A DNA stretch of 64,000 nucleotides from Alphaproteobacteria bacterium (GTDB taxonomy: Bacteria; Pseudomonadota; Alphaproteobacteria; Micavibrionales; UBA2020). Position numbers and translations under genes: made by a program. The notes beneath the pieces are model-generated. The model had not been told where the DNA came from. It saw only the letters and a program-made list of their open reading frames with translations, and ran no database searches. This document shows, one piece after another, positions 1-64,000 of this stretch; positions within the stretch are counted from its first letter, which is position 1, and each line of letters opens with the position of its first letter. The DNA lies in the NCBI GenBank assembly GCA_025934695.1, contig JAICWS010000001.1, positions 151,301 through 215,300 on the forward strand. Direction: 5' to 3'.

Positions 1-320
1 GCGTCGGACAGTTGCGCAGGGGCTGCGGCGGGAATGAGGTTGATGCTGTCATCATCGGTCAGGCGGCTGAACAGCGTCAGCATTTCGACTGTGGTGGAAT
101 GGTCGATCGATTTGCCTGCCCCTGCAAAAGTCTGGAGCCATTTCAGCCCGCAGTCGAAAAGCGTTTCCGTGAGCTTCCGGCGTTCATCGACGTCGGCTGT
201 CTTATGCCCCATCAGCACGGAATATTTGGTGGTCAAAAGTTCGATGCTGACGTCGTCCTGGAGATACGCCTTCGCGGTGGCGTTGAACTCCTCGGCAAGC
301 TCGATAAACGGCTTTGGCAT
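1..320 (-). CDS. hypothetical protein, N-terminal part (gene runs off the window start)
   Basis: Minus-strand ATG at 318-320 preceded by GGAG (rc of 327-330). The frame stays open to position 1, so it is missing from the ORF track. Reads MPKPFIELAEEFNATAKAYLQDD...; no family recognised. Confidence 0.45.
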   Translation of the reverse strand, partial: MPKPFIELAEEFNATAKAYLQDDVSIELLTTKYSVLMGHKTADVDERRKLTETLFDCGLKWLQTFAGAGKSIDHSTTVEMLTLFSRLTDDDSINLIPAAAPAQLSD

Positions 321-346
321 AATTTTCTCCGGCTGATCGAGTAAGC

Positions 347-374
347 ATAATACTATTGAGAAAACTTATGTCAA
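347..374 (-). promoter_or_regulatory. sigma70-type promoter for the 1-320 gene
   Basis: -35 TTGACA (rc 369-374), 16-nt spacer, -10 TATTAT (rc 347-352). Confidence 0.45.
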
Positions 375-536
375 CGGCGTGAAAAACCGAATATTTTACA
401 GATTATACGGAGGCATCGGATTGTTTTCTGAGAGGGATGGTAATCCAAGCATTCGCTTTCCTTCATTTTTTTCACCAGTCGGCTATATTGAGGCTCTGCA
501 TTCGGTCCACGTCAGGCATTAATGGGCGATAGAAAA

Positions 537-1490
537 ATGAAACTGATCTCCTGCACGAGCAATCAGCCGCTGGCTGAGGCGATTTCGGCGTATCTCGGCA
601 TCCCGCTGACCGAAGCCAACGTCAAGCGTTTCGCCGACCAGGAGATCTATCTCGAGGTCCTCGACAATGTGCGCGGCGAAGACGTCTTCGTCATCCAGTC
701 GACGTGCTATCCGGCCAACGACCATCTCATGGAACTGCTGATCATGATCGACGCGCTGCGCCGCGGCTCGGCCAAGCGCATCACGGCGGTCATGCCGTAT
801 TTCGGCTATGCGCGCCAGGACCGCAAGACGGGCCCGCGCTCGCCCATTTCCGCGAAGCTTGTCGCCAACCTTATCACCGAAGCCGGCGCGAACCGCGTTC
901 TGACGATGGATCTCCACGCCGGCCAGATCCAGGGCTTTTTCGACATTCCCGTCGACAATCTTTTCGCCAGCGCGCCGGTGTTCGTGCCTTACATCAGCAA
1001 GGTCAAGAAGAGCGATAAGATCACCGTCGTTTCCCCGGACGTCGGCGGCGTGGTGCGCGCGCGCGCTTTCGCCAAGCGTCTCGATGCCGGTCTTGCCATC
1101 ATCGACAAGCGGCGCGAAAAAGCAGGCATCTCGGAAGTCATGCATGTGATCGGCGAGGTGGAAGGGCATGAATGCGTCCTGATCGACGACATGGTCGACA
1201 GCGCGGGCACCATCTGCAACGCCGCCGTCGCACTGATGGAACATGGCGCGACCTCGGTGCGCGCCGTCGCTTCGCATGGTGTCTTCTCCGGCTCGGCCGT
1301 CGACCGCATCACCAAGTCGCCGATGACCGAAATGGTCGTCACCGACAGCATTCCCGCCAATGAAAAGACCAAGGCCTGCCAGAAGATCAAGTATCTTCCG
1401 ATCGCGGCCCTGTTCGGCGAGGCGATTCTGCGCATTTCGGAAGAGCGCTCGGTCTCGACGCTGTTCGACAGCGTGCCGGCGAGCGGGTAA
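537..1490 (+). CDS. prs: ribose-phosphate pyrophosphokinase
   Basis: ORF 522-1490. Prs hallmarks [11 protein letters not shown] and PRPP loop [15 protein letters not shown] 537 preferred because Prs orthologues start MKL. Confidence 0.93.
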
Positions 1491-1510
1491 GCCGAATTCT
1501 CATTATCTAT

Positions 1511-1539
1511 TTGACATAATAACAAGAATAGCATAAAGT
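1511..1539 (+). promoter_or_regulatory. sigma70-type promoter
   Basis: TTGACA (1511-1516), 17-nt spacer, TAAAGT (1534-1539), upstream of the 1673 gene. Confidence 0.4.
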
Positions 1540-1672
1540 GTTGCCCAAGCAGTGGGTATCTCTGCGGCCCGGGCGTGTTTAGCGTTTCCCGTCCAGTCCG
1601 ATCAGCCCGACCTGTAAAACAAGCTGAAAATTTGTCCTTTGTTTGCGTACCGAACGTGCGAAAGGAAACGCC

Positions 1673-2173
1673 ATGAAGAAAAAGCTTTCCGACGACGACA
1701 TCATTGCGCGTGGGCCCGTGCCGGAAAAGCATGGGCTGCTGGGTATTTTGACAGTGACGCTAATCGCTGCCGTGCCGTTTATTTTCGGCGCGGGCTTCGC
1801 GATCGGCGGCCTGGTTGGCGCGGGACTCAGCCTGTGGGCCGGCGCCGGCGCGGCGGAGTTCGTCGCCAGCGCCGCGATGGGCATGATGTGGGGAGGCATT
1901 CTGTCCGTTGCCGGCGTTTTTGGCGTTGGTGTTGCCCTTGGCTACGCGGATGAGCGCTACGAAAAGAAGGCGCAGGCGATAAACGGCGCCTATGCGGAGG
2001 CGCTCAAACTGCAGAGCGCGGCGAAGCAGCCGGCCGCCGCGTCTCAACCGGTGCCGGCGGCTTTGCCAACGGGCGCCGCCGAGGATTTTGCGAGCGCCAG
2101 TAAAACCGTCGCTTCACCCGCGCAGGCAGCCTTGCGAAAGCCGCCGCAGGTTATCCCGCCGCGCGCGGCCTGA
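1673..2173 (+). CDS. hypothetical membrane protein (Gly/Ala-rich hydrophobic core, Ala/Pro-rich tail)
   Basis: ATG 1673 follows AAGGAAA. About 100 aa of Gly/Ala-rich hydrophobic sequence, then a low-complexity tail. No family recognised. Confidence 0.55.
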   Translation: MKKKLSDDDIIARGPVPEKHGLLGILTVTLIAAVPFIFGAGFAIGGLVGAGLSLWAGAGAAEFVASAAMGMMWGGILSVAGVFGVGVALGYADERYEKKAQAINGAYAEALKLQSAAKQPAAASQPVPAALPTGAAEDFASASKTVASPAQAALRKPPQVIPPRAA

Positions 2174-2186
2174 AAACGAAATCTTT

Positions 2187-2816
2187 TTAAAAATGCCCCT
2201 TCGCCGCCTGATGGAGGATATCCTTCAGGTGCACGTTATCCTTTTCGGCGGCGCAATGCTCGATCAGCGCGGCGAGGCGCTTCGCACCCTTTTTTTCATC
2301 GCGATGCAGGTGGTTCTCGCGCTGGTTATAATCGATCGCATTCGCGCCGTAGGTGCAGCCATCCGGCGTGCGCCTGCAGCAGAACATGAGCATCGTCCAT
2401 ATGAGCGGCTCCGCCCAAAAAGCCACCGCCGGCGGCCGAAAGGTGACCATGCAGGTCGTCCCTTCGCGATAGCCTTTCGTTCGATCCAGTTCCTCCGCCT
2501 TCACGATCTCCTGCCATGGCACAAGCCCGAGACCGCCGAGCCAGAGCCCTTCCGCGTAAAAGGCGAGCACCGGCTTGTGCGACAACACGCGGTACGCCAT
2601 CGGCGATGCGACGAGAAGCAGGCCGCCCACATAGTTCAGCAACATCCCGGTTTCGACGGGCAACCGGCCATAGGCAAGCCAGAACCAGGCGATGGCGAGG
2701 AGGGCCGGCACGCCGATGATCATGAGCGGCGCCAGGGCGGGCGTCGTCCACATCGTGTATTCGCAGCGGAGGTAGCATTCCGAGGACGGCGGTTGTTTCT
2801 GGATGCGATATGTCAC
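2187..2816 (-). CDS. hypothetical membrane protein
   Basis: 209-aa ORF with 2-3 N-terminal hydrophobic helices and a soluble C-terminal half. Lies 13 nt downstream of the response-regulator gene on the same strand. Start uncertain (Met1 or Met22). Confidence 0.5.
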   Translation of the reverse strand: MTYRIQKQPPSSECYLRCEYTMWTTPALAPLMIIGVPALLAIAWFWLAYGRLPVETGMLLNYVGGLLLVASPMAYRVLSHKPVLAFYAEGLWLGGLGLVPWQEIVKAEELDRTKGYREGTTCMVTFRPPAVAFWAEPLIWTMLMFCCRRTPDGCTYGANAIDYNQRENHLHRDEKKGAKRLAALIEHCAAEKDNVHLKDILHQAAKGHF

Positions 2817-2829
2817 GCGCGAAAAAAGA

Positions 2830-3252
2830 TCACACGCCTTTGCGGCGCTCGACCCATTCCAGCACCTTGTTGAGGTGGTCGGTCAGGTCGCTTTCGCTGC
2901 AGGGGCGCGGAATATAACCGTTCGCGCCTTCCTTCATGATTTCATTGATGGACGTCGGGTCGTTCTCGGTGGAGGTGAGGACGATGGCGACGTTCTCATA
3001 GGCGGGATCCTGGCGGCAGGCCTTCAGCAGGTCGAGGCCCGTGCCATTGGGCATTTTCCAGCCGGTGATGATGATGTCATAGGTTGTCGCCTGCATTTTT
3101 TCGACGGCGGGAATGACGCCCTGCGCCTGGTCGATCTTGGCGAACCCCAGGCCGCTCAGCGTGCGCTCGAGCTGGCTGCGGCTGGCGCGCATGTCGTCGA
3201 TCAGCAGCACCTTGAGATCGGGGACTTTCAGGTTGGTTCTGAGTTGCGGCAT
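2830..3252 (-). CDS. CheY-like single-domain receiver protein lacking the phospho-acceptor Asp
   Basis: Aligns gap-free with CheY. The DD pair (LLIDDM) and the Thr87 equivalent are present. The acceptor site reads ITGWKMP versus CheY ISDWNMP (Asp to Gly), and the Lys109 position is Arg (YIPRP). Confidence 0.8.
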   Translation of the reverse strand: MPQLRTNLKVPDLKVLLIDDMRASRSQLERTLSGLGFAKIDQAQGVIPAVEKMQATTYDIIITGWKMPNGTGLDLLKACRQDPAYENVAIVLTSTENDPTSINEIMKEGANGYIPRPCSESDLTDHLNKVLEWVERRKGV

Positions 3253-3357
3253 GGCGTGACACTTTCTCGTCCGGATGGAGAAGCGGGTAGATAGTTCATA
3301 ATATCATCATGTCCGGGCCTTGCGGTCAAATTCTTGGTGGAGGCGTAATCCGGAAAA

Positions 3358-4629
3358 TTATTCAGTCAGGATCACTTTGCCGTTGCCGATGTCCTTTGTG
3401 CCAAGACCGCTGCAGCTGTCGCCGACTGAGGGATTGCCGTGGAAGGTGATTGTTTTGGCGATGATCTTGGAGCAGTTCGAGGCCGTGAAGCCGGTGTTTC
3501 CCCCGTAATCGAGCGAGCGCGAGGGCGTGTAGAAGACGCCCGTGAATTCCGTCGAACTGTTCCCGGTGAGCGTATTGCCAGTGGAGGAGGCGGGCGCATC
3601 GCGGTCCTGGTAGACGACGATGCCCGCGTAATCTCCGGTTGTCGGCGCGGTCAGATAGGTCGAGACGTTTCCGCTTAAGGAAATGTTGCCATAGGTGCCG
3701 TAAGATGAGCCGCCGCTGTTGGTCAGGATAATCGTCACGTTCTGGCCCGTGATGGTCAGGTTCCCGCTGCCCGAGAAGCTGCCGCCGTCGAGGATGTAAG
3801 TGCCGGGTGCCATGTTGAGAGTCGTGTTGCCTGACAGCGAGATTCCGCCGCAATAGACGCCCGGCGAAATATTATGCGTACCGTTGCCGTTGAACTTCGT
3901 CGGGCCCGCCGCCTGCTGCGACGGGGTGCAGCTCGTATAGGAATCGATGCTGAGGCTGGCGTAAGGATCCGTCACCGCGCGGCCATTCGTCGTCAGGCTG
4001 GAATAATTGAAGCTGACGTTGCCGACGTCGGAATAGTTGCCGACGAGGTTCACCGCGCCTACTGTCACGTCGACGTTCCCGTTCATATAGAACGCCGTGC
4101 TGCTGTTGGAATTGTCGGCCACGCCGCAGGTCGTGTCGATGTTCACGTTGCCCGAGGTTTTGATGGCTTGCGACGCAGACGGGTCCAGGCTCAGGAAGCA
4201 ATAGGGCCCGCCGCTTTGCTCGCCGGCCGTCGCCGAAGCCTGCGCGATGGGTTCGACGCTCGTGAACAGGGCGCCAAACATCGTATTCAGTTTCTCGGTC
4301 AGCGCCGCCTTGACGGAGGGCCGCCCGTTCGAATCCGTCGAGAAGGTGAAATCGATCGTGTTGCTACTGTTATAGACCCAGCCGTTGTCTTCGGCGGCGC
4401 GGGTGCCGGAATCCTCCGCCTGGTATTGCGAGCGCCCGTTGACCATGTCGAAGGTGGCAGACAGCGCGGCCGCGTCCGCCGCGGTCTGGAGTTTTCTTTG
4501 CTGCATCATCCAGACGCTCAAATCGACGCCGAGCGCGCACATGCCGAGGATGACCGGAAGAAGAAGTGCGAAAACCACGGCGACCGAGCCGCTTTCCGCG
4601 CTGGCGAAGCACCTGGCTTTGATACCCAC
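3358..4629 (-). CDS. TadG-like (Flp-pilus-assembly TadE/G-like N-terminus) protein with Gly/Asn/Ser/Thr-rich repeats
   Basis: The N-terminus SGSVAVVFALLLPVILGMCALGVDLSVWMMQQRKLQTAADAAALSA matches the TadE/TadG-like motif. The remainder is repetitive GN/SG-rich sequence suggestive of a beta-helix. Confidence 0.6.
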   Translation of the reverse strand: MGIKARCFASAESGSVAVVFALLLPVILGMCALGVDLSVWMMQQRKLQTAADAAALSATFDMVNGRSQYQAEDSGTRAAEDNGWVYNSSNTIDFTFSTDSNGRPSVKAALTEKLNTMFGALFTSVEPIAQASATAGEQSGGPYCFLSLDPSASQAIKTSGNVNIDTTCGVADNSNSSTAFYMNGNVDVTVGAVNLVGNYSDVGNVSFNYSSLTTNGRAVTDPYASLSIDSYTSCTPSQQAAGPTKFNGNGTHNISPGVYCGGISLSGNTTLNMAPGTYILDGGSFSGSGNLTITGQNVTIILTNSGGSSYGTYGNISLSGNVSTYLTAPTTGDYAGIVVYQDRDAPASSTGNTLTGNSSTEFTGVFYTPSRSLDYGGNTGFTASNCSKIIAKTITFHGNPSVGDSCSGLGTKDIGNGKVILTE

Positions 4630-4921
4630 GACGTTGCCCCCCTGACTGGCGTTGCGTTGGTAGTGATCCGTTCCGTGCTGATAGTTCCAGTCTCGCCGAT
4701 TCGTCTTGAAAATGAGTTGAAAATGAGAAGGGGTTATTTAAAGTTTTATCAGTGGTTTAGCCAATGTCTGTGCAACTTCCGTGTTGCGGCATGATGGGGG
4801 ATGCACTTCCAAGTTGTTCAAAACGGGCCATTCCTGCATGCAGTAATACCCAGGAAGGGTGATGAAACTGCTGTAACGGTCTTGCGTTTGTCGTCTCGGA
4901 CAATTTCCAACAGGGCAGACC

Positions 4922-5374
4922 ATGGAACTCCACAGCAATTCCTTCAAGGCGGGGGCGAAGATACCGTCGAAGTTTACATGCGAAGGCGACGACACATCGC
5001 CCCATCTGTCATGGTTTGATGCGCCCAAGCGAACGCGCAGTTTCGCTGTCATCGTCGAGGATCCTGATGCGCCGAAGGGTATCTACACGCATTGGGTCGC
5101 TTACAATATTCCTCCAGACAAAGTCGAATTGAAGGAGGGTGCCGGAAACAATCCGGAAGACCATATACAGGGCCGGAACGATTTTGGCCAATTGCATTAC
5201 GGCGGCCCATGCCCGCCGCCGGGACATGGAGACCATCGTTACTTCTTTCACATTTTTGCGCTCGACAAGCTCCTCGACGTTCCAGCGGGGGCGAGCAAGG
5301 AAGAGGTCGAAAAGGCGATGAAGAACCACATCATCGACCATGCGCAGATCATGGGGAGGTTCGGACGGTTCTAG
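4922..5374 (+). CDS. YbhB/YbcL-family (PEBP, Raf-kinase-inhibitor-like) protein
   Basis: 150 aa. Motifs VEDPDAP, YTHWVAYNIP and GPCPPPGHGDHRYFFHIFALD are typical of bacterial PEBP. Confidence 0.85.
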   Translation: MELHSNSFKAGAKIPSKFTCEGDDTSPHLSWFDAPKRTRSFAVIVEDPDAPKGIYTHWVAYNIPPDKVELKEGAGNNPEDHIQGRNDFGQLHYGGPCPPPGHGDHRYFFHIFALDKLLDVPAGASKEEVEKAMKNHIIDHAQIMGRFGRF

Positions 5375-5571
5375 GCTGGTGGGAGTATCAATTTGAAATT
5401 ACTGATTGAATCCCAATTTTTGATCCGCGACTGGCGCTGCCCGTAAACCGTGCCCATAATCCAGAATCTTCTTGATTTTTGAGCAGTTTCCGCTATTTAT
5501 AGCCATTCCTGAAAGCAGCACCCCTGGAGGCTGGATCAGGAAGTTTAACAACTCATACAAGGATTATTACG

Positions 5572-6351
5572 ATGTCTAAAAACAAAACAGCGCTCGCGGC
5601 AGAAGCACGCGCGAAGGCCGGTAAGGGGGCCGCCCGTGCAGTACGCCGTTCTGGTAAGGTGCCAGGCGTGGTCTATGGCGACAACAAAGAACCCCTTCTG
5701 ATCTCCCTGTCGGACAAGGAACTCCGCATGGCGATGGGCAAAAAAGGCTTCTTCACCAGCCTTTGCGACCTCTCCATCGACGGCAAGCCTCATCTCGTCC
5801 TGCCGCGCGACGTTCAGGTCGACCCCGTATTTGACCGCCCCGAGCATGCAGACTTCCTGCGCGTCTCCGAGAAGACGATCATCCGCGTCCATGTGCCCGT
5901 GCGCGTCACGAACGAAAAAGCCAGCCCCGGCCTCGTCAAGGGCGGCGTGTTGAACCTCGTTCGCCACGAAATCGACGTGTATTGCAAAGCGACCGAGATC
6001 CCGAACGAATTCGTCGCCGACCTGACAGGTCTCGATGTCGGCCGCACGCTGCACATCTCCGACCTTAAGCTGCCCGAAGGCGTCAAGCCCGCCGTTCAGG
6101 GCAACTTCACCGTCATCACCATCGTCGCTCCGTCGGCTCTCAAGTCCGACGAAGAAGCCGCAGCAACCGCTGCTGCTCCGGGTGCGGAAGGTGCTGCTCC
6201 GGCGGAAGGCGCTGCTGCTCCCGCGGCTGGCGCTGCTCCGGCTGCCGGCGCTGCTGCTCCGGCGAAAGGTGCGGCTCCGGCCGCTGCTCCGGCGAAGGGC
6301 GCGGCTGCCGCAGCCCCCGCCAAAGGCGGCGACAAGGGTGGCAAGAAGTAA
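5572..6351 (+). CDS. rplY: 50S ribosomal protein L25 / general stress protein Ctc
   Basis: N-terminal RRSGKVPGVVYG... L25/Ctc domain, followed by a roughly 70-aa Ala/Pro/Gly/Lys-rich tail. Sits in the conserved position before pth. Confidence 0.9.
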   Translation: MSKNKTALAAEARAKAGKGAARAVRRSGKVPGVVYGDNKEPLLISLSDKELRMAMGKKGFFTSLCDLSIDGKPHLVLPRDVQVDPVFDRPEHADFLRVSEKTIIRVHVPVRVTNEKASPGLVKGGVLNLVRHEIDVYCKATEIPNEFVADLTGLDVGRTLHISDLKLPEGVKPAVQGNFTVITIVAPSALKSDEEAAATAAAPGAEGAAPAEGAAAPAAGAAPAAGAAAPAKGAAPAAAPAKGAAAAAPAKGGDKGGKK

Positions 6352-6376
6352 CTTTCACCTTTAAAGGCGGCTTAAC

Positions 6377-6964
6377 ATGCGGCTTTTCGTCGGATTGGGT
6401 AACCCCGGACCGAAGCATGCAATGAACCGCCACAATATCGGATTTATGGCGCTGGATGTCATACACCAGCGCCATAAATTTTCTCCGTGGTCGCAGAAGT
6501 TCCAGGGGCTCGTTTCCGACGGGATTATCGAGAACGAGAAGATCATCCTGCTCAAGCCCCAGACCTTCATGAACGTCTCCGGCCAGTCGGTCTATCCCTG
6601 CTCGTTTTTCTACAAGCTCAAGCCGGAAGAGATCGTGGTGTTCCATGACGAGCTCGACCTCGCGCCCGGCAAGATCCGCGTGAAGAAGGGCGGGGGGAGC
6701 GCAGGGCACAACGGCCTGAAGTCGATCGAGCAGAACCTCGGCCCCGAATTCTGGCGGGTGCGCCTCGGCATCGGGCGCACCGTGCCGGAAGATATCTCGC
6801 GCTACGTGCTGGGAGATTTCGTGCAATCCGAGGGCAAATGGCTGTTTCCCCTGCTGGCGGGCGTCGGCGAATATGCGCCGCTGATCGTCAAGGGCGACAT
6901 GGACGCCTATATGAGCAAGGTCGCGGCCAACGTGCCAGCCGAGGAAAAGCCGACAATCAACTAG
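6377..6964 (+). CDS. pth: peptidyl-tRNA hydrolase
   Basis: MRLFVGLGNPG...TRHNIGF-like motif (NRHNIGF) and HNGLKS motif. Confidence 0.93.
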   Translation: MRLFVGLGNPGPKHAMNRHNIGFMALDVIHQRHKFSPWSQKFQGLVSDGIIENEKIILLKPQTFMNVSGQSVYPCSFFYKLKPEEIVVFHDELDLAPGKIRVKKGGGSAGHNGLKSIEQNLGPEFWRVRLGIGRTVPEDISRYVLGDFVQSEGKWLFPLLAGVGEYAPLIVKGDMDAYMSKVAANVPAEEKPTIN

Positions 6965-6976
6965 GGAAAAGAGAAA

Positions 6977-8080
6977 ATGGGATTCAATTGCGGTATCGTC
7001 GGCCTACCGAACGTCGGCAAGTCGACGCTCTTCAACGCGCTCACGGCGACGGCGGCGGCGCAGGCGGCGAATTATCCGTTCTGCACGATCGAGCCCAACG
7101 TCGGCCGCGTGGCCGTGCCGGATGATCGCCTGAACGAACTCGCGCGCGTCGGGAAGTCGCAGAACATCATCCCGACCCAGCTGGAATTCGTGGATATCGC
7201 CGGACTCGTTCGCGGCGCCTCGAAGGGCGAGGGCCTCGGCAACCAGTTCCTCGCCAACATCCGCGAAACCGACGCCGTGCTGCATGTGCTGCGCTGTTTC
7301 GAGGACGAGAACATCACGCACGTCGAGAACGGCGTCGATCCCATCCGCGACAAGGAAATCATCGACACGGAACTGATGATCTCCGACCTCGAAAACCTGG
7401 AGAAACGCATCGAGCCCATCCGCAAGAAGGCCAAGGGCGGCGACAAGGACGCGATCATGCAGGCGAGCGTCATGGACAAATGCCTGGAAGCGCTCAAAGC
7501 CGGCAAGCCCGCGCGCACGGTGAAGCTCAACCTCGAAGACGAGGTCAAATATTTCCACCAGTTGCAGCTGCTGACCTCGAAGCCCGTGCTGTACGTCTGC
7601 AACGTTCTCGAAAAGGACGCCGAGAAAGGCAACGCCTGGACTGAGAAAGTCGCGGCGATGGCGAAGGCCGAGAACGCCCAGCACGTCGTCATCTGCGCGG
7701 CTATCGAGGCTGAAATCGCGCAGCTCGGCACCGAAGAGGAGAAGAAGGAATTCCTGTCTTCCATCGGCCTGACCGAACCTGGCCTGAACCGCGTTATCCG
7801 CGCGGGCTACAAGCTCCTCGACCTCATTACCTTCTTCACGGTTGGCCCGAAAGAAGCGCGGGCCTGGACCGTGCGCCGCAACGCGCGCGCCCCGCAGGCC
7901 GCCGGCGTCATCCACACCGACTTCGAGCGCGGATTCATCCGCGCCGAAACCATCGACTTCAGCGACTATATCACCCTCGGCGGCGAAGTCCCCGCCAAGG
8001 AAGCCGGCAAGATGCGCCAGGAAGGCAAGGAATATGTCGTGAAGGACGGGGATATCATGCTGTTCAGATTTAACGTCTAA
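6977..8080 (+). CDS. ychF: redox-regulated ribosome-binding ATPase YchF
   Basis: G1 GLPNVGKST, DIAGLV and the C-terminal TGS region GFIRAE. 367 aa. Confidence 0.95.
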   Translation: MGFNCGIVGLPNVGKSTLFNALTATAAAQAANYPFCTIEPNVGRVAVPDDRLNELARVGKSQNIIPTQLEFVDIAGLVRGASKGEGLGNQFLANIRETDAVLHVLRCFEDENITHVENGVDPIRDKEIIDTELMISDLENLEKRIEPIRKKAKGGDKDAIMQASVMDKCLEALKAGKPARTVKLNLEDEVKYFHQLQLLTSKPVLYVCNVLEKDAEKGNAWTEKVAAMAKAENAQHVVICAAIEAEIAQLGTEEEKKEFLSSIGLTEPGLNRVIRAGYKLLDLITFFTVGPKEARAWTVRRNARAPQAAGVIHTDFERGFIRAETIDFSDYITLGGEVPAKEAGKMRQEGKEYVVKDGDIMLFRFNV

Positions 8081-8220
8081 TATCCCAATCCGGGCCACCC
8101 CGGCGAAGGCCTGGGTCCACGGACTGCTGATTTGCAATGTTAACCGTCGTCTAACTGTTCCATCTGAACCTTCATAGTCCGTGGGACCCGGCCTTCGCCG
8201 GAGTGGTGCCTAATGATATT
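8079..8220. repeat. MITE-like palindromic element (long imperfect inverted repeat)
   Basis: Core arms 8095-8125 (CCACCCCGGCGAAGGCCTGGGTCCACGGACT) and 8176-8208 (AGTCCGTGGGACCCGGCCTTCGCCGGAGTGGTG) are near-perfect reverse complements around a 50-nt loop. Outer AATATC/GATATT ends. Abuts the ychF stop codon. Confidence 0.6.
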
Positions 8221-8354
8221 CCGGTAAATAACCCACCCCCTTGCTTATGGAAGCAATCCGGCGTACACCTGACACAACGTTCATACATTTATTTGGAACA
8301 AGACCGCGCCCTGCCGCTTTGGGAGGCGCTGGAAGATTTTGAAAGAGGCCACCT

Positions 8355-8639
8355 ATGGTCCATCCCTTCAAGCCGAAAGCCCCGGCCGCCGCGCCGAACA
8401 GCTATGTCGTGTCGTCGAAAGGCGACTTCAACGCGATGCTGGAGGAAATCGCCGGCCTCGCGCTCCAGGAACACAAGACCGATATCTCCTGCAACGGCAT
8501 GCCCAATATCGGTACGGCCTTCGTCCAGTGCGACGCGGATTTCGCAGAGAAAATGAAACAGCTTCCCCATGTCAACCTTGTCGAGCCGGCCCGCTACCAG
8601 ATGCCGGGCGGCAAAATCGCGCCGAGCCCGAGACCTTAA
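8355..8639 (+). CDS. small protein with peptidase-inhibitor I9 (subtilisin-propeptide)-like pattern, copy 1
   Basis: 94 aa. SYVV...IGTAFVQCDADFAEKMKQLPHVNLVEP fits the I9 signature (YIV...GF.a.l....l..lP.V..VEpD). GAGG lies 6 nt before the ATG. No signal peptide. Confidence 0.5.
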   Translation: MVHPFKPKAPAAAPNSYVVSSKGDFNAMLEEIAGLALQEHKTDISCNGMPNIGTAFVQCDADFAEKMKQLPHVNLVEPARYQMPGGKIAPSPRP

Positions 8640-8645
8640 AAACCC

Positions 8646-8984
8646 ATGGCCAAGCCCAACCAGTCATCCATCGTGCCCGACAGCTATCTGGTGATGGCGA
8701 GGCGGCCGCGCCGGCCTAAGAAGGGCAAGCTGTCGGAAGTTTTCCCGGGCGAGACCGACGTCGCACAGTCTACCCGCAAAATGGTCGATGAAATCCGCAA
8801 GCTCGCCCGCAAGCACGGCGAAACGATTTTGATCGAGACCGGCAACCTTGCCGATATGGGCGTGGCTAAGCTCAAATGCGACCGGCATTTTGCCGATCTG
8901 GTCAAAAAGCTGCCCTGCGTTGCGCATGTCGAGCAGGAGCGCATGGTGTATCCGCCGAACAAGAATCCGAAGTTCAACCTGTGA
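8646..8984 (+). CDS. small protein with peptidase-inhibitor I9-like pattern, copy 2
   Basis: 112 aa. SYLV...MGVAKLKCDRHFADLVKKLPCVAHVEQE shows the same pattern as the upstream ORF. Starts 6 nt after its stop. Confidence 0.5.
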   Translation: MAKPNQSSIVPDSYLVMARRPRRPKKGKLSEVFPGETDVAQSTRKMVDEIRKLARKHGETILIETGNLADMGVAKLKCDRHFADLVKKLPCVAHVEQERMVYPPNKNPKFNL

Positions 8985-9475
8985 CTGACCGCATCAAATC
9001 CTTCAAAGAATTCTGGCCCTATTACCTGAAAGAACATTCCAAGCCCGCCACGCGCAAAATCCACGTCGCGGGCACGGCGGGCGCCATCGGGCTTATGGGC
9101 CTCGGCCTGGCCACGGGTCAGCTGTGGCTGCCGCTGGCCGGCATCGGCGTCGGTTACGGCTCCGCCTGGACAGCGCATGCCTTCGTTGAAAAGAACAAGC
9201 CTGCGACCTTCACCTATCCGCTCTGGTCGCTGATGGGCGACGTCAAGATGCTGGGCCATTGGGTTACCGGCACGCTGCAGAGGGAAGTCGACAGGCACCT
9301 GGGCCCTAAGCCGCCGGAGGCGCAGCAACCGTTGCCCGCGTCCACACCCGGCAAATCCTTCATGCAGCGGGTGAGGGGACTGAAGCAGCAGTTCGTCGAG
9401 GCCGTGACTTTTAAAAAGTCCGCACCCAAAGCGAAACCCGCGCCGAAATTTCAGCCGCCTGCGCCCAAGCCTTGA
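8981..9475 (+). CDS. Mpo1-like / DUF962-like membrane protein
   Basis: GTG 8981 overlaps the upstream stop (GTGA). EFWPYYLKEHSKPATRKIH..., two helices, then HAFVEKNKPATFTYPLWSLMGD resemble DUF962. The ORF-track start 8876 would overlap the previous gene. Confidence 0.5.
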   Translation: MTDRIKSFKEFWPYYLKEHSKPATRKIHVAGTAGAIGLMGLGLATGQLWLPLAGIGVGYGSAWTAHAFVEKNKPATFTYPLWSLMGDVKMLGHWVTGTLQREVDRHLGPKPPEAQQPLPASTPGKSFMQRVRGLKQQFVEAVTFKKSAPKAKPAPKFQPPAPKP

Positions 9476-9867
9476 GCAGCCTGCGCAAGACCTTCTGCAC
9501 CAACGCCTACCGCGTCATCAAGGACGGCCGGGAGCATATCCTGTTCTGGGCGATCATTACCTCCGGCCTCGATCCCGAAAAGGCCTTCGTGACCGAGCAT
9601 GATCTTTTCGCGGGAACATGCTCGTCCCATCCCGTCGCCGACCAGATGCCGCATGCGGATGCGTTCCGGCGCATCGTCGAGATCGAACGCGAGGCGGCTG
9701 CAAAATATCCTGTCGCCGGCGATGAGGCCTTCAAGAATCCCTCGGTGAACTGGCAACGGGAAGACATGGCACCTTGGCAGGAGCATCCGATGTACCAAAA
9801 AGAAATCAAGGACGAGGCGATGCGCCGCCTACGCGCAAAGAAGCCGCCGGGATTTGGGCTGAAATAG
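9472..9867 (+). CDS. hypothetical protein
   Basis: 131-aa ORF. TTG start overlaps the upstream stop (TTGA). No family recognised. Confidence 0.4.
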   Translation: MSSLRKTFCTNAYRVIKDGREHILFWAIITSGLDPEKAFVTEHDLFAGTCSSHPVADQMPHADAFRRIVEIEREAAAKYPVAGDEAFKNPSVNWQREDMAPWQEHPMYQKEIKDEAMRRLRAKKPPGFGLK

Positions 9868-9879
9868 GCGCGCGCCGTT

Positions 9880-10350
9880 TTACGGGTTGGGCTGTTTGAG
9901 CTTGAGCGGCCGATTGACGCGGATGTGCGAGGGGGGCGGGGCTGCGGCCGCCGCTGACAGGAGGTCGGCCGTTTCCTTGAGCCGCTCCGCGAAATCCGCA
10001 TCCTTTTCCTTGAGCGGTCTGTGCAGATCCACCAGCGCGGCAAGCACGGAGTTATAGAGCGTGATGCTGTTGGAGGACATGTCCAGATTCATGTGCAAGG
10101 TCTTCACCTGTTCCGCCGCCTCGCCGAATTTGCCCTCGGTGATCAGGTCCTGCGCGGTTTGCAGGTCGGCTGCCCGGTCGCGGAACCATGCCGCAGTGTG
10201 CACATTGTAAGGGCTTTCAAGAAAGCCTCTCATTACAATCGCGGAAAATCTGCCGCGCTTGCGGCTGGATTTCTCAATGATGGCGTTAAAGTCTTCCTTG
10301 AGGCTGGTCAGATTGTCGGCTGCCGTCTCGGCGCTCTTCATGACATCCAT
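9880..10350 (-). CDS. hypothetical helical protein
   Basis: ORF 9880-10383. ATG at 10348-10350 preferred because GGAG lies 6 nt upstream (rc of 10357-10360). Confidence 0.5.
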   Translation of the reverse strand: MDVMKSAETAADNLTSLKEDFNAIIEKSSRKRGRFSAIVMRGFLESPYNVHTAAWFRDRAADLQTAQDLITEGKFGEAAEQVKTLHMNLDMSSNSITLYNSVLAALVDLHRPLKEKDADFAERLKETADLLSAAAAAPPPSHIRVNRPLKLKQPNP

Positions 10351-10451
10351 ATGCTTCTCCATAAGATAGCAGGAGGCTAACATGAGATGCCCGACGCGTC
10401 AAAATAATTATGTAAATAAAAGGATAGCCTCTTGTCGAAGCTCATAATCAT

Positions 10452-10479
10452 TTGACAAATGTGCCGAAATCCTTATATT
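10452..10479 (+). promoter_or_regulatory. sigma70-type promoter of rpsD
   Basis: TTGACA (10452-10457), 16-nt spacer, TATATT (10474-10479). Confidence 0.5.
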
Positions 10480-10582
10480 GCCAGCATTCCCGGGAATGCG
10501 GGTGGCAGTCTCGTACTGCGACCCCGTCGCCTCCATGAGGGAGGGCCGAACTACCGGGACAATTTAAACATGAGTAAAAACA

Positions 10583-11197
10583 ATGGCTAAACGTCCACAA
10601 GTCAAACACAAAATTGACCGCCGCCTTGGCGTCAACCTCTGGGGCCGCCCCAAATCTCCGTTCAACAAGCGCGAATACGGTCCCGGCCAGCACGGCCAGA
10701 ACCGTAAAAAGCCCACCGACTACGGTGTGCAGCTCCATGCGAAGCAGAAGCTGCGCGGCTATTACGCGAACATCGGCGAGCGCCAGTTCTACCGCTATTA
10801 TGAAGAAGCGCGCCGCCGCAAAGGTGACTCCGGCCACAATCTGGTCGAGCTGCTCGAGCGCCGCCTGGACGCCGCGATCTATCGCATGAAATTCGTTCCC
10901 ACCGTATTCGCCGCGCGCCAGTTCGTGAACCACGGCCACGTGAAGGTGAACGGCAAGCGCATCACCGTCCCGTCCTATTCGCTGAAAGACGGCGACACCA
11001 TCGAAATCCGCGAAAAGAGCCGCACGCTCGCACTCTACATCCAGGCGACTGAAGCTCCCGACCGCGAAGTCCCCGGCTATTGCGAAGTCGACCACAAGGC
11101 CGGCACGGGCAAGTTCGTCCGCGGCCCGAAACTGGAAGAGGTCCCGTACCCCGTCCAGATGGAGCCGAACCTCATCATCGAATTCTATTCGCGTTAA
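10583..11197 (+). CDS. rpsD: 30S ribosomal protein S4
   Basis: 204 aa. [19 protein letters not shown]... N-terminus and S4 RNA-binding domain ([11 protein letters not shown]). Confidence 0.95.
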
Positions 11198-11213
11198 TCT
11201 TCGCGCAGGGTTC

Positions 11214-11250
11214 AAAAAAAGCCGCTCCGAAAGGGGCGGCTTTTTTATTT
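11214..11250 (+). terminator. rho-independent terminator after rpsD (A-run/T-run flanked)
   Basis: AAAAAAA-GCCGCTCC-GAAA-GGGGCGGC-TTTTTTATTT. Confidence 0.75.
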
Positions 11251-11268
11251 GCGCGCCTATGGCGATGG

Positions 11269-11297
11269 TTGACATATCCAGGAAATATTATTATACA
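11269..11297 (+). promoter_or_regulatory. sigma70-type promoter of paralogue 1
   Basis: TTGACA (11269-11274), 17-nt spacer, TATACA (11292-11297). Confidence 0.45.
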
Positions 11298-11324
11298 TAA
11301 CGTAATAATAAGGAGATCTTCCCG

Positions 11325-11945
11325 ATGTTTTTCAGGCAATACCGCGACAATAAAAGGCAGACAGCCGCCGAGGCGCGCCAAAAAATGATCGATGCCGTGC
11401 AGACGCGTATCGATGCTGCCGCCAATATCATGGATCCGTCCGAAAAACTGCTGACGCTCGAGCAAATCGGCCAGGATATCGCTGCGCAGAAGTATGACAT
11501 CGAGAAGACGGCCCGTCTTGCGGGCGAGAACCGCTCTATGCTGGCAGCGCTGGGCACGGGGACGGCAGTCATCAGCATCGGCTTCGGCATCGTGTCGGTC
11601 TGCGCTTGTCCACCGGCCTTTATGCTGCTGGCGGTGCTTCCCGGCTGCATCGGCGGCATCGCCGCCGGCCAGAAAGTCAAAGACACCATTCGCGGCCATG
11701 CGCAGGAAGAGGTGCAAGCTTCCCTTGAGGCGATGGAAGGAAAGCGCGCCGCGCTTCAAGCCATGTCCGACGTGATCGTTCGTGAAAATCTCGAGGCTCT
11801 TGTCGCCTCGCCGCACTTCGCTGAATTGCGCGAGAAATCCGGGCTGAAGGAAAGCTTCATGAACGCCCTGGAAAAACGCATCGCCGGCAACGACGCCGTG
11901 CCCGCGGCCGCGCCGAAAAAGTCCGAAGGCGGGCTGAACCTTTAA
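11325..11945 (+). CDS. hypothetical membrane-hairpin protein, tandem paralogue 1
   Basis: 206 aa. Basic N-terminus MFFRQYRD, DPSEKLLTLEQ, two adjacent hydrophobic helices joined at CPP, then SPHFAELREK. Aligns along its whole length with the next two ORFs. Confidence 0.6.
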   Translation: MFFRQYRDNKRQTAAEARQKMIDAVQTRIDAAANIMDPSEKLLTLEQIGQDIAAQKYDIEKTARLAGENRSMLAALGTGTAVISIGFGIVSVCACPPAFMLLAVLPGCIGGIAAGQKVKDTIRGHAQEEVQASLEAMEGKRAALQAMSDVIVRENLEALVASPHFAELREKSGLKESFMNALEKRIAGNDAVPAAAPKKSEGGLNL

Positions 11946-11969
11946 AGATTCCACCCGATTTTCCGTCTC

Positions 11970-11997
11970 TTGACATGTTGACATAAGCCTTTAACAT
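11970..11997 (+). promoter_or_regulatory. sigma70-type promoter of paralogue 2
   Basis: TTGACA (11970-11975; a second TTGACA at 11978-11983), 16-nt spacer, TAACAT (11992-11997). Confidence 0.4.
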
Positions 11998-12020
11998 GCT
12001 CTTCGATCAAGGAGCATGCG

Positions 12021-12644
12021 ATGTTTTTCAAGAAGCGACGCGACGCCAAAAAAGCGGCCGAAGCGGATGCGCGCCAGCAGGTCGTCAAGGACTTGCAGGA
12101 GCGTTTCGATACGGCCATGAACTGCACCGACCCGGCCGAAAAATTCATGAAGCTCGAGGAAATCCGCGAGATGGTCGACGCGGCGACAGGCACGCTGAAA
12201 GGCAATATCGTCAAGAGAGCGGGCGAGAACGGCCAGTTCACCTTCCTAGGCTCGATGAGCGCGGGCACGGCTGGCGCCTGGGTTATTGCCGGGCTGCATT
12301 TCCCGCCGCTGCTAGGCCTGGTCGGCATCGTCGCCGGCATGTACGGCGGCCTTTATGCCGCCAAGGGAATGGTCACGCATTCCGCCCGCAAGCAAATGGA
12401 ACACAATAAGCCTTTCATCGACGCGCTCGAGGCCGAAAAGGCGAAAGCTGTCGCCGCCGCCGACGAGGTTCTCGACAAGCGCCTGCGCGACATGGCCTCA
12501 TCGCCGAAGTTCGGCGAGCTGGTCGACAAGGTGCCGCGTGTGCGCGAAGCCTTCACGAAGGCCTACGGCAGGAAAATCGCCGAGGAAAACGCTTTCGATA
12601 CCGAGCAGAAGAAGCGACCGCGGGACAACGGCTTCCGGCCTTGA
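12021..12644 (+). CDS. hypothetical membrane-hairpin protein, tandem paralogue 2
   Basis: 207 aa. MFFKKRRD, DPAEKFMKLEE, hydrophobic hairpin with FPP, SPKFGELVDK, C-terminal GFRP. GGAG lies 6 nt before the ATG. Confidence 0.6.
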   Translation: MFFKKRRDAKKAAEADARQQVVKDLQERFDTAMNCTDPAEKFMKLEEIREMVDAATGTLKGNIVKRAGENGQFTFLGSMSAGTAGAWVIAGLHFPPLLGLVGIVAGMYGGLYAAKGMVTHSARKQMEHNKPFIDALEAEKAKAVAAADEVLDKRLRDMASSPKFGELVDKVPRVREAFTKAYGRKIAEENAFDTEQKKRPRDNGFRP

Positions 12645-12697
12645 CTATTTTAACATAAGATTGGAACCTGTCCGCGCGGCCGCGGCATTATGGACGC

Positions 12698-12725
12698 TTG
12701 ACTTGTTGCCATAAGCCGATAGCAT
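12698..12725 (+). promoter_or_regulatory. sigma70-type promoter of paralogue 3
   Basis: TTGACT (12698-12703), 16-nt spacer, TAGCAT (12720-12725). The ORF-track ATG 12724 lies inside the -10 box, which supports the 12769 start. Confidence 0.4.
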
Positions 12726-12768
12726 GCCTGCACGTACACCAACTTCGGATAAAGATCGGGGACATGCC

Positions 12769-13386
12769 ATGAAATGGTTCAAGTCGAAAGCTGCAAAGCG
12801 CGCGGAAATGGAAGAGGCGCGGCAGGGCATCCTCGATGGTTTCCAGCGCCAGATCGAAGAGGCCGAAAAAACCGCCGATCCCGCCGAACGTTTCCTGAAA
12901 CTCGAAGAGTGCAGGGATTCCATCGACCAGGTCCTTGCCGCGACGAAGGGCCAGATCGGCCGCGCGGCGGTCGATAAAGGCCAGAACGCCTATCTCGGCA
13001 TCGCGGGCAGCGCGACCGTCGGCACCGGCGTCCTCGTTATCGGCATGCATTTCCCGCCGGCGCTGCTGTTCCTGGCATGGCCCGGCATCTTCGCCGGTAT
13101 TTTCGCCCGCAAGAGCGCCACGGACAATGCGAACGCGCGGATGCTTCAGGAGGCGCGTCCGTTCTTCGACCGTCTCGAGGCCACGAAGGGCCGCGCCGAG
13201 GTTGCCGCCGACATGATCCTCAAAAACAATCTGACCGACCTTGCGACCTCGCCGCGCTTCGACGATATCGTCAAAAAGGCGCCGCGCGTCCGCGACCATT
13301 TCACTGCGGCTTTCGCCCGTGAAATCGCGAAGAAAGAGAATCCGAAAGATTCCAGACCCAATCCGGGCAACGGCTTCAGGCTCTGA
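12769..13386 (+). CDS. hypothetical membrane-hairpin protein, tandem paralogue 3
   Basis: MKWFKSKAAKR, DPAERFLKLEE, hairpin with FPP, SPRFDDIVKK, C-terminal GFRL. GGGGA lies 6 nt before ATG 12769. Confidence 0.6.
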   Translation: MKWFKSKAAKRAEMEEARQGILDGFQRQIEEAEKTADPAERFLKLEECRDSIDQVLAATKGQIGRAAVDKGQNAYLGIAGSATVGTGVLVIGMHFPPALLFLAWPGIFAGIFARKSATDNANARMLQEARPFFDRLEATKGRAEVAADMILKNNLTDLATSPRFDDIVKKAPRVRDHFTAAFAREIAKKENPKDSRPNPGNGFRL

Positions 13387-13480
13387 CGCCTGTCGCCTCG
13401 CGGCGATTTTTGCCTTTAGACGCAGTCACATGGTGACATTTCCGGCTGGCACGAGTTGCGCCGTTTGCACCTTGTCCTAT

Positions 13481-14773
13481 ATGATGGAAGTATCTGCATT
13501 TCCCCGCGAAGACGGTCGCATGTTGACACCGGAACTCACGCTCCAGCAAGACGCCTACCGGACGCATATCGCTTACCGGTTTTTCGGCGACCATGTCGAA
13601 TATACGATTGTCGACGGCCGGGGCGACCGGGCCTCCTTCAGCGTCAAATACGAGGATGCGCCCTCGCGCTTCGACTATCGCACCTTCGAGCCCTACCGTC
13701 CCGTCGCACCCCTCCAGCTCTGCGTCCTGATGACGCTGGCGCTGTGCCTGATAGTTCTCTATCCGGACAACTCGCTTGAAATGCTGGGCGCCGTCGCGGC
13801 ATCCGGCGGGATATCCATGGGCCTGACGCACTGGCTGCGCCGGAGCCGCTTTCGCAAGCTCTATACGTCCATGCCGACGCGCAACGGCAAGCTGTTGATC
13901 CTGCGCGACGGGCGGCACGATGCGATCGTCCGTGAAATCGAGACGCGCCGCCTCCAGGCGCTGCGCAAATACGCGATGTCCGACGCCCTCGACGCGCCGC
14001 AAGCGGCGATCCGCCGCCTGCGCTGGCTGAAGGAAGAAGGCGCCATCAATGCGCTTGAGTTCGACAGATATCGCCGCGCGCTGGGTCCGGTCTCTCTTTC
14101 GCCCGATCCCTTGCCGGACGACTATGACACGGCGCCGCTGCGGCTGACGCAGAATGCATATCGTTTCCATTCCGTGTTTTCTTTCGAACCCGATCACCTG
14201 CGCTGCGAGGCCTTCGACGGTTCGCTGTCGGCTTTCAACGTCCATTACCGCGACCTGCCGCATCCGACCGAATACCGGACCGTGACGAAGCGGGAAGGAC
14301 TGGCGGCGCTCGTCCTGTGCCTGGTGACGCTGCTGGGAATGGCCTTGGTCAATATCGTGGCGGGCAATCATTATTACGAGACCGCCGCCGGCGCACGCCA
14401 GATGCTGACGGCGGCGACCATATATGTCTGCGCCTCCGCGTTTCTCGTCTTCGGCGCGCGGCGCCAGGCGCGCAAGGAATTCACGCTGGTGCCGGTCGCG
14501 ATCAAAGGCGTTACGATCCGTGTGCTGAAGGACGCGCAGCACGATCGCATCATCGGCGAAATGCAGAACCGCCGCCTTGCCGCGCTTCGCACCCAGGCCG
14601 TCATCGACCGCGCCAACTCGCCCCAAGGCGAACTGCGCAAATTCATATGGCTGAAAGAGCAAGGCGCCATCACCGACCGCGAGTTCGAGGATTTCCGGCA
14701 GCGGTTGATGGACAGGGTGTCCGAACGCCAGTCCGTGCCATCAGCGCGGCCACCGTCTGAAACACTGCATTAA
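13481..14773 (+). CDS. internally duplicated membrane protein with two SHOCT-like motifs
   Basis: Two homologous halves: L.Q.AYR..., hydrophobic helices, LKDGRHD/LKDAQHD, RRL.ALR, then LRWLKEEGAINALEFDRYRRAL or FIWLKEQGAITDREFEDFRQRL. Start uncertain (13481, 13484 or 13520). Track start 13241 overlaps the previous gene. Confidence 0.55.
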   Translation: MMEVSAFPREDGRMLTPELTLQQDAYRTHIAYRFFGDHVEYTIVDGRGDRASFSVKYEDAPSRFDYRTFEPYRPVAPLQLCVLMTLALCLIVLYPDNSLEMLGAVAASGGISMGLTHWLRRSRFRKLYTSMPTRNGKLLILRDGRHDAIVREIETRRLQALRKYAMSDALDAPQAAIRRLRWLKEEGAINALEFDRYRRALGPVSLSPDPLPDDYDTAPLRLTQNAYRFHSVFSFEPDHLRCEAFDGSLSAFNVHYRDLPHPTEYRTVTKREGLAALVLCLVTLLGMALVNIVAGNHYYETAAGARQMLTAATIYVCASAFLVFGARRQARKEFTLVPVAIKGVTIRVLKDAQHDRIIGEMQNRRLAALRTQAVIDRANSPQGELRKFIWLKEQGAITDREFEDFRQRLMDRVSERQSVPSARPPSETLH

Positions 14774-14813
14774 AACTTCCCTATCACATTGAAGATCAAT
14801 AGAAAGTATCCTA

Positions 14814-14841
14814 TTGACATAATACTGATATATCTTATAGA
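14814..14841 (+). promoter_or_regulatory. sigma70-type promoter
   Basis: TTGACA (14814-14819), 16-nt spacer, TATAGA (14836-14841), 33 nt before ATG 14874. Confidence 0.45.
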
Positions 14842-14873
14842 CTGCCGCATATTCACCATGCAAAAGGGCTGTC

Positions 14874-15545
14874 ATGTTCAATTTCAAAAACAAACTTTCC
14901 CGGATGTTCCAAAGCGCGCAAACGAACCAGCTCGAAACGCTGTCGGAAGCGGCCGATGCCGGCAATGAGGCGGAAGTCGCGCGCATCCTGCGCCACCCCA
15001 AAGGAAATGTTTACAGGCTGATCGAAGACGCCGCCTTTGCCGCCCTCGATCGCGGCAATGAAACGGGCTGGAAGACGCTGGTCGATTGCACCGCGGAACT
15101 GGCCAAGCCCCTCGATGCGGATTCGAAAACCTACCTGTTCCGGCAACTCTTTTTCGGCAATGCCGGTTATCGCGGCACGCCCGCCATGGTCGACACCGTG
15201 CTGACGGCGGTGGAAAAGAACGGGCTCGGCGTCGAATTCGACATGGACAAGCAACTGGCCTTCTTCGTGGGCGGGTCTGACAAAGACCCGAAATTCTCCG
15301 CCATCTCCGACATCCTCATCAAGCATGGCGCGAACCTCGACAAGCTCCCGGCGATTTATGGCGACTGGATCACGCAGACGACCCAAAACTGGGACAAGAC
15401 CATCGGCGAAGCCCAGGCCGAGGTCGACGTCTTGAAACAGCGCAAGGAAGCCGGGCTAACCAACCTGAATGAAAGCGCGGAAGCCGCGAAAAAATTCACC
15501 GCCGCGCGCAAGCCTGCGTCGCCCACGCCGGGCAATACGCCGTAA
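14874..15545 (+). CDS. hypothetical protein
   Basis: 223-aa ORF with its own promoter. The segment EAADAGNEAEVARILRH is weakly ankyrin-like. No family recognised. Confidence 0.5.
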   Translation: MFNFKNKLSRMFQSAQTNQLETLSEAADAGNEAEVARILRHPKGNVYRLIEDAAFAALDRGNETGWKTLVDCTAELAKPLDADSKTYLFRQLFFGNAGYRGTPAMVDTVLTAVEKNGLGVEFDMDKQLAFFVGGSDKDPKFSAISDILIKHGANLDKLPAIYGDWITQTTQNWDKTIGEAQAEVDVLKQRKEAGLTNLNESAEAAKKFTAARKPASPTPGNTP

Positions 15546-15658
15546 GGGCGCGCATAACGTAAGGCAGCAGGCCCAGCCTTTTCAATGAATTGGCGGTGAT
15601 AACGGCTTTTTTACCCGCCTCACCTTATAATAGTGCTGGACGATGGCAGGGAGCCCGG

Positions 15659-16531
15659 ATGACCGGCATCGACAAGAGCATCGCAAAGGAATTCAATGAC
15701 GAGTCCGCGCTAACGCGTCCGGACCCGATGACCGATGCGGAATATGCGGCTGCTTTCGCCAGAATGGCGACGGATTACTTCACCGCCGCGACGTCGGCCG
15801 AGCTTCCGCAGCTTCTTTATGTGACGGGACTGCCCGGCGCCGGCAAAAGCACCTACGTGAAAAACGCCATGTCGGAGCGCCCCGAGCTTGCGGGCTTTGT
15901 GCATATCAATTTCGACGATCTGCGGATATATCATCCGCGCTATGCCCGGCATGTCGCGCAGGATCCGCTGAACGCCGCCGCGCGCATCGATACGGCGGTC
16001 GAAGGTCTCATCGGCTGGCTAAGCGAAGAGGCTGCGCGCCGCCACGTGAATGTCCTGCTCGATGACGCCGCCATAGGAGCGGGAATGACGGAGATGATCC
16101 TGTCGCCGTTCCAGAAACAGGGATATGCCATCGAGGCGGCGGTGATCGCTACGCCTTCGTCCATCGCGCGGCAGGCCGTACACCTGCGGTTCGAGGAGAA
16201 TTTCGCCGTGGCGCAGCGCGGGGAGCCCGTCATACCTCGCTGGGTCAATACCGCCGAACAGGACAATGCGCCGGCCGCGCTCGTGGAAACGGTCGAAACG
16301 CTCGCCGACAAGGGAATTTCCGGCAAGCTTTCCGTGATCACGCGGGATGCCCGCGTTTTATATGAAGGGAACGCCAGCCCCGACGCATCCAAAGCCGTGC
16401 GCGAAGAAATGACGCGGGAGTTGACGGATCCGGAAAAAACGTCCTACCAGTCTGCTGCCGCGCGCATCGCGGCGCTCGTCAATCTCCGGATGAAGGCGAT
16501 TGGCCCGTCAGCCCATCAGCCGAAGCCCTGA
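15659..16531 (+). CDS. zeta-toxin-family P-loop kinase-like protein
   Basis: Walker A LYVTGLPGAGKST followed by a FDDLR... layout typical of the zeta toxin / AAA_33 kinase fold. ATG 15659 follows GGGAG. Confidence 0.55.
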   Translation: MTGIDKSIAKEFNDESALTRPDPMTDAEYAAAFARMATDYFTAATSAELPQLLYVTGLPGAGKSTYVKNAMSERPELAGFVHINFDDLRIYHPRYARHVAQDPLNAAARIDTAVEGLIGWLSEEAARRHVNVLLDDAAIGAGMTEMILSPFQKQGYAIEAAVIATPSSIARQAVHLRFEENFAVAQRGEPVIPRWVNTAEQDNAPAALVETVETLADKGISGKLSVITRDARVLYEGNASPDASKAVREEMTRELTDPEKTSYQSAAARIAALVNLRMKAIGPSAHQPKP

Positions 16532-16561
16532 ACAATAATTGCGGTGTGAGGCATTCCCGCG

Positions 16562-17347
16562 TCACTTCCAGCTGCGCTTGCCCGCGAGGCACGACAGGAT
16601 GCCGTGGAACGTGCGCACGTCCTGCTTCGTCATGCCCGAGCGGAAGAAGAAGTTGCGGATATTGCGCATGATGGTGGGACGCTGCTCGGGGCTGCGGAAA
16701 AAGCCGCCCTTGGCGATCTCGTCTTCAAGGTGACCCATCAGGTTCTCGATATCGCCCTTCTGCGCGGGTTCGGTGTCCCCCAGCGAACGCTCGATCTCCA
16801 TCAGCTTGAATGGATTGTCCGCCGTGAGCCAGGCGTAGCAGGCCAGCAGCACCGCCTGCGCGAGGTTCAGCGATGAAAAGCCGGGATTGAGCGGGATATT
16901 CAAAATCGCATCGGACAGCGCGACATCGTCGTTTTCGAGGCCCGTGCGCTCGGGGCCGAACAGGATGCCGCATTTCTGCGTTTTCGCGGCGTTCTTTTCG
17001 TGGATCAGCTTTGCCGCGGCTTCGGCCGTGCAAATGTCCTTCACGACGCCCCGGTTACGCGCCGTTGTGGCCAAAACATATTCGAGGTCGGCCACGGCTT
17101 CCTTGGTCGTCTCATAAAGCTTCGCGTTTTCGAGGATGCTCGCGGCTCCCGACGCGGCAGAGACCGCAGCCGGGTTCGGCCAGCCGTCGCGCGGTTTGAC
17201 GATGCGCAGTTCGGTGACCGCGCAATTCAGCATCGCGCGGGCGCACATGCCGATGTTCTCGCCCAGCTGCGGATGAACGAGGATGACGGCAGGCCCGAGC
17301 GGCGCGGTATCGGGCAGGGTGCCTCTTGCTGTGTTGGTTCCGGCCAT
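16562..17347 (-). CDS. SpoU/TrmH-family RNA 2'-O-methyltransferase (TrmJ/LasT-like)
   Basis: ENIGMCARAM, FGPERTGL and LNLAQAV SPOUT motifs. Starts 4 nt after the gltX stop. Confidence 0.8.
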   Translation of the reverse strand: MAGTNTARGTLPDTAPLGPAVILVHPQLGENIGMCARAMLNCAVTELRIVKPRDGWPNPAAVSAASGAASILENAKLYETTKEAVADLEYVLATTARNRGVVKDICTAEAAAKLIHEKNAAKTQKCGILFGPERTGLENDDVALSDAILNIPLNPGFSSLNLAQAVLLACYAWLTADNPFKLMEIERSLGDTEPAQKGDIENLMGHLEDEIAKGGFFRSPEQRPTIMRNIRNFFFRSGMTKQDVRTFHGILSCLAGKRSWK

Positions 17348-17350
17348 TGC

Positions 17351-18688
17351 CTACGCCGCTTTCAGACGCTCCAGCACGCGTTCGCGGCCGATGAGGGGCA
17401 GCAGCTCCTTCAGCTCGGGACCATGGTCCTGTCCGGTGATGGCGGCGCGCAGCGGCATGAAGAGTTCCTTGCCGCGGCGGTTGGTCTTGAGCTTGATCTG
17501 GTCGACCCATTTTTGCCAGGTGGTATTGTCCCAGGGATCGGTCGGCAGCAGGTCGGCCGCGATCTTCGCGAAATCCGCGTCCTGGATCACCGGCTGGACC
17601 GGGCCTTTCGCCACCTGCCACCATTCCTTGATGTCGGAAAGGATCTCGAGGTTCGGGCGGACGGCGTTCCAGAAATGCTCGTCGATTTCGGCGAGGCCGA
17701 GCGCCGCGAGGCGATCCTTCACCGCCGCGAAGGGCGTCTGGTGCAGGATTTTCGCGTTGAGACGATAGAGCTCGTCCTCGTCGAATTTGGGCAGGTTACG
17801 CGAGAATTTCGAGAAATCGAAGCTGTCGATGACCTCCTGCATGGAGAACAAAGGCTCGATCGGATCCGACGTGCCGATGCGCGCGACGAGGGAGATCAGC
17901 GCCATCGGCTCGATGCCGACTTCCTCGCGCAGGCTCTTGATGCCGAAGCCGCCCTTGCGCTTGGAGAGCTTGCCGCCTTCCATGTCGCCCAGCAGCGTGA
18001 CGTGCGCGAACTGCGGCGGCGTCGCGCCGAGCGCCTCGAACATCTGCTTGTGGCAGGCGGTGTTGGTCACATGGTCTTCGCCGCGCACGATGTGCGTGAT
18101 CTTGAAGTCGATGTCGTCGATGACCGAGCAGATGTGATAGAGCGGACGCCCGTCTTCGCGCACGAGCACGGGGTCCGACATATCCTTGCCGTGGAATTCC
18201 ACGTCGCCGCGCACGAGATCGTGCCATTTGATCGGCTCATGCAGCAGCCTGAAGCGCCAGTGCGGCTTGCGTCCTTCGGCCTCAAATTTCGCCCGCTGTT
18301 CGGGCGTCACGTTCAGCGCTTCGCGGTCGTAGATCGGCGGCAGCCCGCGGCTCAGCTGGACCTTGCGTTTCAGCGCGAGTTCTTCTTCCGTCTCATAGCA
18401 GGGATAGAGGCGGCCGTTGTCTTTAAGCTTCTGGATCGTGCACTCGTACTCTGCGGAGCGGTCGCGCTGGCGGGCAAAGCTGTCCCAGTTCAGGCCGAGC
18501 CACTTCAAGCCTTCCATGATGTCTTCGGTATTTTCTTCCTTCGAGCGCACCAGGTCCGTATCGTCGATACGGAGCATGAAAGTGCCCTTGTTCTTGCGCG
18601 CCCAGAGCCAGACGATCAGCGCGGTGCGCGCGCTGCCAACATGGAGCTTCCCGGTGGGGCTGGGTGCAAATCTTCCTGCGACGGTCAT
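17351..18688 (-). CDS. gltX: glutamate--tRNA ligase (short, 445-aa paralogue)
   Basis: RFAPSPTGKLHVGSART (HIGH region) and KLSKR (KMSKS). Confidence 0.92.
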   Translation of the reverse strand: MTVAGRFAPSPTGKLHVGSARTALIVWLWARKNKGTFMLRIDDTDLVRSKEENTEDIMEGLKWLGLNWDSFARQRDRSAEYECTIQKLKDNGRLYPCYETEEELALKRKVQLSRGLPPIYDREALNVTPEQRAKFEAEGRKPHWRFRLLHEPIKWHDLVRGDVEFHGKDMSDPVLVREDGRPLYHICSVIDDIDFKITHIVRGEDHVTNTACHKQMFEALGATPPQFAHVTLLGDMEGGKLSKRKGGFGIKSLREEVGIEPMALISLVARIGTSDPIEPLFSMQEVIDSFDFSKFSRNLPKFDEDELYRLNAKILHQTPFAAVKDRLAALGLAEIDEHFWNAVRPNLEILSDIKEWWQVAKGPVQPVIQDADFAKIAADLLPTDPWDNTTWQKWVDQIKLKTNRRGKELFMPLRAAITGQDHGPELKELLPLIGRERVLERLKAA

Positions 18689-18777
18689 TTCTTCTAAAGT
18701 CCCTCAAATTACAGAAAAACCAATATACTATAGATAAAGCAAAAGCCAAGCGGATATTAGGGTAAATACACTCCTGA

Positions 18778-19758
18778 TTACTTCGCGAACTGCGAGAAAA
18801 ACTTCCACATCTCATCGCCGGTTTCGATGTCGTGGACGCGCGGGCCGAGGAACGCGTTCCAGCGGTCGTCGCCCGCGGTGGAGGGTGCCTGGTGGCCGCT
18901 GCCCTGCAGCGTATAGAGCGACACCTGCGTTCCTTCCGCGCACTTGTTGAAAGTTTCCGAGGTGACGCGCGTCGTGTCGTCGGCGCGCTGGTGCTTGAAT
19001 TCTTTTTTCACCGAAACATCGCTGCAGCGGTTCGCGCGCTTCCAGAAATCCACCGTGTCCGCCACAGACAGATAAGTGGAGAAAGGATCCGGATCCTTGA
19101 TGCCGGCCCAGGGAACAAGCGTATCGTCCGTCGCATCGAGGATCAGCATCGGCATCGGCTGCGGGCGGGCGCAATGGCGGCTGACAGGTTCGGTGATGGT
19201 TGCGATCACGGCGGCCATCGCGGCGTATTTCTGCGGTCTTTCGCAGGCCATTAGGAACACCATCTGCCCGCCGCGCGAAACGCCGGCAAGAAAGACGCGC
19301 CGCGGATCGGCAATCTGTTTCTTCACCAGATCGTCGGCGACGCCGTCGATGAAATCCATGTCGGCGAGGGCCTTCTCGGCGCGGGCGTCCTTGTGGAGCA
19401 GGGCGGAAGGGGCGATGGTCCAGGCCCGGTCGATGCCGTTGGGATAGGCGACGGCGAAGCCGTAGCGCCGCGCGAAGACGTCGATATTCGTCCGATAGCG
19501 CGCGACCTTCGCGTTTTCCTCCAGCCCGTGCAGGAGAATGACGAGCGGAACGGGCGTCTTTTCATGGGTCTGCACCGGCGCCGTCAGCTCGTAACTGCGT
19601 TCGACGCCGCGGATCATCAGTTTGTGGCTGGAAAGCTCGATCTCGTCCCACCAGGTGCGCATGAAGGCGACATTGACAATGAAGCCCAGGACAATCGTGC
19701 CCATAAAGATGAACACAAGGCCTTTGGTCTGGAGCCGGGGATGAATGCGGTGTCTCAT
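18778..19758 (-). CDS. PHB-depolymerase-family esterase (alpha/beta hydrolase)
   Basis: VILLHGLEEN..., nucleophile-elbow-like GVSRGG, and an N-terminal membrane anchor/signal after Met at 19758. The track start 19869 adds 37 aa without an SD. Confidence 0.6.
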   Translation of the reverse strand: MRHRIHPRLQTKGLVFIFMGTIVLGFIVNVAFMRTWWDEIELSSHKLMIRGVERSYELTAPVQTHEKTPVPLVILLHGLEENAKVARYRTNIDVFARRYGFAVAYPNGIDRAWTIAPSALLHKDARAEKALADMDFIDGVADDLVKKQIADPRRVFLAGVSRGGQMVFLMACERPQKYAAMAAVIATITEPVSRHCARPQPMPMLILDATDDTLVPWAGIKDPDPFSTYLSVADTVDFWKRANRCSDVSVKKEFKHQRADDTTRVTSETFNKCAEGTQVSLYTLQGSGHQAPSTAGDDRWNAFLGPRVHDIETGDEMWKFFSQFAK

Positions 19759-19908
19759 GCCTCGTCCATCATAAGCGAAGGAGGAGGGGCCGCGGTACAG
19801 CGGATATATTTTACCTAATAAGTCAGCTGAAATCCGCCTTTCGGAATGAATATGCCTTGCGAAAGGCAATCATTTTTCCTATTTATGATAGGCTTTAGGG
19901 CTTGACAG

Positions 19909-19993
<85 letters not shown>

Positions 19994-20049
19994 GTCTTCG
20001 CCCCTTCGGGGGCTTCGACTTGGCACGCCCGTTTTAAAAAAGGCGAAGA

Positions 20050-20085
20050 CTGTCACGCCGTAGCGTAGCGAAGGCGGACCGGCTC
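20050..20085. repeat. 36-nt dispersed repeat, copy 1 (downstream of tRNA-Leu)
   Basis: CTGTCACGCCGTAGCGTAGCGAAGGCGGACCGGCTC. Compare 26594-26629. Confidence 0.6.
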
Positions 20086-20132
20086 AGGTTAAAGAGCTTA
20101 GGCGGAATACAGGAAAGAAAAGAAAGTTGACC

Positions 20133-21602
20133 ATGCAGATCACACAGACCAAACAGGAAGACCTCAAGCGCGAATTCACCGTCACGATGTCGGCGGAGGA
20201 GATCGACCAGAAAATCAACGAGCGCCTCTCCGAGCTCGGCAAGACGGTCAAGATGCCCGGCTTCCGTCCCGGCAAGGTTCCGCTCAAGCTCCTGAAGAGC
20301 AAGTACGGCAAGGCCGTGATGGGCGAGGTGCTGGAAAGCGCGGTCAATGACTCGACGCTGAAGGCGATCAACGAAAACAGCCTGCGCCCCGCGATGCGCC
20401 CGAAGATCGAAGTGAAGACCTTCGACGAAGCCAAAGGCCTCGAGTATACGATGGCGATCGAGATCCTGCCCGAGATCAAGGTCATGGACCTCGCCACGAT
20501 CAAGCTCGAGAAACTCGTCTCGACGCCCGAGAAGAAAACGGTCACCGAAGCAATTGAGCGCATCGCCGACGCGAACAAGACCAGCGAGAAGGTCGAGGAA
20601 AATCGCGCCGCGAAAATCGGCGACATCGTCGTGATCGATTTCGACGGCACCGTCGACGGCAAGCCGTTCCCTGGCATGAAGGGCAACGACTTCCCGCTCG
20701 AGCTCGGTTCCAAGAGCTTCATCGAAGGCTTCGAAGACCAGCTCGTCGGAGCGAAAGTCGGCGATGAGAAGCTCGTGAAAGTCACGTTCCCCGCGGACTA
20801 TGCGCACGACAAGCTGCGCGGCGTGGCGGCGGAATTCAAAGTCAACGTGAAAGAGCTGCGCAAGCCTGCCAAGCCCGCGCTCGACGACGAGTTCGCGAAG
20901 AAGCTCGGTTTCGAGGATTTCTCGAAGATCGAGGAAGTCGTGACCAAGCAGATCCAGGGCGAATACGACCAGCTCGCGCGCCTGAATCTCAAGCGTGCGC
21001 TGCTCGACGTGCTCGACGAACAACACAACTTCGCCGTTCCTGCCGGTATGGTCGATTCCGAATTCCAGGGAATCTGGCAGCAGCTCAAAGGCCACGAGCA
21101 CGCGCATGATGATCCTCATCACGTGCATGGCCCCGACTGCAACCACGAAGCCGAAGGCTCGGAAGAAGAGAAGGAAGAGTATCGAGCGATTGCCGAACGC
21201 CGCGTGAAACTGGGCCTCGTCCTGGCGGAAGTTGGCAGAATCAACAAGGTCGAAGTGACCAACCAGGAGCTTCAGCAGGCTGTCATCAACGAGGCCCGCA
21301 AGTACCCCGGAAAAGAGCGTCAAGTATTTGAATATTATCAACAAAACCCGCAGGCGCTCGAGGCGGTAAAGGCTCCGATTTACGAAGATAAAGTTGTTGA
21401 CTTTATTCTGGAAAGGTCTACTATCGACAACCGTCAAGTCACCATCGAAGAACTGACAAAGGCATCTGAACAGGAACCGCCGAAGAAAGCGAAGTCCGCG
21501 TCCAGCGCCAAGAAAAGCTCAGTTTCTGCGAAAGAAGAAAATAACTCTTCTGAAGGTGAGGGCGAAACAAAAGAAGCTAAGAAGTCAGGCAAAAAGAAAT
21601 AA
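20133..21602 (+). CDS. tig: trigger factor
   Basis: GFRPGKVP ribosome-binding motif and FKBP-type PPIase core. ATG 20133 (track TTG 20127). Unusual 50-aa Lys/Ser/Glu-rich C-terminal tail. Confidence 0.93.
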   Translation: MQITQTKQEDLKREFTVTMSAEEIDQKINERLSELGKTVKMPGFRPGKVPLKLLKSKYGKAVMGEVLESAVNDSTLKAINENSLRPAMRPKIEVKTFDEAKGLEYTMAIEILPEIKVMDLATIKLEKLVSTPEKKTVTEAIERIADANKTSEKVEENRAAKIGDIVVIDFDGTVDGKPFPGMKGNDFPLELGSKSFIEGFEDQLVGAKVGDEKLVKVTFPADYAHDKLRGVAAEFKVNVKELRKPAKPALDDEFAKKLGFEDFSKIEEVVTKQIQGEYDQLARLNLKRALLDVLDEQHNFAVPAGMVDSEFQGIWQQLKGHEHAHDDPHHVHGPDCNHEAEGSEEEKEEYRAIAERRVKLGLVLAEVGRINKVEVTNQELQQAVINEARKYPGKERQVFEYYQQNPQALEAVKAPIYEDKVVDFILERSTIDNRQVTIEELTKASEQEPPKKAKSASSAKKSSVSAKEENNSSEGEGETKEAKKSGKKK

Positions 21603-21721
21603 ATTGCATTTCGGCTTCGAATTTACCAAAATGCCTAAACATAAAAAAACGGGCAGGTAAATAGACTGGGTGAAGGCACAAGAACGAGTACTAGTTATAG
21701 CAAGGAAAGGCACGTACTACG

Positions 21722-22834
21722 ATGGCACAAGAGAACAAGAAAGAGAATTTCGATCCCGCGCGGCTGCAGTACATTAGCGAAAAGGGTTTGCAATATTTCA
21801 ACCAGATGATGGAAGCCGAGCGTTCCGGCAAGCCGATTCAAGACATCATGGATGTCGCTGGTCTCGACGCCCTTCGCCGTTTCACCAACTCCGCGAAGGA
21901 AGCGGCGACGTTTGGACAAGACGGTCCGTCAGCGCCCAGAGGGGCAATCGTCCCCACGGTTACCGAAATGCAGCCCGATGGCCGCATGGTCGGTTATGAC
22001 CTTTTCTCGCTGCTCATGAAGCAGCGCGTCGTCCTGCTGGAAGGCCAGGTTGATGACACGATGGCGTCGATCGCCTGCGCGTCGCTCCTGTACCTGAAAT
22101 CCGAAGTCTGCCCGAACCACGAAGACCCGATCACGGTTCACATCAATTCCCCGGGCGGTTCGGTGCTCGCCGGTCTCGCGATCTACGACGTCATGCGTTC
22201 CATCAAGCCGAAAATCGTCACCATCGGCTATGGCATGCAGGCATCGATGGGTTCCATCCTCCTCGCCGCAGGCGACGAGCGCATGATGACCCGCAACTCG
22301 AACCTCATGATCCACCAGATTTCCGGCGGCAACGAAGGCAAAGCTTCGGCCATGGAAATCAACATGGCGTTTTCCGAACAGCTGCATGAGACGCTCAAGA
22401 ACATCTACGTCCGCCACGTCGGCCTGACGCATGAGTTCTGGGATCTCGCGCTCGAACACGACACCTGGCTGTCGGCCGATCAGGCGAAGAAAATGGGCTT
22501 CATCCACAAGATCATCGTGGGCGACGCCAAGCCGACTCCTTACGAAAAAGACTCGGTCCGCACCAAATTCCAGGACGCGGCCGAAGCGCAAGTGCCGAAG
22601 ACGGTCGATGAAATCGTCGCCGTCGTCAACAGCGTCAGCGCCGAGCAGGGCAAATGGTCGAAACTGCGCCCGCAGCTGATCACGGCTATGTCGCAATATC
22701 CCCGCTTCTGGACGGAAACCAAGAAGGAAGAGGAAGCCGCCAAGGCGGCCGCCGCCGCGTCGGCGAAGTCGCCTGCCAACGACGACAAGGTGTCCGCACC
22801 TGCCGCGTCGAAAAGCGGGCCGACCGTCCTCTAA
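21722..22834 (+). CDS. atypical ClpP-family serine protease with long N- and C-terminal extensions
   Basis: The core aligns with the adjacent ClpP. The axial-loop region IVPTVTEMQPDGRMVGYDLFSLL and the triad contexts GMQASMGS, MIHQI and EHDTWLS are retained. Roughly 70 extra aa at the N-terminus and 100 extra aa (Ala/Lys-rich) at the C-terminus. Confidence 0.8.
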   Translation: MAQENKKENFDPARLQYISEKGLQYFNQMMEAERSGKPIQDIMDVAGLDALRRFTNSAKEAATFGQDGPSAPRGAIVPTVTEMQPDGRMVGYDLFSLLMKQRVVLLEGQVDDTMASIACASLLYLKSEVCPNHEDPITVHINSPGGSVLAGLAIYDVMRSIKPKIVTIGYGMQASMGSILLAAGDERMMTRNSNLMIHQISGGNEGKASAMEINMAFSEQLHETLKNIYVRHVGLTHEFWDLALEHDTWLSADQAKKMGFIHKIIVGDAKPTPYEKDSVRTKFQDAAEAQVPKTVDEIVAVVNSVSAEQGKWSKLRPQLITAMSQYPRFWTETKKEEEAAKAAAAASAKSPANDDKVSAPAASKSGPTVL

Positions 22835-22872
22835 AATAGGACTTTCCGTTCGTTAACGATCCTTGCTAATAT

Positions 22873-22910
22873 GAGATGGCCGGTCTAACCGCTGGCCATC
22901 TCTTTTTCTT
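22873..22910 (+). terminator. rho-independent terminator between the two clpP genes
   Basis: GAGATGGCC...GGCCATCTC stem followed by TTTTTCTTT. Confidence 0.65.
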
Positions 22911-22955
22911 TGCCCTGATGGGGCTATATAATAATAAACAGCAAGGGGAAGTCCC

Positions 22956-23591
22956 ATGACCTATCAATCCGAACAAGCCAGCATGCTCGTTCCTATCGTC
23001 ATCGAGCAGACCGCGCGCGGCGAGCGCTCCTATGACATCTATTCGCGCCTCCTGAAGGAACGCATCATCATGCTGTCGGGCCCGGTCAACGACGCGGTGT
23101 CGAGCCTTGTGTGCGCCCAGCTCCTGTTCCTGGAGTCCGAGAACCCGAAGAAAGACATTTACCTCTACATCAACTCGCCGGGCGGCGTCGTGACCTCCGG
23201 TCTCGCGATGTACGATACGATGCAATACATCAAGCCCCAGGTGGCCACGGTCTGCATCGGCCAGGCCTGCTCCATGGGCTCGCTGCTGCTCTGCGCGGGC
23301 GCGGCCGGCAAGCGTTTCAGCCTGCCCAATTCCCGCATCATGGTGCACCAGCCCTCGGGCGGCGCCCAAGGCCAGGCGACGGATATCGAAATCCACGCCA
23401 AGGAGATCTTAAGCCTCCGCAAGCGCCTGAACGAAATCTATGTCAAGCACACCGGCAAGAAGATCAACCAAATCGAGGAAGCCCTCGAGCGCGACCGTTT
23501 CATGTCACCCGAAGAAGCCAAGGCTTTCGGCCTGATCGACCAGATCGTTGAAAAACAGCCCTTCGGCAACGAAGACAAAAAGGCCGCTTAA
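22956..23591 (+). CDS. clpP: ATP-dependent Clp protease proteolytic subunit
   Basis: 211 aa. Canonical [19 protein letters not shown]. Confidence 0.96.
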
Positions 23592-23612
23592 ACTCCTTTT
23601 GCACACGATTTT

Positions 23613-23653
23613 GCGGGCCTTCCCTGTCGAAAGGGAGGCCCGCAGGCATTTTT
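23613..23653 (+). terminator. terminator-like hairpin after clpP
   Basis: GCGGGCCTTCCC-TGTCGAAA-GGGAGGCCCGC, then AGGCATTTTT. Confidence 0.55.
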
Positions 23654-23964
23654 AGCCTCTTTTTCGCTCCGCTTGGCTCCGATTTTGAAACTTTTGGAGC
23701 ATCCGGTCGTTAGTATTCCGCCGTATAAGGAACGATCCAGTAAGAGAATTGTGGAATTCTTTTTACATATACTGCGAAATATAAATAACCGTTAACTTTC
23801 GTGTTGCAGGCTTGTAAATGGTTAAAACTTCTCTAGCTGATATGTTATAAGGGCAAAAACGCCTCGAAACCGTCAAAAAAACCTCAGAATCCACCTAAAT
23901 TTGCCAAAAATAAACCATTCACAGGCATAATCTACTTACAAGAGCGTGTAAAAAAGGGAACAGA

Positions 23965-26367
23965 ATGCAAGAAGAAATAGCCACGTCCGGCACGAAACAC
24001 CCTGTCCTGCCTCTCAGAGACATCGTTGTTTTTCCACATATGATCGTGCCGCTGTTCGTCGGCCGCGAAAAATCTGTCAAAGCGCTCGAAAGCGCCATGC
24101 AGGACAACCGCCAGGTTCTCCTGGTCACCCAGAAATCGGCGCAGCAGGACGATCCCGGCGCGGGCGATCTTTATAACATCGGCACGCTCGGCACGGTGCT
24201 GCAGCTCCTCAAACTGCCCGACGGCACGGTAAAAGTGCTGGTCGAGGGCCAGAAACGCGCGAAAATCAAATCCTATACCGACAAGGCCGACTATTTCGAA
24301 GCCGTCGCCGAGATCATCGAAGAACGCACCGTCACGGGCGATGCGATCGAGGGGCTGATGCGCGCCTGCGTGTCGCAGTTCGACCAGTATGTGAAGCTGA
24401 ACAAGAAAATTCCGCCCGAAATCATCACTTCGATCGGCCAGATCGATAATCCCCATAAGCTAGCGGACACGGTCGCATCGCACCTGTCGCTCAAGATTCC
24501 CGACCGCCAGAAGCTGCTGGAGATCGCCGGCGTCGCCGAGCGGCTCGAGCAGATATTCTCCTTCATGGAAGGCGAAATCAGCGTCCTCGAGGTCGAAAAG
24601 CGCATCCGCGGCCGCGTCAAGCGCCAGATGGAGAAGACACAGCGCGAGTATTACCTCAACGAGCAGATGAAAGCGATCCAGAAGGAGCTCAACGAGGGCG
24701 AAGACGGCGTCGACGAGCTCACCGAAATCGAGCAGAAGATCAAGAAGGCGCGCATGACCAAGGAAGCGAAGGTGAAAGCCAACGCCGAATTGAAGAAACT
24801 GCGCCAGATGAGCCCGATGTCCGCCGAAGCGACGGTTGTGCGCAACTATCTCGACTGGATGCTGGGCGTTCCCTGGGCCAAGCGCTCGAAAGTCCTCAAG
24901 GACCTGAAATTCGCCGAAAGCGTGCTGGACAAGGACCATTACGGTCTCGAAAAGGTCAAGGAACGCATTCTTGAATACCTTGCCGTGCAACACCGCGCCA
25001 ACAAGGTGAAGGGCCCGATCCTGTGCCTCGTCGGCCCGCCCGGCGTTGGTAAAACCTCGCTCGGCAAGTCGATCGCGAAAGCCACGAACCGCAACTTCGT
25101 GCGCATGTCGCTGGGCGGCGTGCGGGATGAATCCGAAATCCGCGGCCACCGCCGCACTTATATCGGCTCTATGCCCGGACGCATCATCCAGGGCATGAAA
25201 AAGGCGAAGACCTCGAACCCGCTGTTCCTGCTCGACGAAGTCGACAAGCTCGCGCACGACTGGCGCGGCGATCCGGCGGCGGCGCTGCTCGAAGTCCTGG
25301 ACCCCGAGCAGAACCACACGTTCAACGACCATTATCTCGAGGTCGACTATGACCTGTCGGACGTGATGTTCATCTGCACCGCCAACACGCTCGACCTGCC
25401 GCGGCCCCTGCTGGACCGCATGGAGATCATCCGCGTTTCCGGTTACACCGAGGACGAGAAGGTCGAAATCGCCAAGCGTCACCTGCTCAGCAAGATTCTG
25501 ACGGCGAACGGCCTCAAGAAGGACGAGTTCACGATTTCCGACACGGCGATCCGCCACGTCATCCGCCACTACACGCGGGAAGCGGGCGTCCGCAACCTCG
25601 AGCGCGAACTCTCCAACCTCGCGCGCAAGGCGATCAAGGAAATCATGATGGGCAAGAAGACCTCCATCAGCGTCACGCCGAAGAACGTCGAGAAATACGC
25701 AGGCGTCCCGCGCTTCCGCTTCGGCATGGCGGAAGAGCAGGACCGCATCGGCATGGTCACGGGCCTCGCCTGGACCGAAGTCGGCGGCGAGCTGCTGCAG
25801 ATCGAGTCCGTCACCTTCCCGGGCGGCAAGGGCAAGGTCTCCATGACCGGCAAGCTGGGCGATGTGATGAAAGAGTCGATCCAGGTCGCCGAGATGCTGG
25901 TGAAATCCCGCAGCCACGCGCTGGGCATAAAACAGGAGATCCTCGACCAGACTGGTATCCACGTGCACGTGCCCGAGGGCGCCACGCCCAAGGACGGCCC
26001 CTCGGCCGGTATCGCGATGGTCACCTCGATCGTCTCCTGCCTGACCGGCATCGCCGTGCGCAAGAACGTCGCGATGACGGGCGAGGTCGATCTGCTCGGC
26101 CAGGTTCTGCCCATCGGCGGTCTCAAGGAAAAACTCCTGGCGGCCCTGCGCGGCGGCATTACGAAGGTGCTGATCCCGAAGGAAAACGTCAAGGATCTCA
26201 GTGAGATACCGGATAACGTGAAGAAAGGGATGGAGATCGTGCCTGTGACGGCAATCACAGAAGTTCTCTCGCACGCGCTCACCCGCATGCCAGAGCCCGT
26301 CGAAGACAAGCCGGGCGAGGTCGCGCGCAGCACCGATGGCAAGGAAGAAGACGTCCTCCACCACTGA
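23965..26367 (+). CDS. lon: endopeptidase La (Lon protease)
   Basis: 800 aa. Lon N-domain, Walker [10 protein letters not shown], catalytic Ser context [11 protein letters not shown]. Confidence 0.97.
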
Positions 26368-26392
26368 GCAAGCTGAATTTCTTCTCTAAAAA

Positions 26393-26428
26393 GCAGCCGG
26401 ATATGATTGATCCGGCTGCTTTTATTTT
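26393..26428 (+). terminator. rho-independent terminator after lon
   Basis: GCAGCCGGAT-ATGATT-GATCCGGCTGC followed by TTTTATTTT. Confidence 0.75.
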
Positions 26429-26485
26429 GCCGGACTTGACTTGGCAGGTGCGGCTGGAATATCAATGATTTCTTCAGGCTGGCAA

Positions 26486-26560
26486 GGGTGCTTAGCTCAG
26501 CGGTAGAGCGTCTCGTTTACACCGAGAATGTCGGGAGTTCAATCCTCTCAGCACCCACCA
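26486..26560 (+). tRNA. tRNA-Val (anticodon TAC)
   Basis: GGGTGCT/AGCACCC acceptor stem, anticodon loop TTTACAC, GGAGTTCAATCCTC T-arm, encoded CCA. 75 nt. Confidence 0.93.
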
Positions 26561-26593
26561 GCCTACGCTTTCATTAAATTCATGACTCGCAGG

Positions 26594-26629
26594 CTGTCCG
26601 CCGTAGCTTTGGCGAAGGCGGACCGGCTC
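26594..26629. repeat. 36-nt dispersed repeat, copy 2 (downstream of tRNA-Val)
   Basis: CTGTCCGCCGTAGCTTTGGCGAAGGCGGACCGGCTC. Contains the hairpin GTCCGCC...GGCGGAC. Confidence 0.6.
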
Positions 26630-26719
26630 TATTGCGTCGGCTTCGGCTGGCGCCCATTTTTCCATTGATTAAAAGAAGAAATTATATTATACATAATATT
26701 CCAAATTTGAATATTGAAC

Positions 26720-27334
26720 ATGGCTTTCAAAGACCTCTTCCAAATATTTTCCGTTTCCGGGGATGATAGCTTCGCCCGGATGATCAAGGCATGCCGCGAG
26801 GGAAATCTTCCCGCGGTACGCGAGATCGTAGAGCAGAAACGGGAGGCCGTCGCCGCTGTCGATTGGTACGGCCTGACCGGATTGCATCGCGCGGCGGGCG
26901 ACGCCAACCTGCCGCTGGCGTCGTTCCTGCTGGATCACGGCGCCAATCCGATGGCGAAAAGCAATGCCAACAACACGCCGCTCCACTATGCCGCCGCCGG
27001 CGGATCGACAGATATCATAGAGATGTTGATTGCGAGGGGCGCAGCCGTCGACGCGGCGAATGACGACGGCAAAACGCCGCTCGTACGTGCCATCGAAGCG
27101 AACCAGGCCGCCTGCGCCATGGCGCTCATCATGAAAGGCGCCAACACAAAAAGCCGCGCCGTGACATCCGCCTGCAAAAAGGCCAGCCCTGAATTCGCCA
27201 AGCAGCTGGACGCGGCAATCAACACAGTCCAATCCGAAGCGATCGTCCTGACGCTGGGTGAAGGGGCGCAACAGCGGGTGGATACTTTTAAAAAACCTAT
27301 CCATTTCAAGCGGCCAGAAGCGCCCGTCGCCTGA
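26720..27334 (+). CDS. ankyrin-repeat protein (about 4 repeats)
   Basis: Repeated G.T.LH.AA..G......LL..GA motifs (GLTGLHRAAGDANLPLASFLLDHGANP, NNTPLHYAAAGGSTDIIEMLIARGAAV, GKTPLVRAIEANQ...). ATG 26720. Confidence 0.85.
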   Translation: MAFKDLFQIFSVSGDDSFARMIKACREGNLPAVREIVEQKREAVAAVDWYGLTGLHRAAGDANLPLASFLLDHGANPMAKSNANNTPLHYAAAGGSTDIIEMLIARGAAVDAANDDGKTPLVRAIEANQAACAMALIMKGANTKSRAVTSACKKASPEFAKQLDAAINTVQSEAIVLTLGEGAQQRVDTFKKPIHFKRPEAPVA

Positions 27335-27339
27335 TCGCC

Positions 27340-28170
27340 TTACTTCGGCTTATACCCCGGGTCGATGCCTTGGTCGTTGCGCAGAATATTCTTGACGTGA
27401 TACGGGTCGGTGCGCTGGTCGAAGGCGTGGTTGTAGACCACTTCCTGGAAGAAATGGCGCAGACCCTTGTAATAGTCGATGTCGATTTCCGCGACCCAAT
27501 GGTTGTCGTTGTCATGTGACAAGGTGATATCGAGATTGCCCTTGCGGTCGTAAGTCTTGTAGCTGCCGTATTTCCTGAAACCGCCGTGGCCATGATGCAG
27601 GCTGGAATCCATCTTGCCGCGGTGGTTGAAGACGTGGTCGTTGACACTGGCGTCCATCGCGGACGCGAGGCCGCTGTCGGCGTTCGCGAAGATGCGGTCC
27701 TGGTCGATTTCGCGCAAGCTTTGCAAATGGTCGAGCACGCTCGTCCCGTCAGTCAGTTTCGTCGCCGCGGATTTTGCGAAAAGATTGAGGGCGTCGGCCT
27801 TGTACCGCGACGGCAGGCTGTTGTAAAAAGCTTCTCCGCTGGCCAGGCCGGCGACCGGCGCGCTCAAGTCGAAAACTTTCCTGTATGATGCGGGAAGTGC
27901 GCTGTAAGCGGGAAACTCCGCCGGATGGTCGCCGATTTTGCGCGCCGCGAGATTGAACTGCTGCATGGCGCTTCCCGTGGTCATGTCCGGCAGCTTGAAT
28001 TCGTAGATGGTCGGCGGATATTGAGACGCCAGCGCGAGATGCGCGGCGAGAAAAACTTTGGCGCCAATCTTCAGCCCCAAGTGGCGCTTTTTTTCCGGCC
28101 GCGCAGGTTCAGCCGCGCATTTTTGCGCGGATAGATCCTTCCTGTGCGTAAGCCAGCTCTTCAGCGACAA
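27340..28170 (-). CDS. hypothetical protein (His-rich motifs HHGHGGF, HDNDNHW)
   Basis: 276-aa ORF starting 8 nt after the pip stop on the same strand. One N-terminal hydrophobic segment. No family recognised. Confidence 0.5.
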   Translation of the reverse strand: MSLKSWLTHRKDLSAQKCAAEPARPEKKRHLGLKIGAKVFLAAHLALASQYPPTIYEFKLPDMTTGSAMQQFNLAARKIGDHPAEFPAYSALPASYRKVFDLSAPVAGLASGEAFYNSLPSRYKADALNLFAKSAATKLTDGTSVLDHLQSLREIDQDRIFANADSGLASAMDASVNDHVFNHRGKMDSSLHHGHGGFRKYGSYKTYDRKGNLDITLSHDNDNHWVAEIDIDYYKGLRHFFQEVVYNHAFDQRTDPYHVKNILRNDQGIDPGYKPK

Positions 28171-28178
28171 GGATTACC

Positions 28179-29231
28179 TCAGGGCTTCGGCGGCTGTAGC
28201 GCCTTGAATGCGGCGACAGGGCCGGTTGCCGTTGCCTTCGGCACTGGCGAGCCGGTGTCGCGGATGCGATCGGTTGCGGCGACGAGCGCCTGCATGTTTT
28301 CGGTCTCGATGGCGGCATGGCCGGAAATCGTCATTTGCAAATGCGCTTCCGGAAAGGCGGCTTTCAGGTCGTGCGCGATCTGCGGCGGGCAGACGATGTC
28401 ATAGCTGCCCTGCACCATGATGGTCGGAATATGCCGGATGCGGTCAATGTTCTGCAGGATGCGGTCATCGGGCGTGAACAGGCAGTTGCGGAAATAATGC
28501 GATTCAATCCGCGCGACGTTCAGCGCATCCTGGTCGCTTTCCACGATGCGCGGGTCGTTATCCGCCGGCTGCTTGAGGTAGCAGCAGACGTTTTCAAACC
28601 GCGCCCAGGCCTGCGCCGCCGGGATGCTGATCTTGTCGTCGCTGCTGGTCAGGCGCTTGTAGAAATTCTCCATGAAGTCCGCACGCTCGTCCTCGGGCAG
28701 GAACTCGCGGATGCGCTTCGCCTCCTCGGGACGGAACAGCTCCGCCGCTTCATAAAACATCTCGATGTCGCGCTTGCGCATCAGGAAGATGCCGCGGAGC
28801 GTAAGCGTCAGGGTGTTTTCAGGATGCTCTTCGGCATAGAGAAGGGCAAGGGTCGAGCCCCAGGAGCCGCCGTAGACATGCCATTTGTCGATGCCGAGAT
28901 GCTGGCGCAGCCTATCGAGGTCGTCGACGAGCAGGTCGGGCGTATTGTCCTTCAGCTCGGCCGAGGGCGTCGATTTTCCCGCGCCGCGCTGGTCGTAAAC
29001 GATGATGTGGAAGGCCTTCGGATCGAAGAAGCGGTGAAAATGCGCGCCGCTGCCGCCGCCCGGCCCGCCGTGCAGATAGACGATCGGAATGCCTTCCGGA
29101 TTGCCGAATTCCTCGTAATGCATCGTATGCGTCGCATCGAGTTTCAGCATGCCGCCGCCGATTTTTTCGCTCGCGGGGTAAAGGTATTGATCTTTCGGAT
29201 CGGAGGAAGGCTTCGCGTCTTGCATGATCAC
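28179..29231 (-). CDS. pip: prolyl aminopeptidase (proline iminopeptidase), tandem copy 1
   Basis: HGGPGGG and the nucleophile elbow GGSWGSTLALLYA. Alpha/beta hydrolase S33 layout. Confidence 0.85.
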   Translation of the reverse strand: MIMQDAKPSSDPKDQYLYPASEKIGGGMLKLDATHTMHYEEFGNPEGIPIVYLHGGPGGGSGAHFHRFFDPKAFHIIVYDQRGAGKSTPSAELKDNTPDLLVDDLDRLRQHLGIDKWHVYGGSWGSTLALLYAEEHPENTLTLTLRGIFLMRKRDIEMFYEAAELFRPEEAKRIREFLPEDERADFMENFYKRLTSSDDKISIPAAQAWARFENVCCYLKQPADNDPRIVESDQDALNVARIESHYFRNCLFTPDDRILQNIDRIRHIPTIMVQGSYDIVCPPQIAHDLKAAFPEAHLQMTISGHAAIETENMQALVAATDRIRDTGSPVPKATATGPVAAFKALQPPKP

Positions 29232-30268
29232 GGTCCTTTGGGCTTAGGGTTATGGGCAGGGGCGGGCGTTACGGTTTTTTTTAGCACCGGCGAGCCTGCG
29301 TCGCGGATGCGGTCGGTCGCGGCGACCAGGCGCTTCATCGTTTCAGGCATGCCGCCGGAATGGCCGGACTGGACGAATTCGAGGCTGCAGTTGTTCAGCT
29401 TTTCCGACAGGTCATAGGCCGACATCGGCGGGCACACGTTGTCATGCCGCCCCTGCACGATCGCGGTCGGAATGTCTTTGATCTTCGCGACGTTCTGCAT
29501 GATGCTGTCATCGGGCATGAAGTTGCGGAAGAAATAGACCTCGACCAGCGCGAAGGGCAGCGCCTTTTGCGGCGGATCGTTGCGGATCTCGTCGGGCGGC
29601 ACGTCCAGAAACGCGCAGCCGTTCTCGAACCGCGTAAAGGCCGCCGCTGCCGGCAGATGCACGGCCGGATCCGGGTCGGTCAGCCGCTGGTAATAGGCCT
29701 CGAGAATATTGTCGCGCTCGGCCTCGGGAATGAAGTCGACGAATTCCTTGTAGACATCGGGATAGAAGGTGCCCTGGCGGTTCACGTACCAGTCGACTTC
29801 CTTGTCGCGCATCATAAAGACGCCGCGCAAGGTCATGCTTTCGACATGCTCCGGGTATTTTTCGGCATAGAGCAGCGCCAGCGTCGAACCCCAGGAGCCG
29901 CCGAACAGGTGCCATTTATCGATGCCGAGGTGCTGGCGCAGTTTCTCGTTGTCCTCGACGAGGATGGCCGGCGTGTTGTTCTCGATGAGGTGCATCGGAT
30001 CGCCGTCTTTTTTGAAAGCCCCCGGCGACGACCGCGGCGCGCCCCGCTGATCGTAGGTGATGATGTGGAACACTTCCGGATCGAAGAAGCGATGGAAGTA
30101 GGGGGCGCAGCCCGCGCCCGGTCCGCCATGCAGATAGACGATCGGAATGCCGCCCTTCTTGCCGTATTCCTGATAGGCGATTGCATGGCCATCGCCGACA
30201 TCCAGCGTGCCTTCATGGAAGGGCTGGCTCGCGGGGTAAAGGATGTCATCCTTCTCGTCGTGCGACAT
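29228..30268 (-). CDS. pip: prolyl aminopeptidase (proline iminopeptidase), tandem copy 2
   Basis: HGGPGAG and GGSWGSTLALLYA. Its stop overlaps the start of copy 1 (ATGA at 29228-29231). Confidence 0.85.
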   Translation of the reverse strand: MSHDEKDDILYPASQPFHEGTLDVGDGHAIAYQEYGKKGGIPIVYLHGGPGAGCAPYFHRFFDPEVFHIITYDQRGAPRSSPGAFKKDGDPMHLIENNTPAILVEDNEKLRQHLGIDKWHLFGGSWGSTLALLYAEKYPEHVESMTLRGVFMMRDKEVDWYVNRQGTFYPDVYKEFVDFIPEAERDNILEAYYQRLTDPDPAVHLPAAAAFTRFENGCAFLDVPPDEIRNDPPQKALPFALVEVYFFRNFMPDDSIMQNVAKIKDIPTAIVQGRHDNVCPPMSAYDLSEKLNNCSLEFVQSGHSGGMPETMKRLVAATDRIRDAGSPVLKKTVTPAPAHNPKPKGP

Positions 30269-30299
30269 TGCTTATGCTCCGGCAGGTGATATGCCGCTA

Positions 30300-30329
30300 G
30301 TCATAGCGGACCGGGAAGCGCTATGTCAA
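30300..30329 (-). promoter_or_regulatory. sigma70-type promoter of the pip operon
   Basis: -35 TTGACA (rc 30324-30329), 18-nt spacer, -10 TATGAC (rc 30300-30305). Confidence 0.4.
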
Positions 30330-30369
30330 TTAGGGGCATGCGCAATAATATTTCCGGAGATCGGGTTGC

Positions 30370-31479
30370 TTACCCGCCCAAGGACGGCTTCTTCTTCGTC
30401 ACCGTTTTGTTCACCCCGGTCATGGATTTGATGAAATCGACTTCCTTCTGGATGTAGGGGGTGCCGTCCTGGCGCAGGATCTCGTGGAACCACAGGGGCG
30501 GCTCGCTCGCATAAGGCTTCTGCCAGGAATCCCAGGGCAGATGCGTCTGCGTGCGGCCCTGCACGAAACCCCAGTTGAAAAGGCCGATGTTGTGTTTCTT
30601 CGCGACCGGCATGATGTCTTCGAAAGTGCTCCCCGCGGGACGCGCCATATATTCGGTGCAGAGCAGGGGGCGGTCATGCTTCATGAGGTATTTCGCGCGG
30701 CGCTCGAAATCCGCAGCCGGCGCATAGTTGTGGAAAGAAATCAGGTCGGATTCCTCCATCTGGACTTTCTGCACGGCATTGACCTTGTCGAGATCATCCC
30801 ATTCGCCGATCCAGACGCCGCTGATGAGCGGCTGGTCCGGGTCTTGCGAGCGCGCCCATTTGAACACGTCGGAGAGCAGGGGCGCCACGAGGTCGATTTT
30901 GTTCTCCGGTTCGAGTTTGCCGTAGCTTGAAGCGTTGGTGTTGTCCGGTTCGTTCCAGACATCCCAGCCCAGCACGCGGCTGTCCTTGCCGAAAGCGCCG
31001 ACCACGCCTTCCACATATTCCTGCAGGCGCTTGCGCTGCGACGGATCCTGCAGTGCCGCGGCACCCGGCCCTTGCACCCAGCGGGAATTATGCACGCCAG
31101 GAACAGGCTCCTGCTGCGGGCCCAGTTTCGGGTTCGGATCCCATACGGAATCGAACAGCACGAGAAGTGGTTTGATGCCGTGCTTCTCCGCGACTGAAAG
31201 GAAAGTGTCGATGCGCGTCTTGAAGCCTTCCGGATCTTCTTCCCACAGGAGGTCATGCAGGAACACGCGCACGGTGTTCATCCCAAGATCGGCGGCCCAG
31301 CCAAGTTCCTTGTCGATCTGCTTGGGATTGAAAGTCGCCGCCTGCCACATTTCGAGCTGATTACTCGCGGTTGCGGGCGCATAGTTGCATCCCACGAGCC
31401 ACGGCTGTTCGGAATACCACTGGTTCGCGTGGGCTTGGGTCCAGCGTGGAGGATTAGCATCCTTCTCGGCGTTTTTCAT
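30370..31479 (-). CDS. clan GH-A (GH5-like) glycoside hydrolase
   Basis: WDVWNEPDN (acid/base NEP) and CTEY (candidate nucleophile Glu), spaced as in TIM-barrel GH5 enzymes. No signal peptide. Confidence 0.6.
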   Translation of the reverse strand: MKNAEKDANPPRWTQAHANQWYSEQPWLVGCNYAPATASNQLEMWQAATFNPKQIDKELGWAADLGMNTVRVFLHDLLWEEDPEGFKTRIDTFLSVAEKHGIKPLLVLFDSVWDPNPKLGPQQEPVPGVHNSRWVQGPGAAALQDPSQRKRLQEYVEGVVGAFGKDSRVLGWDVWNEPDNTNASSYGKLEPENKIDLVAPLLSDVFKWARSQDPDQPLISGVWIGEWDDLDKVNAVQKVQMEESDLISFHNYAPAADFERRAKYLMKHDRPLLCTEYMARPAGSTFEDIMPVAKKHNIGLFNWGFVQGRTQTHLPWDSWQKPYASEPPLWFHEILRQDGTPYIQKEVDFIKSMTGVNKTVTKKKPSLGG

Positions 31480-31501
31480 TTCTTGCTCCTTGGATGTCCC
31501 G

Positions 31502-31530
31502 AGCTTAGGAGAGGGTTTCGTTTATGTCAA
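31502..31530 (-). promoter_or_regulatory. sigma70-type promoter of the GH5-like gene
   Basis: -35 TTGACA (rc 31525-31530), 17-nt spacer, -10 TAAGCT (rc 31502-31507). Confidence 0.45.
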
Positions 31531-31598
31531 CGTCGCCCAAGCCTATTGACTCCGCAGATAAAACGTCCATTATGTCAATCATGCAGCGCAGCAAAAAC

Positions 31599-32084
31599 AT
31601 GAAACAACCGAAAGTTGAGTTGGGAATCAAAGGCGTTCTCGAACCGTTTTGCGAAACGGGAACGGAAGGCATCATCTGGTCGCTGCAGGATGAAAAGCAC
31701 ATTGCGCCGGACGGCTCCTATTCCTATGACGGACTCAACGGCCTCGAGGACGGCGACTTCCTGAAGGTCTTCAATGACGCGGCGCGCAAGAAAGTTATCT
31801 GGCAGGGCGAAATCAAATTGAAATATCCGCCCGCGACGCAGTTCAACCGCGGCGTGCAGGATGGCGTGAACGAGCGCACCTGGACAAAGATGTTCTTCGA
31901 CGAGAAGCCCGGCACGCTCTACAAAAAGAAGGACTGGGTGAAGATCAAGGCGGAGAAGAAAGCGCGGGCTGACGCAAGGGAGGCCGCGCGGCTGAAAAAG
32001 ATCGCCGACACGGAGCGTTCGTGCCTTGAAGGCGTGACGATCAAGCCGATGAAACAGATCCGGCTGAAGCCGGGCCAGCCTTAA
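31599..32084 (+). CDS. hypothetical protein
   Basis: ORF 31524-32084. The upstream part overlaps the divergent promoter, so an internal ATG (31572, 31581 or 31599) is more likely. None has a good SD. Lys-rich C-terminus. Confidence 0.4.
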   Translation: MKQPKVELGIKGVLEPFCETGTEGIIWSLQDEKHIAPDGSYSYDGLNGLEDGDFLKVFNDAARKKVIWQGEIKLKYPPATQFNRGVQDGVNERTWTKMFFDEKPGTLYKKKDWVKIKAEKKARADAREAARLKKIADTERSCLEGVTIKPMKQIRLKPGQP

Positions 32085-33412
32085 GCCGGCTTTACCTTCA
32101 TCTTCAGCAACCGTCCGCCGAACACGGCGCTTTCGTCGGCAGCGCCCCCTCTCTTCTTGAATTCTCCATAGGCCTGCCGCAGCGCTTCGTCGCTGACGGT
32201 GTCGAAGGACTCATGCGGTCCCATCGTTTCGGTTTTCGCCGACAGGTTTTCGGTGAGGGAGAGGCGCTCGCGCGTTTCGAAATTGAAAATTTCCGTGAGG
32301 CGGCGGTTGAGGACCGGAATGACGGTCGAATGGACAATGCTCGCCTTTCCCGACAAAAACCACGTGTCATCATCCCGTGATGCAGGAACAGGCGGCGGGG
32401 GCGAAGCAATCGCTGCCGGGACTGGCTTGACGACCGGTGCCACGGGTTCCGGAGCAATTTCCGGCGGCGGATTTTGCAGCAGTTTCACAACATCAGTCAG
32501 CGCATATTGCTGAGCGTAGGAAAGGGCCGTGCGTCCGCCTGAATCCTTCGCTTCCTTGTCGACGCCCTGCGCGAGCAGGAATGTCACCGTCTCCGTGAGC
32601 CCTTCAGCTGCCTTCGATTCCACCGCCGTGTGCAGCGCTGTCTTAAGCTCGGCGTTGAGTGCCCTGGCTTTAAAACCGTTCACGATCAGGGCCGTCATCA
32701 GCGAGACGTTTCCGTTCCGCGCCGCCGCATGGATCGGGAACTCATCGTCGAGAGGCTTGGCGCCCGCCTTGAGGAGCATCCGGACCATTTCCTCGTCGTT
32801 CAGGGCGCAGGCGCATTGCAGCGGACTCTGACGGAAGACCTTGGGTTCTGACTCCGACCAGCCCCAGAAGCTGGAGCGTCCATGGTCGCGCCGTGTTTCG
32901 ACGCGTGGCACGTTCGGGTCGGCGCCGGCGGCAAGGAGCATGGCCAGGCAGTCCCTGCTTTTGCTTTCCACGGCGGTGTAGAGGGCGGGTTTCCCGCCGG
33001 CGTTGAGGTCCGCGCCTTTGGTATCGAGGAAGATTTTCACGACCCCGGCGCGGTTCGCGGCGATGGCATAGAGCAGGGGCGACATCTTCCGATTATCCTG
33101 CGTGCCGATGTACGAGGCCGCCCCGTTTTCAAGCAGGGTGCGGACAGTCTCGGTGTGGCCGCCCGTCGCGGCGTAATGCAACGCCGTCCTGCTGCTATTG
33201 TCGCTGCACCAGGCCGGCGCCCCGGCTTTCAGCAATTGAGCGACGATGCCGGCATGCCCGTTTTTCGCGGCGAGGAGAAGGGCGTATTCTCCTGTCTTTT
33301 TGTCCTGCGCCCGCGACCAGGTGCGGTCGTCGGCCAGATAGCGGGCGACGGTCTTTTCGTCGCCGCTGGCCGCGGCGTGGAAAAACTTCTTTTGGCTCCA
33401 GAAAATGCCCAT
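32081..33412 (-). CDS. ankyrin-repeat protein (about 8 repeats) with Pro-rich linker and unknown C-terminal domain
   Basis: Multiple TALHYAATGGH..V..LL..GA-type repeats over the first 300 aa or so, then PPPEIAPEPVAPVVKPVP and a 100-aa tail. Confidence 0.85.
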   Translation of the reverse strand: MGIFWSQKKFFHAAASGDEKTVARYLADDRTWSRAQDKKTGEYALLLAAKNGHAGIVAQLLKAGAPAWCSDNSSRTALHYAATGGHTETVRTLLENGAASYIGTQDNRKMSPLLYAIAANRAGVVKIFLDTKGADLNAGGKPALYTAVESKSRDCLAMLLAAGADPNVPRVETRRDHGRSSFWGWSESEPKVFRQSPLQCACALNDEEMVRMLLKAGAKPLDDEFPIHAAARNGNVSLMTALIVNGFKARALNAELKTALHTAVESKAAEGLTETVTFLLAQGVDKEAKDSGGRTALSYAQQYALTDVVKLLQNPPPEIAPEPVAPVVKPVPAAIASPPPPVPASRDDDTWFLSGKASIVHSTVIPVLNRRLTEIFNFETRERLSLTENLSAKTETMGPHESFDTVSDEALRQAYGEFKKRGGAADESAVFGGRLLKMKVKPA

Positions 33413-33514
33413 GGTTTCGCCGGGTTACTCGCTTGAGTTATGGGCGAAAAGGATATGACATAATAATCGCATGGTCAATCCGCAGAATTGCAGTTAAATC
33501 GCGGTTTTATGCTA

Positions 33515-33543
33515 TTGACAGGGGTCTTTATGGGGGATATGAC
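33515..33543 (+). promoter_or_regulatory. sigma70-type promoter
   Basis: TTGACA (33515-33520), 17-nt spacer, TATGAC (33538-33543), 28 nt before ATG 33571. Confidence 0.45.
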
Positions 33544-33570
33544 AATTCATCAGCCCCGAAAGGATCAGTC

Positions 33571-34560
33571 ATGTCTGAAGAGAAAAAGCCGTTATCCGAA
33601 AGATTGCGCGCCGCCCGCGATGAATTCAACGATCTCGCAGCCAAGTCAAAGGCCGCGGCTGGCAAGCTCGATCTCCTGATCACGGAGGCTTTCGCGCAGG
33701 AAAACCGCACCGAGCTCAACAAAGTGCTGGATCAGTTCATTCCGACGGTCGACAAGTCGGCGCTCAAGGGCCACGACATCGTGTTCCTCATCAACAAATC
33801 GACTGACATGGGCGAAGGTTTCTTCAGCCCCATCGGCGCCGCCATCAGCACGGCGACCTCGCTCGCGGCCGCGACCGGCGGCCACGACGTGCGCGTGTCG
33901 GGCCTGCTGTGGGAAGCGGGTAACAGCACGAAAGCGCTGGCGCTCGGAGATTCTGACCGTCTCGAAAAAGCGCGCGAAAAATCCAAGACGACCAATAAGG
34001 AATTGCTGCCGGCCGTCCGCGAAATCATGCTCAACAATACGCCGGACAAACAGGACGGCCGCCAGAAGCACTTCATCGTCGTCTCGACGGGCAGCGTGAC
34101 CGACAACGTCGAGCATTCGGTCGAGATGATCAATACGGCGCTGCGCATGAATCCGCGCATCACCTTCGACTTCGTCACCGTCGGCACGGGCGAGGGGAAC
34201 ATGCAGGATCTCGTCTCGAAGATCGACGCTCCTGAAGCACGCAAGCCCTCGTATCTCCTCGTGTCCAAACACGAAGACCTCAACGGCGCCGTGATGAATA
34301 TCCTCACCGGCCGCTTCAAAGGCGAAGCGCCGAAACCGGTTGAAGCGCCGAAAGTGGTGGAAGCGCCCAAAGCGGAAGCCGCTGCAGTCGTTCCCGAGGC
34401 GCCGAAGCCTGCCGAACAGCAACCGAAAGCGGAAGCGCCGAAGACGGATATCGCGCAGGCTTCCAAAGCAGAAGCGCCTGCCATGGCAGAAGCCGCTCAG
34501 CCTCAGGCTGCTGCTGTGCCCGCCGCTGGCAAGAAGAAGTGGTATCGCTTCGGCCGCTGA
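33571..34560 (+). CDS. coiled-coil + vWA-like protein with degenerate MIDAS and Ala/Pro/Lys-rich tail
   Basis: Paralogous in layout to 56323-57264: VFLINKSTDM vs FFGDGSGSM, LLWEAG vs FLWGDS, KHFIVVSTGSVTD vs PHYIILSDGDVFD, ITFDFVTVG vs IDFIIFS. ATG 33571 follows AAAGGA. Confidence 0.55.
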   Translation: MSEEKKPLSERLRAARDEFNDLAAKSKAAAGKLDLLITEAFAQENRTELNKVLDQFIPTVDKSALKGHDIVFLINKSTDMGEGFFSPIGAAISTATSLAAATGGHDVRVSGLLWEAGNSTKALALGDSDRLEKAREKSKTTNKELLPAVREIMLNNTPDKQDGRQKHFIVVSTGSVTDNVEHSVEMINTALRMNPRITFDFVTVGTGEGNMQDLVSKIDAPEARKPSYLLVSKHEDLNGAVMNILTGRFKGEAPKPVEAPKVVEAPKAEAAAVVPEAPKPAEQQPKAEAPKTDIAQASKAEAPAMAEAAQPQAAAVPAAGKKKWYRFGR

Positions 34561-34617
34561 ATAGAGCGCTTGTTCAGCCGTTTATTCGTGAAAGCTCAAG
34601 TATTGAATCACCGGATC

Positions 34618-34649
34618 AGATTCCGAGTCGTAAAAACGGCTCGGAATCT
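34618..34649 (+). terminator. terminator-like hairpin after the vWA-like gene
   Basis: AGATTCCGAG...CTCGGAATCT forms a perfect 10-bp stem (extendable by 3 bp). Weak T-tail. Confidence 0.4.
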
Positions 34650-34694
34650 TACCGTTGTTAACTTACTGAAATTCCATTGAATTTTCCAAAAAGT

Positions 34695-34722
34695 TTGACG
34701 CCGCGGCTTTGTCTGCTACGCT
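34695..34722 (+). promoter_or_regulatory. sigma70-type promoter inside the AT-rich spacer
   Basis: TTGACG (34695-34700), 16-nt spacer, TACGCT (34717-34722). Confidence 0.4.
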
Positions 34723-34728
34723 GAGACA

Positions 34729-34843
34729 GCATCCAGGAAGGGCGCGGTATAACCAGTGATTTACATAACTTTTTCGCTGATGAATTCAGCAGGAAAAACA
34801 ACCGAAGGAGCCGGACGCTTGCAAACAAGTGCCGGTTTTTTTT
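34729..34843 (+). ncRNA. candidate small RNA or 5' leader/attenuator (about 115 nt)
   Basis: Bounded by the promoter at 34695-34722 and a strong intrinsic terminator at 34811-34843. No credible ORF inside. Confidence 0.35.
34811..34843 (+). terminator. rho-independent terminator
   Basis: CCGGaCGCTT-GCAAAC-AAGTGCCGG (9 bp with one bulge) followed by T8 (34836-34843). Confidence 0.7.
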
Positions 34844-34920
34844 GTCCTTCCAATTCCGATTCGTTTGATATGAATTTTTCACAGTCAGTTAGTAGGAATT
34901 ATTCGCAACTGGCGCAAAAT

Positions 34921-34974
34921 ATTTTGCATAACTTTGCTATCATTTTGCATAAACCGTATTCGTTTTGCCATAAC
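34921..34974 (+). promoter_or_regulatory. three phased direct repeats TTTTGC(C)ATAA
   Basis: ATTTTGCATAAC (34921), ATTTTGCATAAA (34942) and GTTTTGCCATAAC (34962). Spacing of 21 and 20 nt, i.e. two helical turns. Confidence 0.45.
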
Positions 34975-35060
34975 ACTATCACAAGATTTTTTTCAATCTC
35001 GACAATATCGAAAATGCTTGCGCCTCAAAAATATTTTCCGTATGACTTAGACATAATTCA

Positions 35061-35085
35061 TTTTCCGAAAAATATCTTCGGAAAA
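35061..35085. promoter_or_regulatory. palindrome TTTTCCGAA-N7-TTCGGAAAA (operator-like)
   Basis: Perfect 9-bp arms, about 70 nt upstream of ATG 35154. Confidence 0.4.
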
Positions 35086-35153
35086 GAAACGACCGAAAAA
35101 GACTACAACCAAAACCAAAAAACGAACTAGCACAGAAGAAGGAGACTACACAG

Positions 35154-36887
35154 ATGGCAGACACAGCAACAGCCCTGCAAAAAGCGAAAGAACTCGCCGA
35201 GCAGGCCGCGGTAGCGACGAAGAGGAAGACGGTTACCCAGACCACGACTTCTTCCGCGACCGAGACGAAAACGGACGACAAGTTCGCTGACATCAGCACG
35301 AACACGTTCTACAAGATCGTCTTCAACGAGAAGCTCGACGCCGAGCAGAAGAAAGCCGAAGTCGCGAAGGCCCTGACGTTCGATCCCGATCAGAAGGAAG
35401 AATGCCAGAACCGCCTGAAGGAATTCGTGACCTTCAAGGAATACCTGCAGAACGAGCGCAAGCGCCTCGCGCAGGAAATCATCAAGCTGACCGACACCGG
35501 CGCGTTCTCTGAACTCCAGGGCGTCATCGAGCAGCTGAACTCCGGCGTTCTCGAATTCGACAAGCGCATGACCCCGCTGACCGACATCATCGAAGCCGTC
35601 TACCAGCTTCGCTTGCAGGGCGGCGACACCGTCCTGGGCGTCTTCAAGGAGATCAAGGAAGACCAGGCGGCCGAGGAAGAGCGCAAGAAGAAAGTCGCTG
35701 AACATGAGAAGACCCTGCAGGACCTGCAGCGCGAAACCGATCAGGCCAAGGGCGACCTTGCCGTGCTGCAAAACAGCCGCAAGAACCGCAAGTGGCTGGG
35801 CCTCGGCGGCCTGAAGGACCAGGCGATCCGCGACATCCAGTCGAAAAACGACGAGCTGGCCAAGATCGGCACGACCGTCGAGTCGACCGCGAAAGAGCTG
35901 GAAGACCTGAAAGACCCGAACAAGGCGCGCGAAACGCAATACGCCCAGTTCGCGGAACAGAAGGCCAAGCTGCGCGAACTGCTCGACCTCACCTCGGAAG
36001 AGCACAAGACGCGCCAGAAGGACCTGGTCAACTCGGCCCAGACGTTCGTCAACAACTGCGACGAGCGCGTCGGCTCCGTGCTGAACCACCTCGACGCGAT
36101 GAGCGGCCAGATCGAAGGCCTCTCGAACGTCAACAACGGCATGCAGAGCATCTACGCGATCGTCTCCGAGGCTTCCAAGGACGCTTCTGACAACAACCAG
36201 AAAGTCCGCGAAGCCTATATGCCCCCGAAAGAGGGCGCGGAAAGCCCGATCGCCCAGATGCAGCGCGAGTCGAAAAAGCAGGCCGCTGAGGAATTCATCA
36301 CCTCGATGGACTCGTCCACCGTGGACACGATGAAGACCTACTCGGATCTCGCTTCGCAGGCCGTCCGCATCAAGCAGATGAAGGACGCCAACCGCGAACA
36401 GGTCTCGAAGACGCGCGAACTGCACTCGTCGGGTATCGCCGGCGTCGCTGACCGCCTCTCCACCGTTCTGCAGGCTGTTTCGGCCGCCGCGCTGAACGAA
36501 TCGGCGGAAGCTGCGAAGCAGTCGATCGGCACGATGACCGACAAGACCAACGCGGTCGCGATGAAAGAGTCCATCCGCACGGCAATGGGCATCAAGGACG
36601 CGGCGATCGGCCTGAACAAGGCTGTCGACGACCTGGCTGCTTACGGCGAAGTCCTGAAAACCTCCTCGCAGATCACCCGCGAGGGCGTGCAGGAGATCAA
36701 GCAAGGCCTCGGCGCCCTGCAGGAAAGCATCAAGAAGACGACTGCTGACCTCAAGGACGCATACGCGGTCAACGCTGAAGTCGCCGCTGGCACTACGGCG
36801 CCCGCTGCTTCGAACGACGACAAACCGGCCGCGGCTCCGACTTCCACGTCGAAGCCCAAGGACCCGTTCGCGCAGTTCAATAAGTAA
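35154..36887 (+). CDS. 577-aa coiled-coil protein of unknown function (possibly TelA-like)
   Basis: GAAGGAG SD. Helical, charged, heptad-like sequence throughout. No TM segment or signal peptide. Thr/Ser-rich N-terminus and Ala/Pro-rich C-terminus. Confidence 0.75.
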   Translation: MADTATALQKAKELAEQAAVATKRKTVTQTTTSSATETKTDDKFADISTNTFYKIVFNEKLDAEQKKAEVAKALTFDPDQKEECQNRLKEFVTFKEYLQNERKRLAQEIIKLTDTGAFSELQGVIEQLNSGVLEFDKRMTPLTDIIEAVYQLRLQGGDTVLGVFKEIKEDQAAEEERKKKVAEHEKTLQDLQRETDQAKGDLAVLQNSRKNRKWLGLGGLKDQAIRDIQSKNDELAKIGTTVESTAKELEDLKDPNKARETQYAQFAEQKAKLRELLDLTSEEHKTRQKDLVNSAQTFVNNCDERVGSVLNHLDAMSGQIEGLSNVNNGMQSIYAIVSEASKDASDNNQKVREAYMPPKEGAESPIAQMQRESKKQAAEEFITSMDSSTVDTMKTYSDLASQAVRIKQMKDANREQVSKTRELHSSGIAGVADRLSTVLQAVSAAALNESAEAAKQSIGTMTDKTNAVAMKESIRTAMGIKDAAIGLNKAVDDLAAYGEVLKTSSQITREGVQEIKQGLGALQESIKKTTADLKDAYAVNAEVAAGTTAPAASNDDKPAAAPTSTSKPKDPFAQFNK

Positions 36888-36901
36888 GCGACAAGTCATA
36901 T

Positions 36902-36932
36902 CCGGGCGCGGCCTTCAGAAAGCCGCGTCCGG
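36902..36932 (+). other. intercistronic GC-rich hairpin
   Basis: CCGGGCGCGGC-N9-GCCGCGTCCGG (11 bp, one G-U pair), with no T-run. Lies between gene 1 and gene 2 of the cluster. Confidence 0.4.
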
Positions 36933-37017
36933 AAGATGACCGGACCAGAACAGACAGCAAGCAAGGTTTATGCACTTCAATGCCTGCCTGACGGGCGAAG
37001 TGTCAAAAAAGAAACGG

Positions 37018-39408
37018 ATGACGACAATGGCAGATGAAACCCAACCGGCCCCTTCGGCCGCCAGCACGGGACCCAGCAGCGACTACCTGATCCGCGGTTC
37101 CGACTACCTCGCGAAGCATCCCGGCTTCAAAGCCGTCGGCCGCGAAGCGGAAATGAAGCAGGTCTCCAACATCCTCATGCGCAAGGACAGCAACAACGTG
37201 CTGCTGACCGGCCTCGCGGGCGTTGGCGTCTCGTCCATCAGCATGGGCCTCCAGGCCAGCAAGGATGATCTGAACACGCCGTCCGACATCGTCGGCAAGC
37301 GTTTCTACTGGCTCGACACCGACGCGCTCTTCGCATCGGGCGATCCCGCCAAGATCAACGAGGGCTTCCAGAAGGCGATCGCGACCCTGTCGCGCGCGCC
37401 GGACACCGTCCTCGTCATCGACGACTTCAAGGACTTCCTCGACGGCTGCCGCAACACCGGCTCCACGAACATCATCAACGCGCTGATGCGCGAAGTGCGC
37501 CAGAACAGCGCGTTCCAGGCCATCTTCGAAGTACGCGACACCGACCTGCCCGAGGCGCTGAAGGCGCACTCTGACATGAAAGACATCTTCACCCTCATGG
37601 AGATCAAGGAACCCGACAAGGCGGCCCTGGTACAGATGGTCGATGCGGGCTGCAAAGACCTCGAGGCGCACCACAAGATCAAGATCGACGACGACGCCAA
37701 GAAGACGGCGATCGATCTTACCAGCAAATACTCCATCCGCGAACTCGACGTCGCGCAGCCGAAGCGGGCTTTCATGCTCCTCGAAGGCGCGCTCACCGAG
37801 CTGCGCCACGATGCGCATACGCACCCGTTGGCGCGCGACGCGGTGGAAGAGCGCGTGAAGGACATCGACGCGGCTCTGGCCGGCAAGCCCTCGGACGAAC
37901 TGAAGGAAAAGTCGGCGGACGAGCTCCAGGCGATGAAACTGGAGGCCCAGATCGAGGCCGACAATATCACCAAGCAGTGGGAAGAGCGCCAGAAGCAGCT
38001 GCGCGCCCTGTACAAGGACCAGCGCAACGCGGAAGAAGAAATCCGCGGCCTCGACGTCAAGATCGAGGAGGAGCACCAGAAGAACGCCGCTGCCGCCAAG
38101 CAACACGAAAAAGACGAAGCGGAGAAGCAGGATTCGCAGGCGCCCACGACGACGCGCGCGCTGCAATTCAACCTCGCCAAGTCCGGCTTCAAGGGCACGG
38201 TCGAGCAGCAACTGGTGGACCAGCGCAAGGAATGGGACAGGCTGGCCCGCGACAACAAGGCGAAGTTCGACAAGCTGATCGACGAGATCAACGAAGGCGT
38301 CGTGCTGAAATCCGACCATATCCTGCAGGAATTCAGCCGCCTGTCGGGCGTGCCGGTGAGCCGCCTCGGCCAGGACGAGACGACCAAGCTGCTCGCCCTG
38401 GAAGACACGCTGAAGACTCGTGTATTCGGCCAGGACGAGCCGGTGGAGGCCGTCTCCAAATCGGTGCGCCGTGGCCGTACGGGCCTCAAGAAGGCGAACA
38501 AGCCCATTGGCTCGTTCCTCTTTCTCGGTCCTTCGGGCGTCGGCAAGACCGAACTCGCCAAGGCCCTGGCCGAAGCGCTGTTCGGCGACCAGAGCTCGCT
38601 TAAGGTGTACAACATGTCGGAATACCAGGAGAAGCACACGCTTTCCACGCTTATCGGCTCGCCCCCGGGCTATGAGGGTTATGCCGACGGCGGCGTCCTG
38701 ACCAACAACATGCGCCGTCAGCCCTATTGCGTGAACGTCTTCGACGAGATCGAAAAGGGCTGCCGCGAAGTGTTCGACATCTTCCTGCAGATCCTCGACG
38801 AGGGCATGCTGACGGATCGCCGGGGGTTGACCTCTTCCTTCGCGAACTCGATCAATATCATGACCTCGAACATCGGCGCCGAATTCTTCCTCGATCCGAA
38901 CCTGTCGTTCGACGAAGCGAAGAAGAAAGCGCTTGAGGTCCTGTGGAACCCCGACAAGGACAAGGGCGGCTCGGGCTATCGCCCCGAGTTCCTGAACCGC
39001 TTCACGGGCATCTTCTGCTTCAACCGCCTGGGCCAGCCGGAGATTATCAAAATCTGCGACAAGAGCTTCAAGGAGATCAACGGCTGGATCGCCGATAAGG
39101 GCATCCAGGTCAAGATGGACCAGGCCGACAAGGAAGCGATGTGCAAGGACCACTATATTCCCCGCGGCGGCGCGCGCTCGATCATGGGCTACATCGAAAA
39201 CAACATCACTTCCGATGTGTCCGACGAGATCCTGCGCCATCCCGACGAAGTGGGCACGCTAAAAGTCAGTTACGACGCGAACGCGCAACAGGCGAAAACC
39301 TCGTTCATCCCGGCCAGCCAGGAAAAGAAACCGGCCCCGGCGAACGAGAATGCGCCCGGCGGTTCGGCCACCAAGGCCAGCGGCGCAGTGTTCAACGCAT
39401 CCAAGTGA
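37018..39408 (+). CDS. ClpB/Hsp100-like AAA+ protein without N-domain; degenerate NBD1, intact NBD2
   Basis: NBD1 Walker A is GLAGVGVS (ClpB GEPGVGKT) and Walker B is LVIDD (IDE). Coiled-coil M-domain-like insert. NBD2 has GPSGVGKT, VFDEIEK, pore loop GSPPGYEGY and sensor GGARS. Start may be 37018 or 37027. Confidence 0.85.
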   Translation: MTTMADETQPAPSAASTGPSSDYLIRGSDYLAKHPGFKAVGREAEMKQVSNILMRKDSNNVLLTGLAGVGVSSISMGLQASKDDLNTPSDIVGKRFYWLDTDALFASGDPAKINEGFQKAIATLSRAPDTVLVIDDFKDFLDGCRNTGSTNIINALMREVRQNSAFQAIFEVRDTDLPEALKAHSDMKDIFTLMEIKEPDKAALVQMVDAGCKDLEAHHKIKIDDDAKKTAIDLTSKYSIRELDVAQPKRAFMLLEGALTELRHDAHTHPLARDAVEERVKDIDAALAGKPSDELKEKSADELQAMKLEAQIEADNITKQWEERQKQLRALYKDQRNAEEEIRGLDVKIEEEHQKNAAAAKQHEKDEAEKQDSQAPTTTRALQFNLAKSGFKGTVEQQLVDQRKEWDRLARDNKAKFDKLIDEINEGVVLKSDHILQEFSRLSGVPVSRLGQDETTKLLALEDTLKTRVFGQDEPVEAVSKSVRRGRTGLKKANKPIGSFLFLGPSGVGKTELAKALAEALFGDQSSLKVYNMSEYQEKHTLSTLIGSPPGYEGYADGGVLTNNMRRQPYCVNVFDEIEKGCREVFDIFLQILDEGMLTDRRGLTSSFANSINIMTSNIGAEFFLDPNLSFDEAKKKALEVLWNPDKDKGGSGYRPEFLNRFTGIFCFNRLGQPEIIKICDKSFKEINGWIADKGIQVKMDQADKEAMCKDHYIPRGGARSIMGYIENNITSDVSDEILRHPDEVGTLKVSYDANAQQAKTSFIPASQEKKPAPANENAPGGSATKASGAVFNASK

Positions 39409-39430
39409 TGCCTTAGGAGGAAACTGAAAA

Positions 39431-40330
39431 ATGGCAGACGGCAGCAGCGGCAAACCTAAGTCGATCGACGAACTGCTCGAAGACGCGCGCAAGATCAGGG
39501 CGCAGGTCGGGCAGACGACTCAGGATGCCAAAAAACTGAACATCAAAGGCACCGTGGCCGGCGATGCCTTGAAAAAGGTCGAAGTGCTCAATGACGCCGC
39601 GCAGGAAGCGCACGGCGTAAAGGCGCTCGTCACCGAAACCGGGCGCAGCGTCGGGCATTTCATCGTCCACAGCTGGCCGGTGCGCGCCTACGCCTGGCTT
39701 TTCAAGAAGCTCTGCTACAAGAAGGACAAGGCGACGGGCGAGAAGAAAGTGAGCCCGCGCCGCGCCAAGGCCATGATCCTGTCGACGGCCTTCCTGGCGT
39801 CCGCCGCGATTCCCGGCATGATCGGCATGCCCGCCCGCCATACCATCGGCGCGGTGGCAGAGCCGGTCTTCGACGGCGCGCGGATGGCGACCATGATGCA
39901 CAAGAACGAGATCATGTACCTCAACGACGAACACGTCGTCGACCATGCGCACAACGTCTGGGTCGTCAAGGGCACCACCAAGCCCGGCGGGGACGTGAAC
40001 GACGCCGTTCTTCTGAACGTCAAGCCGAGCCTGATGAACGACCTCTGGAGCTGGAAGAACAAGGGCAACCCGTTCTTCATTCCCGACCAAGTCGTGTCTC
40101 CCGTCGCGCCCGGCAACCAAACCCGATACATGGTGACCTATTACGGCCATCGCTGGAGGCTCTTCACCTGGATGCAGGCCTATCCTGAACTGCTCGATGT
40201 GAAGGCGCTGCCCGCCGACTTCAACGCGAACGCGACGAAGGCGCCAGCCGCCAACGCAAACGCGCCGCAGGCGCAGCACACGACACCTGCGCCGGTTCAG
40301 GCGTCGGCGCCCAAGGCGCCCGGCCAATAA
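39431..40330 (+). CDS. single-pass membrane protein with DUF1523-like C-terminal region
   Basis: AGGAGG SD. One hydrophobic helix (ILSTAFLASAAIPGMIGM). YYGHRWRLFTWMQAYPELL resembles the YGWR...FPN segment of DUF1523 (from memory). Ala/Pro/Asn/Gln-rich tail. Confidence 0.6.
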   Translation: MADGSSGKPKSIDELLEDARKIRAQVGQTTQDAKKLNIKGTVAGDALKKVEVLNDAAQEAHGVKALVTETGRSVGHFIVHSWPVRAYAWLFKKLCYKKDKATGEKKVSPRRAKAMILSTAFLASAAIPGMIGMPARHTIGAVAEPVFDGARMATMMHKNEIMYLNDEHVVDHAHNVWVVKGTTKPGGDVNDAVLLNVKPSLMNDLWSWKNKGNPFFIPDQVVSPVAPGNQTRYMVTYYGHRWRLFTWMQAYPELLDVKALPADFNANATKAPAANANAPQAQHTTPAPVQASAPKAPGQ

Positions 40331-40353
40331 CGAATACTACCTTGCTATCTGGG

Positions 40354-40390
40354 GCTGCCCCCGCCTTAACCGGCGGGGGCAGCTTTTTCT
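40354..40390. terminator. strong rho-independent terminator between convergent genes
   Basis: GCTGCCCCCGCC-TTAACC-GGCGGGGGCAGC followed by TTTTTCT. Confidence 0.8.
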
Positions 40391-40393
40391 GGA

Positions 40394-41341
40394 CTATTGT
40401 TTGAGCGCCGTCAAATGATGCCGCACGCAGCTTTCGAGCGCCTTGATCTCGTAGCCGCCCTCGAGCGCCGAGACGACGCGGCCCTGGCACAGTTCGTCCG
40501 CGGCTTTCACAATCATGCCGGTCAGGGTTTCGTAGTCCTTTGACTCCAGCTTCAGGTTCGTCAGCGGGTCGGATTTGTGCATGTCGAAACCGGCGGAGAT
40601 GAGGACGATTTCCGGCTTGAATTCATGCAAAGCGGGGATGACCTGTTGGCGGTAAAGCGCTTCGACCGTATCGAAACCGCTATGCGCCGGAATCGGCACC
40701 GTCAGCACGTTGGGCGACAGGCGGCCTTCGGCGTCATTGTGGTTGTACTTGCAGTCTTGCTGGCAGGAAGAGATGAACAGCACCTTGCCGCCGCCGCTCT
40801 TTTCGACGATGTCCTGCGTGCCGTTGCCGTGGTGCCGGTCGAAATCGATGACCGCGACGCGCTGCGCGCCCGCATCAAGGGCATGCAGGGCGCCGATCGC
40901 GACGTTATTGAACAGGCAAAAGCCTTCGCCGCGTTCCGGCCCGGCATGGTGTCCCGGCGGGCGCACGGCACAGAAGGCGCGGTTGCATTTGCCCGAGAGC
41001 GTATCGTCGACGGCCTGGCAGACAGCGCCTGCGGCATCCTTCGCTGCCGTATAAGAGCCGCGCGAAACGCGCGTGTACCATTGCACCTGTTCGCTCGTGA
41101 TATTCGCGATGGTCGCGCGGATGAAGCCTTTTTCGCTGATGGATTTGACATGATCAATGTAGGAAACGGTATGCGCCCGCTGCAGCATCGCGTCGGTCGC
41201 AGGCTCAGGGCGGATGATGGGCAGGGCCATCTCGTTGAATATCCCAGTCAGCGCCTTCAGGCGGCCGGGCTTTTCTGCGAAACCGGGGAAGCCTTTATGA
41301 TCGAGGCAGGACGGATGATAATAGACATTGAGCTTGTTCAT
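40394..41341 (-). CDS. histone-deacetylase-family (acetoin utilisation/acetylpolyamine amidohydrolase-like) protein
   Basis: RPPGHHA, DFDRHHGNGTQ, GGYE motifs. ATG at 41341 (the track uses GTG 41350). Confidence 0.85.
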   Translation of the reverse strand: MNKLNVYYHPSCLDHKGFPGFAEKPGRLKALTGIFNEMALPIIRPEPATDAMLQRAHTVSYIDHVKSISEKGFIRATIANITSEQVQWYTRVSRGSYTAAKDAAGAVCQAVDDTLSGKCNRAFCAVRPPGHHAGPERGEGFCLFNNVAIGALHALDAGAQRVAVIDFDRHHGNGTQDIVEKSGGGKVLFISSCQQDCKYNHNDAEGRLSPNVLTVPIPAHSGFDTVEALYRQQVIPALHEFKPEIVLISAGFDMHKSDPLTNLKLESKDYETLTGMIVKAADELCQGRVVSALEGGYEIKALESCVRHHLTALKQ

Positions 41342-41407
41342 GACGTTCACGATGCTGGTGATGAAAGGTGTGAAAGTCGATGAATCGATCTTTCCGGCTG
41401 GTGCGGG

Positions 41408-41436
41408 AAACTAGCAGCCGGGCATCGTTATGTCAA
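41408..41436 (-). promoter_or_regulatory. sigma70-type promoter of the deacetylase gene
   Basis: -35 TTGACA (rc 41431-41436), 17-nt spacer, -10 TAGTTT (rc 41408-41413). Abuts the gltX stop. Confidence 0.35.
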
Positions 41437-42852
41437 TCAGGCGACATCGCTCAGGCGGCCCAGCGTCTCGTCTTTGCCAAGAATTTCAGCGACATGGACG
41501 ATGGATGGGCTGTTCGTCGTGCCGGTGATCGCGGCGCGAAGCGGCATCAGCACCTTGCCGATCTTGAGGTCCTTCTTCGCCGACAGTTCTTTCAGCGCAT
41601 GCTCGATCTTGTCGTGCTTGAATTCGTGCAGGCCGGTCAGCGTCTGCTTCACTTCGCCCAGCAGCGCGCGCGCCGACGGGTCCAGCATCTGCGCCGCCTT
41701 TTCGTCGAGCGGCAGCGGGCGCTTGCGCAGGTAGAAGAGGCTGGCCTTGGCGAAGTCGACAAGCGTCGGCGCGTCCTTGGCGCGTTCCTTGAGGTCGTGC
41801 AACCCGTGCTTGAGACGCTGCAGACCGACTTCATCCGGCTTTTCGCCGAGTTCTTTTTCGAGGAACGGCATCAGCAGACCGATCAGGTGATCGTCCGAGC
41901 ATTGCTTGATGTAATGCGCGTTGACATGCGCGAGCTTGGCGAAGTCCATGCGCGAGGGCGAGCGCCCGATGTCGGAAAGCTCGAAAATCCGGATCGCATC
42001 TTCGGTGGAGATAATGTCCGTATCGCCATGGCCCCAGCCAAGGCGCAGCAGATAGTTGCGCATCGCCTCGGGCAAGTAGCCCATGTCGCGATAGGCCTCA
42101 ACGCCAAGCGCGCCGTGGCGTTTCGACAGTTTTGCGCCGTCGGGCCCGTGGATGAGGGGGATATGCGAGAACGAGGGCACATCCCAGCCCATCGCATCGT
42201 AAATCATGCGCTGGCGGAAGGCATTCGTCAGATGGTCGTCGCCGCGGATGATATGCGTGATGCCCATGTCATGGTCGTCGACGACCACGGACAGCATATA
42301 GGTCGGCGTGCCGTCGCTGCGCAGCATGACCATGTCGTCGAGCTGCGTATAGGGCACTTTCACTTCGCCCTGCACGAGATCCTGGATCACCATTTCGCTG
42401 TTCTGCACCGACGGCGCCTTGATGCGCACGGCGGGCTTTTGCCCGGCGGGCGGGTTTTTGGCGTCCTGTTCGGCGCGTTGGCGCAGCAAGGGGCTAAGGT
42501 TCGCGCCCTGCGGCAGGTTCTTGCGCATCTCCTCGAGTTCTGCGGGCGCGACATAGCACAGGTAGGCTTGGCCGCGCTTGACCAGCTCATGCGCGACTTC
42601 GGCATGGCGGTTCATGCGGGCGAACTGCATGATCGGCTCGCCATCCCAGTCAATGCCCAGCCATTTCAGGCCGTTAAAGATCGCCTGCACCGCAGCCTCG
42701 GTCGAACGGGCGCGGTCGGTATCCTCGATGCGCAACAGGAACGTGCCGCCCACATGGCGGGAATAGAGCCAGTTGAACAGGGCCGTGCGCGCGGAGCCGA
42801 TATGCAGGTATCCGGTGGGCGAGGGGGCGAAGCGGGTAATGACTTTGGACAT
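41437..42852 (-). CDS. gltX: glutamate--tRNA ligase (long, about 471-aa paralogue)
   Basis: RFAPSPTGYLHIGSART and KLSKRHG. ATG at 42852 (MSKVITRF...) preferred over track start 42876. Confidence 0.93.
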   Translation of the reverse strand: MSKVITRFAPSPTGYLHIGSARTALFNWLYSRHVGGTFLLRIEDTDRARSTEAAVQAIFNGLKWLGIDWDGEPIMQFARMNRHAEVAHELVKRGQAYLCYVAPAELEEMRKNLPQGANLSPLLRQRAEQDAKNPPAGQKPAVRIKAPSVQNSEMVIQDLVQGEVKVPYTQLDDMVMLRSDGTPTYMLSVVVDDHDMGITHIIRGDDHLTNAFRQRMIYDAMGWDVPSFSHIPLIHGPDGAKLSKRHGALGVEAYRDMGYLPEAMRNYLLRLGWGHGDTDIISTEDAIRIFELSDIGRSPSRMDFAKLAHVNAHYIKQCSDDHLIGLLMPFLEKELGEKPDEVGLQRLKHGLHDLKERAKDAPTLVDFAKASLFYLRKRPLPLDEKAAQMLDPSARALLGEVKQTLTGLHEFKHDKIEHALKELSAKKDLKIGKVLMPLRAAITGTTNSPSIVHVAEILGKDETLGRLSDVA

Positions 42853-42935
42853 GCCGGTGAAGCCTTCAGTTTGCAATTTTTGCGCATGTATCGTAAGGGT
42901 TTTATCGGTTTAACTCAATATGATATGTCGCAGCT

Positions 42936-45029
42936 TTGAACAAGTGGCTTACATTATTCGCAAATCAGCTCCTGGCCCAGCGCGACAGGTGGGTATTGTG
43001 GCTGCCCGTGCCTTTGGGATGCGGCATCCTCCTTTATTTCAATCTCAAATCCGAACCGTCGCCATATGTCGGCGGGACGGCCCTTGCGGTGGTGGGATTG
43101 GTCGCGGCGGCCTTTCACAGGAACCGCGTTTTTCTTTACGGCTGGCTAGTGGTATTCCTCGTCGTGCTCGGCTTCACGGCGGCACAAGTGCGGACTTGGT
43201 ATGTCCAGGCGCCGATGCTCTACAAAAAGACCTATCCGCTGGTGCTCGAGGGAACCGTCGCCTACACCGACCCGCTGCCGAGATCCTATCGCGTTGTGCT
43301 CAAGGATATCACCGTCACCGAAGGCGACATCCGTCAGACTGAGCTGCCCAAACTAGTGCGCGTCAAGCTCAAGCCCAATGACACGGCGGAGCCGGTCGGT
43401 GGCGACGTCGTTTCCGTCCGGGCGGTGTTGCAGCCAATCTCCGCGCCCGTGCTGCCCGGCGCCTTCGACTTCCAGCGATTTGCGTTTTTCGAGCAGCTGG
43501 GGGCCACCGGGTATGCCCTCGGCGATCTCACCATCATCAAGCCGCATGTGGAAGGTTTTGTTTTCGACCGCCTGCGCCGCTATATCCGCGAACATATCGA
43601 GGCTTCTGTGCCCGACAAGGAGGATGCAGCGCTCATCACCGCCTTCATGGTCGGTGACAGCAATGGGATTTCGCAGCAGACCTGGGATATCTGCCGCAAA
43701 TCCGGCATCGCGCACCTGATCGCCATTTCCGGCTCGCACTTCGTCATGATCGGCGGCTGGCCTTTCTTCCTCATCCGCGCGCTGCTGGCGGCGATTCCGT
43801 TTATCGCGCTGCGCTGGCCGATCAAGAAGATCGCCGCCGCTTTCGCCATCGCGACCTCGGTGTTCTACATGATGCTCATCGGCTCGCCCATTCCGGCACA
43901 GCGCGCGGTGTTGTCGGTCTCGGCGGTGATGGTGGCGATCATGCTGGACCGCGACCCGTTCACGTTGCGGCTTGCGTCCTTTTCCGCGCTCGCCATTTTA
44001 TTGTTCGAGCCGGAAAGCCTTTTAGGCGCAAGTTTCGAACTGTCCTACGCCGCCGTCATCTGCCTGATCGCCTTTTATGAAATGACGCGCGGCTGGTGGC
44101 AGGAACGCTTCCGTGACGAGAACCTGGTGCGGCGATACGGTTCTTATCTATTAGCCTGCGTCGTGACGACGGGCGTCGCGAGCCTCGCTACGGGACCTTT
44201 CGCGCTTTACCATTTCGCACGCATGCCGCTGCTGGCGGGGCTCGTCGCCAATATGATCGCGGTGCCGCTGTCATCCATCCTGACCTTTCCGGTCGGCTTG
44301 TTCGCCTGCCTGATGATGCCTTTCGGACTCGAAAAATGGCCGCTGTGGGTGACGCAGAAGAGCCTCGACCTTATCCTCGCCGTGGCCAAGGTGACGGCCG
44401 ATTGGGAATATGGCTCATGGCGCGGCGGCGCGGTGCCCGCCTGGTTCCTCGCGCCCATTGCCATCGGCGGTCTTTGGATATGCTTCTGGCGCGGCAGGAT
44501 GCGGGCCTTCGGCGTCATTCCGCTCGCGATAGCGGCGGGGTTGCTGTGCTTCGTGCAGAAACCGGACGTGCTGGCGGCGGATTTCGGTGATCTTTTCGCG
44601 GTGCGCAGCGCGGACGGGAAACTGCTGTTCTCCTCCGACCGGCGCGGCAAATTCGTGCGTAACGAATGGCTGCAACTCGAAGGCGCCAGCGACGATTACG
44701 ACGTCTGGCCGGGCGAAGGCCAAGCGGGAGGGTTAATGACCTGCGACGCCACTTCCTGCGAATACAAGACGAAGGGGCAGAGCATTTCGTTTGTCCTCGC
44801 GCCGGAAGGACTGACGGCGGCCTGCACGAGATCCGTGCTTGTCTTCAGCCATCTCGACCTCGGTGGGGAGACCTGCGCCGCGCCGCTGAAAGACAAGTGG
44901 AAGCTTTACCATTCCGGCGCGGAGGCCGTGTACATGAAGCCCGAAGGGCTGCGCGTCGTCAGCGTGACGGATGAGCGTGGGAGCAGGCCCTGGACGTTGC
45001 CGAAAAGATCCTGGCAGAACAATGACTGA
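42936..45029 (+). CDS. comEC: ComEC/Rec2-family membrane protein
   Basis: 697 aa, polytopic. SGIAHLIAISGSHF competence-domain motif. TTG start uncertain. Confidence 0.8.
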   Translation: MNKWLTLFANQLLAQRDRWVLWLPVPLGCGILLYFNLKSEPSPYVGGTALAVVGLVAAAFHRNRVFLYGWLVVFLVVLGFTAAQVRTWYVQAPMLYKKTYPLVLEGTVAYTDPLPRSYRVVLKDITVTEGDIRQTELPKLVRVKLKPNDTAEPVGGDVVSVRAVLQPISAPVLPGAFDFQRFAFFEQLGATGYALGDLTIIKPHVEGFVFDRLRRYIREHIEASVPDKEDAALITAFMVGDSNGISQQTWDICRKSGIAHLIAISGSHFVMIGGWPFFLIRALLAAIPFIALRWPIKKIAAAFAIATSVFYMMLIGSPIPAQRAVLSVSAVMVAIMLDRDPFTLRLASFSALAILLFEPESLLGASFELSYAAVICLIAFYEMTRGWWQERFRDENLVRRYGSYLLACVVTTGVASLATGPFALYHFARMPLLAGLVANMIAVPLSSILTFPVGLFACLMMPFGLEKWPLWVTQKSLDLILAVAKVTADWEYGSWRGGAVPAWFLAPIAIGGLWICFWRGRMRAFGVIPLAIAAGLLCFVQKPDVLAADFGDLFAVRSADGKLLFSSDRRGKFVRNEWLQLEGASDDYDVWPGEGQAGGLMTCDATSCEYKTKGQSISFVLAPEGLTAACTRSVLVFSHLDLGGETCAAPLKDKWKLYHSGAEAVYMKPEGLRVVSVTDERGSRPWTLPKRSWQNND

Positions 45030-45111
45030 CCGGAGCTGCCATTGCCTTTTTCCACTTGATTGCGTTATGTAAATCATGCTATAGCTGGCGCTGCAGTCCA
45101 GAGAGCGCCAT

Positions 45112-45717
45112 ATGCCGGATAAGCAGAAGAAACCCGTTTTGATTACCGTCAGCGGCCTGACCGGGTCGGGCAAATCCACGACCGCACGGGCGCTCGCCGC
45201 GGCGCTTCCCAATACCGTCCACATCGACAGCGATGAAACGCGCAAGGAAATCTTTGGTGTCCCGGCGACGCAAAAACTGCCGCCCGAAGCCTATACGCAT
45301 GAAGCGACCCTCAAGCTGATCATCGAGACCGAGCGGCGCATCAGGGCGCATCTCGCCGCCGGACGGAACGTCGTCCAAAGCGTCATGCTGGTGAGCGAGG
45401 CTGCGCGGGACCGGCAGGAGGTAGTCGCCCTGGAGGCAAAGGCCGAGTTCCAGGGCATCTGGCTGAAATCGGATTTCAGGACGATGCACGACCGCGTGGC
45501 GGCGCGAAAGGGGGATGCCTCCGATGCCGGCACGGCTTATGTCGAGGAACAGGCGAGCTGGAATACAGGCGAAGTCGATTGGCCCATCGTCGACGCCAAC
45601 CAGCCGCGCGAAGATGTTCTGCGGGAAGCGCTCGATATCCTGCGGCCCTTGATCGCGCCGGCTCCGAGGCCGGCGCAAAAAGCAGGGCCGCCATCGCGGC
45701 CGGGAAGCGGCCTATGA
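45112..45717 (+). CDS. P-loop kinase-like ATPase (AAA_33-like)
   Basis: Walker A VSGLTGSGKST followed by HIDSDETRK. 201 aa. Confidence 0.6.
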   Translation: MPDKQKKPVLITVSGLTGSGKSTTARALAAALPNTVHIDSDETRKEIFGVPATQKLPPEAYTHEATLKLIIETERRIRAHLAAGRNVVQSVMLVSEAARDRQEVVALEAKAEFQGIWLKSDFRTMHDRVAARKGDASDAGTAYVEEQASWNTGEVDWPIVDANQPREDVLREALDILRPLIAPAPRPAQKAGPPSRPGSGL

Positions 45718-45765
45718 GCAACCCATCTATATCCGCAAGCCGCTGACGCTTGTCGGCAAGCGCTG

Positions 45766-46578
45766 TCAGGCAAGTGGAAGCTCTGAATCGCTGCGCGTCG
45801 CGCTGTCGTGGTGCCGGATGAGGGACGACAAGGCGCTATGGATGCTGGTCGTTCCCGCCGTGCCGATGAACCGGCAGACCGAATAGTTTTCGCTCAGCCC
45901 TTCATATGCGCCGCGCCATGTCTCGAAAGCGGACTGTGTTTCGCCTGTCTCGCGCGGATAACGGTTGGGCAGCGGCGCGCCGATGCGCCACGGCTTGGGG
46001 CTCAGGCGCGCGCGGAAACAATCCTGTTCCTTGCAGAGTTTCGTGTAAAGCTTGTCGCTGTTCAACTCAGACAGCCAGCCGAGGGTTTCGGCGCTGACCG
46101 ACAGCGGCGCGTGGGTAAAAATGTAACGCAGTCCGGCCTTGGTGTGATAGATGCGCGCGCCGACGGAAGGCCGCGCTTCCATGAACTGGCGCAGCTGCGC
46201 GACGGCCGCATCTTCGGCTTTCTGGCGCTTGGCGCCGCGCAGCCGCGCGAAGAAGCCCGGTTCAGGAATGTCGATGTCAGCAAAAAACATTTCTGTCGTA
46301 TTCATGATAAGGCAGCCCATGCGGTTGCGCGTGATGGCGCTCTTTTCGCCAATCGCGTTGATAAGTTCTTCGGGCACGTCGCGCAGGCCGTAGGTATATC
46401 CGGATGGGTCGCGGAGGTCGGAAAGCCGGTCTTTCAGCGCGCGCACCGCGCGTTCCGCGGCGCTTCTCGCTTCCGCAAGACTGGCATTGGAACCCGCCCA
46501 TTTCTTCAGCAGCAGCTTCTTGCCTTTGGCGTCTTCCGCCGGCAATTCGGCGCTGGCCCAATAATGAAAAACCCGCAT
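45766..46578 (-). CDS. hypothetical protein downstream of lexA (weak primase-polymerase-like motifs)
   Basis: 270 aa. FFADIDI (DxD-like), YHTKAGLRYIF, CFRARLSPKPWR. No family recognised with confidence. Confidence 0.55.
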   Translation of the reverse strand: MRVFHYWASAELPAEDAKGKKLLLKKWAGSNASLAEARSAAERAVRALKDRLSDLRDPSGYTYGLRDVPEELINAIGEKSAITRNRMGCLIMNTTEMFFADIDIPEPGFFARLRGAKRQKAEDAAVAQLRQFMEARPSVGARIYHTKAGLRYIFTHAPLSVSAETLGWLSELNSDKLYTKLCKEQDCFRARLSPKPWRIGAPLPNRYPRETGETQSAFETWRGAYEGLSENYSVCRFIGTAGTTSIHSALSSLIRHHDSATRSDSELPLA

Positions 46579-46582
46579 AAAA

Positions 46583-46617
46583 TTCTCCCCTTCATGCAGC
46601 CTAGCAGAAGGGGAGAA
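46583..46617 (-). terminator. perfect 11-bp hairpin after lexA that contains the SD of the next gene
   Basis: Minus-strand RNA reads UUCUCCCCUUC-N13-GAAGGGGAGAA-UUUU-AUG. The hairpin starts 16 nt after the lexA stop, and the AUG is the start of the 45766-46578 gene. Confidence 0.55.
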
Positions 46618-46633
46618 ACATCACAAATCGGCG

Positions 46634-47302
46634 TCAATAATTGCGGAACAGGCTGCGCAGCTTGCCCTGGATGCGGACGCGGCCGGGCGGGCGGCGGATG
46701 GGTTCATAGGCGTCGTTTTCCGGCATCAGCACCACGGAGCCGATTTCGCGGCGCAGGCGCTTGAGGGTGACTTCCTCTTCATCGACGAGGGCCACGACGA
46801 TGTCGCCGTCATTAGCGCGGTCGCAGGTCTCGATGATGACGATATCGCCATCCATAATGCCGGCCTTGATCATGGAATCGCCTTCAACGGTCAGGGCGTA
46901 GCAGGGCTGCATGCCAAGCATGCTCGGCGGCACCTGGATGGTATCGACCTCGTTACGCACGGCTTCGATGGGCGTGCCGGCGGCGATCTTGCCGTGGAGC
47001 GGCAGTGACACCAGCTCATTTGCGTTGGCGTTCGCGGGTTTGAAGTTGGGCCTGCTGGCCGAAGAGCGCGGCGCCATCGGCACCACGTTTTCTGGCAGCT
47101 TTTTGACCTCGAGCGCGCGCGCCTTGTTGGGCAGGCGCTCGAGGAAGCCGCGCTCGACCAGTGCGTTGATGAGGCGATGGATGCCGGACTTGGATTTCAG
47201 GTCCAGGCCGATTTTCATCTCCTCGAACGAGGGGGAAAGACCGGTTTTCTGGATGTAGTCATTGATAAATATAAGTAAATCGCGCTGTTTTCTTGTGAGC
47301 AT
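46634..47302 (-). CDS. lexA: LexA repressor
   Basis: MLTRKQRDLLIFI winged-helix N-terminus. Ala-Gly cleavage region (KIAAG). Ser/Lys peptidase domain (VEGDSM...GKL). GGGGGAG SD before ATG 47302. Confidence 0.95.
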   Translation of the reverse strand: MLTRKQRDLLIFINDYIQKTGLSPSFEEMKIGLDLKSKSGIHRLINALVERGFLERLPNKARALEVKKLPENVVPMAPRSSASRPNFKPANANANELVSLPLHGKIAAGTPIEAVRNEVDTIQVPPSMLGMQPCYALTVEGDSMIKAGIMDGDIVIIETCDRANDGDIVVALVDEEEVTLKRLRREIGSVVLMPENDAYEPIRRPPGRVRIQGKLRSLFRNY

Positions 47303-47336
47303 CTGAGACTCCCCCATAACAATCTATTCTCTCTTT

Positions 47337-47351
47337 GTTCTAATTTAGTTC
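47337..47351 (-). promoter_or_regulatory. alphaproteobacterial SOS box (GTTC-N7-GTTC)
   Basis: GTTCTAATTTAGTTC lies 35 nt upstream of the lexA start. It matches the direct-repeat LexA operator described for Rhodobacter and Rhizobium. Confidence 0.7.
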
Positions 47352-47465
47352 TGCCTCCCTGTCAATCCAAATCTTTGATGCCATGGGAAAGACATAGGAT
47401 TTTGGGACTGGTTTCGATGGATCAAAAACGTCATGATGAGTGCTCCAAAATAAGGTTTTCCTGCG

Positions 47466-48596
47466 ATGAAATTCCATTACCTGGCCCTGATCGCCATTCT
47501 CTTCGCCGCATTTCCGGCGCTCGCCAACAACGCTTACGGCCCCGACACGATAGAGTCGCGCACCGCCGGCGCACAGCCACGCGGCGATGATGCGAGCACG
47601 CCGGCAGCGAAACCCGCGGCACTGGCAACGGCGCCCACCAAAGAAGCAGCGGCGCCAGCCCCGACAAATGAGCCCGCGCCGAATATCATCTGGGGCGTCA
47701 TGCCCTCGACGCCGGAGAATGATCATCCCGAAATCTTTTCTTACGGCCTCGATTTAGGGCAGGGCGAGGCCCTGGCGCCGGGCGCCGACAAGCCCGTCGC
47801 GCCGGAGCTCGCACCCGCGCCCGTTCACGCGAAAAGCGGCAAACCGGTCATCGCGATCGTCATCGATGACATGGGCGTCGACCGCAAACATTCCGCCCGC
47901 GCGCTCAAATTGCCGCCCGCCGTGACGATGTCATATCTACCTTACAGCATCGACATCAAAGGCCAGACGGACGAGGCGAAGAAATCCGGGCACGAGTTGC
48001 TCGTGCATATGCCGATGCAGCCGGACCGCGCCTCGGCCGATCCGGGGCCGAACTATCTCGGCACCCAAATGTCGCCGCTCGAACTGCAGGAACGCATCGA
48101 GAAGAACCTGTCCGCATTTACCGGCTATGTCGGCATCAACAACCACATGGGCAGCAAATTCACCTGCGACAAAGAGGGCATGGAGATCGTCATGACCGCG
48201 CTCGAACAGCGCAAGCTGATGTTCCTCGACTCGCGCACCTCGCCCGCCACGGTCGCCGAGTCGACGGCGCGCGCGCATCACCTGAAGACGACGCACCGCG
48301 ACGTCTTCATCGACAACGACGAAAGCGCGAAAGCCGTTGCGGAATCGCTGACCCGCATTGAAAGCGTGGCCAAACATGCGGGTGCCGCGATTGCCATCGG
48401 CCATCCGAAGGAAGTCACGCTCGACGCGCTTGAGAAATGGCTTCCCACGCTGAAGGGCAAGGGCTTCGAGCTCGTTCCTATCAGCGATGTGATCAATCTG
48501 CGCAGCGCGGCTGCTGCCGCGCCGGCAAAGACTGCGGCTGCGCCGGAGGCGAAGCCCAGGACCGGCAAGACGCCTGAAATCAAAAAAGCGGATTGA
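47466..48596 (+). CDS. divergent polysaccharide deacetylase family protein (YibQ-like)
   Basis: Signal peptide, Ala/Pro-rich linker, then VIAIVIDDMG...HELLVHMPMQP...NNHMGS motifs. Confidence 0.8.
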   Translation: MKFHYLALIAILFAAFPALANNAYGPDTIESRTAGAQPRGDDASTPAAKPAALATAPTKEAAAPAPTNEPAPNIIWGVMPSTPENDHPEIFSYGLDLGQGEALAPGADKPVAPELAPAPVHAKSGKPVIAIVIDDMGVDRKHSARALKLPPAVTMSYLPYSIDIKGQTDEAKKSGHELLVHMPMQPDRASADPGPNYLGTQMSPLELQERIEKNLSAFTGYVGINNHMGSKFTCDKEGMEIVMTALEQRKLMFLDSRTSPATVAESTARAHHLKTTHRDVFIDNDESAKAVAESLTRIESVAKHAGAAIAIGHPKEVTLDALEKWLPTLKGKGFELVPISDVINLRSAAAAAPAKTAAAPEAKPRTGKTPEIKKAD

Positions 48597-48635
48597 GCTT
48601 TATTTACTGGATTTAGTCCCAAAAACCCGGGCGAA

Positions 48636-48674
48636 GCGAGGGATCGTCTAGGGGAGAGGGGAATAATCCCTCGC
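48636..48674. other. hairpin between convergent genes
   Basis: GCGAGGGAT-N21-ATCCCTCGC. Confidence 0.3.
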
Positions 48675-48711
48675 TCCGTCCGGTGTGGGATGGGCGTGAT
48701 AGAGGGGACCG

Positions 48712-49041
48712 TTACGCCCGGGAACCGTTGGCCACCAGCGCCGCGACGACCGCGCTCTGTCCTTTGGCCTGAAGCTCGTTCTGTTCTTTCGCGAGGGCCA
48801 CTTCCAGGGCCTCATGCAGATTCTCTGCCGTGCCTTCGCTGAAGATCAGCTTGTTCGTGCGCACATCGAGGAACGCATTGATGCCCCGCGTCTGGAGGAA
48901 ATGCACGTGCTGGGTGCATTGGCCGGCGACGATGCCGTCCCATTGCATCTGGCGGCCGAAATCGACGATGACCGGGCCTTGGTGGTGCGTGCAGACGAGG
49001 TTGAACAACATATTGAAATCATTGATGACGTTGGAAACCAT
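48712..49041 (-). CDS. hypothetical protein (109 aa)
   Basis: GAGG SD and its own promoter. No family recognised. Confidence 0.5.
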   Translation of the reverse strand: MVSNVINDFNMLFNLVCTHHQGPVIVDFGRQMQWDGIVAGQCTQHVHFLQTRGINAFLDVRTNKLIFSEGTAENLHEALEVALAKEQNELQAKGQSAVVAALVANGSRA

Positions 49042-49087
49042 GGGAGCCTCTTTTAAGGGATGCCGTTAATTCTTCCTTAATATTTTC

Positions 49088-49116
49088 ATAATACATTATT
49101 AACTTTTCCACGTCAA
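49088..49116 (-). promoter_or_regulatory. sigma70-type promoter
   Basis: -35 TTGACG (rc 49111-49116), 17-nt spacer, -10 TATTAT (rc 49088-49093). Confidence 0.45.
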
Positions 49117-49264
49117 TACAGGGGCTTGTCGCGCATGTGGTACAGACGAAGGGAAGCGCTTGGGAATGCGAATGATTTTCAGCCAAAGGCAATGAGGTTT
49201 GTTGCGTTGGGAAAAGCGCAAAAAACGACCAGGTGGAGGTCCATTAAGGAACGACTCGCAACCC

Positions 49265-49312
49265 GTCATCCCGGACCAGTGAGCGCGCCAGCGCGAACGC
49301 CGATCCGGGATC
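49265..49312. repeat. palindromic repeat unit GTCATCCCGGA...TCCGGGATC
   Basis: ATCCCGGA / TCCGGGAT arms around a 28-nt GC-rich loop. Confidence 0.5.
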
Positions 49313-49351
49313 CAGGAGTCATTTCAAATCGCGAAGCGATTTGTCGTTAAC

Positions 49352-49425
49352 GAGCGCCTTGTGGGCGAGTAAATGCTGGACCCCGGATCAGCGTTCGGCC
49401 TGCGGCCTCGCTTGTCCGGGGTGGC
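49352..49425. repeat. about 75-nt dispersed repeat, copy A
   Basis: GAGCGCCTTGTGGGCGAGTAAATGCTGGACCCCGGAT...TCGCTTGTCCGGGGTG. Compare 52735-52807. Confidence 0.6.
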
Positions 49426-49433
49426 AAGGTGCG

Positions 49434-50024
49434 TCAATACTCGTTGCTGCGCATCGAGTTCGTGCCACCGTTGCCCATGGGGCCGTTCGTGCAGGTGACG
49501 CAGGCGCCGCCGTTCTGGCTCGAGGATTCAACGGCCGAGAAGCTGCGCGAGCCCTTCGTCGTCACGACATTCTTCTGCTCGATGCTTTCCGTGTAAACGA
49601 CGCCGCCTTTGCCCGGCGGCTCCGCGCCGCCGGTGACGGGCGCGTTCTCGGGCTTCACGCCCAGTTTGTCGAGCGTGGCCGTCGTCGGATAGCCGTTCGC
49701 CTCGAGGCCGGCGGAAGTCTGGAAGCCCTGCATCGCTTCCTGCGTGCCGGGACCGAACTGCCCGTCGACAGGATTTTTGTAGAAGCCTTTTTCGGCCAGC
49801 TTGTTCTGAATTTCCTTCACATCATGGTTCGTCAGGCGCAGGTGCACGACGGTCGTGGAGCTGCTGGTGGCGGTCGCGGTCGGCGTCGACGCGGGTGCAG
49901 CAGCGGGAGCAGGGGCCGCGGCGGTCGTGTTCGTGTTCGTGTCGGACGCGGCATGCGCGGGCGCCGCGGCAAGCAGGCCGCAAACGGCGGTGGTGACAAG
50001 CAGGGACTTGAGAATTCGGGTCAT
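49434..50024 (-). CDS. secreted peptidoglycan-binding-domain protein
   Basis: Signal peptide MTRILKSLLVTTAVCGLLAAAPAHA after a GAGGAG SD. PG_binding_1-like IQNKLAEKGFYKNPVDGQFGPGTQEAMQGFQ. Confidence 0.75.
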   Translation of the reverse strand: MTRILKSLLVTTAVCGLLAAAPAHAASDTNTNTTAAAPAPAAAPASTPTATATSSSTTVVHLRLTNHDVKEIQNKLAEKGFYKNPVDGQFGPGTQEAMQGFQTSAGLEANGYPTTATLDKLGVKPENAPVTGGAEPPGKGGVVYTESIEQKNVVTTKGSRSFSAVESSSQNGGACVTCTNGPMGNGGTNSMRSNEY

Positions 50025-50185
50025 GGGTAACTCCTCTGAAATGGCCGGAGCCGGTTTTTGAAAATGCGAAAGCCGCGGACGATGCGGGGCGCGTATTTCC
50101 GCCGGCATTCATTGTAGCCAAAGAGGAGGATGATTTCTTCTGGTAGTTTTTTGATCTATGTCAAAAATGGGCTGGTTTCTGGCAA

Positions 50186-50713
50186 TTACTCGGCCGTCTG
50201 CAGCTGCTCTTGTTCCATCTGGCAGGCGCGGACATAGATATTCGCGCAGCCGTGCGCATCGGAAGCCGCATCGTGGTGGTCGAGCGGGATGTCCAGGTGC
50301 CTGCATACCGTCGACAGCTTGTGGTTCTCGAGATCCGGCCATTTCGCGCGCGACAGGTTGACGGTGCATATCCAGTCGAAGGCGGGCAACTCGATGCCGT
50401 AGTGCCAGGCGGTCGAATAAAGCACGTTCTTGTCGAACCGCGCGTTATGGGCGAGCAGCAGGCTCGCGCTTTCGAAATAGGGCGCCATCTCGGGCCAGAC
50501 GCCGTCGAACTGCGGCTTGCCGACAAGATCCTGCGCCGTGATGCCGTGGATGTCGACGAAGTCTTTGCGGATATAGATGGTCTTGCCCGGCGGACGGAAC
50601 AGCCACGAGCGCGTCTCAATGACCTTGTTGTCCTTGATGCGCGAAATGCCCAGCGCGATCGCGCTATGCGCCGCGTAATAGGCCGTTTCGAAGTCGATGG
50701 CCGTGACGTACAT
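50186..50713 (-). CDS. DEDDh 3'-5' exonuclease (DnaQ/epsilon-like)
   Basis: AIDFET, LLLAHNARFDKNVL, HHDAASDA motifs. Confidence 0.85.
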   Translation of the reverse strand: MYVTAIDFETAYYAAHSAIALGISRIKDNKVIETRSWLFRPPGKTIYIRKDFVDIHGITAQDLVGKPQFDGVWPEMAPYFESASLLLAHNARFDKNVLYSTAWHYGIELPAFDWICTVNLSRAKWPDLENHKLSTVCRHLDIPLDHHDAASDAHGCANIYVRACQMEQEQLQTAE

Positions 50714-50781
50714 TTCTTTCCCCGGATTGAGTTATGAAACCCAATTCATCACTAATCGAGGTGGAGCGCAAGAACGAATTG

Positions 50782-51285
50782 TCAAAGCTTGTCGAATTCC
50801 GGCGCGTAGCGGACGGTGCCGCTTTTGCCCTTTAGCGCGCCGGCGCGCAGCTCCCGGACGAAGAAGTATTTTTCGCCGCCGGGATAAATGCAGCCGACGC
50901 TGAACTGCCGCGCCGGAAGGAACCCGAAACGCGGGTAATATTTATCGCTGCCGAGGACGAAGATGGCGCCAATGTGGCGTACTCTCATCTCCTCGATCCC
51001 GGCCTCGATCAGTGCCTGGCCGATGCCCTGGCGCCGGTGGGCGGACGCGACCGCGAGCGGCGCGAGGCCGATTGTTCCTTCCCAGGACATCGGGCTGAAG
51101 CCGATATGACCGATAATATCACTCCCAGCGGAGGCCACGAGCGAGAGGGCAAGATTTCCGCTCGCGCGCAGATCATTGATGAGACGCGCTTCTCCATCCT
51201 TGCCGAAGGCATCGCGGACAAGCGCGTGAATGGCAGGGATATCCGCAGGCTCTTCCTTGCGGATCACCATTGGATTTTTAAGCAA
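50782..51285 (-). CDS. GNAT-family N-acetyltransferase
   Basis: [15 protein letters not shown] acetyl-CoA motif. Overlaps the kdsA stop by 8 nt. Confidence 0.8.
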
Positions 51286-52138
51286 CTTTCTTCTGCGCCG
51301 CGTAGGCTTGCGGCTTCACCACGCGGTCGAGGGCGAGAAGCTGCTCGAGGATCGCGGGCATGTCGGTGAACTTGACCATGTTGGGGCCGTCGGAAGGCGC
51401 CGTGTCGGGATTCTCATGCGTTTCCATGAAGACGGCCGCGCAGCCGACAGCGATGGCGCCGCGCGCGAGCGGAGGAACCATACGGCGATCTCCGCTGGTG
51501 GCCGTGCCGGCGCCGCCGGGTTGCTGGACCGAATGCGTCGCGTCGAAAACGACCGGATGGCCGGTTTCCGCCATGATGGGGAGCGCGCGCATATCGTTGA
51601 CGAGGGTGTTATATCCAAACGTCACGCCGCGCTCGCACAGCATCACGTTGGGGTTGCCGCTCTCGGTGATTTTCGCGGCGACGTTCTTCATGTCCCAGGG
51701 GGCCAGGAACTGGCCTTTCTTGACGTTGATGACCTTGCCGGTCTTCGCAGCGGCGATCAGCAGGTCGGTCTGGCGGCACAGGAACGCGGGGATCTGCAGC
51801 ACGTCGACGGCTTCGGCGACTTCCGCGCATTGCTCGGGCGCATGGATGTCGGTCACGACGGGGACTTTGAATTCCTTGCGGATGTCGGCGAGGATGGGGA
51901 GTGCTTTTTCAAGGCCCACGCCGCGACCCGCTTTCAGCGAGGTGCGGTTCGCCTTGTCGAACGAAGTTTTATAGATGAGGGGGATGCCCAGTTTCTGCGT
52001 CAGCTCTTTGAGCTTGCCCGACATCTCGAAAGCATGATCGCGGCACTCGAGCGCGCAGGGGCCGGCAATGAGCACGAACGGCAGGTCGTTGCCGATCTTG
52101 AAGTTGTGCAGGGAAATATGGTGCTGTTGCGTCGTCAT
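51278..52138 (-). CDS. kdsA: 3-deoxy-8-phosphooctulonate synthase
   Basis: 286 aa. [22 protein letters not shown]-like and [11 protein letters not shown] motifs. Confidence 0.94.
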
Positions 52139-52258
52139 CGCGTGTTCTTCCTTTTTGCTTCGAATGATATGGGCATCATATGAGCAATTCCACCGAGCTC
52201 AATAGCATTTTCTTTAACATAATGCAATAGTGGGGTTTAGGGTGAATTTAACACCCAC

Positions 52259-52340
52259 CGTCATCCCCGCGAAAGCGGGGATCTCGCCGATGTCACGAGC
52301 GCGCGATGCCATCGGGATTCCCGCTTTCGCGGGAATGACG
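52259..52340. repeat. double-hairpin palindromic element (GTCAT...ATGAC family), copy 1
   Basis: CGTCATCCCCGCGAAAGCGGGGATC...GGGATTCCCGCTTTCGCGGGAATGACG. Confidence 0.65.
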
Positions 52341-52400
52341 CCTTGTGGAGAAAAGCGTTTTTATGTTGACCCCATGACTCGTCTGTGATTCCATAGGGAT

Positions 52401-52733
52401 ATGAGGGTTTCTGAACAACGACAACATAAATCCATATCGCAGTTCCTGGCGACATTCATCAGCTTCGGCCTGTTTTTTTATTTCGCCTATCACCTGATGC
52501 ACGGTGACCGCGGATATTTTGCCTGGAAAGGCCTTCAGCAAAAACTGACCGTCGCGGAGACGCAGTACGACGCGAAGCTGGCCGAACGGCAAGCCCTGGA
52601 AAACCGCGTCAAGCTGCTGCGTCCCGACAGTCTCGACCTCGACATGCTCGACGAGCGCGCGCGCGTGGTGCTCGGCTTCGTGAAGCCGGATGAGCGGGTG
52701 GTTGTGAGCCCGGCTGCAAGTTCATCGAATTAA
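52401..52733 (+). CDS. ftsB: septum formation initiator (FtsB/DivIC family)
   Basis: 110 aa. One TM helix, then the coiled coil QQKLTVAETQYDAKLAERQALENRVKLL. Confidence 0.8.
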   Translation: MRVSEQRQHKSISQFLATFISFGLFFYFAYHLMHGDRGYFAWKGLQQKLTVAETQYDAKLAERQALENRVKLLRPDSLDLDMLDERARVVLGFVKPDERVVVSPAASSSN

Positions 52734-52734
52734 T

Positions 52735-52807
52735 GAGCGCCTAGCGGCGCGAGTAAATGCTGGATCCCGGATATGCGCTCGCCTTCGGCTCGCTTTTCCG
52801 GGATGAC
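52735..52807. repeat. about 75-nt dispersed repeat, copy B
   Basis: GAGCGCCTAGCGGCGCGAGTAAATGCTGGATCCCGGAT...TCGCTTTTCCGGGATGAC. Starts 2 nt after the ftsB stop. Confidence 0.6.
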
Positions 52808-52834
52808 AGCGGCTTTATAAATTTTTCGTCGCTG

Positions 52835-53311
52835 TCACTTATTCTTCAGCGTCTCGAGATAATTGACGAATTCTTCCTGGACCCATTTCTTGTCGATGGC
52901 GTCGAGGGAGATCTGCGTGCGCTCGGTGAGTTTCTTGCCGGAGCTGGTGAAGACGCGCACGATCTGCTTTTCGGCGTCGAGGCGCAGCACGAAACGCAGC
53001 GACTTCTGGTTGTCGGCGGCCTGTGCGCGGTTGGTCAGGTGAAGGGTGATGCTGGGCGGCAGGCGCGGCGTGTAGTTCGGCAGGCGGTCGTTTTCTTCCG
53101 TCACATGAACTTCATTGCGTCCATAACTTTTGAAGACGTCCAGCAGTTCGTCGAAAGCGGCCTTGATTTCGGCTTCTTTCTTATTGTCGAAGCTTTTGAC
53201 AGTATCCCTGAGCTTCTGCTCCTTCTCGAGCTTTTTCTGCTCGACGGATTCCTTTTGCTTCTTGTCTTTTTTGAGGATCGCTTCGATCCGGTTCTTGTGT
53301 TCTTCGAGCAT
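52835..53311 (-). CDS. hypothetical protein (Lys/Glu-rich N-terminus)
   Basis: 158-aa ORF. No family recognised. Confidence 0.5.
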   Translation of the reverse strand: MLEEHKNRIEAILKKDKKQKESVEQKKLEKEQKLRDTVKSFDNKKEAEIKAAFDELLDVFKSYGRNEVHVTEENDRLPNYTPRLPPSITLHLTNRAQAADNQKSLRFVLRLDAEKQIVRVFTSSGKKLTERTQISLDAIDKKWVQEEFVNYLETLKNK

Positions 53312-53480
53312 GATCGGGACTTGCCACCTTTCATTGCATTATACCACAAGGAGATTAAGGCGGGGAGAGCGGCTACAGGGGTCTTGGATTTTCGCATAAT
53401 ACAGCCGCGGGATGGCGCTGGCGCGATTTTCGGGCATTATCGTATAATTGCCGACAGGATAGCGGCAGCGGGGAAAGATT

Positions 53481-54764
53481 TTGCGCATCGGGATATACTT
53501 CATTTGCATGATGGTCGTCCTTGCCGGGTCCCGAGCGCGGGCCGGCGAAGGTCTGCTGCTCGGCGACGGCAAGGCGTCGAGCCAGCCGCAGGTCGGCTAC
53601 ATCTGGTCGTGCATGCAACAAAAGGGCGGCGGCGGGGCGTTCCGCGACGGGCCGTGGATCCAGGGCAAATACTGGTATCCCGATCAGAAAATCAACGTGC
53701 AGGGTGATGTGGACTGGGAGTCCAGCCTTTCCATCACCGTCGAAAACGGGTTGCGGGTCATTCGCTCGAACGATCTGCCCAAACATGGCACCGGCATTTT
53801 CCCCGTGCAGCGTAACGATCCGGCCTATAACTACGACCGCAACCCGAACTCGATCCGCACGCAGCAGGTGCAATTCTTCCTGCCCGCCAATCCGCAGGAG
53901 GCGCAATACCCATCCTGCACGGGCGGCGCCGTCGGTTTCAGCCTGTCGGGAGCCTGGATATTCGACGGCATGGATGCCGAAGGGCGCGACGCCCCCGCGC
54001 ACGAAGTGCAGGACAAGTGCAACGGGCATCCGCAGGAGCAGGGGCAATATCACTATCATGGCCCCAGCCCCTGCATGAAGGATGCGAGCGGCGACGTGGG
54101 CCGGCACAGCGATCTTGTCGCCTACGCCTTCGACGGCTTCGGCATCTATGGGGAGCATGGCGAGAACGGGAAGGAACTGCGCAGCGCCGACCTCGACGCC
54201 TGCCATGGCCACAAGCACATGGTCATGTGGGACGGCAAGATGCAGGAAATCTATCACTACCACATGACGCCCGACTTCCCGTACTCCGTTGGCTGCTTCA
54301 AGGGATCCTACGTCAACCGCCAGGCCGAGCGGGGCCAGACCGACGAGCAGGGGCGTCAGCTGGCGCAGCAGCTGCAGTGGCAGGCCCAGCAACAACAGTG
54401 GCAACAGTGGCAACAACAGCAGCAGAACCCGCAGCAGGGGCAATGGAACGGCCAGCAGCAAGGCAACGGCCAGCAGAACTGGCAACAGCAGGGCGGCGGC
54501 CAGCAGATGCAGCAAAACGCCAGCGGCTGGTCCGGCTATAGCGGCGCTGCAGGGCAGGGACAGCAGCAACAGGGTTACGGCCAGCAGCAGCGCAATCCGC
54601 TCGCGATCCTCCAGGGCGCCGCGCAGCGTCTTGGCGTGGATGCGCAGACCCTGCGCAACGCCATCGGCGGCCCGCCGCCGGACTTCAACCGGGCGTCGCA
54701 GGCGCTGGGCATCCCCGCGGACCAGATACACCAGGCGTTCATCAACGCCGGCGCGCCGAATTGA
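53481..54764 (+). CDS. YHYH-domain secreted protein with Gln/Trp-rich low-complexity region
   Basis: QGQYHYHGPSPC and EIYHYHMTPDFPY motifs (YHYH family). Signal-like N-terminus. Start uncertain (TTG 53481 or ATG 53508). Confidence 0.7.
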   Translation: MRIGIYFICMMVVLAGSRARAGEGLLLGDGKASSQPQVGYIWSCMQQKGGGGAFRDGPWIQGKYWYPDQKINVQGDVDWESSLSITVENGLRVIRSNDLPKHGTGIFPVQRNDPAYNYDRNPNSIRTQQVQFFLPANPQEAQYPSCTGGAVGFSLSGAWIFDGMDAEGRDAPAHEVQDKCNGHPQEQGQYHYHGPSPCMKDASGDVGRHSDLVAYAFDGFGIYGEHGENGKELRSADLDACHGHKHMVMWDGKMQEIYHYHMTPDFPYSVGCFKGSYVNRQAERGQTDEQGRQLAQQLQWQAQQQQWQQWQQQQQNPQQGQWNGQQQGNGQQNWQQQGGGQQMQQNASGWSGYSGAAGQGQQQQGYGQQQRNPLAILQGAAQRLGVDAQTLRNAIGGPPPDFNRASQALGIPADQIHQAFINAGAPN

Positions 54765-54818
54765 CACTGTTTTGACGCGGTGCCAGACTTGGCGCCTGAT
54801 TTCACGAAGGGAATGCAT

Positions 54819-55604
54819 ATGATGAAGAAATTTTTTCTGACAATTTTACTCGCCGCTGCCATTTCCATGCCCGCGCTGGCCGATGCGCCCGTCGCGGCGA
54901 ACGCCGTGAACCGCACGATCTCCGTCAACGGCGAGGCGCAGGTGCGCGTGGTGCCCGACGAGGTGCAGATTTCGATGACGGCCGAGAACCGCAGCCGCGA
55001 CCTGATGGAGGCGAAAGCGAAAAACGACCAGATCGTCAAGGCGCTGGTGGATTATGCGACCAAGGACCTCGGCATCGAGGCGCGCCAGGTCCAGACCGAT
55101 TTCGTCAGCGTCGAGCCGCAATACCGCAGCTGCAACAATGACGAGGAATGGGCCGGCAAGTGCAGCCCGCTCGACGTCACCTATTACACGGTGCGCAAGG
55201 GCATCCAGGTCTGCCTGAAGGACTTGGGCAAATACGAAGGACTGGTGACGAAGGCGCTGTCGCTCGGCGTCACGCGCATCGACAATGTCCAGTTCATTAC
55301 GACCGACCTGCGCAAGCACCGCGACGCGGCGCGCGAGATGGCGGCAAAGGCCGCGCTCGCGAAGGCGCAGGCGCTGGCCACCACGCTCGGCATGAAAGTC
55401 GGCAAGCCCATGACCATCAGCGCGGAAAATTATTCCAGCTATTACTGGCATGACAGCTATAGCCAGCGCGGCTACAACAATTACATGGCGCAGAACACGA
55501 TGCAGCAGGCCACGGCCCCGCAGCAGGAGGGGGACACCGGCGATCTCGCCATCGGGCAGATCAATGTGTCGGCGACCGTGAGCGTGACCTATGAACTGGA
55601 ATAG
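54819..55604 (+). CDS. SIMPL-domain (DUF541) periplasmic protein
   Basis: Signal peptide MMKKFFLTILLAAAISMPALA. ISVNGEAQVRVVPDEVQISMT... is typical of SIMPL. ATG 54819 lies 7 nt after AAGGG. Confidence 0.75.
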   Translation: MMKKFFLTILLAAAISMPALADAPVAANAVNRTISVNGEAQVRVVPDEVQISMTAENRSRDLMEAKAKNDQIVKALVDYATKDLGIEARQVQTDFVSVEPQYRSCNNDEEWAGKCSPLDVTYYTVRKGIQVCLKDLGKYEGLVTKALSLGVTRIDNVQFITTDLRKHRDAAREMAAKAALAKAQALATTLGMKVGKPMTISAENYSSYYWHDSYSQRGYNNYMAQNTMQQATAPQQEGDTGDLAIGQINVSATVSVTYELE

Positions 55605-56259
55605 ACGCATCGCCTCCATTGCGGCTTTCGGATTTCTGCTCTCGTCGGCTGCGCGGGCTGAGGGCATCGACACGCCGGTCCGCCATGATTTTCCGGGCTG
55701 GAAAGTATTCCAGCAGGTAGCGGGCGAGCTCAATGGCGACGGCAATCCCGATGTCGCGGCGGTCCTCTCGAAACCGGCTGAAGGCACGGATGAAAACGGT
55801 CAGGCGCTGCTGGTGGTTTATGTCGGCGACGGCCAGGGCGGATACAAGCTGGCCGTGCAGTCGCCCAAGGCGATCTGCGTCGGCTGCGGCGGCCCGAAGG
55901 CGGCGATGGGGGAGCCGCTCGGCGCGCTTTCGATCGTGAAAGGCCAGCTTCGCATCCGCTATGAAGGCGGCTCGCGCGAGGAGTACCAAGACGACCTGAA
56001 ATGGCGCTTCGACGTCACGAAAGGCGATTTCTTTCTGGTCGGCGAAAGCCAGTATGTGACGGACACAGTCGGCAGCGAGCCCGACGAAAAACTCGACATC
56101 AATTATCTGACGCTGAAAATGGAAAAGAAGGTCGGGAAAAAGAAACATGCCTGCGCCGTGGATCGCGAATTCCGCGCGGTGAAACTATCCGACTTCGACT
56201 ATGACGGAAAGCACGTCGACGATCTCGATAAAATATCCGAGGCCTGTGGAAGGCATTAA
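55591..56259 (+). CDS. secreted hypothetical protein (FG-GAP/VCBS-like DGNPD motif)
   Basis: Signal peptide ...LLSSAARAEG. Overlaps the upstream gene by 14 nt. Confidence 0.55.
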   Translation: MNWNRRIASIAAFGFLLSSAARAEGIDTPVRHDFPGWKVFQQVAGELNGDGNPDVAAVLSKPAEGTDENGQALLVVYVGDGQGGYKLAVQSPKAICVGCGGPKAAMGEPLGALSIVKGQLRIRYEGGSREEYQDDLKWRFDVTKGDFFLVGESQYVTDTVGSEPDEKLDINYLTLKMEKKVGKKKHACAVDREFRAVKLSDFDYDGKHVDDLDKISEACGRH

Positions 56260-56322
56260 AATCAATCGCCCCGGCTTGCACCGGGGCGACGGATTTCGCT
56301 ATTTCAGGAATATGTATCGATG

Positions 56323-57264
56323 TCAGGCCGGCGAATTTCCGGCCGGCTTTTTTGCGGGAGCGGATGGCTGCGGCAGCCGGGCCGTCAGCAGCTTGGTCAA
56401 TTCTTTGGAGAAAGCGTTTTCGTTGTTAACGTCAACCTTGGCGATGCGCACCTGCGCGGGGAATATCTTCGCCAGTTCGCTGGCCAGCTTCTCCATGTTG
56501 GTTTCGTACCGCTGACGCTCGTCCGAAAAGATGATGAAGTCGATCGTCGCGTTCGGATTTTTACCGAGCGCCTGCCCGAATGCAGGGGCTGCTTCTTTCG
56601 GATCGAAGACGTCTCCGTCCGACAGGATGATGTAATGCGGCTTTTTCTTGGCTGGCGCGGATGCCAGCATGTTGGCGACTGGTTTCAGGTCCGTGCCGCA
56701 ACCAATACCGTTTTTGTAGGCCGATTCCGAGGCTGATCCCTGGTCGAGATGAAGCTCCAGCGGGCTGACGCTGTCTCCCCACAGGAAGGTTTTTACCCCG
56801 TTGAATCCGGCTTTCTTCGCAGCCTTCGCGGTGTCTTCCATTCCGCCCAACGTGTAGTCCATGGCGGACTTGCCTTTGCTGCCCATGCAGGGCATGCTGC
56901 CCGAACCATCGCCGAAAAACCAAAGTTCATCCTTCTTGCCGAACTTCGCCAGCAGGGCGGCGAGATCGTCGGCAGATTGGCGGCGGCCCTCGGCCTTCTT
57001 CAGTTCGGTTATTTCCGCTTTCAGCTTGTCTGCTTCGTTCAGCAGCGCGATCGCGTCGCCGATGGCGGTCGACATGCGCGTATAATCCGCTGCCTTGGCG
57101 TCGAATTCGTGCTTCAGATTGCGAAGGGCATATATCGTTTGATCCGAGCTGGGTTTTCCCCGCTGGCCCTGGCCATTATGATCGTCATTTTGGCCCTGAT
57201 AGCTCCTTTGAGCGCCGTAACCGCCCTGACCCGACCACATCGTATACTCTTGTTGTCCCATCAC
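56323..57264 (-). CDS. coiled-coil + vWA-domain protein (intact MIDAS)
   Basis: Gln/Gly-rich N-terminus, coiled coil, then DGSGSM (DxSxS), GTDL and ILSDGD vWA motifs. Pro/Ala-rich tail. Confidence 0.75.
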   Translation of the reverse strand: MMGQQEYTMWSGQGGYGAQRSYQGQNDDHNGQGQRGKPSSDQTIYALRNLKHEFDAKAADYTRMSTAIGDAIALLNEADKLKAEITELKKAEGRRQSADDLAALLAKFGKKDELWFFGDGSGSMPCMGSKGKSAMDYTLGGMEDTAKAAKKAGFNGVKTFLWGDSVSPLELHLDQGSASESAYKNGIGCGTDLKPVANMLASAPAKKKPHYIILSDGDVFDPKEAAPAFGQALGKNPNATIDFIIFSDERQRYETNMEKLASELAKIFPAQVRIAKVDVNNENAFSKELTKLLTARLPQPSAPAKKPAGNSPA

Positions 57265-57516
57265 ACACCTCTAAAATTTTTTTTAAACCCTAAAACCAGT
57301 TGGGAAACTATACGCTTGATTCGCTACAAAGTCAAATATTATGTAAAATAAAGGAGCGCGCTTAGGAATCTGGTGACAGTTAAAACATTGGATTATCGGG
57401 CGTCTGACGAACTTTCACCGATTTGGTCTCTCGCGGCGCACAAGCCGCCGGTATTGCGTCAGCCCGTCCGGTGGCTATAATCCCCGACATCTACATCGAC
57501 AAAAAGGACCCCGCGC

Positions 57517-58395
57517 GTGAAAGTGAAAAACTTTCTCAAGAAATGCGCGCTGACATTCGCGTTCTGTATGGCCGCTTTCAAAGGCGCGGAAGCTTTTGCG
57601 CCGGCGCCGAAAGTGACGCCGGTGTTCAACAATGCCGCCGCCGTGCCGCAGCAGACGGCAATGGAATATCGCCTGCCGTCGCTGAAAGAGCTGACGCCCG
57701 AACAAGCGAAAGACCTGTGGCGGGTGCGCGTCGGCGCCTGGGAGATCGGGGCGGGCGGCTATCACACGTTCCTCGAATTTTCGCCCTATGACGAAAACGA
57801 CAAGTCGCGCGTCAAAGATCAGGACGTCTATCAGATCCACGGCATCGCCTGCGACGAGGTGCGCCATACCTGGGGTTACTTGAACGCGAAAGACCCTGAG
57901 GCCTACAAGCGTTACGAGAAGGGGGATTACGTCCTCAAGGGGCTCGGCATCCAGCTCGACCACACGCGGCATTATTTCAGCTCGCCGCCCGTCGCCTATG
58001 TCGACGTCTATTACGGCTCGAAGGAAGAGGTGCTGAAGATGTACCTCGACGGCATGCAGATCATCGACGCTCTCAATAAGCGTGAGCAGCCTTACATCCT
58101 TCTCGACTACAACAGCAACAGCACGCAGCGCACGATTTCGGATGCGCTCGGTCTCCCGCAAGCGCCGTTATTCGTTCCCTATCGCGCCGAAGATTTCGGC
58201 GGCCGCATCTGGACGCCGGGCACGGAGACGAGCTTCCTGCCCAAAGACTGGAATCGCGATCGGGTGCGGGAGCAGGCGGGCTATGCTCATCTTTCCGCCG
58301 CCGACCTCGAAAAACGCGCGCAAGCATTGCAAGGCGCCGACCGCATGTTCGCATCCTTGCGCGACCGCAAACCGAAGGGACCGGCGCACCCCTAA
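57517..58395 (+). CDS. secreted hypothetical protein
   Basis: GTG start after AAGGA. Signal peptide ...FCMAAFKGAEA. No family recognised. Confidence 0.5.
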   Translation: MKVKNFLKKCALTFAFCMAAFKGAEAFAPAPKVTPVFNNAAAVPQQTAMEYRLPSLKELTPEQAKDLWRVRVGAWEIGAGGYHTFLEFSPYDENDKSRVKDQDVYQIHGIACDEVRHTWGYLNAKDPEAYKRYEKGDYVLKGLGIQLDHTRHYFSSPPVAYVDVYYGSKEEVLKMYLDGMQIIDALNKREQPYILLDYNSNSTQRTISDALGLPQAPLFVPYRAEDFGGRIWTPGTETSFLPKDWNRDRVREQAGYAHLSAADLEKRAQALQGADRMFASLRDRKPKGPAHP

Positions 58396-58532
58396 TATCT
58401 CTCGTCCAGATTACCCAAGCATTGCAATTAGTTAATTTGCATATGCCATATTCATGGGGTTAAAATTAAAGATAGGATGCGGTGTGTTGCCGCGTTTTGA
58501 ACAGCCTTTCTCAATCATTCAGGAGTACTCAC

Positions 58533-58889
58533 ATGACGTCCAAATACGCTTTGCTTGTGGTGGCAGCGCTCAGCATCGCCAGCCTGCCGGCTTTCGCCGC
58601 CGCGGATAAAGTCGCACCCGCCGCAGCACCCGCTGCCGCGCCTGCTGCAATGGCGCCCGCACCTGCGACGAACACCACCACCACGACCACCACGACGACG
58701 ACCACGACCGCCATGGCACCCGCCGCGAAGACCTTCGCCGACTACGACACGAACAAAGACGGCTTCATCTCGAAAGATGAATGGACCGCCGCCAAAGGCG
58801 ACGATGCCGACTTTAAGAAGCTGGATACCAACAACGACGGCAAAATCTCGAAAGACGAGTTCGACGCCGGCCAGAAAGCCGCCAAGTAA
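58533..58889 (+). CDS. secreted EF-hand calcium-binding protein
   Basis: AGGAG SD and a signal peptide. A run of 13 Thr. Two EF-hand loops, DTNKDGFISKDE and DTNNDGKISKDE. Confidence 0.8.
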   Translation: MTSKYALLVVAALSIASLPAFAAADKVAPAAAPAAAPAAMAPAPATNTTTTTTTTTTTTAMAPAAKTFADYDTNKDGFISKDEWTAAKGDDADFKKLDTNNDGKISKDEFDAGQKAAK

Positions 58890-58919
58890 GCGCGCGCTTT
58901 TTTCGGCCTAAAGATACGG

Positions 58920-58957
58920 ACACCCCCGCTGCCATCGGCGCCGGGGGTGTTGCTTTA
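58920..58957 (+). terminator. terminator-like hairpin
   Basis: ACACCCCCG-N13-CGGGGGTGT followed by TGCTTTATG (weak T-tail). Confidence 0.45.
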
Positions 58958-59050
58958 TGTAATATAGCGACACCTTTCTTTCCCTTGCATCCCCCCCTTA
59001 ATTTGCTTAATTAATTGAGGTTAATTTTCGCCGCGCAAGAAGAGGGTCCT

Positions 59051-60067
59051 GTGTCATCATCCGCGCCATCGGGCAAGCCGAAGCTGGAGACGGTCAAATC
59101 GCCGTCCAACATCGCCTCGCCGGAGCAGATGCTCCAATATTACAAAGACATGCTGCTTATCCGCCGCTTTGAAGAGAAGGCGGGTCAGCTTTACGGCATG
59201 GGCCTCATCGGCGGCTTCTGCCACCTCTACATCGGGCAGGAAGCGGTCGTCGTCGGCGTGCAGTCGGCGCTGCAGCCCAAGGACACGGTCATCACCGCAT
59301 ACCGCGACCACGGCCATATGCTGGCCACCGGGATGGACGCCAAGGGCGTCATGGCCGAGCTCACGGGGCGCAAGGGCGGCTATTCGAAAGGCAAAGGCGG
59401 CTCGATGCATATGTTCAGCCGCGAAAAGGGCTTCTTCGGGGGCCATGGCATCGTGGGCGTCACCGGGCCTTTGGGCGCCGGTCTCGCCTTCGCGCACAAA
59501 TACCGCGAGGACGGCGGCATCAACTGCGCTTACTACGGCGACGGCGCGGCCAACCAGGGCCAGATCTACGAAGCCTACAACATGGCGTCCTTGTGGAAGC
59601 TGCCCGTCCTGTTCATCATCGAGAACAACAAATACGGCATGGGCACCAGCCAGCAGCGCCACGCGGCGGGCGAGCTTTACAAGCGCGGAGAAGCCTATGG
59701 CATCCCCGGCGAAAAGGTCAACGGGATGGACGTGTTGACCGTGCGCCAGGCGGCGCTGAAGGCGGTCGATTACATCCGCTCCGGCAACGGGCCGATGATT
59801 TTGGAATTCTCCACCTACCGCTATCGCGGCCATTCGATGTCGGACCCCGGCAAATACCGCAGCAAGGAAGAAGTCGAGGAAATGCGCGAGCATCACGACC
59901 CGATCGAGACGATCAAGAACGTCCTCATGGGCCTCGGCAAATATACCGAGAACGACTTCAAGAACATCGAGAAAGAGGTCAAAGCCGTGGTGAACGAGTC
60001 CGCCGAATTCGCCCAGCAAAGCCCCGAACCCGATCCGTCCGAACTCTGGACGGACGTGTTGCTGTAA
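59051..60067 (+). CDS. pdhA: pyruvate dehydrogenase E1 component alpha subunit
   Basis: ThDP motif GDGAANQG...ENNKYGMGT. GTG 59051 follows GAAGAGGG (track start 59015). Confidence 0.9.
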   Translation: MSSSAPSGKPKLETVKSPSNIASPEQMLQYYKDMLLIRRFEEKAGQLYGMGLIGGFCHLYIGQEAVVVGVQSALQPKDTVITAYRDHGHMLATGMDAKGVMAELTGRKGGYSKGKGGSMHMFSREKGFFGGHGIVGVTGPLGAGLAFAHKYREDGGINCAYYGDGAANQGQIYEAYNMASLWKLPVLFIIENNKYGMGTSQQRHAAGELYKRGEAYGIPGEKVNGMDVLTVRQAALKAVDYIRSGNGPMILEFSTYRYRGHSMSDPGKYRSKEEVEEMREHHDPIETIKNVLMGLGKYTENDFKNIEKEVKAVVNESAEFAQQSPEPDPSELWTDVLL

Positions 60068-60087
60068 TTGTCGGGTGTGGGAATTCA

Positions 60088-60552
60088 CACGGAGTTACGG
60101 AGTAACGGAGTTTTAGCGGCAATGACGGCTTTGAAGAAGTACAACGATACGCCAGCCGACCTGAATGCGCTTTCAGGACAGGTCGTTGATTGTATTTTTC
60201 AGGTTCACCGGAATTTGGGTGCGGGCTATCTCGAAAAAATTTACGAAGACTGTCTTTGCCTTGAGATGAAAGAAAGGGGAATTGCCTTTTCAAGGCAATT
60301 CCCAATCAATGTTGTCTACAAGGGGAATGTTGTCGAATCCGAATTCCGCCTCGATTTGGTTGTTGAAAATAAAATCGTTCTTGAACTGAAGGCGGTCGAA
60401 AAGATACTCCCTGTGCATGAAGCCCAAATATTCTCGTATCTAAAGATGGCGGGATTGCCCTTGGGCTTTTTGGTGAACTTCAATACTCCTCTTATCAAAG
60501 ACGGAATTCAGCGTTTTGCGCCGAAGAATCTCCGTAACTCCGTAACTCCGTG
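60088..60552. mobile_element. inverted-repeat-flanked GxxExxY cassette inserted in the pdhA-pdhB spacer
   Basis: Left end 60088-60110 CACGGAGTTACGGAGTAACGGAG. Right end 60530-60552 CTCCGTAACTCCGTAACTCCGTG (22 of 23 nt complementary). The ends are themselves built of ACGGAGTT-type octamers. Confidence 0.5.
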
Positions 60553-60589
60553 CGAACGAGCTTTGGAATCCCCGGAAGGTACTCAATGA
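60122..60589 (+). CDS. GxxExxY protein (PD-(D/E)XK nuclease superfamily)
   Basis: [31 protein letters not shown] and [19 protein letters not shown] are family hallmarks. The C-terminal tail reads through the right inverted repeat. Its stop overlaps the pdhB ATG (ATGA). Confidence 0.8.
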
Positions 60590-61980
60590 GCACTCAAATA
60601 TTAATGCCCGCCCTGTCGCCGACGATGACTGAAGGCAAGCTTGCCAAATGGGTCAAGAAAGAAGGCGACAAGATTAAGCCCGGCACGGTCATCGCCGAGA
60701 TCGAGACCGACAAGGCCACGATGGAAGTCGAGGCGGTCGATGAAGGTATCCTGGGCAAAATCCTCGTGCCCGCCGGCACCGAGGGCGTCGCCGTGAATAC
60801 GCCGATCGCCGTGCTGCTGGAAGAAGGCGAAAGCGCCGATAATGACGCCGCGAAACCGGCCGTCAACGTCAAGCCCGAACGAAAACAGGAGGCGAAGCCG
60901 CAGGCGACAAAGCAGGAAGATCCTTCCTGCCACCCGCAATCCGCGCCGCAGCCGCAGCACCATGCGCCGGCGACCGAGAAGGAATGGACGGGCGCCACGC
61001 AGACTGTCACCGTGCGCGAAGCCCTGCGCGATGCGATGGCCGAAGAGCTGCGCCGGGATCCCGAGGTCTTCGTCATGGGAGAAGAAGTCGCCGAATATCA
61101 GGGCGCCTATAAGGTTACGCAAGGCCTGCTGCAGGAATTCGGCGCCAAGCGCATCATCGACACGCCGATCACCGAGTACGGTTTCGCGGGTGTCGCCGTC
61201 GGCGCCGCTTTCGCGGGACTGAAGCCGGTCGTCGAGTTCATGACCTGGAACTTCGCAATGCAGGCGATCGACCATATCATCAACTCCGCCGCCAAGACCC
61301 TCTACATGGCGGGCGGGCAGCTCGGCTGCCCCATCGTGTTCCGCGGTCCCAACGGCGCGGCCTCGCGCGTGGGCGCGCAGCACTCGCAATGCTATGCCAG
61401 CTGGTATGCGCATGTGCCGGGACTGAAAGTCATCGCGCCCTGGTCGGCGGCGGATGCAAAGGGCCTGCTCAAAGCGGCGATCCGCGATCCCAACCCCGTC
61501 GTCTGCCTCGAAAACGAAATGATGTATGGCCAGTCGTTCGAAATCCCGGCCGATCCGGATTTCATCCTGCCGCTCGGCAAGGCGAAGATCGAGCGCAAGG
61601 GCGAGCATGTGACCATCACCGCCTTCTCGCGCATGGTCGGCGTGGCGTTGCAGGCCGCCGAGAAACTGGCGGAGCAGGGCATCAGCGCGGAAGTCATCAA
61701 CCTGCGCACCTTGCGGCCACTCGATACCGAAACCATCGTCAATAGCGTGAAGAAGACCAACCGTCTCGTTTCGGTCGAAGAGGGCTGGCACTTCTCCGGC
61801 ATCGGCTCCGAAATGGCGGCGATCATCATGGAACAGTGCTTCGATTACCTCGACGCTCCCGTGATCCGCGTCTACGGCGCGGACGTGCCGATGCCTTACG
61901 CCGCGAACCTCGAAAAACTCGCGCTGCCGCAAGTCCCCGAAATCGTCGAAGCTGCGAAAAAGGTGGCCTATGCCGCATAA
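60586..61980 (+). CDS. pdhB: pyruvate dehydrogenase E1 component beta subunit with N-terminal lipoyl domain
   Basis: Lipoyl motif [13 protein letters not shown], a linker, then the transketolase-like E1-beta body ([14 protein letters not shown]). Confidence 0.93.
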
Positions 61981-63283
61981 CGTATTGATGCCCGCGCTGT
62001 CGCCGACGATGACCGAAGGCAAGCTTGCCAAGTGGGTCAAGAAAGAAGGCGACAAGGTGAAGCCGGGAACCGTGCTCGCCGAGATCGAAACCGACAAGGC
62101 CACGATGGAAGTCGAGGCGGTCGATGAAGGCACGCTCGCCAAGATCGTCGTGCCCGCCGGCACCGAGGGCGTGAAGGTCAACAGCGTCATCGCCGTACTG
62201 CTGGAAGAGGGCGAGGATGCTTCTTCCATCTCCAAGGCCGCTGGCGGCGGCGCCGGCGCTCCCCCACCCAAGACTGTGACGCCCGCCAACCAGCCGAAAG
62301 AAACGTCAAAACCGGCGCCTTCGCTGGCGGTGGTTCCGCAGGCGCAGCCGCAACAGGCGGCCCCGCAGGGCAAGCCGTCGAACCGTATCTTCGCGAGCCC
62401 GCTCGCGAAACGCATCGCGAAAGAAAAGGGCATCGACCTCGCCTCCGTCAAAGGCTCCGGCCCGCACGGGCGCATCGTGAAGGAAGACCTCGAGAAGGCG
62501 AAGCCAGGCGCAGCGCCCATGGCCGCTCCGGGTGCGCCGCGCGCGCCGATGGCGACGCCGTCGGGACCGGATGCGAAGGCTTTGGCCGATGCCTATGGCA
62601 TCCCCTATAAGCTGCAGCCGAACAACAATATCCGCAAAGTCGTCGCGCGCCGCCTGACGGAAGCCAAGCAGCAGATCCCGCATTTCTATTTGTCGATCGA
62701 CTGCGAGCTCGATACGCTGTTGAACGTCCGCAAGGAACTCAACGAGGCGGCGCAGGACTACAAGATCTCGGTGAACGATTTCGTCATCAAGGCGACGGGG
62801 CTGGCATTGCAGAAATATCCGGCCGCCAACGTCTCCTGGACCGACGACAACCTCGTCCAGTACGAGCGCGCCGATGTCTCGGTTGCGGTCGCGACGCCGA
62901 ACGGCCTCATCACGCCGATCATCAAGGACGCCGCCAACAAGAGCCTGAAGGATATTTCCAACGAAATGAAGGAACTGGCCGCCAAGGCGAAGGATGGCAA
63001 ACTGAAGCCCGCCGAATTCCAGGGCGGAACGATCTCCGTTTCCAACCTCGGCATGTTCGGCGTGCGCGAATTCGCGGCCATCGTCAATCCGCCGCAGGGC
63101 GCTATATTGGCGATCGGGGCCGGCGAACAGCGCGCAGTCGTGAAGGACGGCCAGGTCAAGGTCGCGACCGTCATGACCGTGACCATGTCGACCGACCACC
63201 GCTGCATCGACGGCGCGATCGGCGCCGAATACCTGCAGGTGTTCAAGAAGCTGATCGAAAGCCCGATGAGTTTGATTTTATAA
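61970..63283 (+). CDS. pdhC: dihydrolipoamide acetyltransferase (E2)
   Basis: Lipoyl domain, E3-binding [15 protein letters not shown] and catalytic DHRCIDG. Overlaps pdhB by 11 nt. Confidence 0.95.
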
Positions 63284-63376
63284 TGTCATCCCTGCGCAAG
63301 CAGGGATCTCGCGCGAAGCGCCATTTATAAATGCAGTCCTGCGGACTGTGAGATTCCGGCTTTCGCCGGAATGACA
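63284..63376. repeat. double-hairpin palindromic element (GTCAT...ATGAC family), copy 2
   Basis: TGTCATCCCTGCGCAAGCAGGGATC...GAGATTCCGGCTTTCGCCGGAATGACA, between pdhC and lpdA. Confidence 0.65.
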
Positions 63377-63393
63377 ATGAAGGGGAGCGTGAA

Positions 63394-64000
63394 ATGTCCG
63401 AACAACAATTCGACGTCGTCGTGATCGGCACCGGTCCGGGCGGTTATGTGGCGGCCATCCGCGCCGCGCAGCTGGGTTTCAAGACCGCGGTGGTCGAGCG
63501 CGAGCACCTGGGCGGCATCTGCCTGAACTGGGGCTGCATCCCGACCAAGGCGCTGCTGCGCTGCTCGGAGATCAACCATTTGCTCCATAACCTCGACGCC
63601 TATGGCTTCAAGGCGGAGAATATCACCTTCGACTTCGGCAAGATAGTTCAGCGCTCGCGAAAAGTCGCGGCGCAGCTGTCGGGCGGCATCAAGCACCTGA
63701 TGAAGAAAAACAACATCACCGTCTTCGACGGCACCGGCAAACTGCTGGGCAAGGGGAAGCTGTCGGTCACGAAAGACAACAAGCCGGTGGCCGAGCTGAA
63801 GGCTCCGCATATCATCATCGCGACGGGCGCCCGCGCCCGCGTGCTGCCGGGGCTGGAGCCGGACCAGAAATTCGTCTGGACCTACAAGGAAGCGATGGTG
63901 CCGCAGGAAATGCCGAAGTCGCTGCTCGTCGTCGGCTCCGGCGCCATCGGCATCGAGTTCGCCAGCTTCTACCGCAATATGGGCGCGCAGGTGACCGTCG
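63394..64000 (+). CDS. lpdA: dihydrolipoyl dehydrogenase (E3), truncated by window end
   Basis: GGGGAG SD. FAD motif VIGTGPGGY. Redox-active CLNWGCIPTK. Confidence 0.93.
   Translation, partial: MSEQQFDVVVIGTGPGGYVAAIRAAQLGFKTAVVEREHLGGICLNWGCIPTKALLRCSEINHLLHNLDAYGFKAENITFDFGKIVQRSRKVAAQLSGGIKHLMKKNNITVFDGTGKLLGKGKLSVTKDNKPVAELKAPHIIIATGARARVLPGLEPDQKFVWTYKEAMVPQEMPKSLLVVGSGAIGIEFASFYRNMGAQVTV

Follow-up and report, generated by a model that had tools for sequence, protein, structure and literature searches.

Mic10, CURT1/CurT and the e/g-type proteins of ATP synthase are small tight-hairpin or GxxxG proteins whose function depends on oligomerization and which are often paralogous. In MscL, CorA and MCU, which have N-in/C-in topology, the helices are continuous from a cytoplasmic bundle and a basic cluster follows the second helix; glycine-zipper motifs are over-represented in homo-oligomeric channels. 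The tripartite toxins of the ClyA family are encoded as tandem paralogues, and YqjD and ElaB are membrane-anchored ribosome-binding proteins. To our knowledge, the cell biology and predation mechanism of Micavibrio-like bacteria are almost unknown.

Chlamydial Inc proteins are described as having a bilobed hydrophobic hairpin of ∼40 to 60 residues with helical, coiled-coil-prone flanks (PMC3656976, PMC3290821). Micavibrio aeruginosavorus represents a lineage of epibiotic predators of bacteria, not of eukaryotes; this cultured relative of the organism studied here reportedly possesses type I and type II secretion but lacks types III and IV (PMC3189940). We analyzed 64,000 nucleotides (nt) of one alphaproteobacterial contig (the window), in which three tandem genes encode proteins with a comparable hydrophobic hairpin.

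Three tandem paralogues, their family and their locus

The initial annotation described three consecutive open reading frames (ORFs) of about 205 amino acids (aa) as end-to-end paralogues, and this was confirmed by the ORF list, by an alignment over the full length of all three, and by pairwise BLASTP. At a fixed database size of 1e8, copies 2 and 3 (c2 and c3) were 39% identical (E, 1e-32 to 1e-40), c1 and c2 were 29% identical (E, 1e-13 to 1e-21), and c1 and c3 were 30% identical (E, 8e-18). These similarities are far above chance, and the three are full-length paralogues. Their GC3 (0.72 to 0.79) and GC2 (0.42 to 0.47) values agree with those of the real genes of the window, and their codon usage is native. 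The frame of c3 offers two starts, at 12724 (220 aa) and at 12769 (205 aa). Because the 205-aa product has an exact match, from an NCBI record, in the protein collection, and the 220-aa version is absent there, the start of c3 is most likely the one at 12769. The motifs quoted for the three proteins (MFFRQYRD, MFFKKRRD, MKWFKSK, ARQ, CPP/FPP, SPxF, and the endings GFRP and GFRL) are all present, except that c3 has DPAERF and not DPAEKF. Table 1 lists the features of the locus.

Table 1. Positions of the features discussed, in window coordinates
Feature	Positions	Strand	Description
rpsD (ribosomal protein S4)	10583-11197	+	Upstream anchor of the locus; Pfam Ribosomal_S4/S4 on the L001 orthologue
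Terminator-like hairpin after rpsD	11220-11246	+	AGCCGCTCC-GAAA-GGGGCGGCT, then T run; read from sequence
c1 promoter-like element	11269-11297	+	TTGACA, 17-nt spacer, TATACA; read from sequence
c1	11325-11945	+	206 aa; CPP turn; C terminus GGLNL; pI 6.8
c1 hydrophobic hairpin	11535-11672	+	aa 71-116; 46-residue uncharged run; central PP; KD-19 maximum 2.21
c2 putative promoter	11970-11999	+	TTGACATGTTGACATAAGCCTTTAACATGC; −35 TTGACA, 16-nt spacer, −10 TAACAT; consensus scan
c2	12021-12644	+	207 aa; FPP turn; C terminus GFRP; most conserved of the three copies
c2 hydrophobic hairpin	12228-12362	+	aa 70-114; 45-residue uncharged run; central PP
c3 putative promoter	12698-12727	+	TTGACTTGTTGCCATAAGCCGATAGCATGC; TTGACT-16-TAGCAT; consensus scan
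c3	12769-13386	+	205 aa; N terminus MKWFKSK; FPP turn; C terminus GFRL
c3 hydrophobic hairpin	12979-13107	+	aa 71-113; 43-residue uncharged run; central PP
Terminator-like hairpin and T run after c3	13391-13415	+	Stems 13391-13405 and 13392-13407, then TTTTTGCC
g4	13520-14773	+	417 aa; internally duplicated membrane protein, each half with a two-helix hydrophobic segment
Insertion relative to L021	14874-16531	+	Family-less 223-aa protein and zeta-toxin-like P-loop kinase
spoU-type methyltransferase and gltX	16562-18688	−	Conserved downstream anchor of the locus

A word-indexed homology search gave only 17 to 18 relatives, and it was the exhaustive HMM search that revealed the full family: 400 cluster representatives at an E value of ≤1e-3 and 210 at ≤1e-10, nearly all of them 200 to 250 aa long and matched end to end. 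The three window copies had no Pfam match at an E value of ≤0.1 and no NCBIfam or PADLOC model, and no Pfam family was matched by more than one of 58 members. Neither a profile search nor Foldseek with two models found a significant relative in the PDB, and Foldseek found nothing significant in BFVD. The family was absent from the viral contigs scanned, and the metagenome scan with alignment A4 returned one short locus (L020). The proteins form an unannotated family with no Pfam, NCBIfam, PADLOC or PDB relative, whose members known so far all come from uncultured Micavibrio-like Alphaproteobacteria and from metagenome-assembled genomes of related proteobacteria. Several low-scoring matches were rejected: the PADLOC anti-phage defence models LeoBC (E, 5.6e-4) and Unk_03 (E, 1.5e-3) scored 17 bits with c2 and nothing with c1 or c3, and NCBIfam YdeI and Pfam LTXXQ, ATP-synt_E and Vps53_N all fell far under the cutoffs.

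The organism, judged by its sequence, is a Micavibrio-like alphaproteobacterium: the best named GltX matches are from “Micavibrio sp.” (88% identity), and two gene blocks of the window are syntenic with M. aeruginosavorus ARL-13, whose gene table has the same order, gltX-spoU-...-rpsD. Eleven related genomes or contigs (L003, L005, L006, L007, L008, L011, L019, L020, L021, the contig of P0009 and the window) carry the family directly 3′ of rpsD. In 10 of these 11 loci spoU/gltX comes next, the exception being the short L020; in L009 and L010 only the spoU/gltX side is visible. Across all related loci rpsD is 83 to 96% identical. The comparison of copy number in related genomes that the initial annotation had proposed gave an array of 1 to 6 copies at this locus. 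To judge from these comparisons, the array is vertically inherited, is not an island, and keeps a constant chromosomal position with housekeeping genes on either side. Distant members of the family occur in unrelated gene contexts, and in L004 and L022 one paralogue type adjoins an ankyrin gene. The window also holds the ankyrin-repeat genes reported for it, two in number, at 26714-27334 (+) and 32081-33412 (−). A ribosome-linked role like that of YqjD/ElaB was rejected, the position next to rpsD being its sole support and the contexts of the distant members being unrelated.

Downstream of the array, g4 has an internal repeat (35% identity over 209 aa) and no Pfam or NCBIfam family. Although outside the hairpin family, it accompanies the array in the closest relatives (orthologues in L001/L003, 59% identical; in L021, 55 to 57%). 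Both genes of the insertion that follows, including the zeta-toxin-like kinase at 15590-16531 (Pfam Zeta_toxin; E, 4e-23), are missing between g4 and spoU in L021.

Each copy had been assigned its own promoter of the form TTGAC[AT]-N16/17-TAnnnT. For c2 and c3 the sites were recovered in the consensus scan, which found 5 sites in the region versus 1.8 expected. The c1 site was missed because its −10 hexamer, TATACA, ends in A, not T, and so fails the TAnnnT rule, although its position is conserved in the closest relative, L021, with the pattern TTGACATAT...ATTAT..ATAAC 5′ of the orthologue. The putative c2 and c3 promoters sit in a 30-bp element that the window holds at these two places only (0 expected) and that is also kept 5′ of orthologues in two other genomes; the c2 element is conserved in L021 and L003, and the c3 element has 28 of 30 bases the same as the one in L021. 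The promoters look sigma-70-like (CTTGAC-N17 type) and conserved across genomes; neither an EcfG-type general-stress promoter nor a CtrA box was seen by eye in the conserved element. In more distant relatives the copies are 17 to 30 nt apart behind one promoter, operon-like, and would therefore be coexpressed. An equivalent of the terminator-like hairpin 3′ of rpsD is found in L003, L005 to L008, L011 and L021.

The scan also listed as terminator-like a stem at 11995-12018, in the interval from the putative c2 promoter to the start codon. This stem pairs with the ribosome-binding site, and the probable c2 transcription start would be within its left arm.

Hydrophobic hairpin, predicted fold and divergence

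The anatomy described for the three proteins, a bilobed hydrophobic hairpin that turns at Pro-Pro and is set between long helices, is correct and holds across the family. The uncharged segments of the window copies are rich in Gly and Ala, and their lobes of 19 to 24 residues are sufficient for ordinary membrane spans. As read from the sequence, the second lobe of c2 contains a glycine zipper, G102-x3-G106-x3-G110. Among 58 members the uncharged run has a median length of 41 aa (range, 27 to 55), Pro is in the central third in 55 and PP is present in 30, and 45 have the motif [GAS]xxxGxxx[GAS]. The 15 flanking residues have a net charge of +1.4 before the hairpin and +2.2 after it. The family thus has the generic features of an N-in/C-in hairpin: about 40 hydrophobic residues, a central turn residue, and positive flanks on both sides. 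The N terminus, MFFKKRRDAKK, is not a signal peptide. In one subgroup (P0012 to P0016, L004 and L022) the lobes are only about 15 to 17 residues, which is short for full spans and would suit a re-entrant or monotopic hairpin.

AlphaFold2 gave a confident all-helical model for c2 (pLDDT of 80 with 17 sequences and 90.5, with a pTM of 0.75, with 58 sequences), and the helix boundaries were identical in the two models. A basic N-terminal helix (residues 2 to 33) is followed by a helix of ∼54 residues (38 to 91), the Pro-Pro turn, a returning helix of ∼58 residues (96 to 153), two or three C-terminal helices, and a Pro/Lys-rich tail. Some 20 residues at the end of the outgoing helix and some 20 at the start of the returning one make up the uncharged Gly/Ala-rich tip, which is predicted to be a tight transmembrane helical hairpin. 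From their lengths, the flanking helices would pack into a four-helix stalk of ∼50 Å. Conservation falls on helix caps and hydrophobic positions (D37-P38, S161-P162, P172, F178 and A181), and no catalytic-looking set is found among the conserved positions of the family. The extreme N terminus and the C-terminal tail are more conserved than much of the body and could mark targeting signals.

The three copies diverge at different rates. The fastest evolving is c1, which is 40% identical to its L021 orthologue versus 96% for the adjacent rpsD. At the same distance c3 is 53% identical (also to its L003 orthologue), and the hairpins of c1 and c3 are 33 to 43% identical to those of their own orthologues. 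In contrast, c2 is 83% identical to its L021 orthologue and is under purifying selection (dN/dS, about 0.14). Fast divergence, as in c1 and c3, and a variable copy number, here 1 to 6, are both seen more typically in interaction or arms-race proteins than in housekeeping scaffolds.

Probable inner-membrane residence and the alternatives

The positive hairpin flanks, the lack of a signal peptide, and the sigma-70-like promoters point to an oligomerizing N-in/C-in inner-membrane protein. On balance we favor the view that the three paralogues are hairpin proteins of this kind resident in the producer's own inner membrane; we infer their topology from hydropathy, the positive-inside rule, and AlphaFold2. 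Insertion into the producer's cytoplasmic membrane would be cotranslational and would leave the stalk and both termini in the cytoplasm. The glycine-zipper faces of the hairpin, with the stalk, would drive homo- or hetero-oligomerization of coexpressed paralogues, and the assembly may organize or shape the membrane or make a small conduit. The initial annotation had held that an ordinary pair of inner-membrane helices in a family with a known housekeeping role would speak against targeting to a host membrane; the hairpin does look ordinary and helical, but no housekeeping role is known for these proteins.

A specific version of inner-membrane residence, which we regard as unlikely but the best placed of the alternatives, is that the proteins organize membrane curvature or domains, as do Mic10, CURT1/CurT and reticulon-type wedges. 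Having oligomerized through its Gly-rich faces, the tight, short hairpin would bend the cytoplasmic membrane or divide it into domains, for instance at the prey-attachment pole. An essentially loopless hairpin, the 15- to 17-residue lobes of one subgroup, the frequency of Gly-rich small-xxx-small faces, the several coexpressed paralogues, and conserved residues that are structural rather than catalytic are all consistent with such a role. However, the window copies have no match at an E value of ≤1 to the Pfam models of Mic10/CURT1/reticulon-type families, and their lobes are long enough for ordinary spans.

Slightly less likely is that the proteins are exported and insert in membranes of prey bacteria or of a eukaryotic host, either as Inc-like decorators or as small alpha-helical pore formers like the hydrophobic-head components of tripartite ClyA-family toxins. 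The AhlB/SmhB head has the same succession of amphipathic helix, Gly-rich hydrophobic hairpin with central Pro, and second amphipathic helix, and the AlphaFold2 helices 38 to 91 and 96 to 153 are two long helices tipped by a hydrophobic head hairpin, as in ClyA-type proteins. The family profile aligns locally to the SmhB head (residues 159 to 236). AhlB, SmhB, AhlC and MakA recur below threshold in Foldseek (E, 0.09 to 0.6), the PDB profile search listed SmhB (0.1), Hbl L1 (0.67), AhlB (2.4), Nhe L1 (4.8) and MakA (5.3), none significant, and Pfam HlyE matched 1 of the 58 members (E, 0.0018). All toxin matches are, however, nonsignificant: the best Foldseek matches had E values of 0.09 to 0.18 and TM scores of 0.20 to 0.30. 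With E values of ≥0.07 and TM scores of ≤0.30 throughout, homology to the ClyA family is unsupported, and since the matches are mutually related Gly/Ala-rich hairpins they are explained by composition. The proteins here are also ∼205 aa long versus 320 to 370 aa in the ClyA family.

Tandem paralogy typical of ClyA-family toxins, the fast evolution of c1 and c3 with variable copy number, and the paralogue type that adjoins an ankyrin gene would fit exported proteins, as would the Pro/Lys-rich C-terminal tails shared with the window's ankyrin and hydrolase genes, which are without an evident N-terminal signal peptide. The relatives are predators thought to put proteins in prey membranes (PMC3189940). 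But the proteins lack both a signal peptide and an acidic C terminus of the RTX or type I-like kind (c2 and c3 are basic, with pI values of 9.4 to 9.5, and c1 is near neutral), and their positive-inside flanks predict capture in the producer's own membrane. Among the part of the window ORFs scanned against Pfam there were no type III genes and no other secretion-machine genes except a Tad pilin-like gene, and the cultured relative reportedly has neither type III nor type IV secretion. The locus, moreover, is fixed, vertically inherited, and chromosomal. The suggestion that these are Inc-like proteins directed to a host vacuole was apt in its anatomy, but its function is unsupported, given the bacteria-preying relative, the fixed locus, the native codons, and the positive flanks.

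We think it slightly less probable again that the proteins are two-helix inner-membrane channels for ions or solutes, in the manner of MscL, CorA or MCU. Several hairpins would come together with their glycine-zipper helices lining a central pore, the cytoplasmic helical bundle would be gate or regulator, and the presence of paralogues would allow heteromeric channels or differences in gating. The predicted N-in/C-in topology, the long helices continuous from cytoplasmic bundle into membrane, the glycine-zipper motifs in most members, and a basic cluster immediately behind the second helix, a feature of CorA and MscL too, agree with a channel. Against it, the turn consists of Pro-Pro or Gly-Pro and nothing more, a conserved polar or acidic selectivity motif equivalent to GMN or DxxE being absent, the hairpin interior has no conserved polar residue, and no channel family matched in sequence or fold (ExbB and MotA only, with TM scores of about 0.3). 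The divergence of the c1 and c3 hairpins from those of their orthologues is also unusual for a pore lining.

More doubtful still is the idea of an export-competent “mini alpha-pore-former” or Inc-like module inserted by Micavibrio-like predators in the membrane of prey or another host. The conserved MFFKKR N terminus, the Pro/Lys-rich tail, or both would then be a lineage-specific export signal, and the 1- to 6-copy array beside rpsD would be a fast-evolving arsenal. Finally, that these are chance ORFs or a misannotated strand in GC-rich DNA, as overlapping long antisense ORFs at 11175-11984 (−) and 12688-13299 (−) might suggest, is refuted by the homologue and selection data (hundreds of full-length homologues; dN/dS, <0.4), by the GC1/GC2/GC3 pattern, which suits the + strand frames, and by the ribosome-binding site 7 to 8 nt 5′ of every start codon.

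If the proteins do reside in the producer's inner membrane, a well-defined and confidently modeled family of ∼400 cluster representatives joins the catalogue of bacterial membrane hairpins, and the rpsD-spoU/gltX interval marks a recombination or duplication hotspot in Micavibrio-like bacteria. If instead they are exported into prey membranes, they are candidates for the long-sought factors that open the feeding junction of epibiotic predators. Being small, strongly predicted, and easily expressed, they are a tractable target.

Comparison with known hairpin systems

Like the Inc proteins, the window copies have a bilobed hydrophobic domain within the ∼40- to 60-residue range (46, 45 and 43 aa, with central PP) and helical flanks, and both groups have many paralogues of low conservation. 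However, Incs are effectors that the obligate intracellular Chlamydiae deliver by type III secretion, whereas the organism here is Micavibrio-like; the Inc hairpin is usually near the N terminus, whereas here it is central (residues ∼70 to 115) and the N terminus is a conserved basic (Lys/Arg-rich) helix. There is no sequence similarity: the three copies have no Pfam match to an Inc family (e.g., IncA) at an E value of ≤0.1, and no Inc-named family was found among the 58 members. With AhlB, SmhB, Hbl L1, Nhe and ClyA the proteins share long antiparallel helices, a Gly/Ala-rich hairpin, a Pro turn, and tandem diverged paralogues. The toxins, at 320 to 370 aa, have a five-helix tail, and, compared with the tripartite toxins, the array here has 1 to 6 copies, every one with a full hairpin.

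The likeness to C19orf12, a small helical protein with a central Gly-rich hairpin and a Pro-Pro turn, is at the level of motifs. The corresponding Pfam family (PF20721) matched 1 of the 58 members (E, 3.8e-4), and homology was rejected (hhalign of the family profile with the human sequence, probability of 4% over 27 columns). MscL, CorA and MCU resemble these proteins in the N-in/C-in topology predicted for them, the continuous helices, and the basic cluster after helix two, but the proteins described here lack a periplasmic loop and have no selectivity motif at the turn, and they match these channels neither in sequence nor in fold. Mic10, CURT1 and the e/g-type proteins of ATP synthase share the tight two-helix hairpin and the Gly-rich packing faces. 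They have no sequence relation to the family (the sole trace is ATP-synt_E, with an E value of 0.15 for c2), and the proteins described here differ from them in having far bigger cytoplasmic helical domains.

The tandem paralogues and their surroundings

The interval 11269-13386 contains three plus-strand ORFs of 206, 207, and 220 amino acids (aa), here called c1, c2, and c3. The most likely start of c3 is at 12769 (MKWFKSK), giving 205 aa, because an NCBI record has contributed exactly this shorter product to the public protein collection, from which the 220-aa form is absent. Whole-length alignment of the three products confirmed that they are paralogous end to end, as the initial annotation had claimed; by BLASTP, c2 and c3 are 39% identical (E, 1e-32 to 1e-40), c1 and c2 are 29% identical (E, 1e-13 to 1e-21), and c1 and c3 are 30% identical (E, 8e-18). 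Their GC contents at codon positions 1, 2, and 3 (about 0.63, 0.44, and 0.75) are like those of other real genes in the window, and each copy has a ribosome-binding site 7 to 8 nt 5' of its start codon. The motifs that had been listed are present, except that c3 has DPAERF instead of DPAEKF. The hydrophobic segment with a Pro-Pro center, also claimed, is a single uncharged run in each protein, of 46, 45, and 43 residues in c1, c2, and c3, respectively. The anatomical observation on the three copies is correct, far beyond chance.

The product of gltX, downstream of the array, is 88 to 93% identical to proteins of uncultured Alphaproteobacteria; its best named matches are "MAG: Micavibrio sp." (88% and 68%). 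Two gene blocks of the window, gltX-spoU-...-rpsD and polysaccharide deacetylase-lexA-comEC-second gltX, recur in the gene table of Micavibrio aeruginosavorus ARL-13 (PMC3189940 supplement). M. aeruginosavorus lives as an obligate epibiotic predator on Gram-negative bacteria and is thought to put proteins into the membranes of its prey (PMC3189940). Like the window, it has two glutamyl-tRNA synthetases (GMV_1572 and GMV_1322).

Pfam matches among the window ORFs scanned were mostly to housekeeping genes; the others were TadE/G-like, ComEC, ankyrin-repeat (two), alpha/beta hydrolase (two), GH5-like, and zeta-toxin-like kinase (two) genes, and no secretion-machine components were found. A tRNA-SeC called by ARAGORN within rpsD on the opposite strand is almost certainly a false positive, because Rfam gives no confirmation. 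The trigger factor and lon genes enclose two others: one for a protein whose ClpP domain carries long extensions and, immediately 3' of it, an ORF that was taken, without a domain scan, to be the standard clpP.

Many lineage-specific proteins of the window have C termini rich in Pro/Lys/Arg. At least 3 Pro occur in the last 15 residues in 17 of 59 window genes versus 4.6% of internal 15-mers, and at least 7 P/K/R occur in 10 of 59 versus 0.66%. Among the proteins with such tails are c2, c3, an ankyrin protein, and the two hydrolases. One tail, RKPPGFGLK, is conserved in orthologues as RKPPKLGL. The two hydrolases and the neighboring GH5-like protein have N termini without an evident signal peptide. 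Such tails may act as a common signal for targeting, or they may simply be disordered.

Coordinates of features in the window and, where a locus is named, in related genomes (PKR, example of a Pro/Lys/Arg-tailed protein)
Feature	Position	Strand	Remark
	8355-8639		PKR
	8876-9475		PKR
131-aa protein	9472-9867		PKR; tail RKPPGFGLK
	9880-10383	-	PKR
rpsD	10583-11197
tRNA-SeC call	11003-11088	-	rejected
rpsD terminator-like hairpin	11220-11246
c1 promoter-like element	11269		TTGACA-17-TATACA
c1	11325-11945	+
30-bp element	11970-11999		5' of c2; TTGACA-16-TAACAT at 11970
c2	12021-12644	+
30-bp element	12698-12727		5' of c3; TTGACT-16-TAGCAT at 12698
c3	12769-13386	+
417-aa protein	13520-14773
Promoter-like site	14814		TTGACA-18-TAGACT
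223-aa protein	14874-15545		PKR
223-aa protein and zeta-toxin-like kinase	14874-16531
	15590-16531		PKR
GltX	17351-18688	-	445 aa
ClpP-domain protein	21722-22834		370 aa
Standard clpP (as taken)	22956-23591		211 aa
	26714-27334		PKR
	28179-29231	-	PKR
	29228-30268	-	PKR
	31524-32084		PKR
Second glutamyl-tRNA synthetase	41437-42876	-	479 aa
Second zeta/AAA_33-like gene	45112-45717		PKR
	56323-57264	-	PKR
	57517-58395		PKR
30-bp element, L021	2740-2790		5' of c2 or c3 orthologue
30-bp element, L021	~1110-1150		5' of c2 or c3 orthologue
30-bp element, L003	~5920-5960		5' of array gene 1 or 2
30-bp element, L003	6679-6699		5' of array gene 1 or 2
248-aa protein, L021	1946-2692		inside array
Eight genes, L019	2-6061		5' of rpsD
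Short-lobed paralogue and ankyrin gene, L004	4747-6618
Short-lobed paralogue and ankyrin gene, L022	7703-9445

A variable locus behind rpsD

The genomic context is the most informative result of the analysis. Counting the window, 11 related genomes or contigs carry the family directly 3' of rpsD, and in every one but the short contig L020 the genes that come next are gltX and one for a spoU-type methyltransferase. There are three copies in the window, in L003 (FW300_bin.31), in the contig behind the homologous protein P0009, and in the closest relative, L021, where an unrelated 248-aa protein is added; two copies each in L005, L007, and L008; one copy each in L006, L011, and L020; and six in L019 (GC content, 52%; rpsD, 83% identical). 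On L009 and L010 only the spoU/gltX side is visible. By gene lengths, not by sequence comparison, the M. aeruginosavorus table has the same frame with other small genes and no gene of ~620 nt. Distant family members each occur singly, in surroundings unlike this one. A separate contig of FW300_bin.31 (L004) encodes a fourth paralogue, which belongs to a short-lobed subtype (15 to 17 residues per lobe; the type of proteins P0012 to P0016) that lies directly 3' of a 341- to 342-aa ankyrin-repeat gene in two genomes.

Several neighbors have features of their own. The 248-aa protein in the L021 array has two hydrophobic hairpins, one turning at FPP (ITILFPPASLL), and gave no match to the family HMM. 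In L019, eight consecutive same-strand genes (147 to 298 aa) matching no Pfam family precede rpsD. The 417-aa protein encoded 3' of c3 is an internal duplication: its two repeats of ~200 aa share 35% identity, and both have a two-helix hydrophobic segment and a terminal helix that by eye is SHOCT-like (no Pfam hit). L001/L003 and L021 also have this protein 3' of their arrays, and M. aeruginosavorus has a 1,305-nt hypothetical gene at the equivalent place. The 223-aa protein that follows belongs to no family and has its own promoter-like site.

The rpsD gene terminates in a hairpin and T run. A promoter consensus scan gave 5 sites in 5.3 kb versus 1.8 expected. The sites 5' of c2 and c3 both lie inside a 30-bp element, TTGACwTGTTGmCATAAGsCnwTArCATGC, which is found nowhere else in the window (0 expected) and recurs 5' of the c2 and c3 orthologues in L021 and of array genes 1 and 2 in L003. 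This element, spacer included, is better conserved between genomes than are the proteins that it drives: between the window and L021, the c3 element is identical at 28 of 30 bases, the c3 protein at just 53% of residues. Conservation of the spacer suggests that a factor additional to sigma-70 may contact the element, which is a candidate overlapping operator for a regulator. The c1 element fails the scan's -10 rule, and its position is conserved in L021. In more distant relatives, a promoter-like site precedes only the first gene and later copies follow 17 to 30 nt on, as in an operon. A promoter for each copy, as first proposed, is thus a plausible prediction limited to this organism and those closest to it.

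Orthology follows type, not position: c2 corresponds to L003 gene 1 (57% identity) and c3 to L003 gene 3 (53%), c1 has no counterpart in L003, and the six L019 copies group together. Compared with L021, rpsD (partial) is 96% identical (dN, 0.034; dN/dS, 0.12), c2 is 83% identical (0.11; 0.14), c3 is 53% identical (0.42; 0.30), and c1 is 40% identical (0.53; 0.36), the dN/dS values of c1 and c3 being rough because dS is saturated (1.37 and 1.49). Divergence is spread along the whole protein and is lowest in the N-terminal helix and in the helices at the C terminus. The 223-aa gene and the adjoining zeta-like gene are an insertion relative to L021. From the orthology pattern, the L021 comparison, and the divergence data, the site between rpsD and spoU/gltX is passed on vertically and is a hotspot at which genes are duplicated, lost, inserted, and quick to diverge, while the housekeeping genes on either side stay highly conserved.

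Family extent and predicted fold

None of the three copies fits a model in Pfam, NCBIfam, or PADLOC, and a Pfam scan of 58 members gave no family matched by more than one of them. A word-indexed homology search found only 17 to 18 relatives; a profile search run exhaustively over 1.84 billion cluster representatives yielded 400 with an E value of ≤1e-3 and 210 with ≤1e-10, nearly all 200 to 250 aa long and matched end to end. The viral contigs scanned held no family member. Across 58 diverse members, the uncharged run has a median length of 41 aa (range, 27 to 55), with Pro in its central third in 55, PP in 30, and a glycine-zipper-like motif ([GAS]xxxGxxx[GAS]) in 45; the 15-residue flanks have net charges of +1.4 before and +2.2 after the hairpin. 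The near-invariant positions (M1, D37, L45, S161, P172, F178, and A181) correspond to helix caps and to the core rather than to a set of catalytic residues. Conservation is unusually strong at the N-terminal end, MFFKKR[RK][DE]AKK; in close relatives it extends to a Pro/Lys linker near the C terminus and the G[FL]x[LF] that comes after it.

AlphaFold2 models of c2 had a pLDDT of 80 with 17 sequences and 90.5 (pTM, 0.75) with 58. Both have helices at 2-33, 38-91, 96-153, 155-159, 164-170, and 172-197 and a turn at P95-P96; confidence is lowest at the hydrophobic tip (pLDDT, 63 to 77). The predicted helical hairpin is ~85 Å long, its distal ~30 Å hydrophobic, and, judging the packing from helix lengths, the flanking helices would be long enough for a ~50-Å four-helix stalk around the proximal hairpin. 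Foldseek searches against the PDB (with both models) and against viral models gave nothing significant (best E, 0.05 to 0.09; TM-score, ≤0.41), nor did a PDB profile search.

Resident or exported membrane hairpins

From turn propensities in model hairpins, a transmembrane helical hairpin is classically built from a hydrophobic stretch of ~40 residues that has Pro at its center. Because the copies have such a stretch with positive flanks on both sides and no signal peptide, and because they are native chromosomal genes behind predicted CTTGAC-N17-type promoters, which resemble those described for housekeeping sigma factors of Alphaproteobacteria, they are most likely resident inner-membrane proteins. 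Glycine-zipper faces, the putative stalk, and coexpression of several paralogues point to homo- or hetero-oligomers, and we take an oligomeric membrane scaffold to be their most likely role, the proposal as a whole being slightly more probable than not. Its rivals among membrane hairpins are a curvature-inducing variant and a channel variant.

That the proteins are instead exported and inserted into other membranes is improbable. Some evidence does argue against the resident reading. Fast evolution (of c1 and c3), variation in copy number, and conservation of the termini are commoner in interaction proteins, and hydrophobic-head components of ClyA-family tripartite toxins were repeatedly among the best subthreshold matches: AhlB, SmhB, AhlC, and MakA by Foldseek, and SmhB (E, 0.1), Hbl L1 (0.67), AhlB (2.4), Nhe L1 (4.8), and MakA (5.3) by PDB profile; one member matched Pfam HlyE (E, 0.0018). 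However, every toxin match was nonsignificant, and composition explains them, because the hits are mutually related and align Gly/Ala-rich hairpins. The matches do show a hairpin module that would work like the head of such a toxin, and ClyA-family tripartite toxins are also encoded as tandem paralogues. We keep export as a minor alternative because of this arrangement, the toxin-head-like module, and the prey-membrane insertion presumed for the cultured relative.

The initial annotation had also compared the proteins to chlamydial Inc effectors of host membranes. The analogy is structurally fair, and the bilobed domain is present, but some of the other features that define Incs (secretion by a type III system, a eukaryotic vacuole, and membership in an Inc family) run counter to what is known of the lineage. 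The ankyrin genes invoked with it are present but alone do not demonstrate host association.

Resident scaffolds or not, these proteins form an unannotated, confidently modeled family with striking locus behavior, from a predatory lineage about which little is known. By type they are helical-hairpin membrane proteins, a class already known.

Follow-up and report, generated by a model that had tools for sequence, protein, structure and literature searches.

The window (the whole stretch of DNA that was analysed, 64,000 nucleotides) contains three adjacent genes on the + strand, here called g1, g2 and g3, which raise the question of whether they work together and, if so, at what. We found that g1-g2-g3 is a real, self-contained three-gene module that is undescribed in the libraries and papers searched. 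It encodes a long helical protein (g1), a ClpB-like motor with a probably dead first ATPase ring (g2) and what is most likely a small inner-membrane protein (g3). As to what the module does, the reading that we prefer, tentatively and at slightly less than an even chance, is that the trio forms one dedicated machine at the cytoplasmic face of the inner membrane.

The three genes form a conserved module

The three same-strand ORFs described in the earlier note on this DNA (35154-36887, 37018-39408 and 39431-40330) were confirmed on the + strand, as were the gaps of 130 nt (36887 to 37018) and 22 nt (39408 to 39431) between them. Because the DNA is G+C-rich and long antisense ORFs are present (590 and 745 aa, overlapping g1 and g2), ORF length is no proof of coding here; the case for coding on the + strand comes from homologues i.e. 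from the family matches of g1 and from the occurrence of the whole trio in other genomes. It also holds that all three genes can begin Met-Ala-Asp, since g1, g2 (from ATG 37027) and g3 open with ATGGCAGA; strong Shine-Dalgarno sites are present for g1 (AAGGAG) and g3 (AGGAGG).

In 80 species-representative genomes g2 followed g1 at every locus having downstream DNA, and a g3-type gene came third in 76 loci, with order and strand constant. Defining the module as g1, a same-strand ClpB-like gene with a Lys-less D1 and a g3-type bitopic gene, we found it in the window and in 76 loci with enough DNA, and also in 12 phage genomes or contigs. The gene-neighbourhood comparison that had been proposed as a check therefore showed the homologues to be linked in essentially every genome examined. 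The spacing between g2 and g3 is tight (median gap 12.5 nt over 68 loci, 15 of which have a 4-nt overlap), and the pairwise protein distances of g1, g2 and g3 correlate with Pearson coefficients of 0.79-0.86 across 77 loci. Both g1 and g2 are well conserved and of fixed length, with mean pairwise identities of 0.45 and 0.52, respectively.

The trio occurs in Alpha- and Gammaproteobacteria, Bradymonadales, one 'Deltaproteobacteria' MAG and Verrucomicrobiota. The family is rare (96 confirmed matches among 185,579 species genomes) and patchily distributed, and the g2 tree is incongruent with taxonomy. Clustering of the neighbours revealed no further gene conserved alongside the three, and what flanks the trio differs from locus to locus, an upstream VWA gene being common to 13 Micavibrio-like loci only. 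No g1 homologue was found on any of the 72,556 plasmids searched. In seven Pfam-annotated contexts the neighbours were metabolic or housekeeping genes, with no restriction, toxin-antitoxin, integrase or transposase genes among them, and neither T6SS families nor other secretion-system genes were linked to the trio in the annotated contexts. We found no description of the trio in the literature, the single mention located being one that names a phage g2 copy 'ClpB'; this agrees with the original statement that no system of this composition had been described. Nor does g1 or g3 fall into a characterised family; a clear placement of that kind is what the earlier note had named as counting against its reading.

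Flanking and intergenic sequences

The AT-rich non-coding region said to lie upstream of g1 is a 593-bp spacer (34561..35153) with a GC content of 0.36-0.48, against about 0.60 in its flanks, and blocks of it are conserved with loci L006, L016 and L017. It is presumed to be the promoter/regulatory region of the module. Its description as repeat-laden stands only in part: repeats exist, but they are short two-copy repeats of 10-15 nt. One of them, TTTGCATAA, occurs twice with 21-nt spacing and recurs in the closest relative, L006; the pair (repeat family D7, two copies of ATTTTGCATAA 21 nt apart at 34921..34952 on the + strand, likewise paired in L006) is a candidate regulator-binding site. A consensus scan revealed no sigma-70-type site on the + strand of the spacer. 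Across 74 upstream regions, promoters of the sigma-32 (gamma and alpha types), sigma-E, sigma-54 and EcfG kinds were not enriched over shuffles, so the module is not tied by this measure to heat or envelope stress. There was no Rfam match at 30000-44000.

Between g1 and g2 lies a G+C-rich hairpin with a 12-bp stem and no T-run (36895..36940, + strand), and the 146-nt g1-g2 spacer folds at -48 kcal/mol (z = -3.9); this hairpin may set the g1:g2 expression ratio. The module is closed, as had been proposed from a strong GC hairpin and T-run, by an intrinsic terminator (40351..40390, + strand) comprising a 15-bp G+C stem at 40351-40385 and then TTTTTC. It folds at -34 kcal/mol (z = -4.8), a stability matched by none of 200 shuffles.

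Phage copies of the module and a possible role in conflict

The Agrobacterium jumbo phage Atu_ph07 carries the trio as gp493 (g1), gp492 (g2) and gp488 (g3), and the trio is also present in 11 large IMG/VR viral contigs of 24-608 kb. The three Atu_ph07 proteins are true homologues of g1, g2 and g3: gp493 is 36% identical to g1 (hmmsearch E 4e-151), gp492 matches g2 with E 4e-145 and has the same GVGC P-loop, and gp488 matches g3 with E 7e-65. The phage version differs in that three small unrelated genes separate the counterparts of g2 and g3, and gp488 keeps just two of four Cys; gp493 ends in ...NAFGF. In the literature found, gp492 is the only member of the Atu_ph07 trio to be named ('ClpB'), the trio as such having gone unrecognised; the genome authors read gp492 as a ClpB chaperone aiding host survival during infection (PMC6102473). 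With a dozen or more jumbo-phage genomes or large viral contigs carrying the module, there is a testable link between a host-type chaperone machine and the biology of phage infection.

Phage carriage raises the possibility, which we consider unlikely, that the trio is a phage-host conflict module i.e. an anti-phage or abortive-infection system in bacteria that serves counter-defence or superinfection exclusion on jumbo phages, g3 being the envelope sensor or effector and g2 an ATP-dependent switch. Its occurrence on 12 phage genomes or contigs would suit this explanation, as would the rare, patchy distribution and the conflict between the g2 tree and taxonomy, and at locus L095 the trio adjoins NAD-salvage genes (NAMPT and NMNAT by PHROGs scan). 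A comparison with PADLOC-DB 2.0 also gave matches of the D2 region of g2 to the candidates PDC-M37B and DolB, but these reflect the generic D2 ATPase only, and g1 and g3 had no match. The gene contexts and the plasmid search described above argue in the other direction, as does the conservation of g1 and g2 at fixed length, nor does the trio contain a nuclease, a protease or anything else that is plainly an effector domain. It remains the case that rarity, patchiness and tree incongruence fit conflict systems too, and to that extent they speak against the dedicated machine that we prefer.

g2 is a ClpB-like protein with a degenerate first AAA+ module

g2 (37027..39408, + strand; alternative start ATG 37018, in an ORF that opens at 36970) encodes a 793-aa two-module AAA+ protein that is colinear with ClpB, its residues 36-737 aligning to ClpB 180-835 in one stretch (NF008118, E 1.2e-90). 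It nevertheless scores far below every NCBIfam cut-off: for the ClpB equivalogs (TIGR03346 / NF008118) 381 bits against a cut-off of 1232 and 305 against 1417, and for TssH (ClpV) 343 bits against 885. The Pfam matches were AAA_2, ClpB_D2-small and a weak AAA_lid_9 in D1, and the best PDB relatives were ClpC and ClpB, mainly via D2. As the first reading had it, the AAA+ domains are present and Clp_N is absent; Clp_N gave no match on g2, and across the family D1 is preceded by 19-58 residues, mostly 19-37.

That reading also made g2 a two-ring Hsp100. Two AAA+ modules are indeed there, but the first of them, D1 (residues about 37-290, 37135..37896, + strand), is degenerate, having lost its Walker A Lys along with the pore-loop Tyr and Arg finger. 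By comparison with ClpC, the D1 Walker A reads GLAGVGVSS rather than GEPGVGKTA and Walker B is IDD; the window g2 has D-PAKINEGF in place of the pore loop KYRGEFE, and KD in place of the Arg finger RR. The Walker A Lys is Cys or Val in all 75 aligned family members, and D1 is, going by these motifs, probably non-hydrolysing. The coiled-coil insert noticed before corresponds to the middle region (residues about 291-430, 37897..38316, + strand), which aligns to the ClpB region from position 406 of TIGR03346; it is 121 to 174 aa long in bacterial members and about 60 aa in Atu_ph07 gp492. D2 and D2-small (residues about 431-740, 38317..39246, + strand) make up a canonical motor, with GPSGVGKT, FDEIEK, the pore loop GYEGY, TSN, RPEFLNR and GAR conserved family-wide. 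The ClpP-docking [ILMV]G[FL] loop is absent from the window g2 and was found in only 1 of 75 members.

Colinearity with ClpB, the middle coiled coil and the fully canonical D2 could, together with the ClpB reading that the Atu_ph07 authors gave to gp492, be taken to mean that g2 is a specialised ClpB paralogue for general stress disaggregation, with g1 and g3 as co-chaperone-like accessories and no dedicated client. We regard this as distinctly unlikely, since g2 lacks an N-domain and the three key D1 features listed above, scores far below the ClpB cut-off and is tied obligately, as general disaggregases are not, to a specific pair of partners that includes a membrane-bound one; the sigma-32-type promoter, moreover, is not enriched upstream.

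g1 is an acidic, all-helical protein of an unannotated family

g1 (35154..36887, + strand) encodes a 577-aa acidic, all-helical cytoplasmic protein without a family match. It has 438 homologous matches, down to 42% identity, and a search of 1.84 billion representatives gave 376 clusters at E<=1e-3; complete sequences of this type among the best 150 of the 376 clusters are about 506-614 aa long. There was no match in Pfam, NCBIfam, PADLOC or PHROGs, and a profile search against PDB sequences returned noise only. A weak resemblance to TelA/YaaN had been suspected but was not borne out: the window g1 had no TelA (PF05816) match at E<=10, where its two matches were DUF4093 and NPV_P10, and TelA was absent among the 25 most-matched families listed for 31 g1 members. 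The protein was rightly said to have neither a transmembrane segment nor a signal peptide. Its most hydrophobic stretch of 19 residues (KD 1.12) falls short of transmembrane level, and there is no hydrophobic hairpin either.

The AF2 model of g1 (mean pLDDT 70) consists of eight helices of up to about 90 residues. Foldseek of this model against PDB gave nothing at E<=0.001, the matches being generic coiled coils with E>=0.034. Two conserved features stand out in the family. The first is an aromatic, Gly-rich loop (residues 211-220, RKWLGLGGLK; 35784..35813, + strand; consensus FFGLGGVK), in which G216 is invariant and G218/G219 nearly so; in the model it is a short bridge between two long helices, H157-207 and H222-253. 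The second is a C-terminal motif, DPFAQFNK (family consensus PSPFKLG, alignment columns 601-658; 36861..36884, + strand), whose PF is conserved and which is preceded by a disordered Ala/Pro-rich linker (pLDDT <50 at residues 536-569). This motif may serve as a docking or engagement tag. The conserved region 465-540 was modelled at low confidence, as is typical of helices that depend on a partner.

The shape of g1, a long bundle of helices whose tip loop is conserved, aromatic and Gly-rich, and the presence of ClyA and SmhB among the weak Foldseek matches (ranks 25-31), might suggest an export or membrane-insertion device in which g2 unfolds or primes a ClyA-like g1 and g3 is the receptor or immunity factor, but this is highly improbable given that those matches are not significant (E>0.1, TM<=0.14) and fall below generic coiled coils, that g1 lacks a hydrophobic hairpin and signal peptide and that no secretion-system genes are linked to the trio.

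g3 is a probable bitopic membrane protein

g3 (39431..40330, + strand) encodes a 299-aa basic, predicted bitopic membrane protein that is likewise without a family match: nothing was found in Pfam, NCBIfam, PADLOC or PHROGs, 34 g3 members had no family match, and the profile search against PDB sequences gave noise only. The resemblance to DUF1523 (PF07509) proposed for it did not hold up at E<=1 in any of these 34 members. The single transmembrane helix that had been predicted is the only window at transmembrane level (KD 1.69), at residues 115-135, MILSTAFLASAAIPGMIGMPA (39773..39835, + strand), and the positively charged flank before it, KKDKATGEKKVSPRRAKA, points to an N-in topology. Four Cys follow the transmembrane segment in 9 of 9 non-Micavibrio members checked; in some lineages they are lost in pairs, which fits two periplasmic disulfides. 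The most likely arrangement for g3 is that of a bitopic inner-membrane protein, oriented N-in and carrying a small beta domain in the periplasm.

The AF2 model of g3 (pLDDT 77) gave weak OB-fold-like Foldseek matches (PltB and SSB, E>=0.067), the sole significant match being Atu_ph07 gp488 (E 3.4e-14); in BFVD it matched the Atu_ph07 homologue and unnamed proteins. We also considered whether the N-terminal D-x-LL-x-RA-x-x-L helix is a MIM1-type motif, and rejected this, as the register is wrong and g2 has no MIT domain.

A proposed dedicated machine at the inner membrane

The earlier roles of scaffold or substrate, motor and anchor for g1, g2 and g3, respectively, were a reasonable inference, and the dedicated machine that we prefer builds on them as an unfoldase driven by D2, which g3 would hold at the inner membrane and which would act on g1 or through it. 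What the sequences establish is the architecture, the state of the motifs, the strict co-occurrence and the carriage by phages; the physical interactions of the machine, its direction of action and its physiological role are all conjectural. g2 would form a ring of the ClpB/Hsp104 type in which the D2 tier alone burns ATP and grips polypeptide, the first tier, as a conserved pseudo-ATPase, most likely being an assembly and docking platform. The helical cytoplasmic part of g3, of roughly 110 residues, would tether or regulate the ring, and the small periplasmic beta domain of g3, with its disulfide bonds, would act in the envelope or report on it. g1, elongated and helical with disordered tails and a conserved C-terminal peptide, would be the dedicated client or adaptor: g2 would engage a tail and remodel or disassemble g1 assemblies, in a manner that may resemble ClpV resetting the T6SS sheath or Pex1/Pex6 at its membrane anchor. 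The likely outcome would be that the inner membrane or envelope is maintained or remodelled, a trait that could serve jumbo phages during their long infection cycles as well as the Gram-negative bacteria among which the trio is scattered. Speaking against such a machine, g1 is not detectably related to PspA or any membrane-remodelling fold, and stress-type promoters are not enriched upstream.

There is a small chance that the trio is, in particular, an unrecognised membrane-maintenance machine, in bacteria and phages alike, in which a membrane-anchored type II AAA+ unfoldase with a pseudo-ATPase ring would cyclically assemble and strip g1, a helical membrane-binding protein of a new kind, so repairing or reshaping the inner membrane, while the periplasmic domain of g3 would sense the state of the envelope; jumbo phages would have captured the module. 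If this is true, phages would use it in long infections, either so that the host membrane stays energised or to weaken abortive-infection effectors that target the membrane.

Should the dedicated machine prove real, g2 would represent a new Hsp100 branch with a first ring conserved as a pseudo-ATPase and two obligate, unannotated partners. The module also gives a context to the g1 and g3 families, now labelled 'hypothetical protein' only.

Comparison with known systems

The Psp system (PspA, PspB/C and PspF), which acts in inner-membrane integrity, has a comparable make-up: a peripheral protein that is helical, bitopic membrane proteins of small size and an AAA+ protein. In g1 a short RFAxIxAN segment resembles the N-terminal helix of PspA; PspF, however, is a sigma-54 activator and not an unfoldase. 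A similarity of g1 to PspA (PspA / Vipp1 / ESCRT-III) was not supported, hhalign of the g1 profile against E. coli PspA giving a probability of 0.3% (E 0.2, 7 columns), and no PspA_IM30 match was found in the window g1.

With ClpB/Hsp104 (Hsp100 class 1), g2 shares the order D1, middle coiled coil, D2, D2-small, the D2 Walker A/B, GYxGY pore loop, sensor and Arg-finger motifs, and the absence of a ClpP-docking loop. It differs in having no N-domain and no D1 Walker A Lys, and in always being encoded with two specific partner genes. A functional Walker A (GxxGxGKT) is therefore not present in both NBDs, D1 reading GLAGVGVSS and D2 GPSGVGKT.

ClpV (TssH) is an Hsp100-type ring dedicated to one structural client, the VipA/VipB sheath of the T6SS, and not to aggregates in general, and could serve as a model for g2 resetting g1 assemblies. 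Against this, ClpV recognises VipB via an N-domain, which g2 lacks, both ClpV rings are active, no T6SS genes lie near the trio and g2 is below the TssH cut-off.

Eukaryotes are known to have two-tier AAA+ machines of which one ring is dead and which a small anchor keeps at a membrane (Pex1/6, NSF), and we found no bacterial Hsp100 with a dead ring and a membrane anchor in the libraries and papers searched. Pex1/Pex6, NSF and p97 are two-tier type II AAA+ machines with a catalytically degenerate tier that leaves the work to the other, and Pex1/Pex6 is held at the membrane by the small single-pass Pex15/Pex26, which has a helical cytosolic domain. These proteins belong to the classical AAA clade and not to Hsp100, and their partners are unrelated in sequence to g1 and g3; the likeness of the trio to Pex1/Pex6 and its anchor would thus be one of analogy only, a degenerate tier and a small membrane-held partner being what the two have in common.

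Distribution of the trio in bacteria and phages

The three genes, which encode a 577-aa helical protein (g1), a ClpB-like AAA+ protein (g2) and a 299-aa bitopic membrane protein (g3), form a conserved, self-contained module. We found 96 g1 loci across 185,579 species (one genome per species) and compared 80 of these. Wherever a locus extended far enough downstream, g2 followed g1 on the same strand. A g3-sized ORF came next in 76 loci; the g3 profile matched 72 of these ORFs, and three of the four that were profile-negative (in loci L033, L065 and L068) share the g3 architecture. Clustering of all neighbouring ORFs revealed no fourth conserved gene. The median gap was 61 nt between g1 and g2 and 12.5 nt between g2 and g3, the latter pair overlapping by 4 nt in 15 of 68 loci, and the pairwise distances of the three proteins correlated (Pearson 0.79-0.86 for 77 loci, with species phylogeny not controlled).

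The carriers include Alphaproteobacteria (Micavibrio-like bacteria, Dongia, Taklimakanibacter, Parvibaculaceae, Maritalea, Mameliella and Sagittula), Gammaproteobacteria (Halopseudomonas, Pokkaliibacter, Motilimonas, a Vibrio, Alcanivorax, Woeseiaceae, Wenzhouxiangellaceae and Pseudohongiella), Bradymonadales, one 'Deltaproteobacteria' MAG and one Verrucomicrobiota MAG. For example, in Taklimakanibacter, a 7.1-Mb JGI contig and Dongia, g1 is followed by a ~716-aa ClpB-like gene and then by a 243-251-aa gene, with differing flanks around the trio. All 438 database relatives of g1 are unnamed or 'hypothetical' (identity 42-50% in other orders), as are the g3 relatives (199/199 labelled 'hypothetical'). 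The g1 family is small: of 1.84 billion representatives, 376 clusters matched at E<=1e-3, of which 214 still did so at E<=1e-30. Within the best 150 listed, those sequences that are complete measure about 506-614 aa, and no fusions were seen. Two contigs of one MAG (JAQSDV01; L009 and L010) both carry an identical-looking trio; either the module is truly duplicated, or one copy is a product of assembly or binning.

The trio is a jumbo-phage module as well. Agrobacterium phage Atu_ph07 (490 kb) encodes gp493 (g1, 36% identity), gp492 (g2) and gp488 (g3, a match backed by Foldseek, E 3.4e-14), with three small genes separating gp492 from gp488. The only mention that we found in the literature names gp492 'ClpB' and leaves the partner genes unremarked (PMC6102473). 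The complete trio, in unchanged order, was also present in 11 further IMG/VR viral contigs (24-608 kb, GC 0.37-0.56). In a 518-kb IMG/VR contig (L095), a phage NAD-salvage set flanks the trio at 4193-7772 and 13627-14670. It comprises NAMPT and two NMNAT genes, one of them of NMNAT/NUDIX type; the identification as NAMPT and NMNAT comes from a PHROGs scan. The neighbour-joining tree of g2 disagrees with taxonomy, and its phage copies are deep and diverse, clustering with the Dongia/Taklimakanibacter/Parvibaculaceae clade.

The locus in the window

Judged by its nearest relatives (an 'Alphaproteobacteria bacterium' MAG, 88%, and Micavibrio sp., about 72%), the window appears to be a housekeeping stretch of the chromosome of an alphaproteobacterium related to Micavibrio. 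It contains Lon protease (23965-26367), ComEC, an HDAC-like gene and, within 25 kb, two GltX (glutamyl-tRNA synthetase) paralogues on the minus strand (17351-18688 and 41437-42876, the second identified from sequence together with the context in the earlier note). Just upstream of the trio lie a 443-aa ankyrin-repeat protein (32081-33412, minus strand) and a weak VWA-domain protein whose tail is rich in Ala, Pro and Lys (33433-34560, plus strand). The repeats of the ankyrin protein are similar to those of Dot/Icm Ank effectors, but its scores are far under the cut-offs for these. In a Micavibrio sp. MAG (L088) the equivalent sites upstream are taken by an ankyrin gene and by one of 274 aa; an ORF in the place of the VWA gene is common to 13 Micavibrio-like loci only.

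The coordinates proposed earlier were confirmed, with g1 (35154-36887), g2 (to 39408, from alternative starts at 36970, 37018 or 37027) and g3 (39431-40330) all on the plus strand and separated by gaps of 130 nt and 22 nt. A common ATGGCAGA start is possible for all three, and the Shine-Dalgarno sites of g1 and g3 are strong. The expected closing terminator was found at 40351-40390, as a 15-bp G+C hairpin followed by TTTTTC (-34 kcal/mol, z = -4.8, with 0 shuffles equal). Long antisense ORFs overlap g1 (35127-36899, 590 aa) and g2 (37003-39240, 745 aa), both on the minus strand, so ORF length is uninformative in this G+C-rich DNA; the coding strand of the trio is settled by homology. The antisense ORFs reappear as 'shadow' clusters in relatives and were rejected as genes, being artefacts of G+C-rich coding DNA.

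The 593-bp spacer upstream of g1 is AT-rich, as had been claimed (GC 0.36-0.48 vs about 0.60 for the window). It had also been called repeat-laden; repeats are present, but only as short, two-copy matches, e.g. the pair TTTGCATAA with 21-nt spacing, which also occurs in the closest relative. This spacer may also contain a small transcription unit or a leader (34695-34843, plus strand), with a -35-like hexamer (TTGACG), a core, TGATTTACATAA, that is conserved and unpaired, and a hairpin plus T-run as terminator. It is conserved in three other trio loci (L006, the closest relative, L016 and L017), where the terminator stem shows compensatory changes, and it had no match in Rfam. About 25 nt 5' of TTGACG, the motif TGTTAACTTACTGAAA (34656-34671, plus strand) is conserved and may be a regulator site; it recurs with <=4 mismatches in L006, L008, L011, L016 and L017. 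The g1-g2 spacer, which is 110-150 nt long in the Micavibrio-like clade vs 5-70 nt in other lineages, contains a strong G+C hairpin (36895-36940, plus strand) that lacks a T-run and might set the g1:g2 ratio.

The three proteins

Residues 36-737 of g2 align colinearly with ClpB residues 180-835, up to the end of ClpB (NF008118), and its scores are far short of every curated cut-off: ClpB (381 against 1232), ClpA (355 against 993) and TssH (343 against 885). The earlier note described a two-ring Hsp100 without Clp_N; this domain is indeed absent, with 19-58 residues (mostly 19-37) ahead of the first AAA+ module (D1) in the family, but the degeneracy of D1 had been overlooked. In a residue-level alignment of the window's g2 to ClpC, Walker A changes from GEPGVGKTA to GLAGVGVSS, Walker B from IDE to IDD, the pore loop from KYRGEFE to D-PAKINEGF and the Arg finger from RR to KD. 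The Walker A lysine of D1 is replaced by Cys or Val in 75/75 family members, the commonest form being GVGC[ST]ALC, and across these 75 members the second module (D2) retains GPSGVGKT, FDEIEK, the GYEGY pore loop, the sensor-1 N, RPEFLNR and GAR. The ClpP-docking loop is absent, being found in 1 of the 75. These features mark g2 as a D2-powered ring of the unfoldase type that stands alone and has a conserved pseudo-ATPase as its D1. The middle region is 121-174 aa long, and about 60 aa in the phage protein (Atu_ph07). In most members GVGC[ST]ALC forms a CxxxC pair exactly at the start of the Walker A Lys-Thr helix; Val/Ser replaces these cysteines in the window's clade (equivalent site 37210-37236).

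g1 is acidic (pI 5.4) and lacks a hydrophobic segment. Its AF2 model (31 sequences, pLDDT 70) has a disordered, mildly basic tail (residues 1-40) followed by eight helices, of which three span 73-94 residues. Two long helices are separated by a Gly-rich loop that is invariant (FFGLGG, residues 211-220), residues 465-540 are well conserved yet modelled with low confidence, and a disordered Ala/Pro linker leads to a conserved PF motif at the C-terminus. No match to g1 was found in Pfam, NCBIfam, PADLOC or PDB sequences. The suggested resemblance to TelA found no support: the window's g1 did not match it at E<=10, and TelA was outside the 25 most-matched families listed for 31 members. Residues 43-57 (window 35280-35330; KFADISTNTFYKIVF, consensus RFAxIxANxFYKIMF) resemble the helix with which PspA binds membranes at its N-terminus (SRFADIVNANINALL); hhalign of g1 against E. 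coli PspA gave a probability of 0.3% over 7 columns (E 0.2), and the shared RFADI-like heptad, a lead only, may be due to chance.

g3 is basic (pI 9.6), with a single TM-level segment at residues 115-135; the flank ahead of this segment is rich in Lys and Arg, which makes an N-in topology likely. The N-terminal ~110 residues are helical and the C-terminal ~140 residues form a beta domain (AF2, pLDDT 77) with weak OB-fold-like matches to PltB and SSB (E>=0.067). Four cysteines after the TM segment (GC-SLPC, C-V-GYG, CRP) occur in 9/9 non-Micavibrio members checked; all four are gone from the window's clade, and gp488 of Atu_ph07 lacks only the first pair, a pattern more in keeping with two independent periplasmic disulfides than with a single metal site. 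The DUF1523 hint found no support, with 0/34 members matching, and no other family consistently matched g3 in the 34-sequence set.

Possible function and comparison with known systems

What was observed is the architecture of the trio, the state of its motifs, its strict co-occurrence and its presence in phages; the mechanism that follows is inferred. g2 would form a ring and thread polypeptide with its D2 tier, and D1 and the middle domain would serve as a docking site for partners. The cytoplasmic helices of g3 would anchor or regulate this ring at the inner membrane, and its periplasmic domain would touch the envelope. g1 would be a dedicated client or adaptor, gripped via its disordered tail or terminal PF motif and then remodelled. 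We hold this general mechanism tentatively, as a little short of probable, and a specific role in membrane maintenance is decidedly doubtful. The upstream regions of the trio loci showed no enrichment of stress-type promoters, which counts against the mechanism.

So does the rare, patchy, HGT-like distribution, which would also fit a phage-host conflict module. However, the genomic contexts are housekeeping, no copy of g1 was found on plasmids, an effector domain is absent, and g1 and g2 are well conserved, which leaves this explanation unlikely. That g2 is a plain ClpB paralogue is less likely still, given that its D1 is dead, that it has no N-domain and that g1 and g3 are obligate partners. 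An export or pore-forming device is highly improbable, as g1 has no hydrophobic hairpin, secretion genes are absent and no fold match is significant (for g1, Foldseek returned nothing but generic coiled coils, with ClyA and SmhB at E>0.1).

The family libraries and open-access literature searched contained no described system of this composition, in agreement with the earlier note. g1 and g3 appear to lie outside every described family, although deep homology (TelA, DUF1523, AFDB folds) may exist. g2 belongs to the Hsp100 superfamily by architecture and falls outside ClpB, ClpA and ClpV alike, and the trio would be an Hsp100 machine with dedicated partners. For the proposed ring, tether and client or adaptor, ClpV and its sheath would provide a functional model of g2 acting on g1, and Pex1/Pex6 at Pex15 a model of g2 held at the membrane.

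Follow-up and report, generated by a model that had tools for sequence, protein, structure and literature searches.

A ClpB-like protein with a predicted inactive first ATPase ring, encoded in a three-gene cassette of Proteobacteria and phages

Introduction

Hsp100 proteins are the classic example of threading machines with two rings, whose division of labour is still debated. A ClpB-like gene located in the 64,000-nucleotide stretch of alphaproteobacterial DNA analysed here (the window) raises the question of what such a machine does when its first ring seems to have lost its catalytic residues. A first-pass annotation, made from the sequence alone, had described the product of this gene (hereafter B) as a single-motor Hsp100 with a structural pseudo-ATPase ring. 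Two questions follow: is the loss genuine, and what might the altered ring be for?

An Hsp100 protein outside the curated families

Gene B (positions 37018-39408; all features described here lie on the plus strand) is a real open reading frame, with an intact frame, a stop at 39408 and a GC3 of 0.85. Three starts can be considered: position 36970, used in the source record (812 aa), position 37018, used in the first-pass annotation (796 aa), and position 37027 (793 aa). The latter is favoured by homologues, one relative (L008) carrying ATT where the 37018 start would be. Residues are counted here from 37018.

The B protein displays the layout of class I Clp/Hsp100 proteins, namely an AAA_2-type second nucleotide-binding domain (NBD2) followed by a ClpB_D2-small domain (Pfam matches at 1.4e-48 for residues 495-663 and 4.1e-10 for residues 671-742, respectively), preceded by a module homologous to NBD1 together with its lid. 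Nevertheless, B belongs to none of the curated equivalogs, as it misses the cut-offs for ClpB (TIGR03346: 381.3 bits, cut-off 1232.1), ClpA (TIGR02639: 355 versus 993; PRK11034: 253 versus 1350) and ClpV1 (TIGR03345: 343 versus 885), the ClpV1 model aligning end to end (query 40-741).

A Pfam scan of B detected no Clp_N domain (PF02861), in agreement with the initial description. The N-terminus is indeed short, but the ~45 residues previously proposed to precede NBD1 are only approximate, since the first conserved helix of NBD1 comes after ~19 residues and Walker A starts at residue 65. The reported lack of a ClpP-docking tripeptide is shared by the family: the segment from SNIGAE to PEFLNRF contains no [ILVMA]-G-[FLM] in B, nor in 65 of 66 relatives. 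In the same alignment, two ClpC-like database matches included for comparison (P0090 and P0114) have LGF at this place; both carry Clp_N and UVR Pfam domains.

A degenerate but conserved first ring

The pseudo-NBD1 of B (large and small subdomains, residues ~20-300, positions 37075-37917) aligns to NBD1 of ClpC and ClpB. When residues 13-328 are compared with Staphylococcus aureus ClpC NBD1 (6em9) using phmmer, the match is clear (65.8 bits, E 2.6e-17) and shows no register shift. Walker A, GLAGVGVS (residues 65-72, positions 37210-37233; translation checked), is paired with GEPGVGKT of ClpC, which places V71 at the position of the Lys; HMMER alignments to ClpC, ClpB and Hsp104 structures agree. 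Walker B, LVIDDF (positions 37411-37428), is found within VLVIDDF, paired with ILFIDEL of ClpC, such that D136 occupies the position of the catalytic Glu, and HMMER alignments to solved structures also place IDD on Walker B. Finally, ASGD-PAKINEGF is paired with GTKYRGEFEERL of ClpC: the pore-loop Tyr is missing, and the former pore loop 1, SGDPAKINEGFQ (positions 37336-37371; alignment and translation checked), lacks the aromatic residue. These are the three losses that had been read by eye, and all of them stand.

Two further losses had not been noticed. The sensor-1 Thr is gone, as GATT of ClpC aligns to FEVR, and so are both Arg fingers, as ERRF aligns to KDIF. The P-loop glycines and Ser/Thr are retained (GxxGvGx[ST]), and Pfam provides a weak AAA_lid_9 match at residues 204-300.

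The same substitutions are found in all 81 database clusters covering NBD1, with identities down to 37%, and in each of the 65 distinct genomic copies adjoining protein A (see below), which excludes chance. That the degenerate NBD1 is an artefact (misalignment, sequencing error or decaying pseudogene) is virtually out of the question: the sole support for it is the prior expectation that Hsp100 proteins have two active rings, while independent aligners concur in recovering no NBD1 Lys or Glu through a shifted register (HMMER against the PDB, the NCBIfam ClpV1 and ClpB models, and MAFFT), the coding frame is intact, and ~150 homologues from many phyla share the substitutions, including the loss of the Lys, under strong conservation.

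Mean pairwise identity in the family reaches 57% for NBD1 versus 68% for NBD2, and within NBD1 it is 57% for the large and 48% for the small subdomain. Residues 1-300 of B include 73 positions conserved at 90% or more, many of them family-specific, such as W98, D100, D102, F105, R145, N146, E171, R173 and D174. Judging from these values, purifying selection on the NBD1 ring is strong, as would suit a ring kept for structure or docking.

A distant sister branch (L088) with the same A-B-C gene order retains the NBD1 Lys but has the other NBD1 losses in common with the main branch. Across the subfamily, the NBD1 Walker B reads [ED]-D, and the pore-loop Tyr and the Arg fingers are lacking. The sister branch appears as a frozen intermediate, in which the Lys is retained and hydrolysis, pore loop and Arg fingers have been lost. 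The residues of the B NBD1 predict that it cannot hydrolyse ATP and that, in the main branch, it probably does not bind ATP normally. It may still bind some nucleotide or another ligand, as the P-loop glycines and Ser/Thr are kept and the sister branch keeps the Lys.

An intact second ring and a variable insertion

NBD2 (AAA_2 and ClpB_D2-small by Pfam, positions 38314-39252) had been described as intact, and alignment and translation bear this out. It carries a Walker A GPSGVGKT (residues 504-511, positions 38527-38550), a pore loop GSPPGYEGY (residues 547-555, positions 38656-38682), a Walker B VFDEIEK (residues 574-580, positions 38737-38757) and a sensor-2 GGARS (residues 717-721, positions 39166-39180), and it also retains the sensor-1 TSN and the Arg of PEFLNRF. 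Identity to NBD2 of ClpC and ClpB is 41-47%, and the match to human CLPB/Skd3 has an E-value of 7e-37. NBD2 is presumed to be the sole motor of B, and the sequence bears out the earlier description of an Hsp100 in which a pseudo-ATPase ring accompanies a single motor. One ring of the NBD2 type can be enough: in ClpB, threading is driven mainly by AAA2 (Deville et al. 2019, PMC6593972), and human CLPB/Skd3 is described as functioning with one NBD2-type ring (PMC9934407).

Between the two domains lies a charged helical insertion of ~130 aa at the position of the M-domain (residues ~301-432, positions 37918-38313). It is the most variable part of B, being poorly conserved (32% identity in the family) and of variable length. 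Alignments to the ClpB model TIGR03346 (query 299-742, model 406-834) and to Hsp104 structures continue across it uninterrupted, whereas ClpC alignments skip it.

A search for a characterised close homologue returned none, database names being limited to "AAA family ATPase" or "ClpB protein", and we found no description of the B family in the literature. The only paper in which a family member was encountered, phage Atu_ph07 gp492, just names it a ClpB chaperone. The present analysis corrects the generic database names of the family.

A conserved three-gene cassette

In the window, B lies between two genes in the order A (35154-36887), B, C (39431-40330), and this arrangement is a general one. 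Of 87 loci, 85 have B directly downstream of A, and the other two are contig ends. C comes next after B at 66 of 68 loci, with a 4-nt overlap between these two genes at 15 of the loci. The three proteins diverge in step, their pairwise identities being correlated (r 0.84-0.88), although shared phylogeny may be all that lies behind this correlation. B displays each of the features that delimit the group: a pseudo-NBD1, a canonical NBD2, no Clp_N, no ClpP loop, A upstream and C downstream. On these sequence features, we propose that B represents an Hsp100 subfamily which, like its three-gene cassette, is so far undescribed.

The genes that flank the cassette vary among genomes, and synteny is stable within a Micavibrio-like lineage. 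Its neighbours in the window are ankyrin, VWA-like, HDAC-like, gltX and comEC genes, and no type VI secretion (T6SS, Tss) gene was found near B in the window. In one lineage (L003), a divergently oriented DnaJ-domain gene lies beside the cassette. The first-pass annotation had missed this three-gene context altogether.

The cassette is carried by Alpha-, Gamma- and Deltaproteobacteria, by the jumbo phage Atu_ph07 and by six further phage-like contigs, whose GC contents range from 26 to 57%. Cultured carriers include Mameliella alba (WP_222512797 for B), Halopseudomonas bauzanensis and Pokkaliibacter plantistimulans, and in Atu_ph07 the homologues of A, B and C are AUZ95252, AUZ95251 (gp492) and AUZ95247, respectively. 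Its presence in these phage genomes and contigs indicates that it moves as a unit. Plasmids do not appear to be the vehicle, as no match to A or to the NBD1 of B was detected in 72,556 plasmids. In one viral contig (L096), B at first looked split, but it is intact and is separated from A by an additional gene.

Gene A (GC3 0.84) encodes a 577-aa orphan all-helical protein, for which we identified 438 homologues. Its N-terminal tail is S/T-rich and disordered; a long helical bundle follows, and a disordered linker then leads to a terminal DPFAQFNK, which contains a motif, [D/N/S]PFxx[F/L], conserved across the family (~570 aa). The AF2 model is all helix (pLDDT 69). A has no match in Pfam, NCBIfam, PADLOC or PHROGs, a profile search against PDB sequences was empty, and scanning individual members with Pfam yielded scattered coiled-coil noise. 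At the fold level, Foldseek returned nothing better than E 0.12 against the PDB; against viral structures, it gave weak matches to "tellurite resistance protein" (E 0.03, target TM at most 0.43). The weakest matches include the alpha-pore-forming toxins SmhB, XaxB and PaxB as well as TelA-like phage proteins, and none of the fold matches is significant (E>0.002, TM below 0.45). We rejected the TelA reading at the sequence level, since hhalign against KlaB/TelA of plasmid pBS228 gave a probability of 0.2%. A PspA/ESCRT-III-like identity was also rejected, as no such protein is among the Foldseek PDB matches and Pfam PspA_IM30 was not detected. Sequence, profile and fold searches being all empty, A cannot be assigned to a known family, and as it has no recognisable relative, describing it as a polymer or a substrate is a guess from its architecture.

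Gene C encodes a 299-aa single-pass membrane protein, with a cytoplasmic helical N-terminal part bearing a KDKxTGE motif, a transmembrane helix spanning roughly residues 114-135 and a C-terminal domain rich in beta structure. Members of its family are ~250-300 aa long, and the hydrophobic segment is conserved among them. A strong ribosome-binding site, AGGAGG, is located 10 nt upstream of C. The AF2 model was too poor (pLDDT 53) and was consequently left out of the fold search.

Two non-coding regions may contribute to regulation. An AT-rich intergenic region of 593 bp upstream of A (34561-35153) is presumed from its position to be the promoter and leader of the three genes. A simple consensus scan of this region found no sigma-70, sigma-32, sigma-54 or sigma-E consensus above chance, and no Rfam family was detected in it. 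The same type of scan found no heat-shock or sigma-54 consensus upstream of A in 63 loci, so we rejected heat-shock or sigma-54 control of the cassette. In addition, a GC-rich hairpin with an 11-bp stem lies just past the A stop, inside the operon (36903-36933), and the A-B spacer folds much better than shuffled sequences (z = -4.4). Seven relatives have an equivalent hairpin of different sequence after the A stop (z -3.0 to -5.8). Lacking a T-run, the hairpin is not a canonical terminator; it may act as an attenuator or an mRNA stabiliser and would favour the amount of A over that of B.

Candidate functions of the cassette

The reading that we prefer, which we consider to have about an even chance of being correct, is that B is an Hsp100 working with NBD2 only, whose pseudo-ATPase ring serves as a scaffold and docking platform, and which remodels A at the inner membrane. 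B would form hexamers driven solely by NBD2, which would thread the substrate along the pore; a fixed scaffold and a docking and regulatory surface would be provided by the pseudo-NBD1 ring together with the M-domain-like insertion. Instead of being a general disaggregase, B would be dedicated to its operon partners. Its substrate would be A, an abundant, elongated helical-bundle protein that B may recognise by its disordered tails, especially the C-terminal [D/N/S]PFxx[F/L] peptide, and would disassemble, unfold or recycle. An all-helical protein with disordered tails and a conserved short terminal motif has the build of a substrate or polymer subunit. Also in favour of this reading are the conserved but degenerate NBD1 beside an intact NBD2, the scores below every curated equivalog cut-off, the linkage and joint mobility of the three genes, and the lack of a heat-shock consensus in the 63 regions scanned upstream of A. 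C, in turn, as a predicted single-pass inner membrane protein whose translation is coupled to that of B, would place this activity at the membrane.

A more specific version, which we put forward tentatively and hold to be clearly less probable, is that A-B-C is a hitherto unrecognised bacterial membrane-remodelling or maintenance machine borrowed by phages, in which A would form a helical-bundle lattice or complex on the inner membrane, C would anchor or nucleate it and B would disassemble it, using the pseudo-ring as a recognition platform. If true, bacteria would possess in A-B-C an equivalent of NSF/SNARE or Vps4/ESCRT-III that is based on an Hsp100 scaffold.

Two rather unlikely alternatives, between which we make no difference in probability, have to be weighed against the remodelling of A by B. 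Under the first, B is a general DnaK-assisted disaggregase, in effect a streamlined ClpB running on NBD2 alone, with A and C as co-regulated stress proteins or cofactors. The M-domain of ClpB binds DnaK, so the insertion in B makes a link to Hsp70 possible: it has the length expected for ClpB and is collinear with ClpB and Hsp104. The lack of a ClpP loop, the resemblance of NBD2 to those of ClpC and ClpB, and the DnaJ-domain gene found in the L003 lineage point in the same direction, and the Atu_ph07 paper assumed this role. However, conservation of the protein is lowest in the M region, B is devoid of Clp_N and of the pore-1 Tyr and does not come near the ClpB equivalog cut-off, the scan of upstream regions revealed no sigma-32-type promoter, and the obligate linkage of A, B and C across Proteobacteria and phages is unexpected for a general chaperone.

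Under the second, A is an adaptor or regulator whose tail motif tethers B to C at the membrane, where B extracts or unfolds other clients, for example membrane or envelope proteins, in a manner likened to adaptor-controlled ClpC or to a Msp1-like extractase. Tethering adaptors typically combine a folded domain with a disordered linker that ends in a short motif, the layout seen in A. In C, the transmembrane helix is conserved and a juxtamembrane motif is present, and translation of C is coupled to that of B. Conversely, A is large and, given the hairpin, seemingly expressed above B, which suits a stoichiometric structural protein better, and no candidate client gene is found near the cassette, whose flanks vary.

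We regard as very improbable a third alternative, that the cassette is a conflict module (anti-phage or abortive infection, or phage-borne host takeover) in which A is a pore-forming or membrane-perturbing effector that B checks or activates. Its self-contained nature, patchy distribution, variable neighbourhoods and carriage by a jumbo phage and phage-like contigs would be compatible with such a module, as would NBD2 matches to the PADLOC candidates PDC-M37B and DolB and the toxins and TelA-like proteins among the weakest fold matches of A. Yet the PADLOC matches cover the generic NBD2 only, in a different architecture, and the fold matches of A are non-significant, with TelA also failing in the hhalign comparison. 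Furthermore, the neighbours are housekeeping genes instead of defence islands, the plasmid search was negative, and synteny is stable in the Micavibrio-like lineage.

Comparison with known systems

ClpB/Hsp104 (TIGR03346; 1qvr, 6oax, 5vjh) shares with B two tandem Hsp100-type AAA+ modules, a long, charged stretch inserted where ClpB has its M-domain, an NBD2 with a GYxG-type pore loop, a sensor-2 GAR and a D2-small domain, and the absence of a ClpP-docking loop. It differs from B by having Clp_N, the Walker A Lys, the Walker B Glu, the pore Tyr, the sensor-1 Thr and the Arg fingers, and by being encoded without two such partner genes. ClpA, ClpC and ClpE differ by the [ILV]-G-[FL] ClpP-docking loop, which B lacks.

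The closest functional analogy is provided by ClpV/TssH, a Hsp100 dedicated to one structural substrate, the VipA/B sheath, encoded in its locus. ClpV binds VipB through its N-domain and has two active rings, unlike B, near which no T6SS genes are found; likewise, A is all-helical, unlike sheath proteins. By analogy, the logic proposed for the B system resembles that of ClpV and VipA/B, of NSF and SNAREs, and of Vps4 and ESCRT-III.

Inactive rings are known in type II AAA+ proteins, namely D2 of NSF and D1 of PEX1/PEX6. Bacterial PspA-linked proteins combining an inactive classical AAA with a classical AAA domain have also been described (Ravi et al., bioRxiv 10.1101/2020.09.24.301986). All of these resemble B, as proposed here, in that one ring is a scaffold and the other a motor, with a helical or coiled-coil partner associated with the membrane, but they belong to the classical AAA clade instead of Hsp100, and their partner is PspA/Snf7, unlike A. 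Within Hsp100-derived proteins, plant SMAX1/D53 (SMXL) is a double AAA whose Walker A is degenerate and which carries no nucleotide (PMC12639087); its degenerate domain is D2 and it acts as a transcriptional co-repressor, whereas B keeps a canonical NBD2. Human CLPB/Skd3 (7ttr, 7us2) works, as is proposed for B, with a single NBD2-type ring, but this eukaryotic mitochondrial protein has ankyrin repeats in place of NBD1, whereas B has a full-length conserved pseudo-NBD1.

The B family thus offers a natural and widespread case in which the first ring appears fully switched off catalytically and is strongly conserved. It can be used to ask what a non-catalytic Hsp100 ring does, and whether NBD2 alone threads substrate in bacteria as in Skd3. 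The A-B-C linkage, for its part, defines a new three-component module with two orphan proteins. This module can be tested by genetics and biochemistry, as cultured carriers are found in Mameliella, Halopseudomonas, Pokkaliibacter, Motilimonas and Taklimakanibacter, and a phage-borne copy is provided by Atu_ph07 gp492 and its neighbours.

Gene B and its family assignment

The Hsp100/ClpB-like protein under study (B) is encoded on the forward strand by one long ORF, which ends at 39408. This ORF is clearly coding, as GC3 is 0.85 versus 0.38 at codon position 2, and ORFs antisense to it were rejected as mirror-frame artefacts of high-GC coding sequence. There are three candidate starts: 36970 (source record, 812 aa), 37018 (first-pass annotation) and 37027. 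In the closest relative (locus L008), ATT is found at the equivalent of 37018 and ATG at the equivalent of 37027, which makes 37027 the best supported of the three. Residues are numbered here from 37018.

In B, Pfam detects AAA_2 (E 1.4e-48) and ClpB_D2-small, together with a weak match to AAA_lid_9. It finds no Clp_N domain, as the first-pass annotation had proposed. B is matched by the NCBIfam models for ClpB, ClpA, ClpV1, ClpK and ClpG, each of which reaches only about one-seventh to two-fifths of its curated cut-off (for ClpB, 381 bits where 1232 are required). As every cut-off is missed, B is an Hsp100 outside all curated families.

A degenerate first ring and an intact second ring

When compared with PDB sequences using phmmer, B aligns with S. 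aureus ClpC over both its first ATPase ring (NBD1; residues 13-328, E 2.6e-17) and its second one (NBD2; residues 430-771, E 7.5e-77). These alignments bear out the earlier claim, made by eye, that NBD1 has lost its catalytic features: the Walker A Lys is missing (GLAGVGVS opposite GEPGVGKT, with V71 at the Lys position), as are the Walker B Glu (VLVIDDF opposite ILFIDEL, with D136 at the Glu position) and the pore-loop Tyr (ASGD-PAKINEGF opposite KYRGEFEER). Beyond that claim, the sensor-1 Thr (GATT to FEVR) and both Arg fingers (ERRF to KDIF) are also gone. NBD2 was correctly described as intact, with GPSGVGKT, GSPPGYEGY, VFDEIEK, TSN, PEFLNRF and GGARS all present, and the reported lack of a ClpP-docking tripeptide holds, no [ILVMA]-G-[FLM] being found in B from SNIGAE to PEFLNRF; the same interval contains LGF in two ClpC-like database matches aligned for comparison. 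Alignments to Hsp104 structures and to the ClpB model run continuously through residues ~300-432, a stretch skipped by the ClpC alignments, so B has an insertion of ClpB length at the M-domain position. NBD1 is unable to hydrolyse ATP through the canonical mechanism, NBD2 carries everything needed, and both a ClpP interface and an N-domain are absent. B is very probably a motor driven by NBD2 only, with a pseudo-ATPase NBD1.

Conservation of the pseudo-NBD1

A search of 5.8 billion proteins identified 83 clusters matching B over essentially its full length (37-93% identity, a few of them fragments). All bear generic names only and stem from uncultured Alphaproteobacteria or Micavibrio-like bins. 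The Walker A Lys is absent from every one of these clusters that covers NBD1; the motif reads GxxGvGx[ST][SA], with V/I/L/C/T/G/A/S/R at the Lys position. Walker B reads [D/E/N]-D or similar in all of them, and none has the pore-loop Tyr. With NBD1 alone as the phmmer query, 68 clusters were recovered at E ≤ 1e-30 among 1.84 billion 50%-identity representatives. Mean pairwise identity within the family is 57% for the NBD1 large subdomain, 68% for that of NBD2 and 32% for the M region, and conservation reaches 90% or more at 73 positions within residues 1-300. Among these are family-specific residues (W98, D100, D102, F105, R145, N146, E171, R173 and D174) surrounding the former pore loop and active site. 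The dead ring is thus under strong purifying selection, and the pseudo-NBD1 is a conserved feature of the family. In one family member from the representative search (P0311, 977 aa), the NBD2 Walker A itself is interrupted by an intein/homing-endonuclease-like insertion of ~400 aa (GASGVGK|…|T).

Just under the B family in the NBD1 search ranks a group of Hsp100 proteins lacking the N-domain (P0317, P0319, P0325, P0327, P0333, P0338, P0361 and P0368). Their NBD1 retains GxxGxGKT, shows [I/V]-E-D at Walker B and 'MVRE' at sensor-1, and lacks the pore-loop Tyr and Arg fingers. P0333 (locus L088) is flanked upstream by a 585-aa protein collinear with the one encoded upstream of B (A; hhalign E 5.6e-5), and downstream by a 362-aa protein matching the one encoded downstream of B (C; hhalign E 3.5e-4, C HMM 2.5e-8) and sharing its KDKxTGE motif, so that the gene layout is the same. 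The entire cassette-linked clade is thus marked by the loss of both hydrolysis and the pore loop, Lys loss being restricted to the main branch, and the sister branch appears to represent an intermediate state.

The A-B-C cassette

In the window, gene A (35154-36887, 577 aa) and gene C (39431-40330, 299 aa, preceded by an AGGAGG ribosome-binding site) flank B on the same forward strand, and the gene following the cassette is convergent. The same order occurs in a Micavibrio MAG, two other metagenomic lineages, Taklimakanibacter lacteus and Dongia sp., with unrelated flanks. Scanning one genome per species with the A profile yielded 80 loci, which include Alphaproteobacteria (Micavibrio-like bins, Hyphomicrobiales, Parvibaculaceae, Dongiaceae, Rhodobacterales such as Mameliella and Sagittula, and Maritalea), Gammaproteobacteria (Pokkaliibacter, Motilimonas, Halopseudomonas, Vibrio sp. 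Of7-15, Woeseiaceae, Wenzhouxiangellaceae, an Alcanivorax MAG and Arenicellales), Bradymonadales, Desulfuromonadales and 'Deltaproteobacteria' bins.

The three cassette genes are inseparable. A is followed by B in 85 of 87 loci (the two exceptions stop at a contig edge), and B by a C homologue in 66 of 68 (jackhmmer), with a 4-nt B/C overlap in 15 loci; NBD1 is dead in all 65 distinct B copies of cassette loci. The pairwise identities of the three proteins rise and fall together (r 0.84-0.88), a correlation for which shared ancestry may account. In one lineage (L003/L004), a 311-aa DnaJ-domain protein (2737-3675, reverse strand) is divergent from gene A, and no C homologue was detected, the sole ORF directly downstream of B encoding 78 aa. 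One MAG (JAQSDV01) carries near-identical cassettes on two contigs (L011 and L012), reflecting either a genuine duplication or assembly/binning redundancy.

Phage genomes provide further copies. Among 50,697 phage records, tblastn with A matched a single one, that of Agrobacterium phage Atu_ph07, a jumbo phage of 490 kb (36% identity, E 4e-74). Its A homologue (AUZ95252) adjoins the 'ClpB protein' gp492 (AUZ95251), whose NBD1 has GPGGVGCST and IVEN, and a C homologue lies three small genes further on (AUZ95247; C-HMM E 1.8e-66). The genome paper regards gp492 as a plain ClpB chaperone that may aid host survival under infection stress (PMC6102473). Seven further contigs with A were found in IMG/VR, six of them with a full cassette; these six range from 26% to 57% GC, flanked by ORFans, an endolysin-like gene and PHROG families of unknown function. 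The cassette thus moves and functions as a unit. Its strict adjacency in cellular genomes is relaxed in phages, as three extra ORFs separate B from C in Atu_ph07 (L091, 11686-13138) and a 402-aa ORF separates A from B in one IMG/VR contig (L096, 7602-10159). Neither A nor the NBD1 of B was found on any of 72,556 plasmids.

Partner proteins and non-coding elements

Protein A has no match in Pfam, NCBIfam, PADLOC or PHROGs. Its AF2 model (36 sequences, mean pLDDT 69) consists of helices throughout, some as long as 82 residues; pLDDT is 80-92 across much of residues 41-420, and low over most of 466-568 and, but for a short stretch, over residues 1-39. Nothing significant was found in the PDB, and viral predicted structures gave weak matches only (TelA-like and tail-fibre/SMC-like); kinship with TelA was rejected at the sequence level after direct profile comparison failed. 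Family members share a low-complexity N-tail, a conserved 'KF[AS]xIxxNxF' entry motif, a helical core, a conserved 'AVxA[DE]V', an acidic/Pro-rich linker of 20-30 residues and a terminal [D/N/S]PFxx[F/L] peptide. In nearly all homologues, C has a single conserved hydrophobic helix (residues ~100-135), preceded by basic residues and a conserved W..Y.W..K…KDKxTGE motif; its AF2 model was too poor for use.

A GC-rich 11-bp hairpin (36903-36933) lies between A and B, directly 3' of the A stop codon. It recurs there in seven relatives (L008, L010, L015, L017, L018, L019 and L022) in structure, not in sequence (z -3.0 to -5.8), with apparent compensatory changes. It would fit expression of A above B, and may act as an attenuator within the operon or stabilise the mRNA. 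Upstream of A, an unusually long non-coding region (34561-35153, 593 bp), AT-rich in a 60% GC genome, contains a terminator-like hairpin with a T-run (34816-34840) and the palindrome TTTTCCGAAAAATATCTTCGGAAAAG near 35066. It has no Rfam match and could harbour a small RNA or regulatory leader.

Proposed function

Inactive rings serve as assembly scaffolds in NSF and PEX1/PEX6, AAA+ machines which, like B, contain one dead ring. The PspA-linked double classical AAA proteins (Ravi et al.) are similarly of the one-dead-ring type. In ClpB, threading is driven mainly by AAA2, and AAA1 is where the M-domains dock (PMC6593972). The single-motor logic of B is matched by human CLPB/Skd3, which is reported to function with a single NBD2-type ring (PMC9934407). 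B would form a hexamer in which the NBD1 tier acts as a nucleotide-independent scaffold and docking surface. A may be its client, engaged via the disordered tails and PF motif, and C would place the system at the inner membrane. That B is a dedicated remodeller of A at the membrane is a tentative proposal, to which we give an even chance or slightly less. The main rival explanations are that B is a general DnaK-linked disaggregase, that A is an adaptor for other membrane clients, and that the cassette is a conflict module.

As a dedicated remodeller, B would come closest in its mode of action to ClpV, the Hsp100 devoted to a structural substrate that its own locus encodes. NCBIfam scores and motif tests place B outside ClpB, ClpA/C and ClpV alike. 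A degenerate Hsp100 module has a precedent in plant SMAX1, where, however, D2 is the module concerned and the protein is not a motor. Literature and database searches found no paper describing the B family or the cassette, and no database name for them; what is new is a three-gene module enclosing an Hsp100 whose first ring is a pseudo-ATPase.

Other features of the window

Directly upstream of the cassette leader, 33433-34560 (forward strand) encodes a 375-aa protein with a VWA match below the Pfam cut-off (E 1.5e-4) and no match in NCBIfam or PHROGs. Two ankyrin-repeat proteins are encoded nearby, at 26714-27334 (forward strand, 206 aa) and 32081-33412 (reverse strand, 443 aa); the Micavibrio MAG (L001) has the latter, too, upstream of its cassette and at the corresponding position, a placement not seen in the remaining lineages examined. 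Region 20127-26367 contains, in order, tig (trigger factor), a divergent ClpP-like gene, canonical clpP (211 aa) and, directly after it, lon, clpX being absent from its usual site in the 374-bp clpP-lon gap. The divergent ClpP-like protein (370 aa) has N- and C-terminal extensions and scores 161 with TIGR00493 (cut-off 309). Finally, on the reverse strand, 28179-31479 holds a tandem pair of alpha/beta-hydrolase genes (350 and 346 aa) together with a GH5 cellulase-like gene (369 aa).
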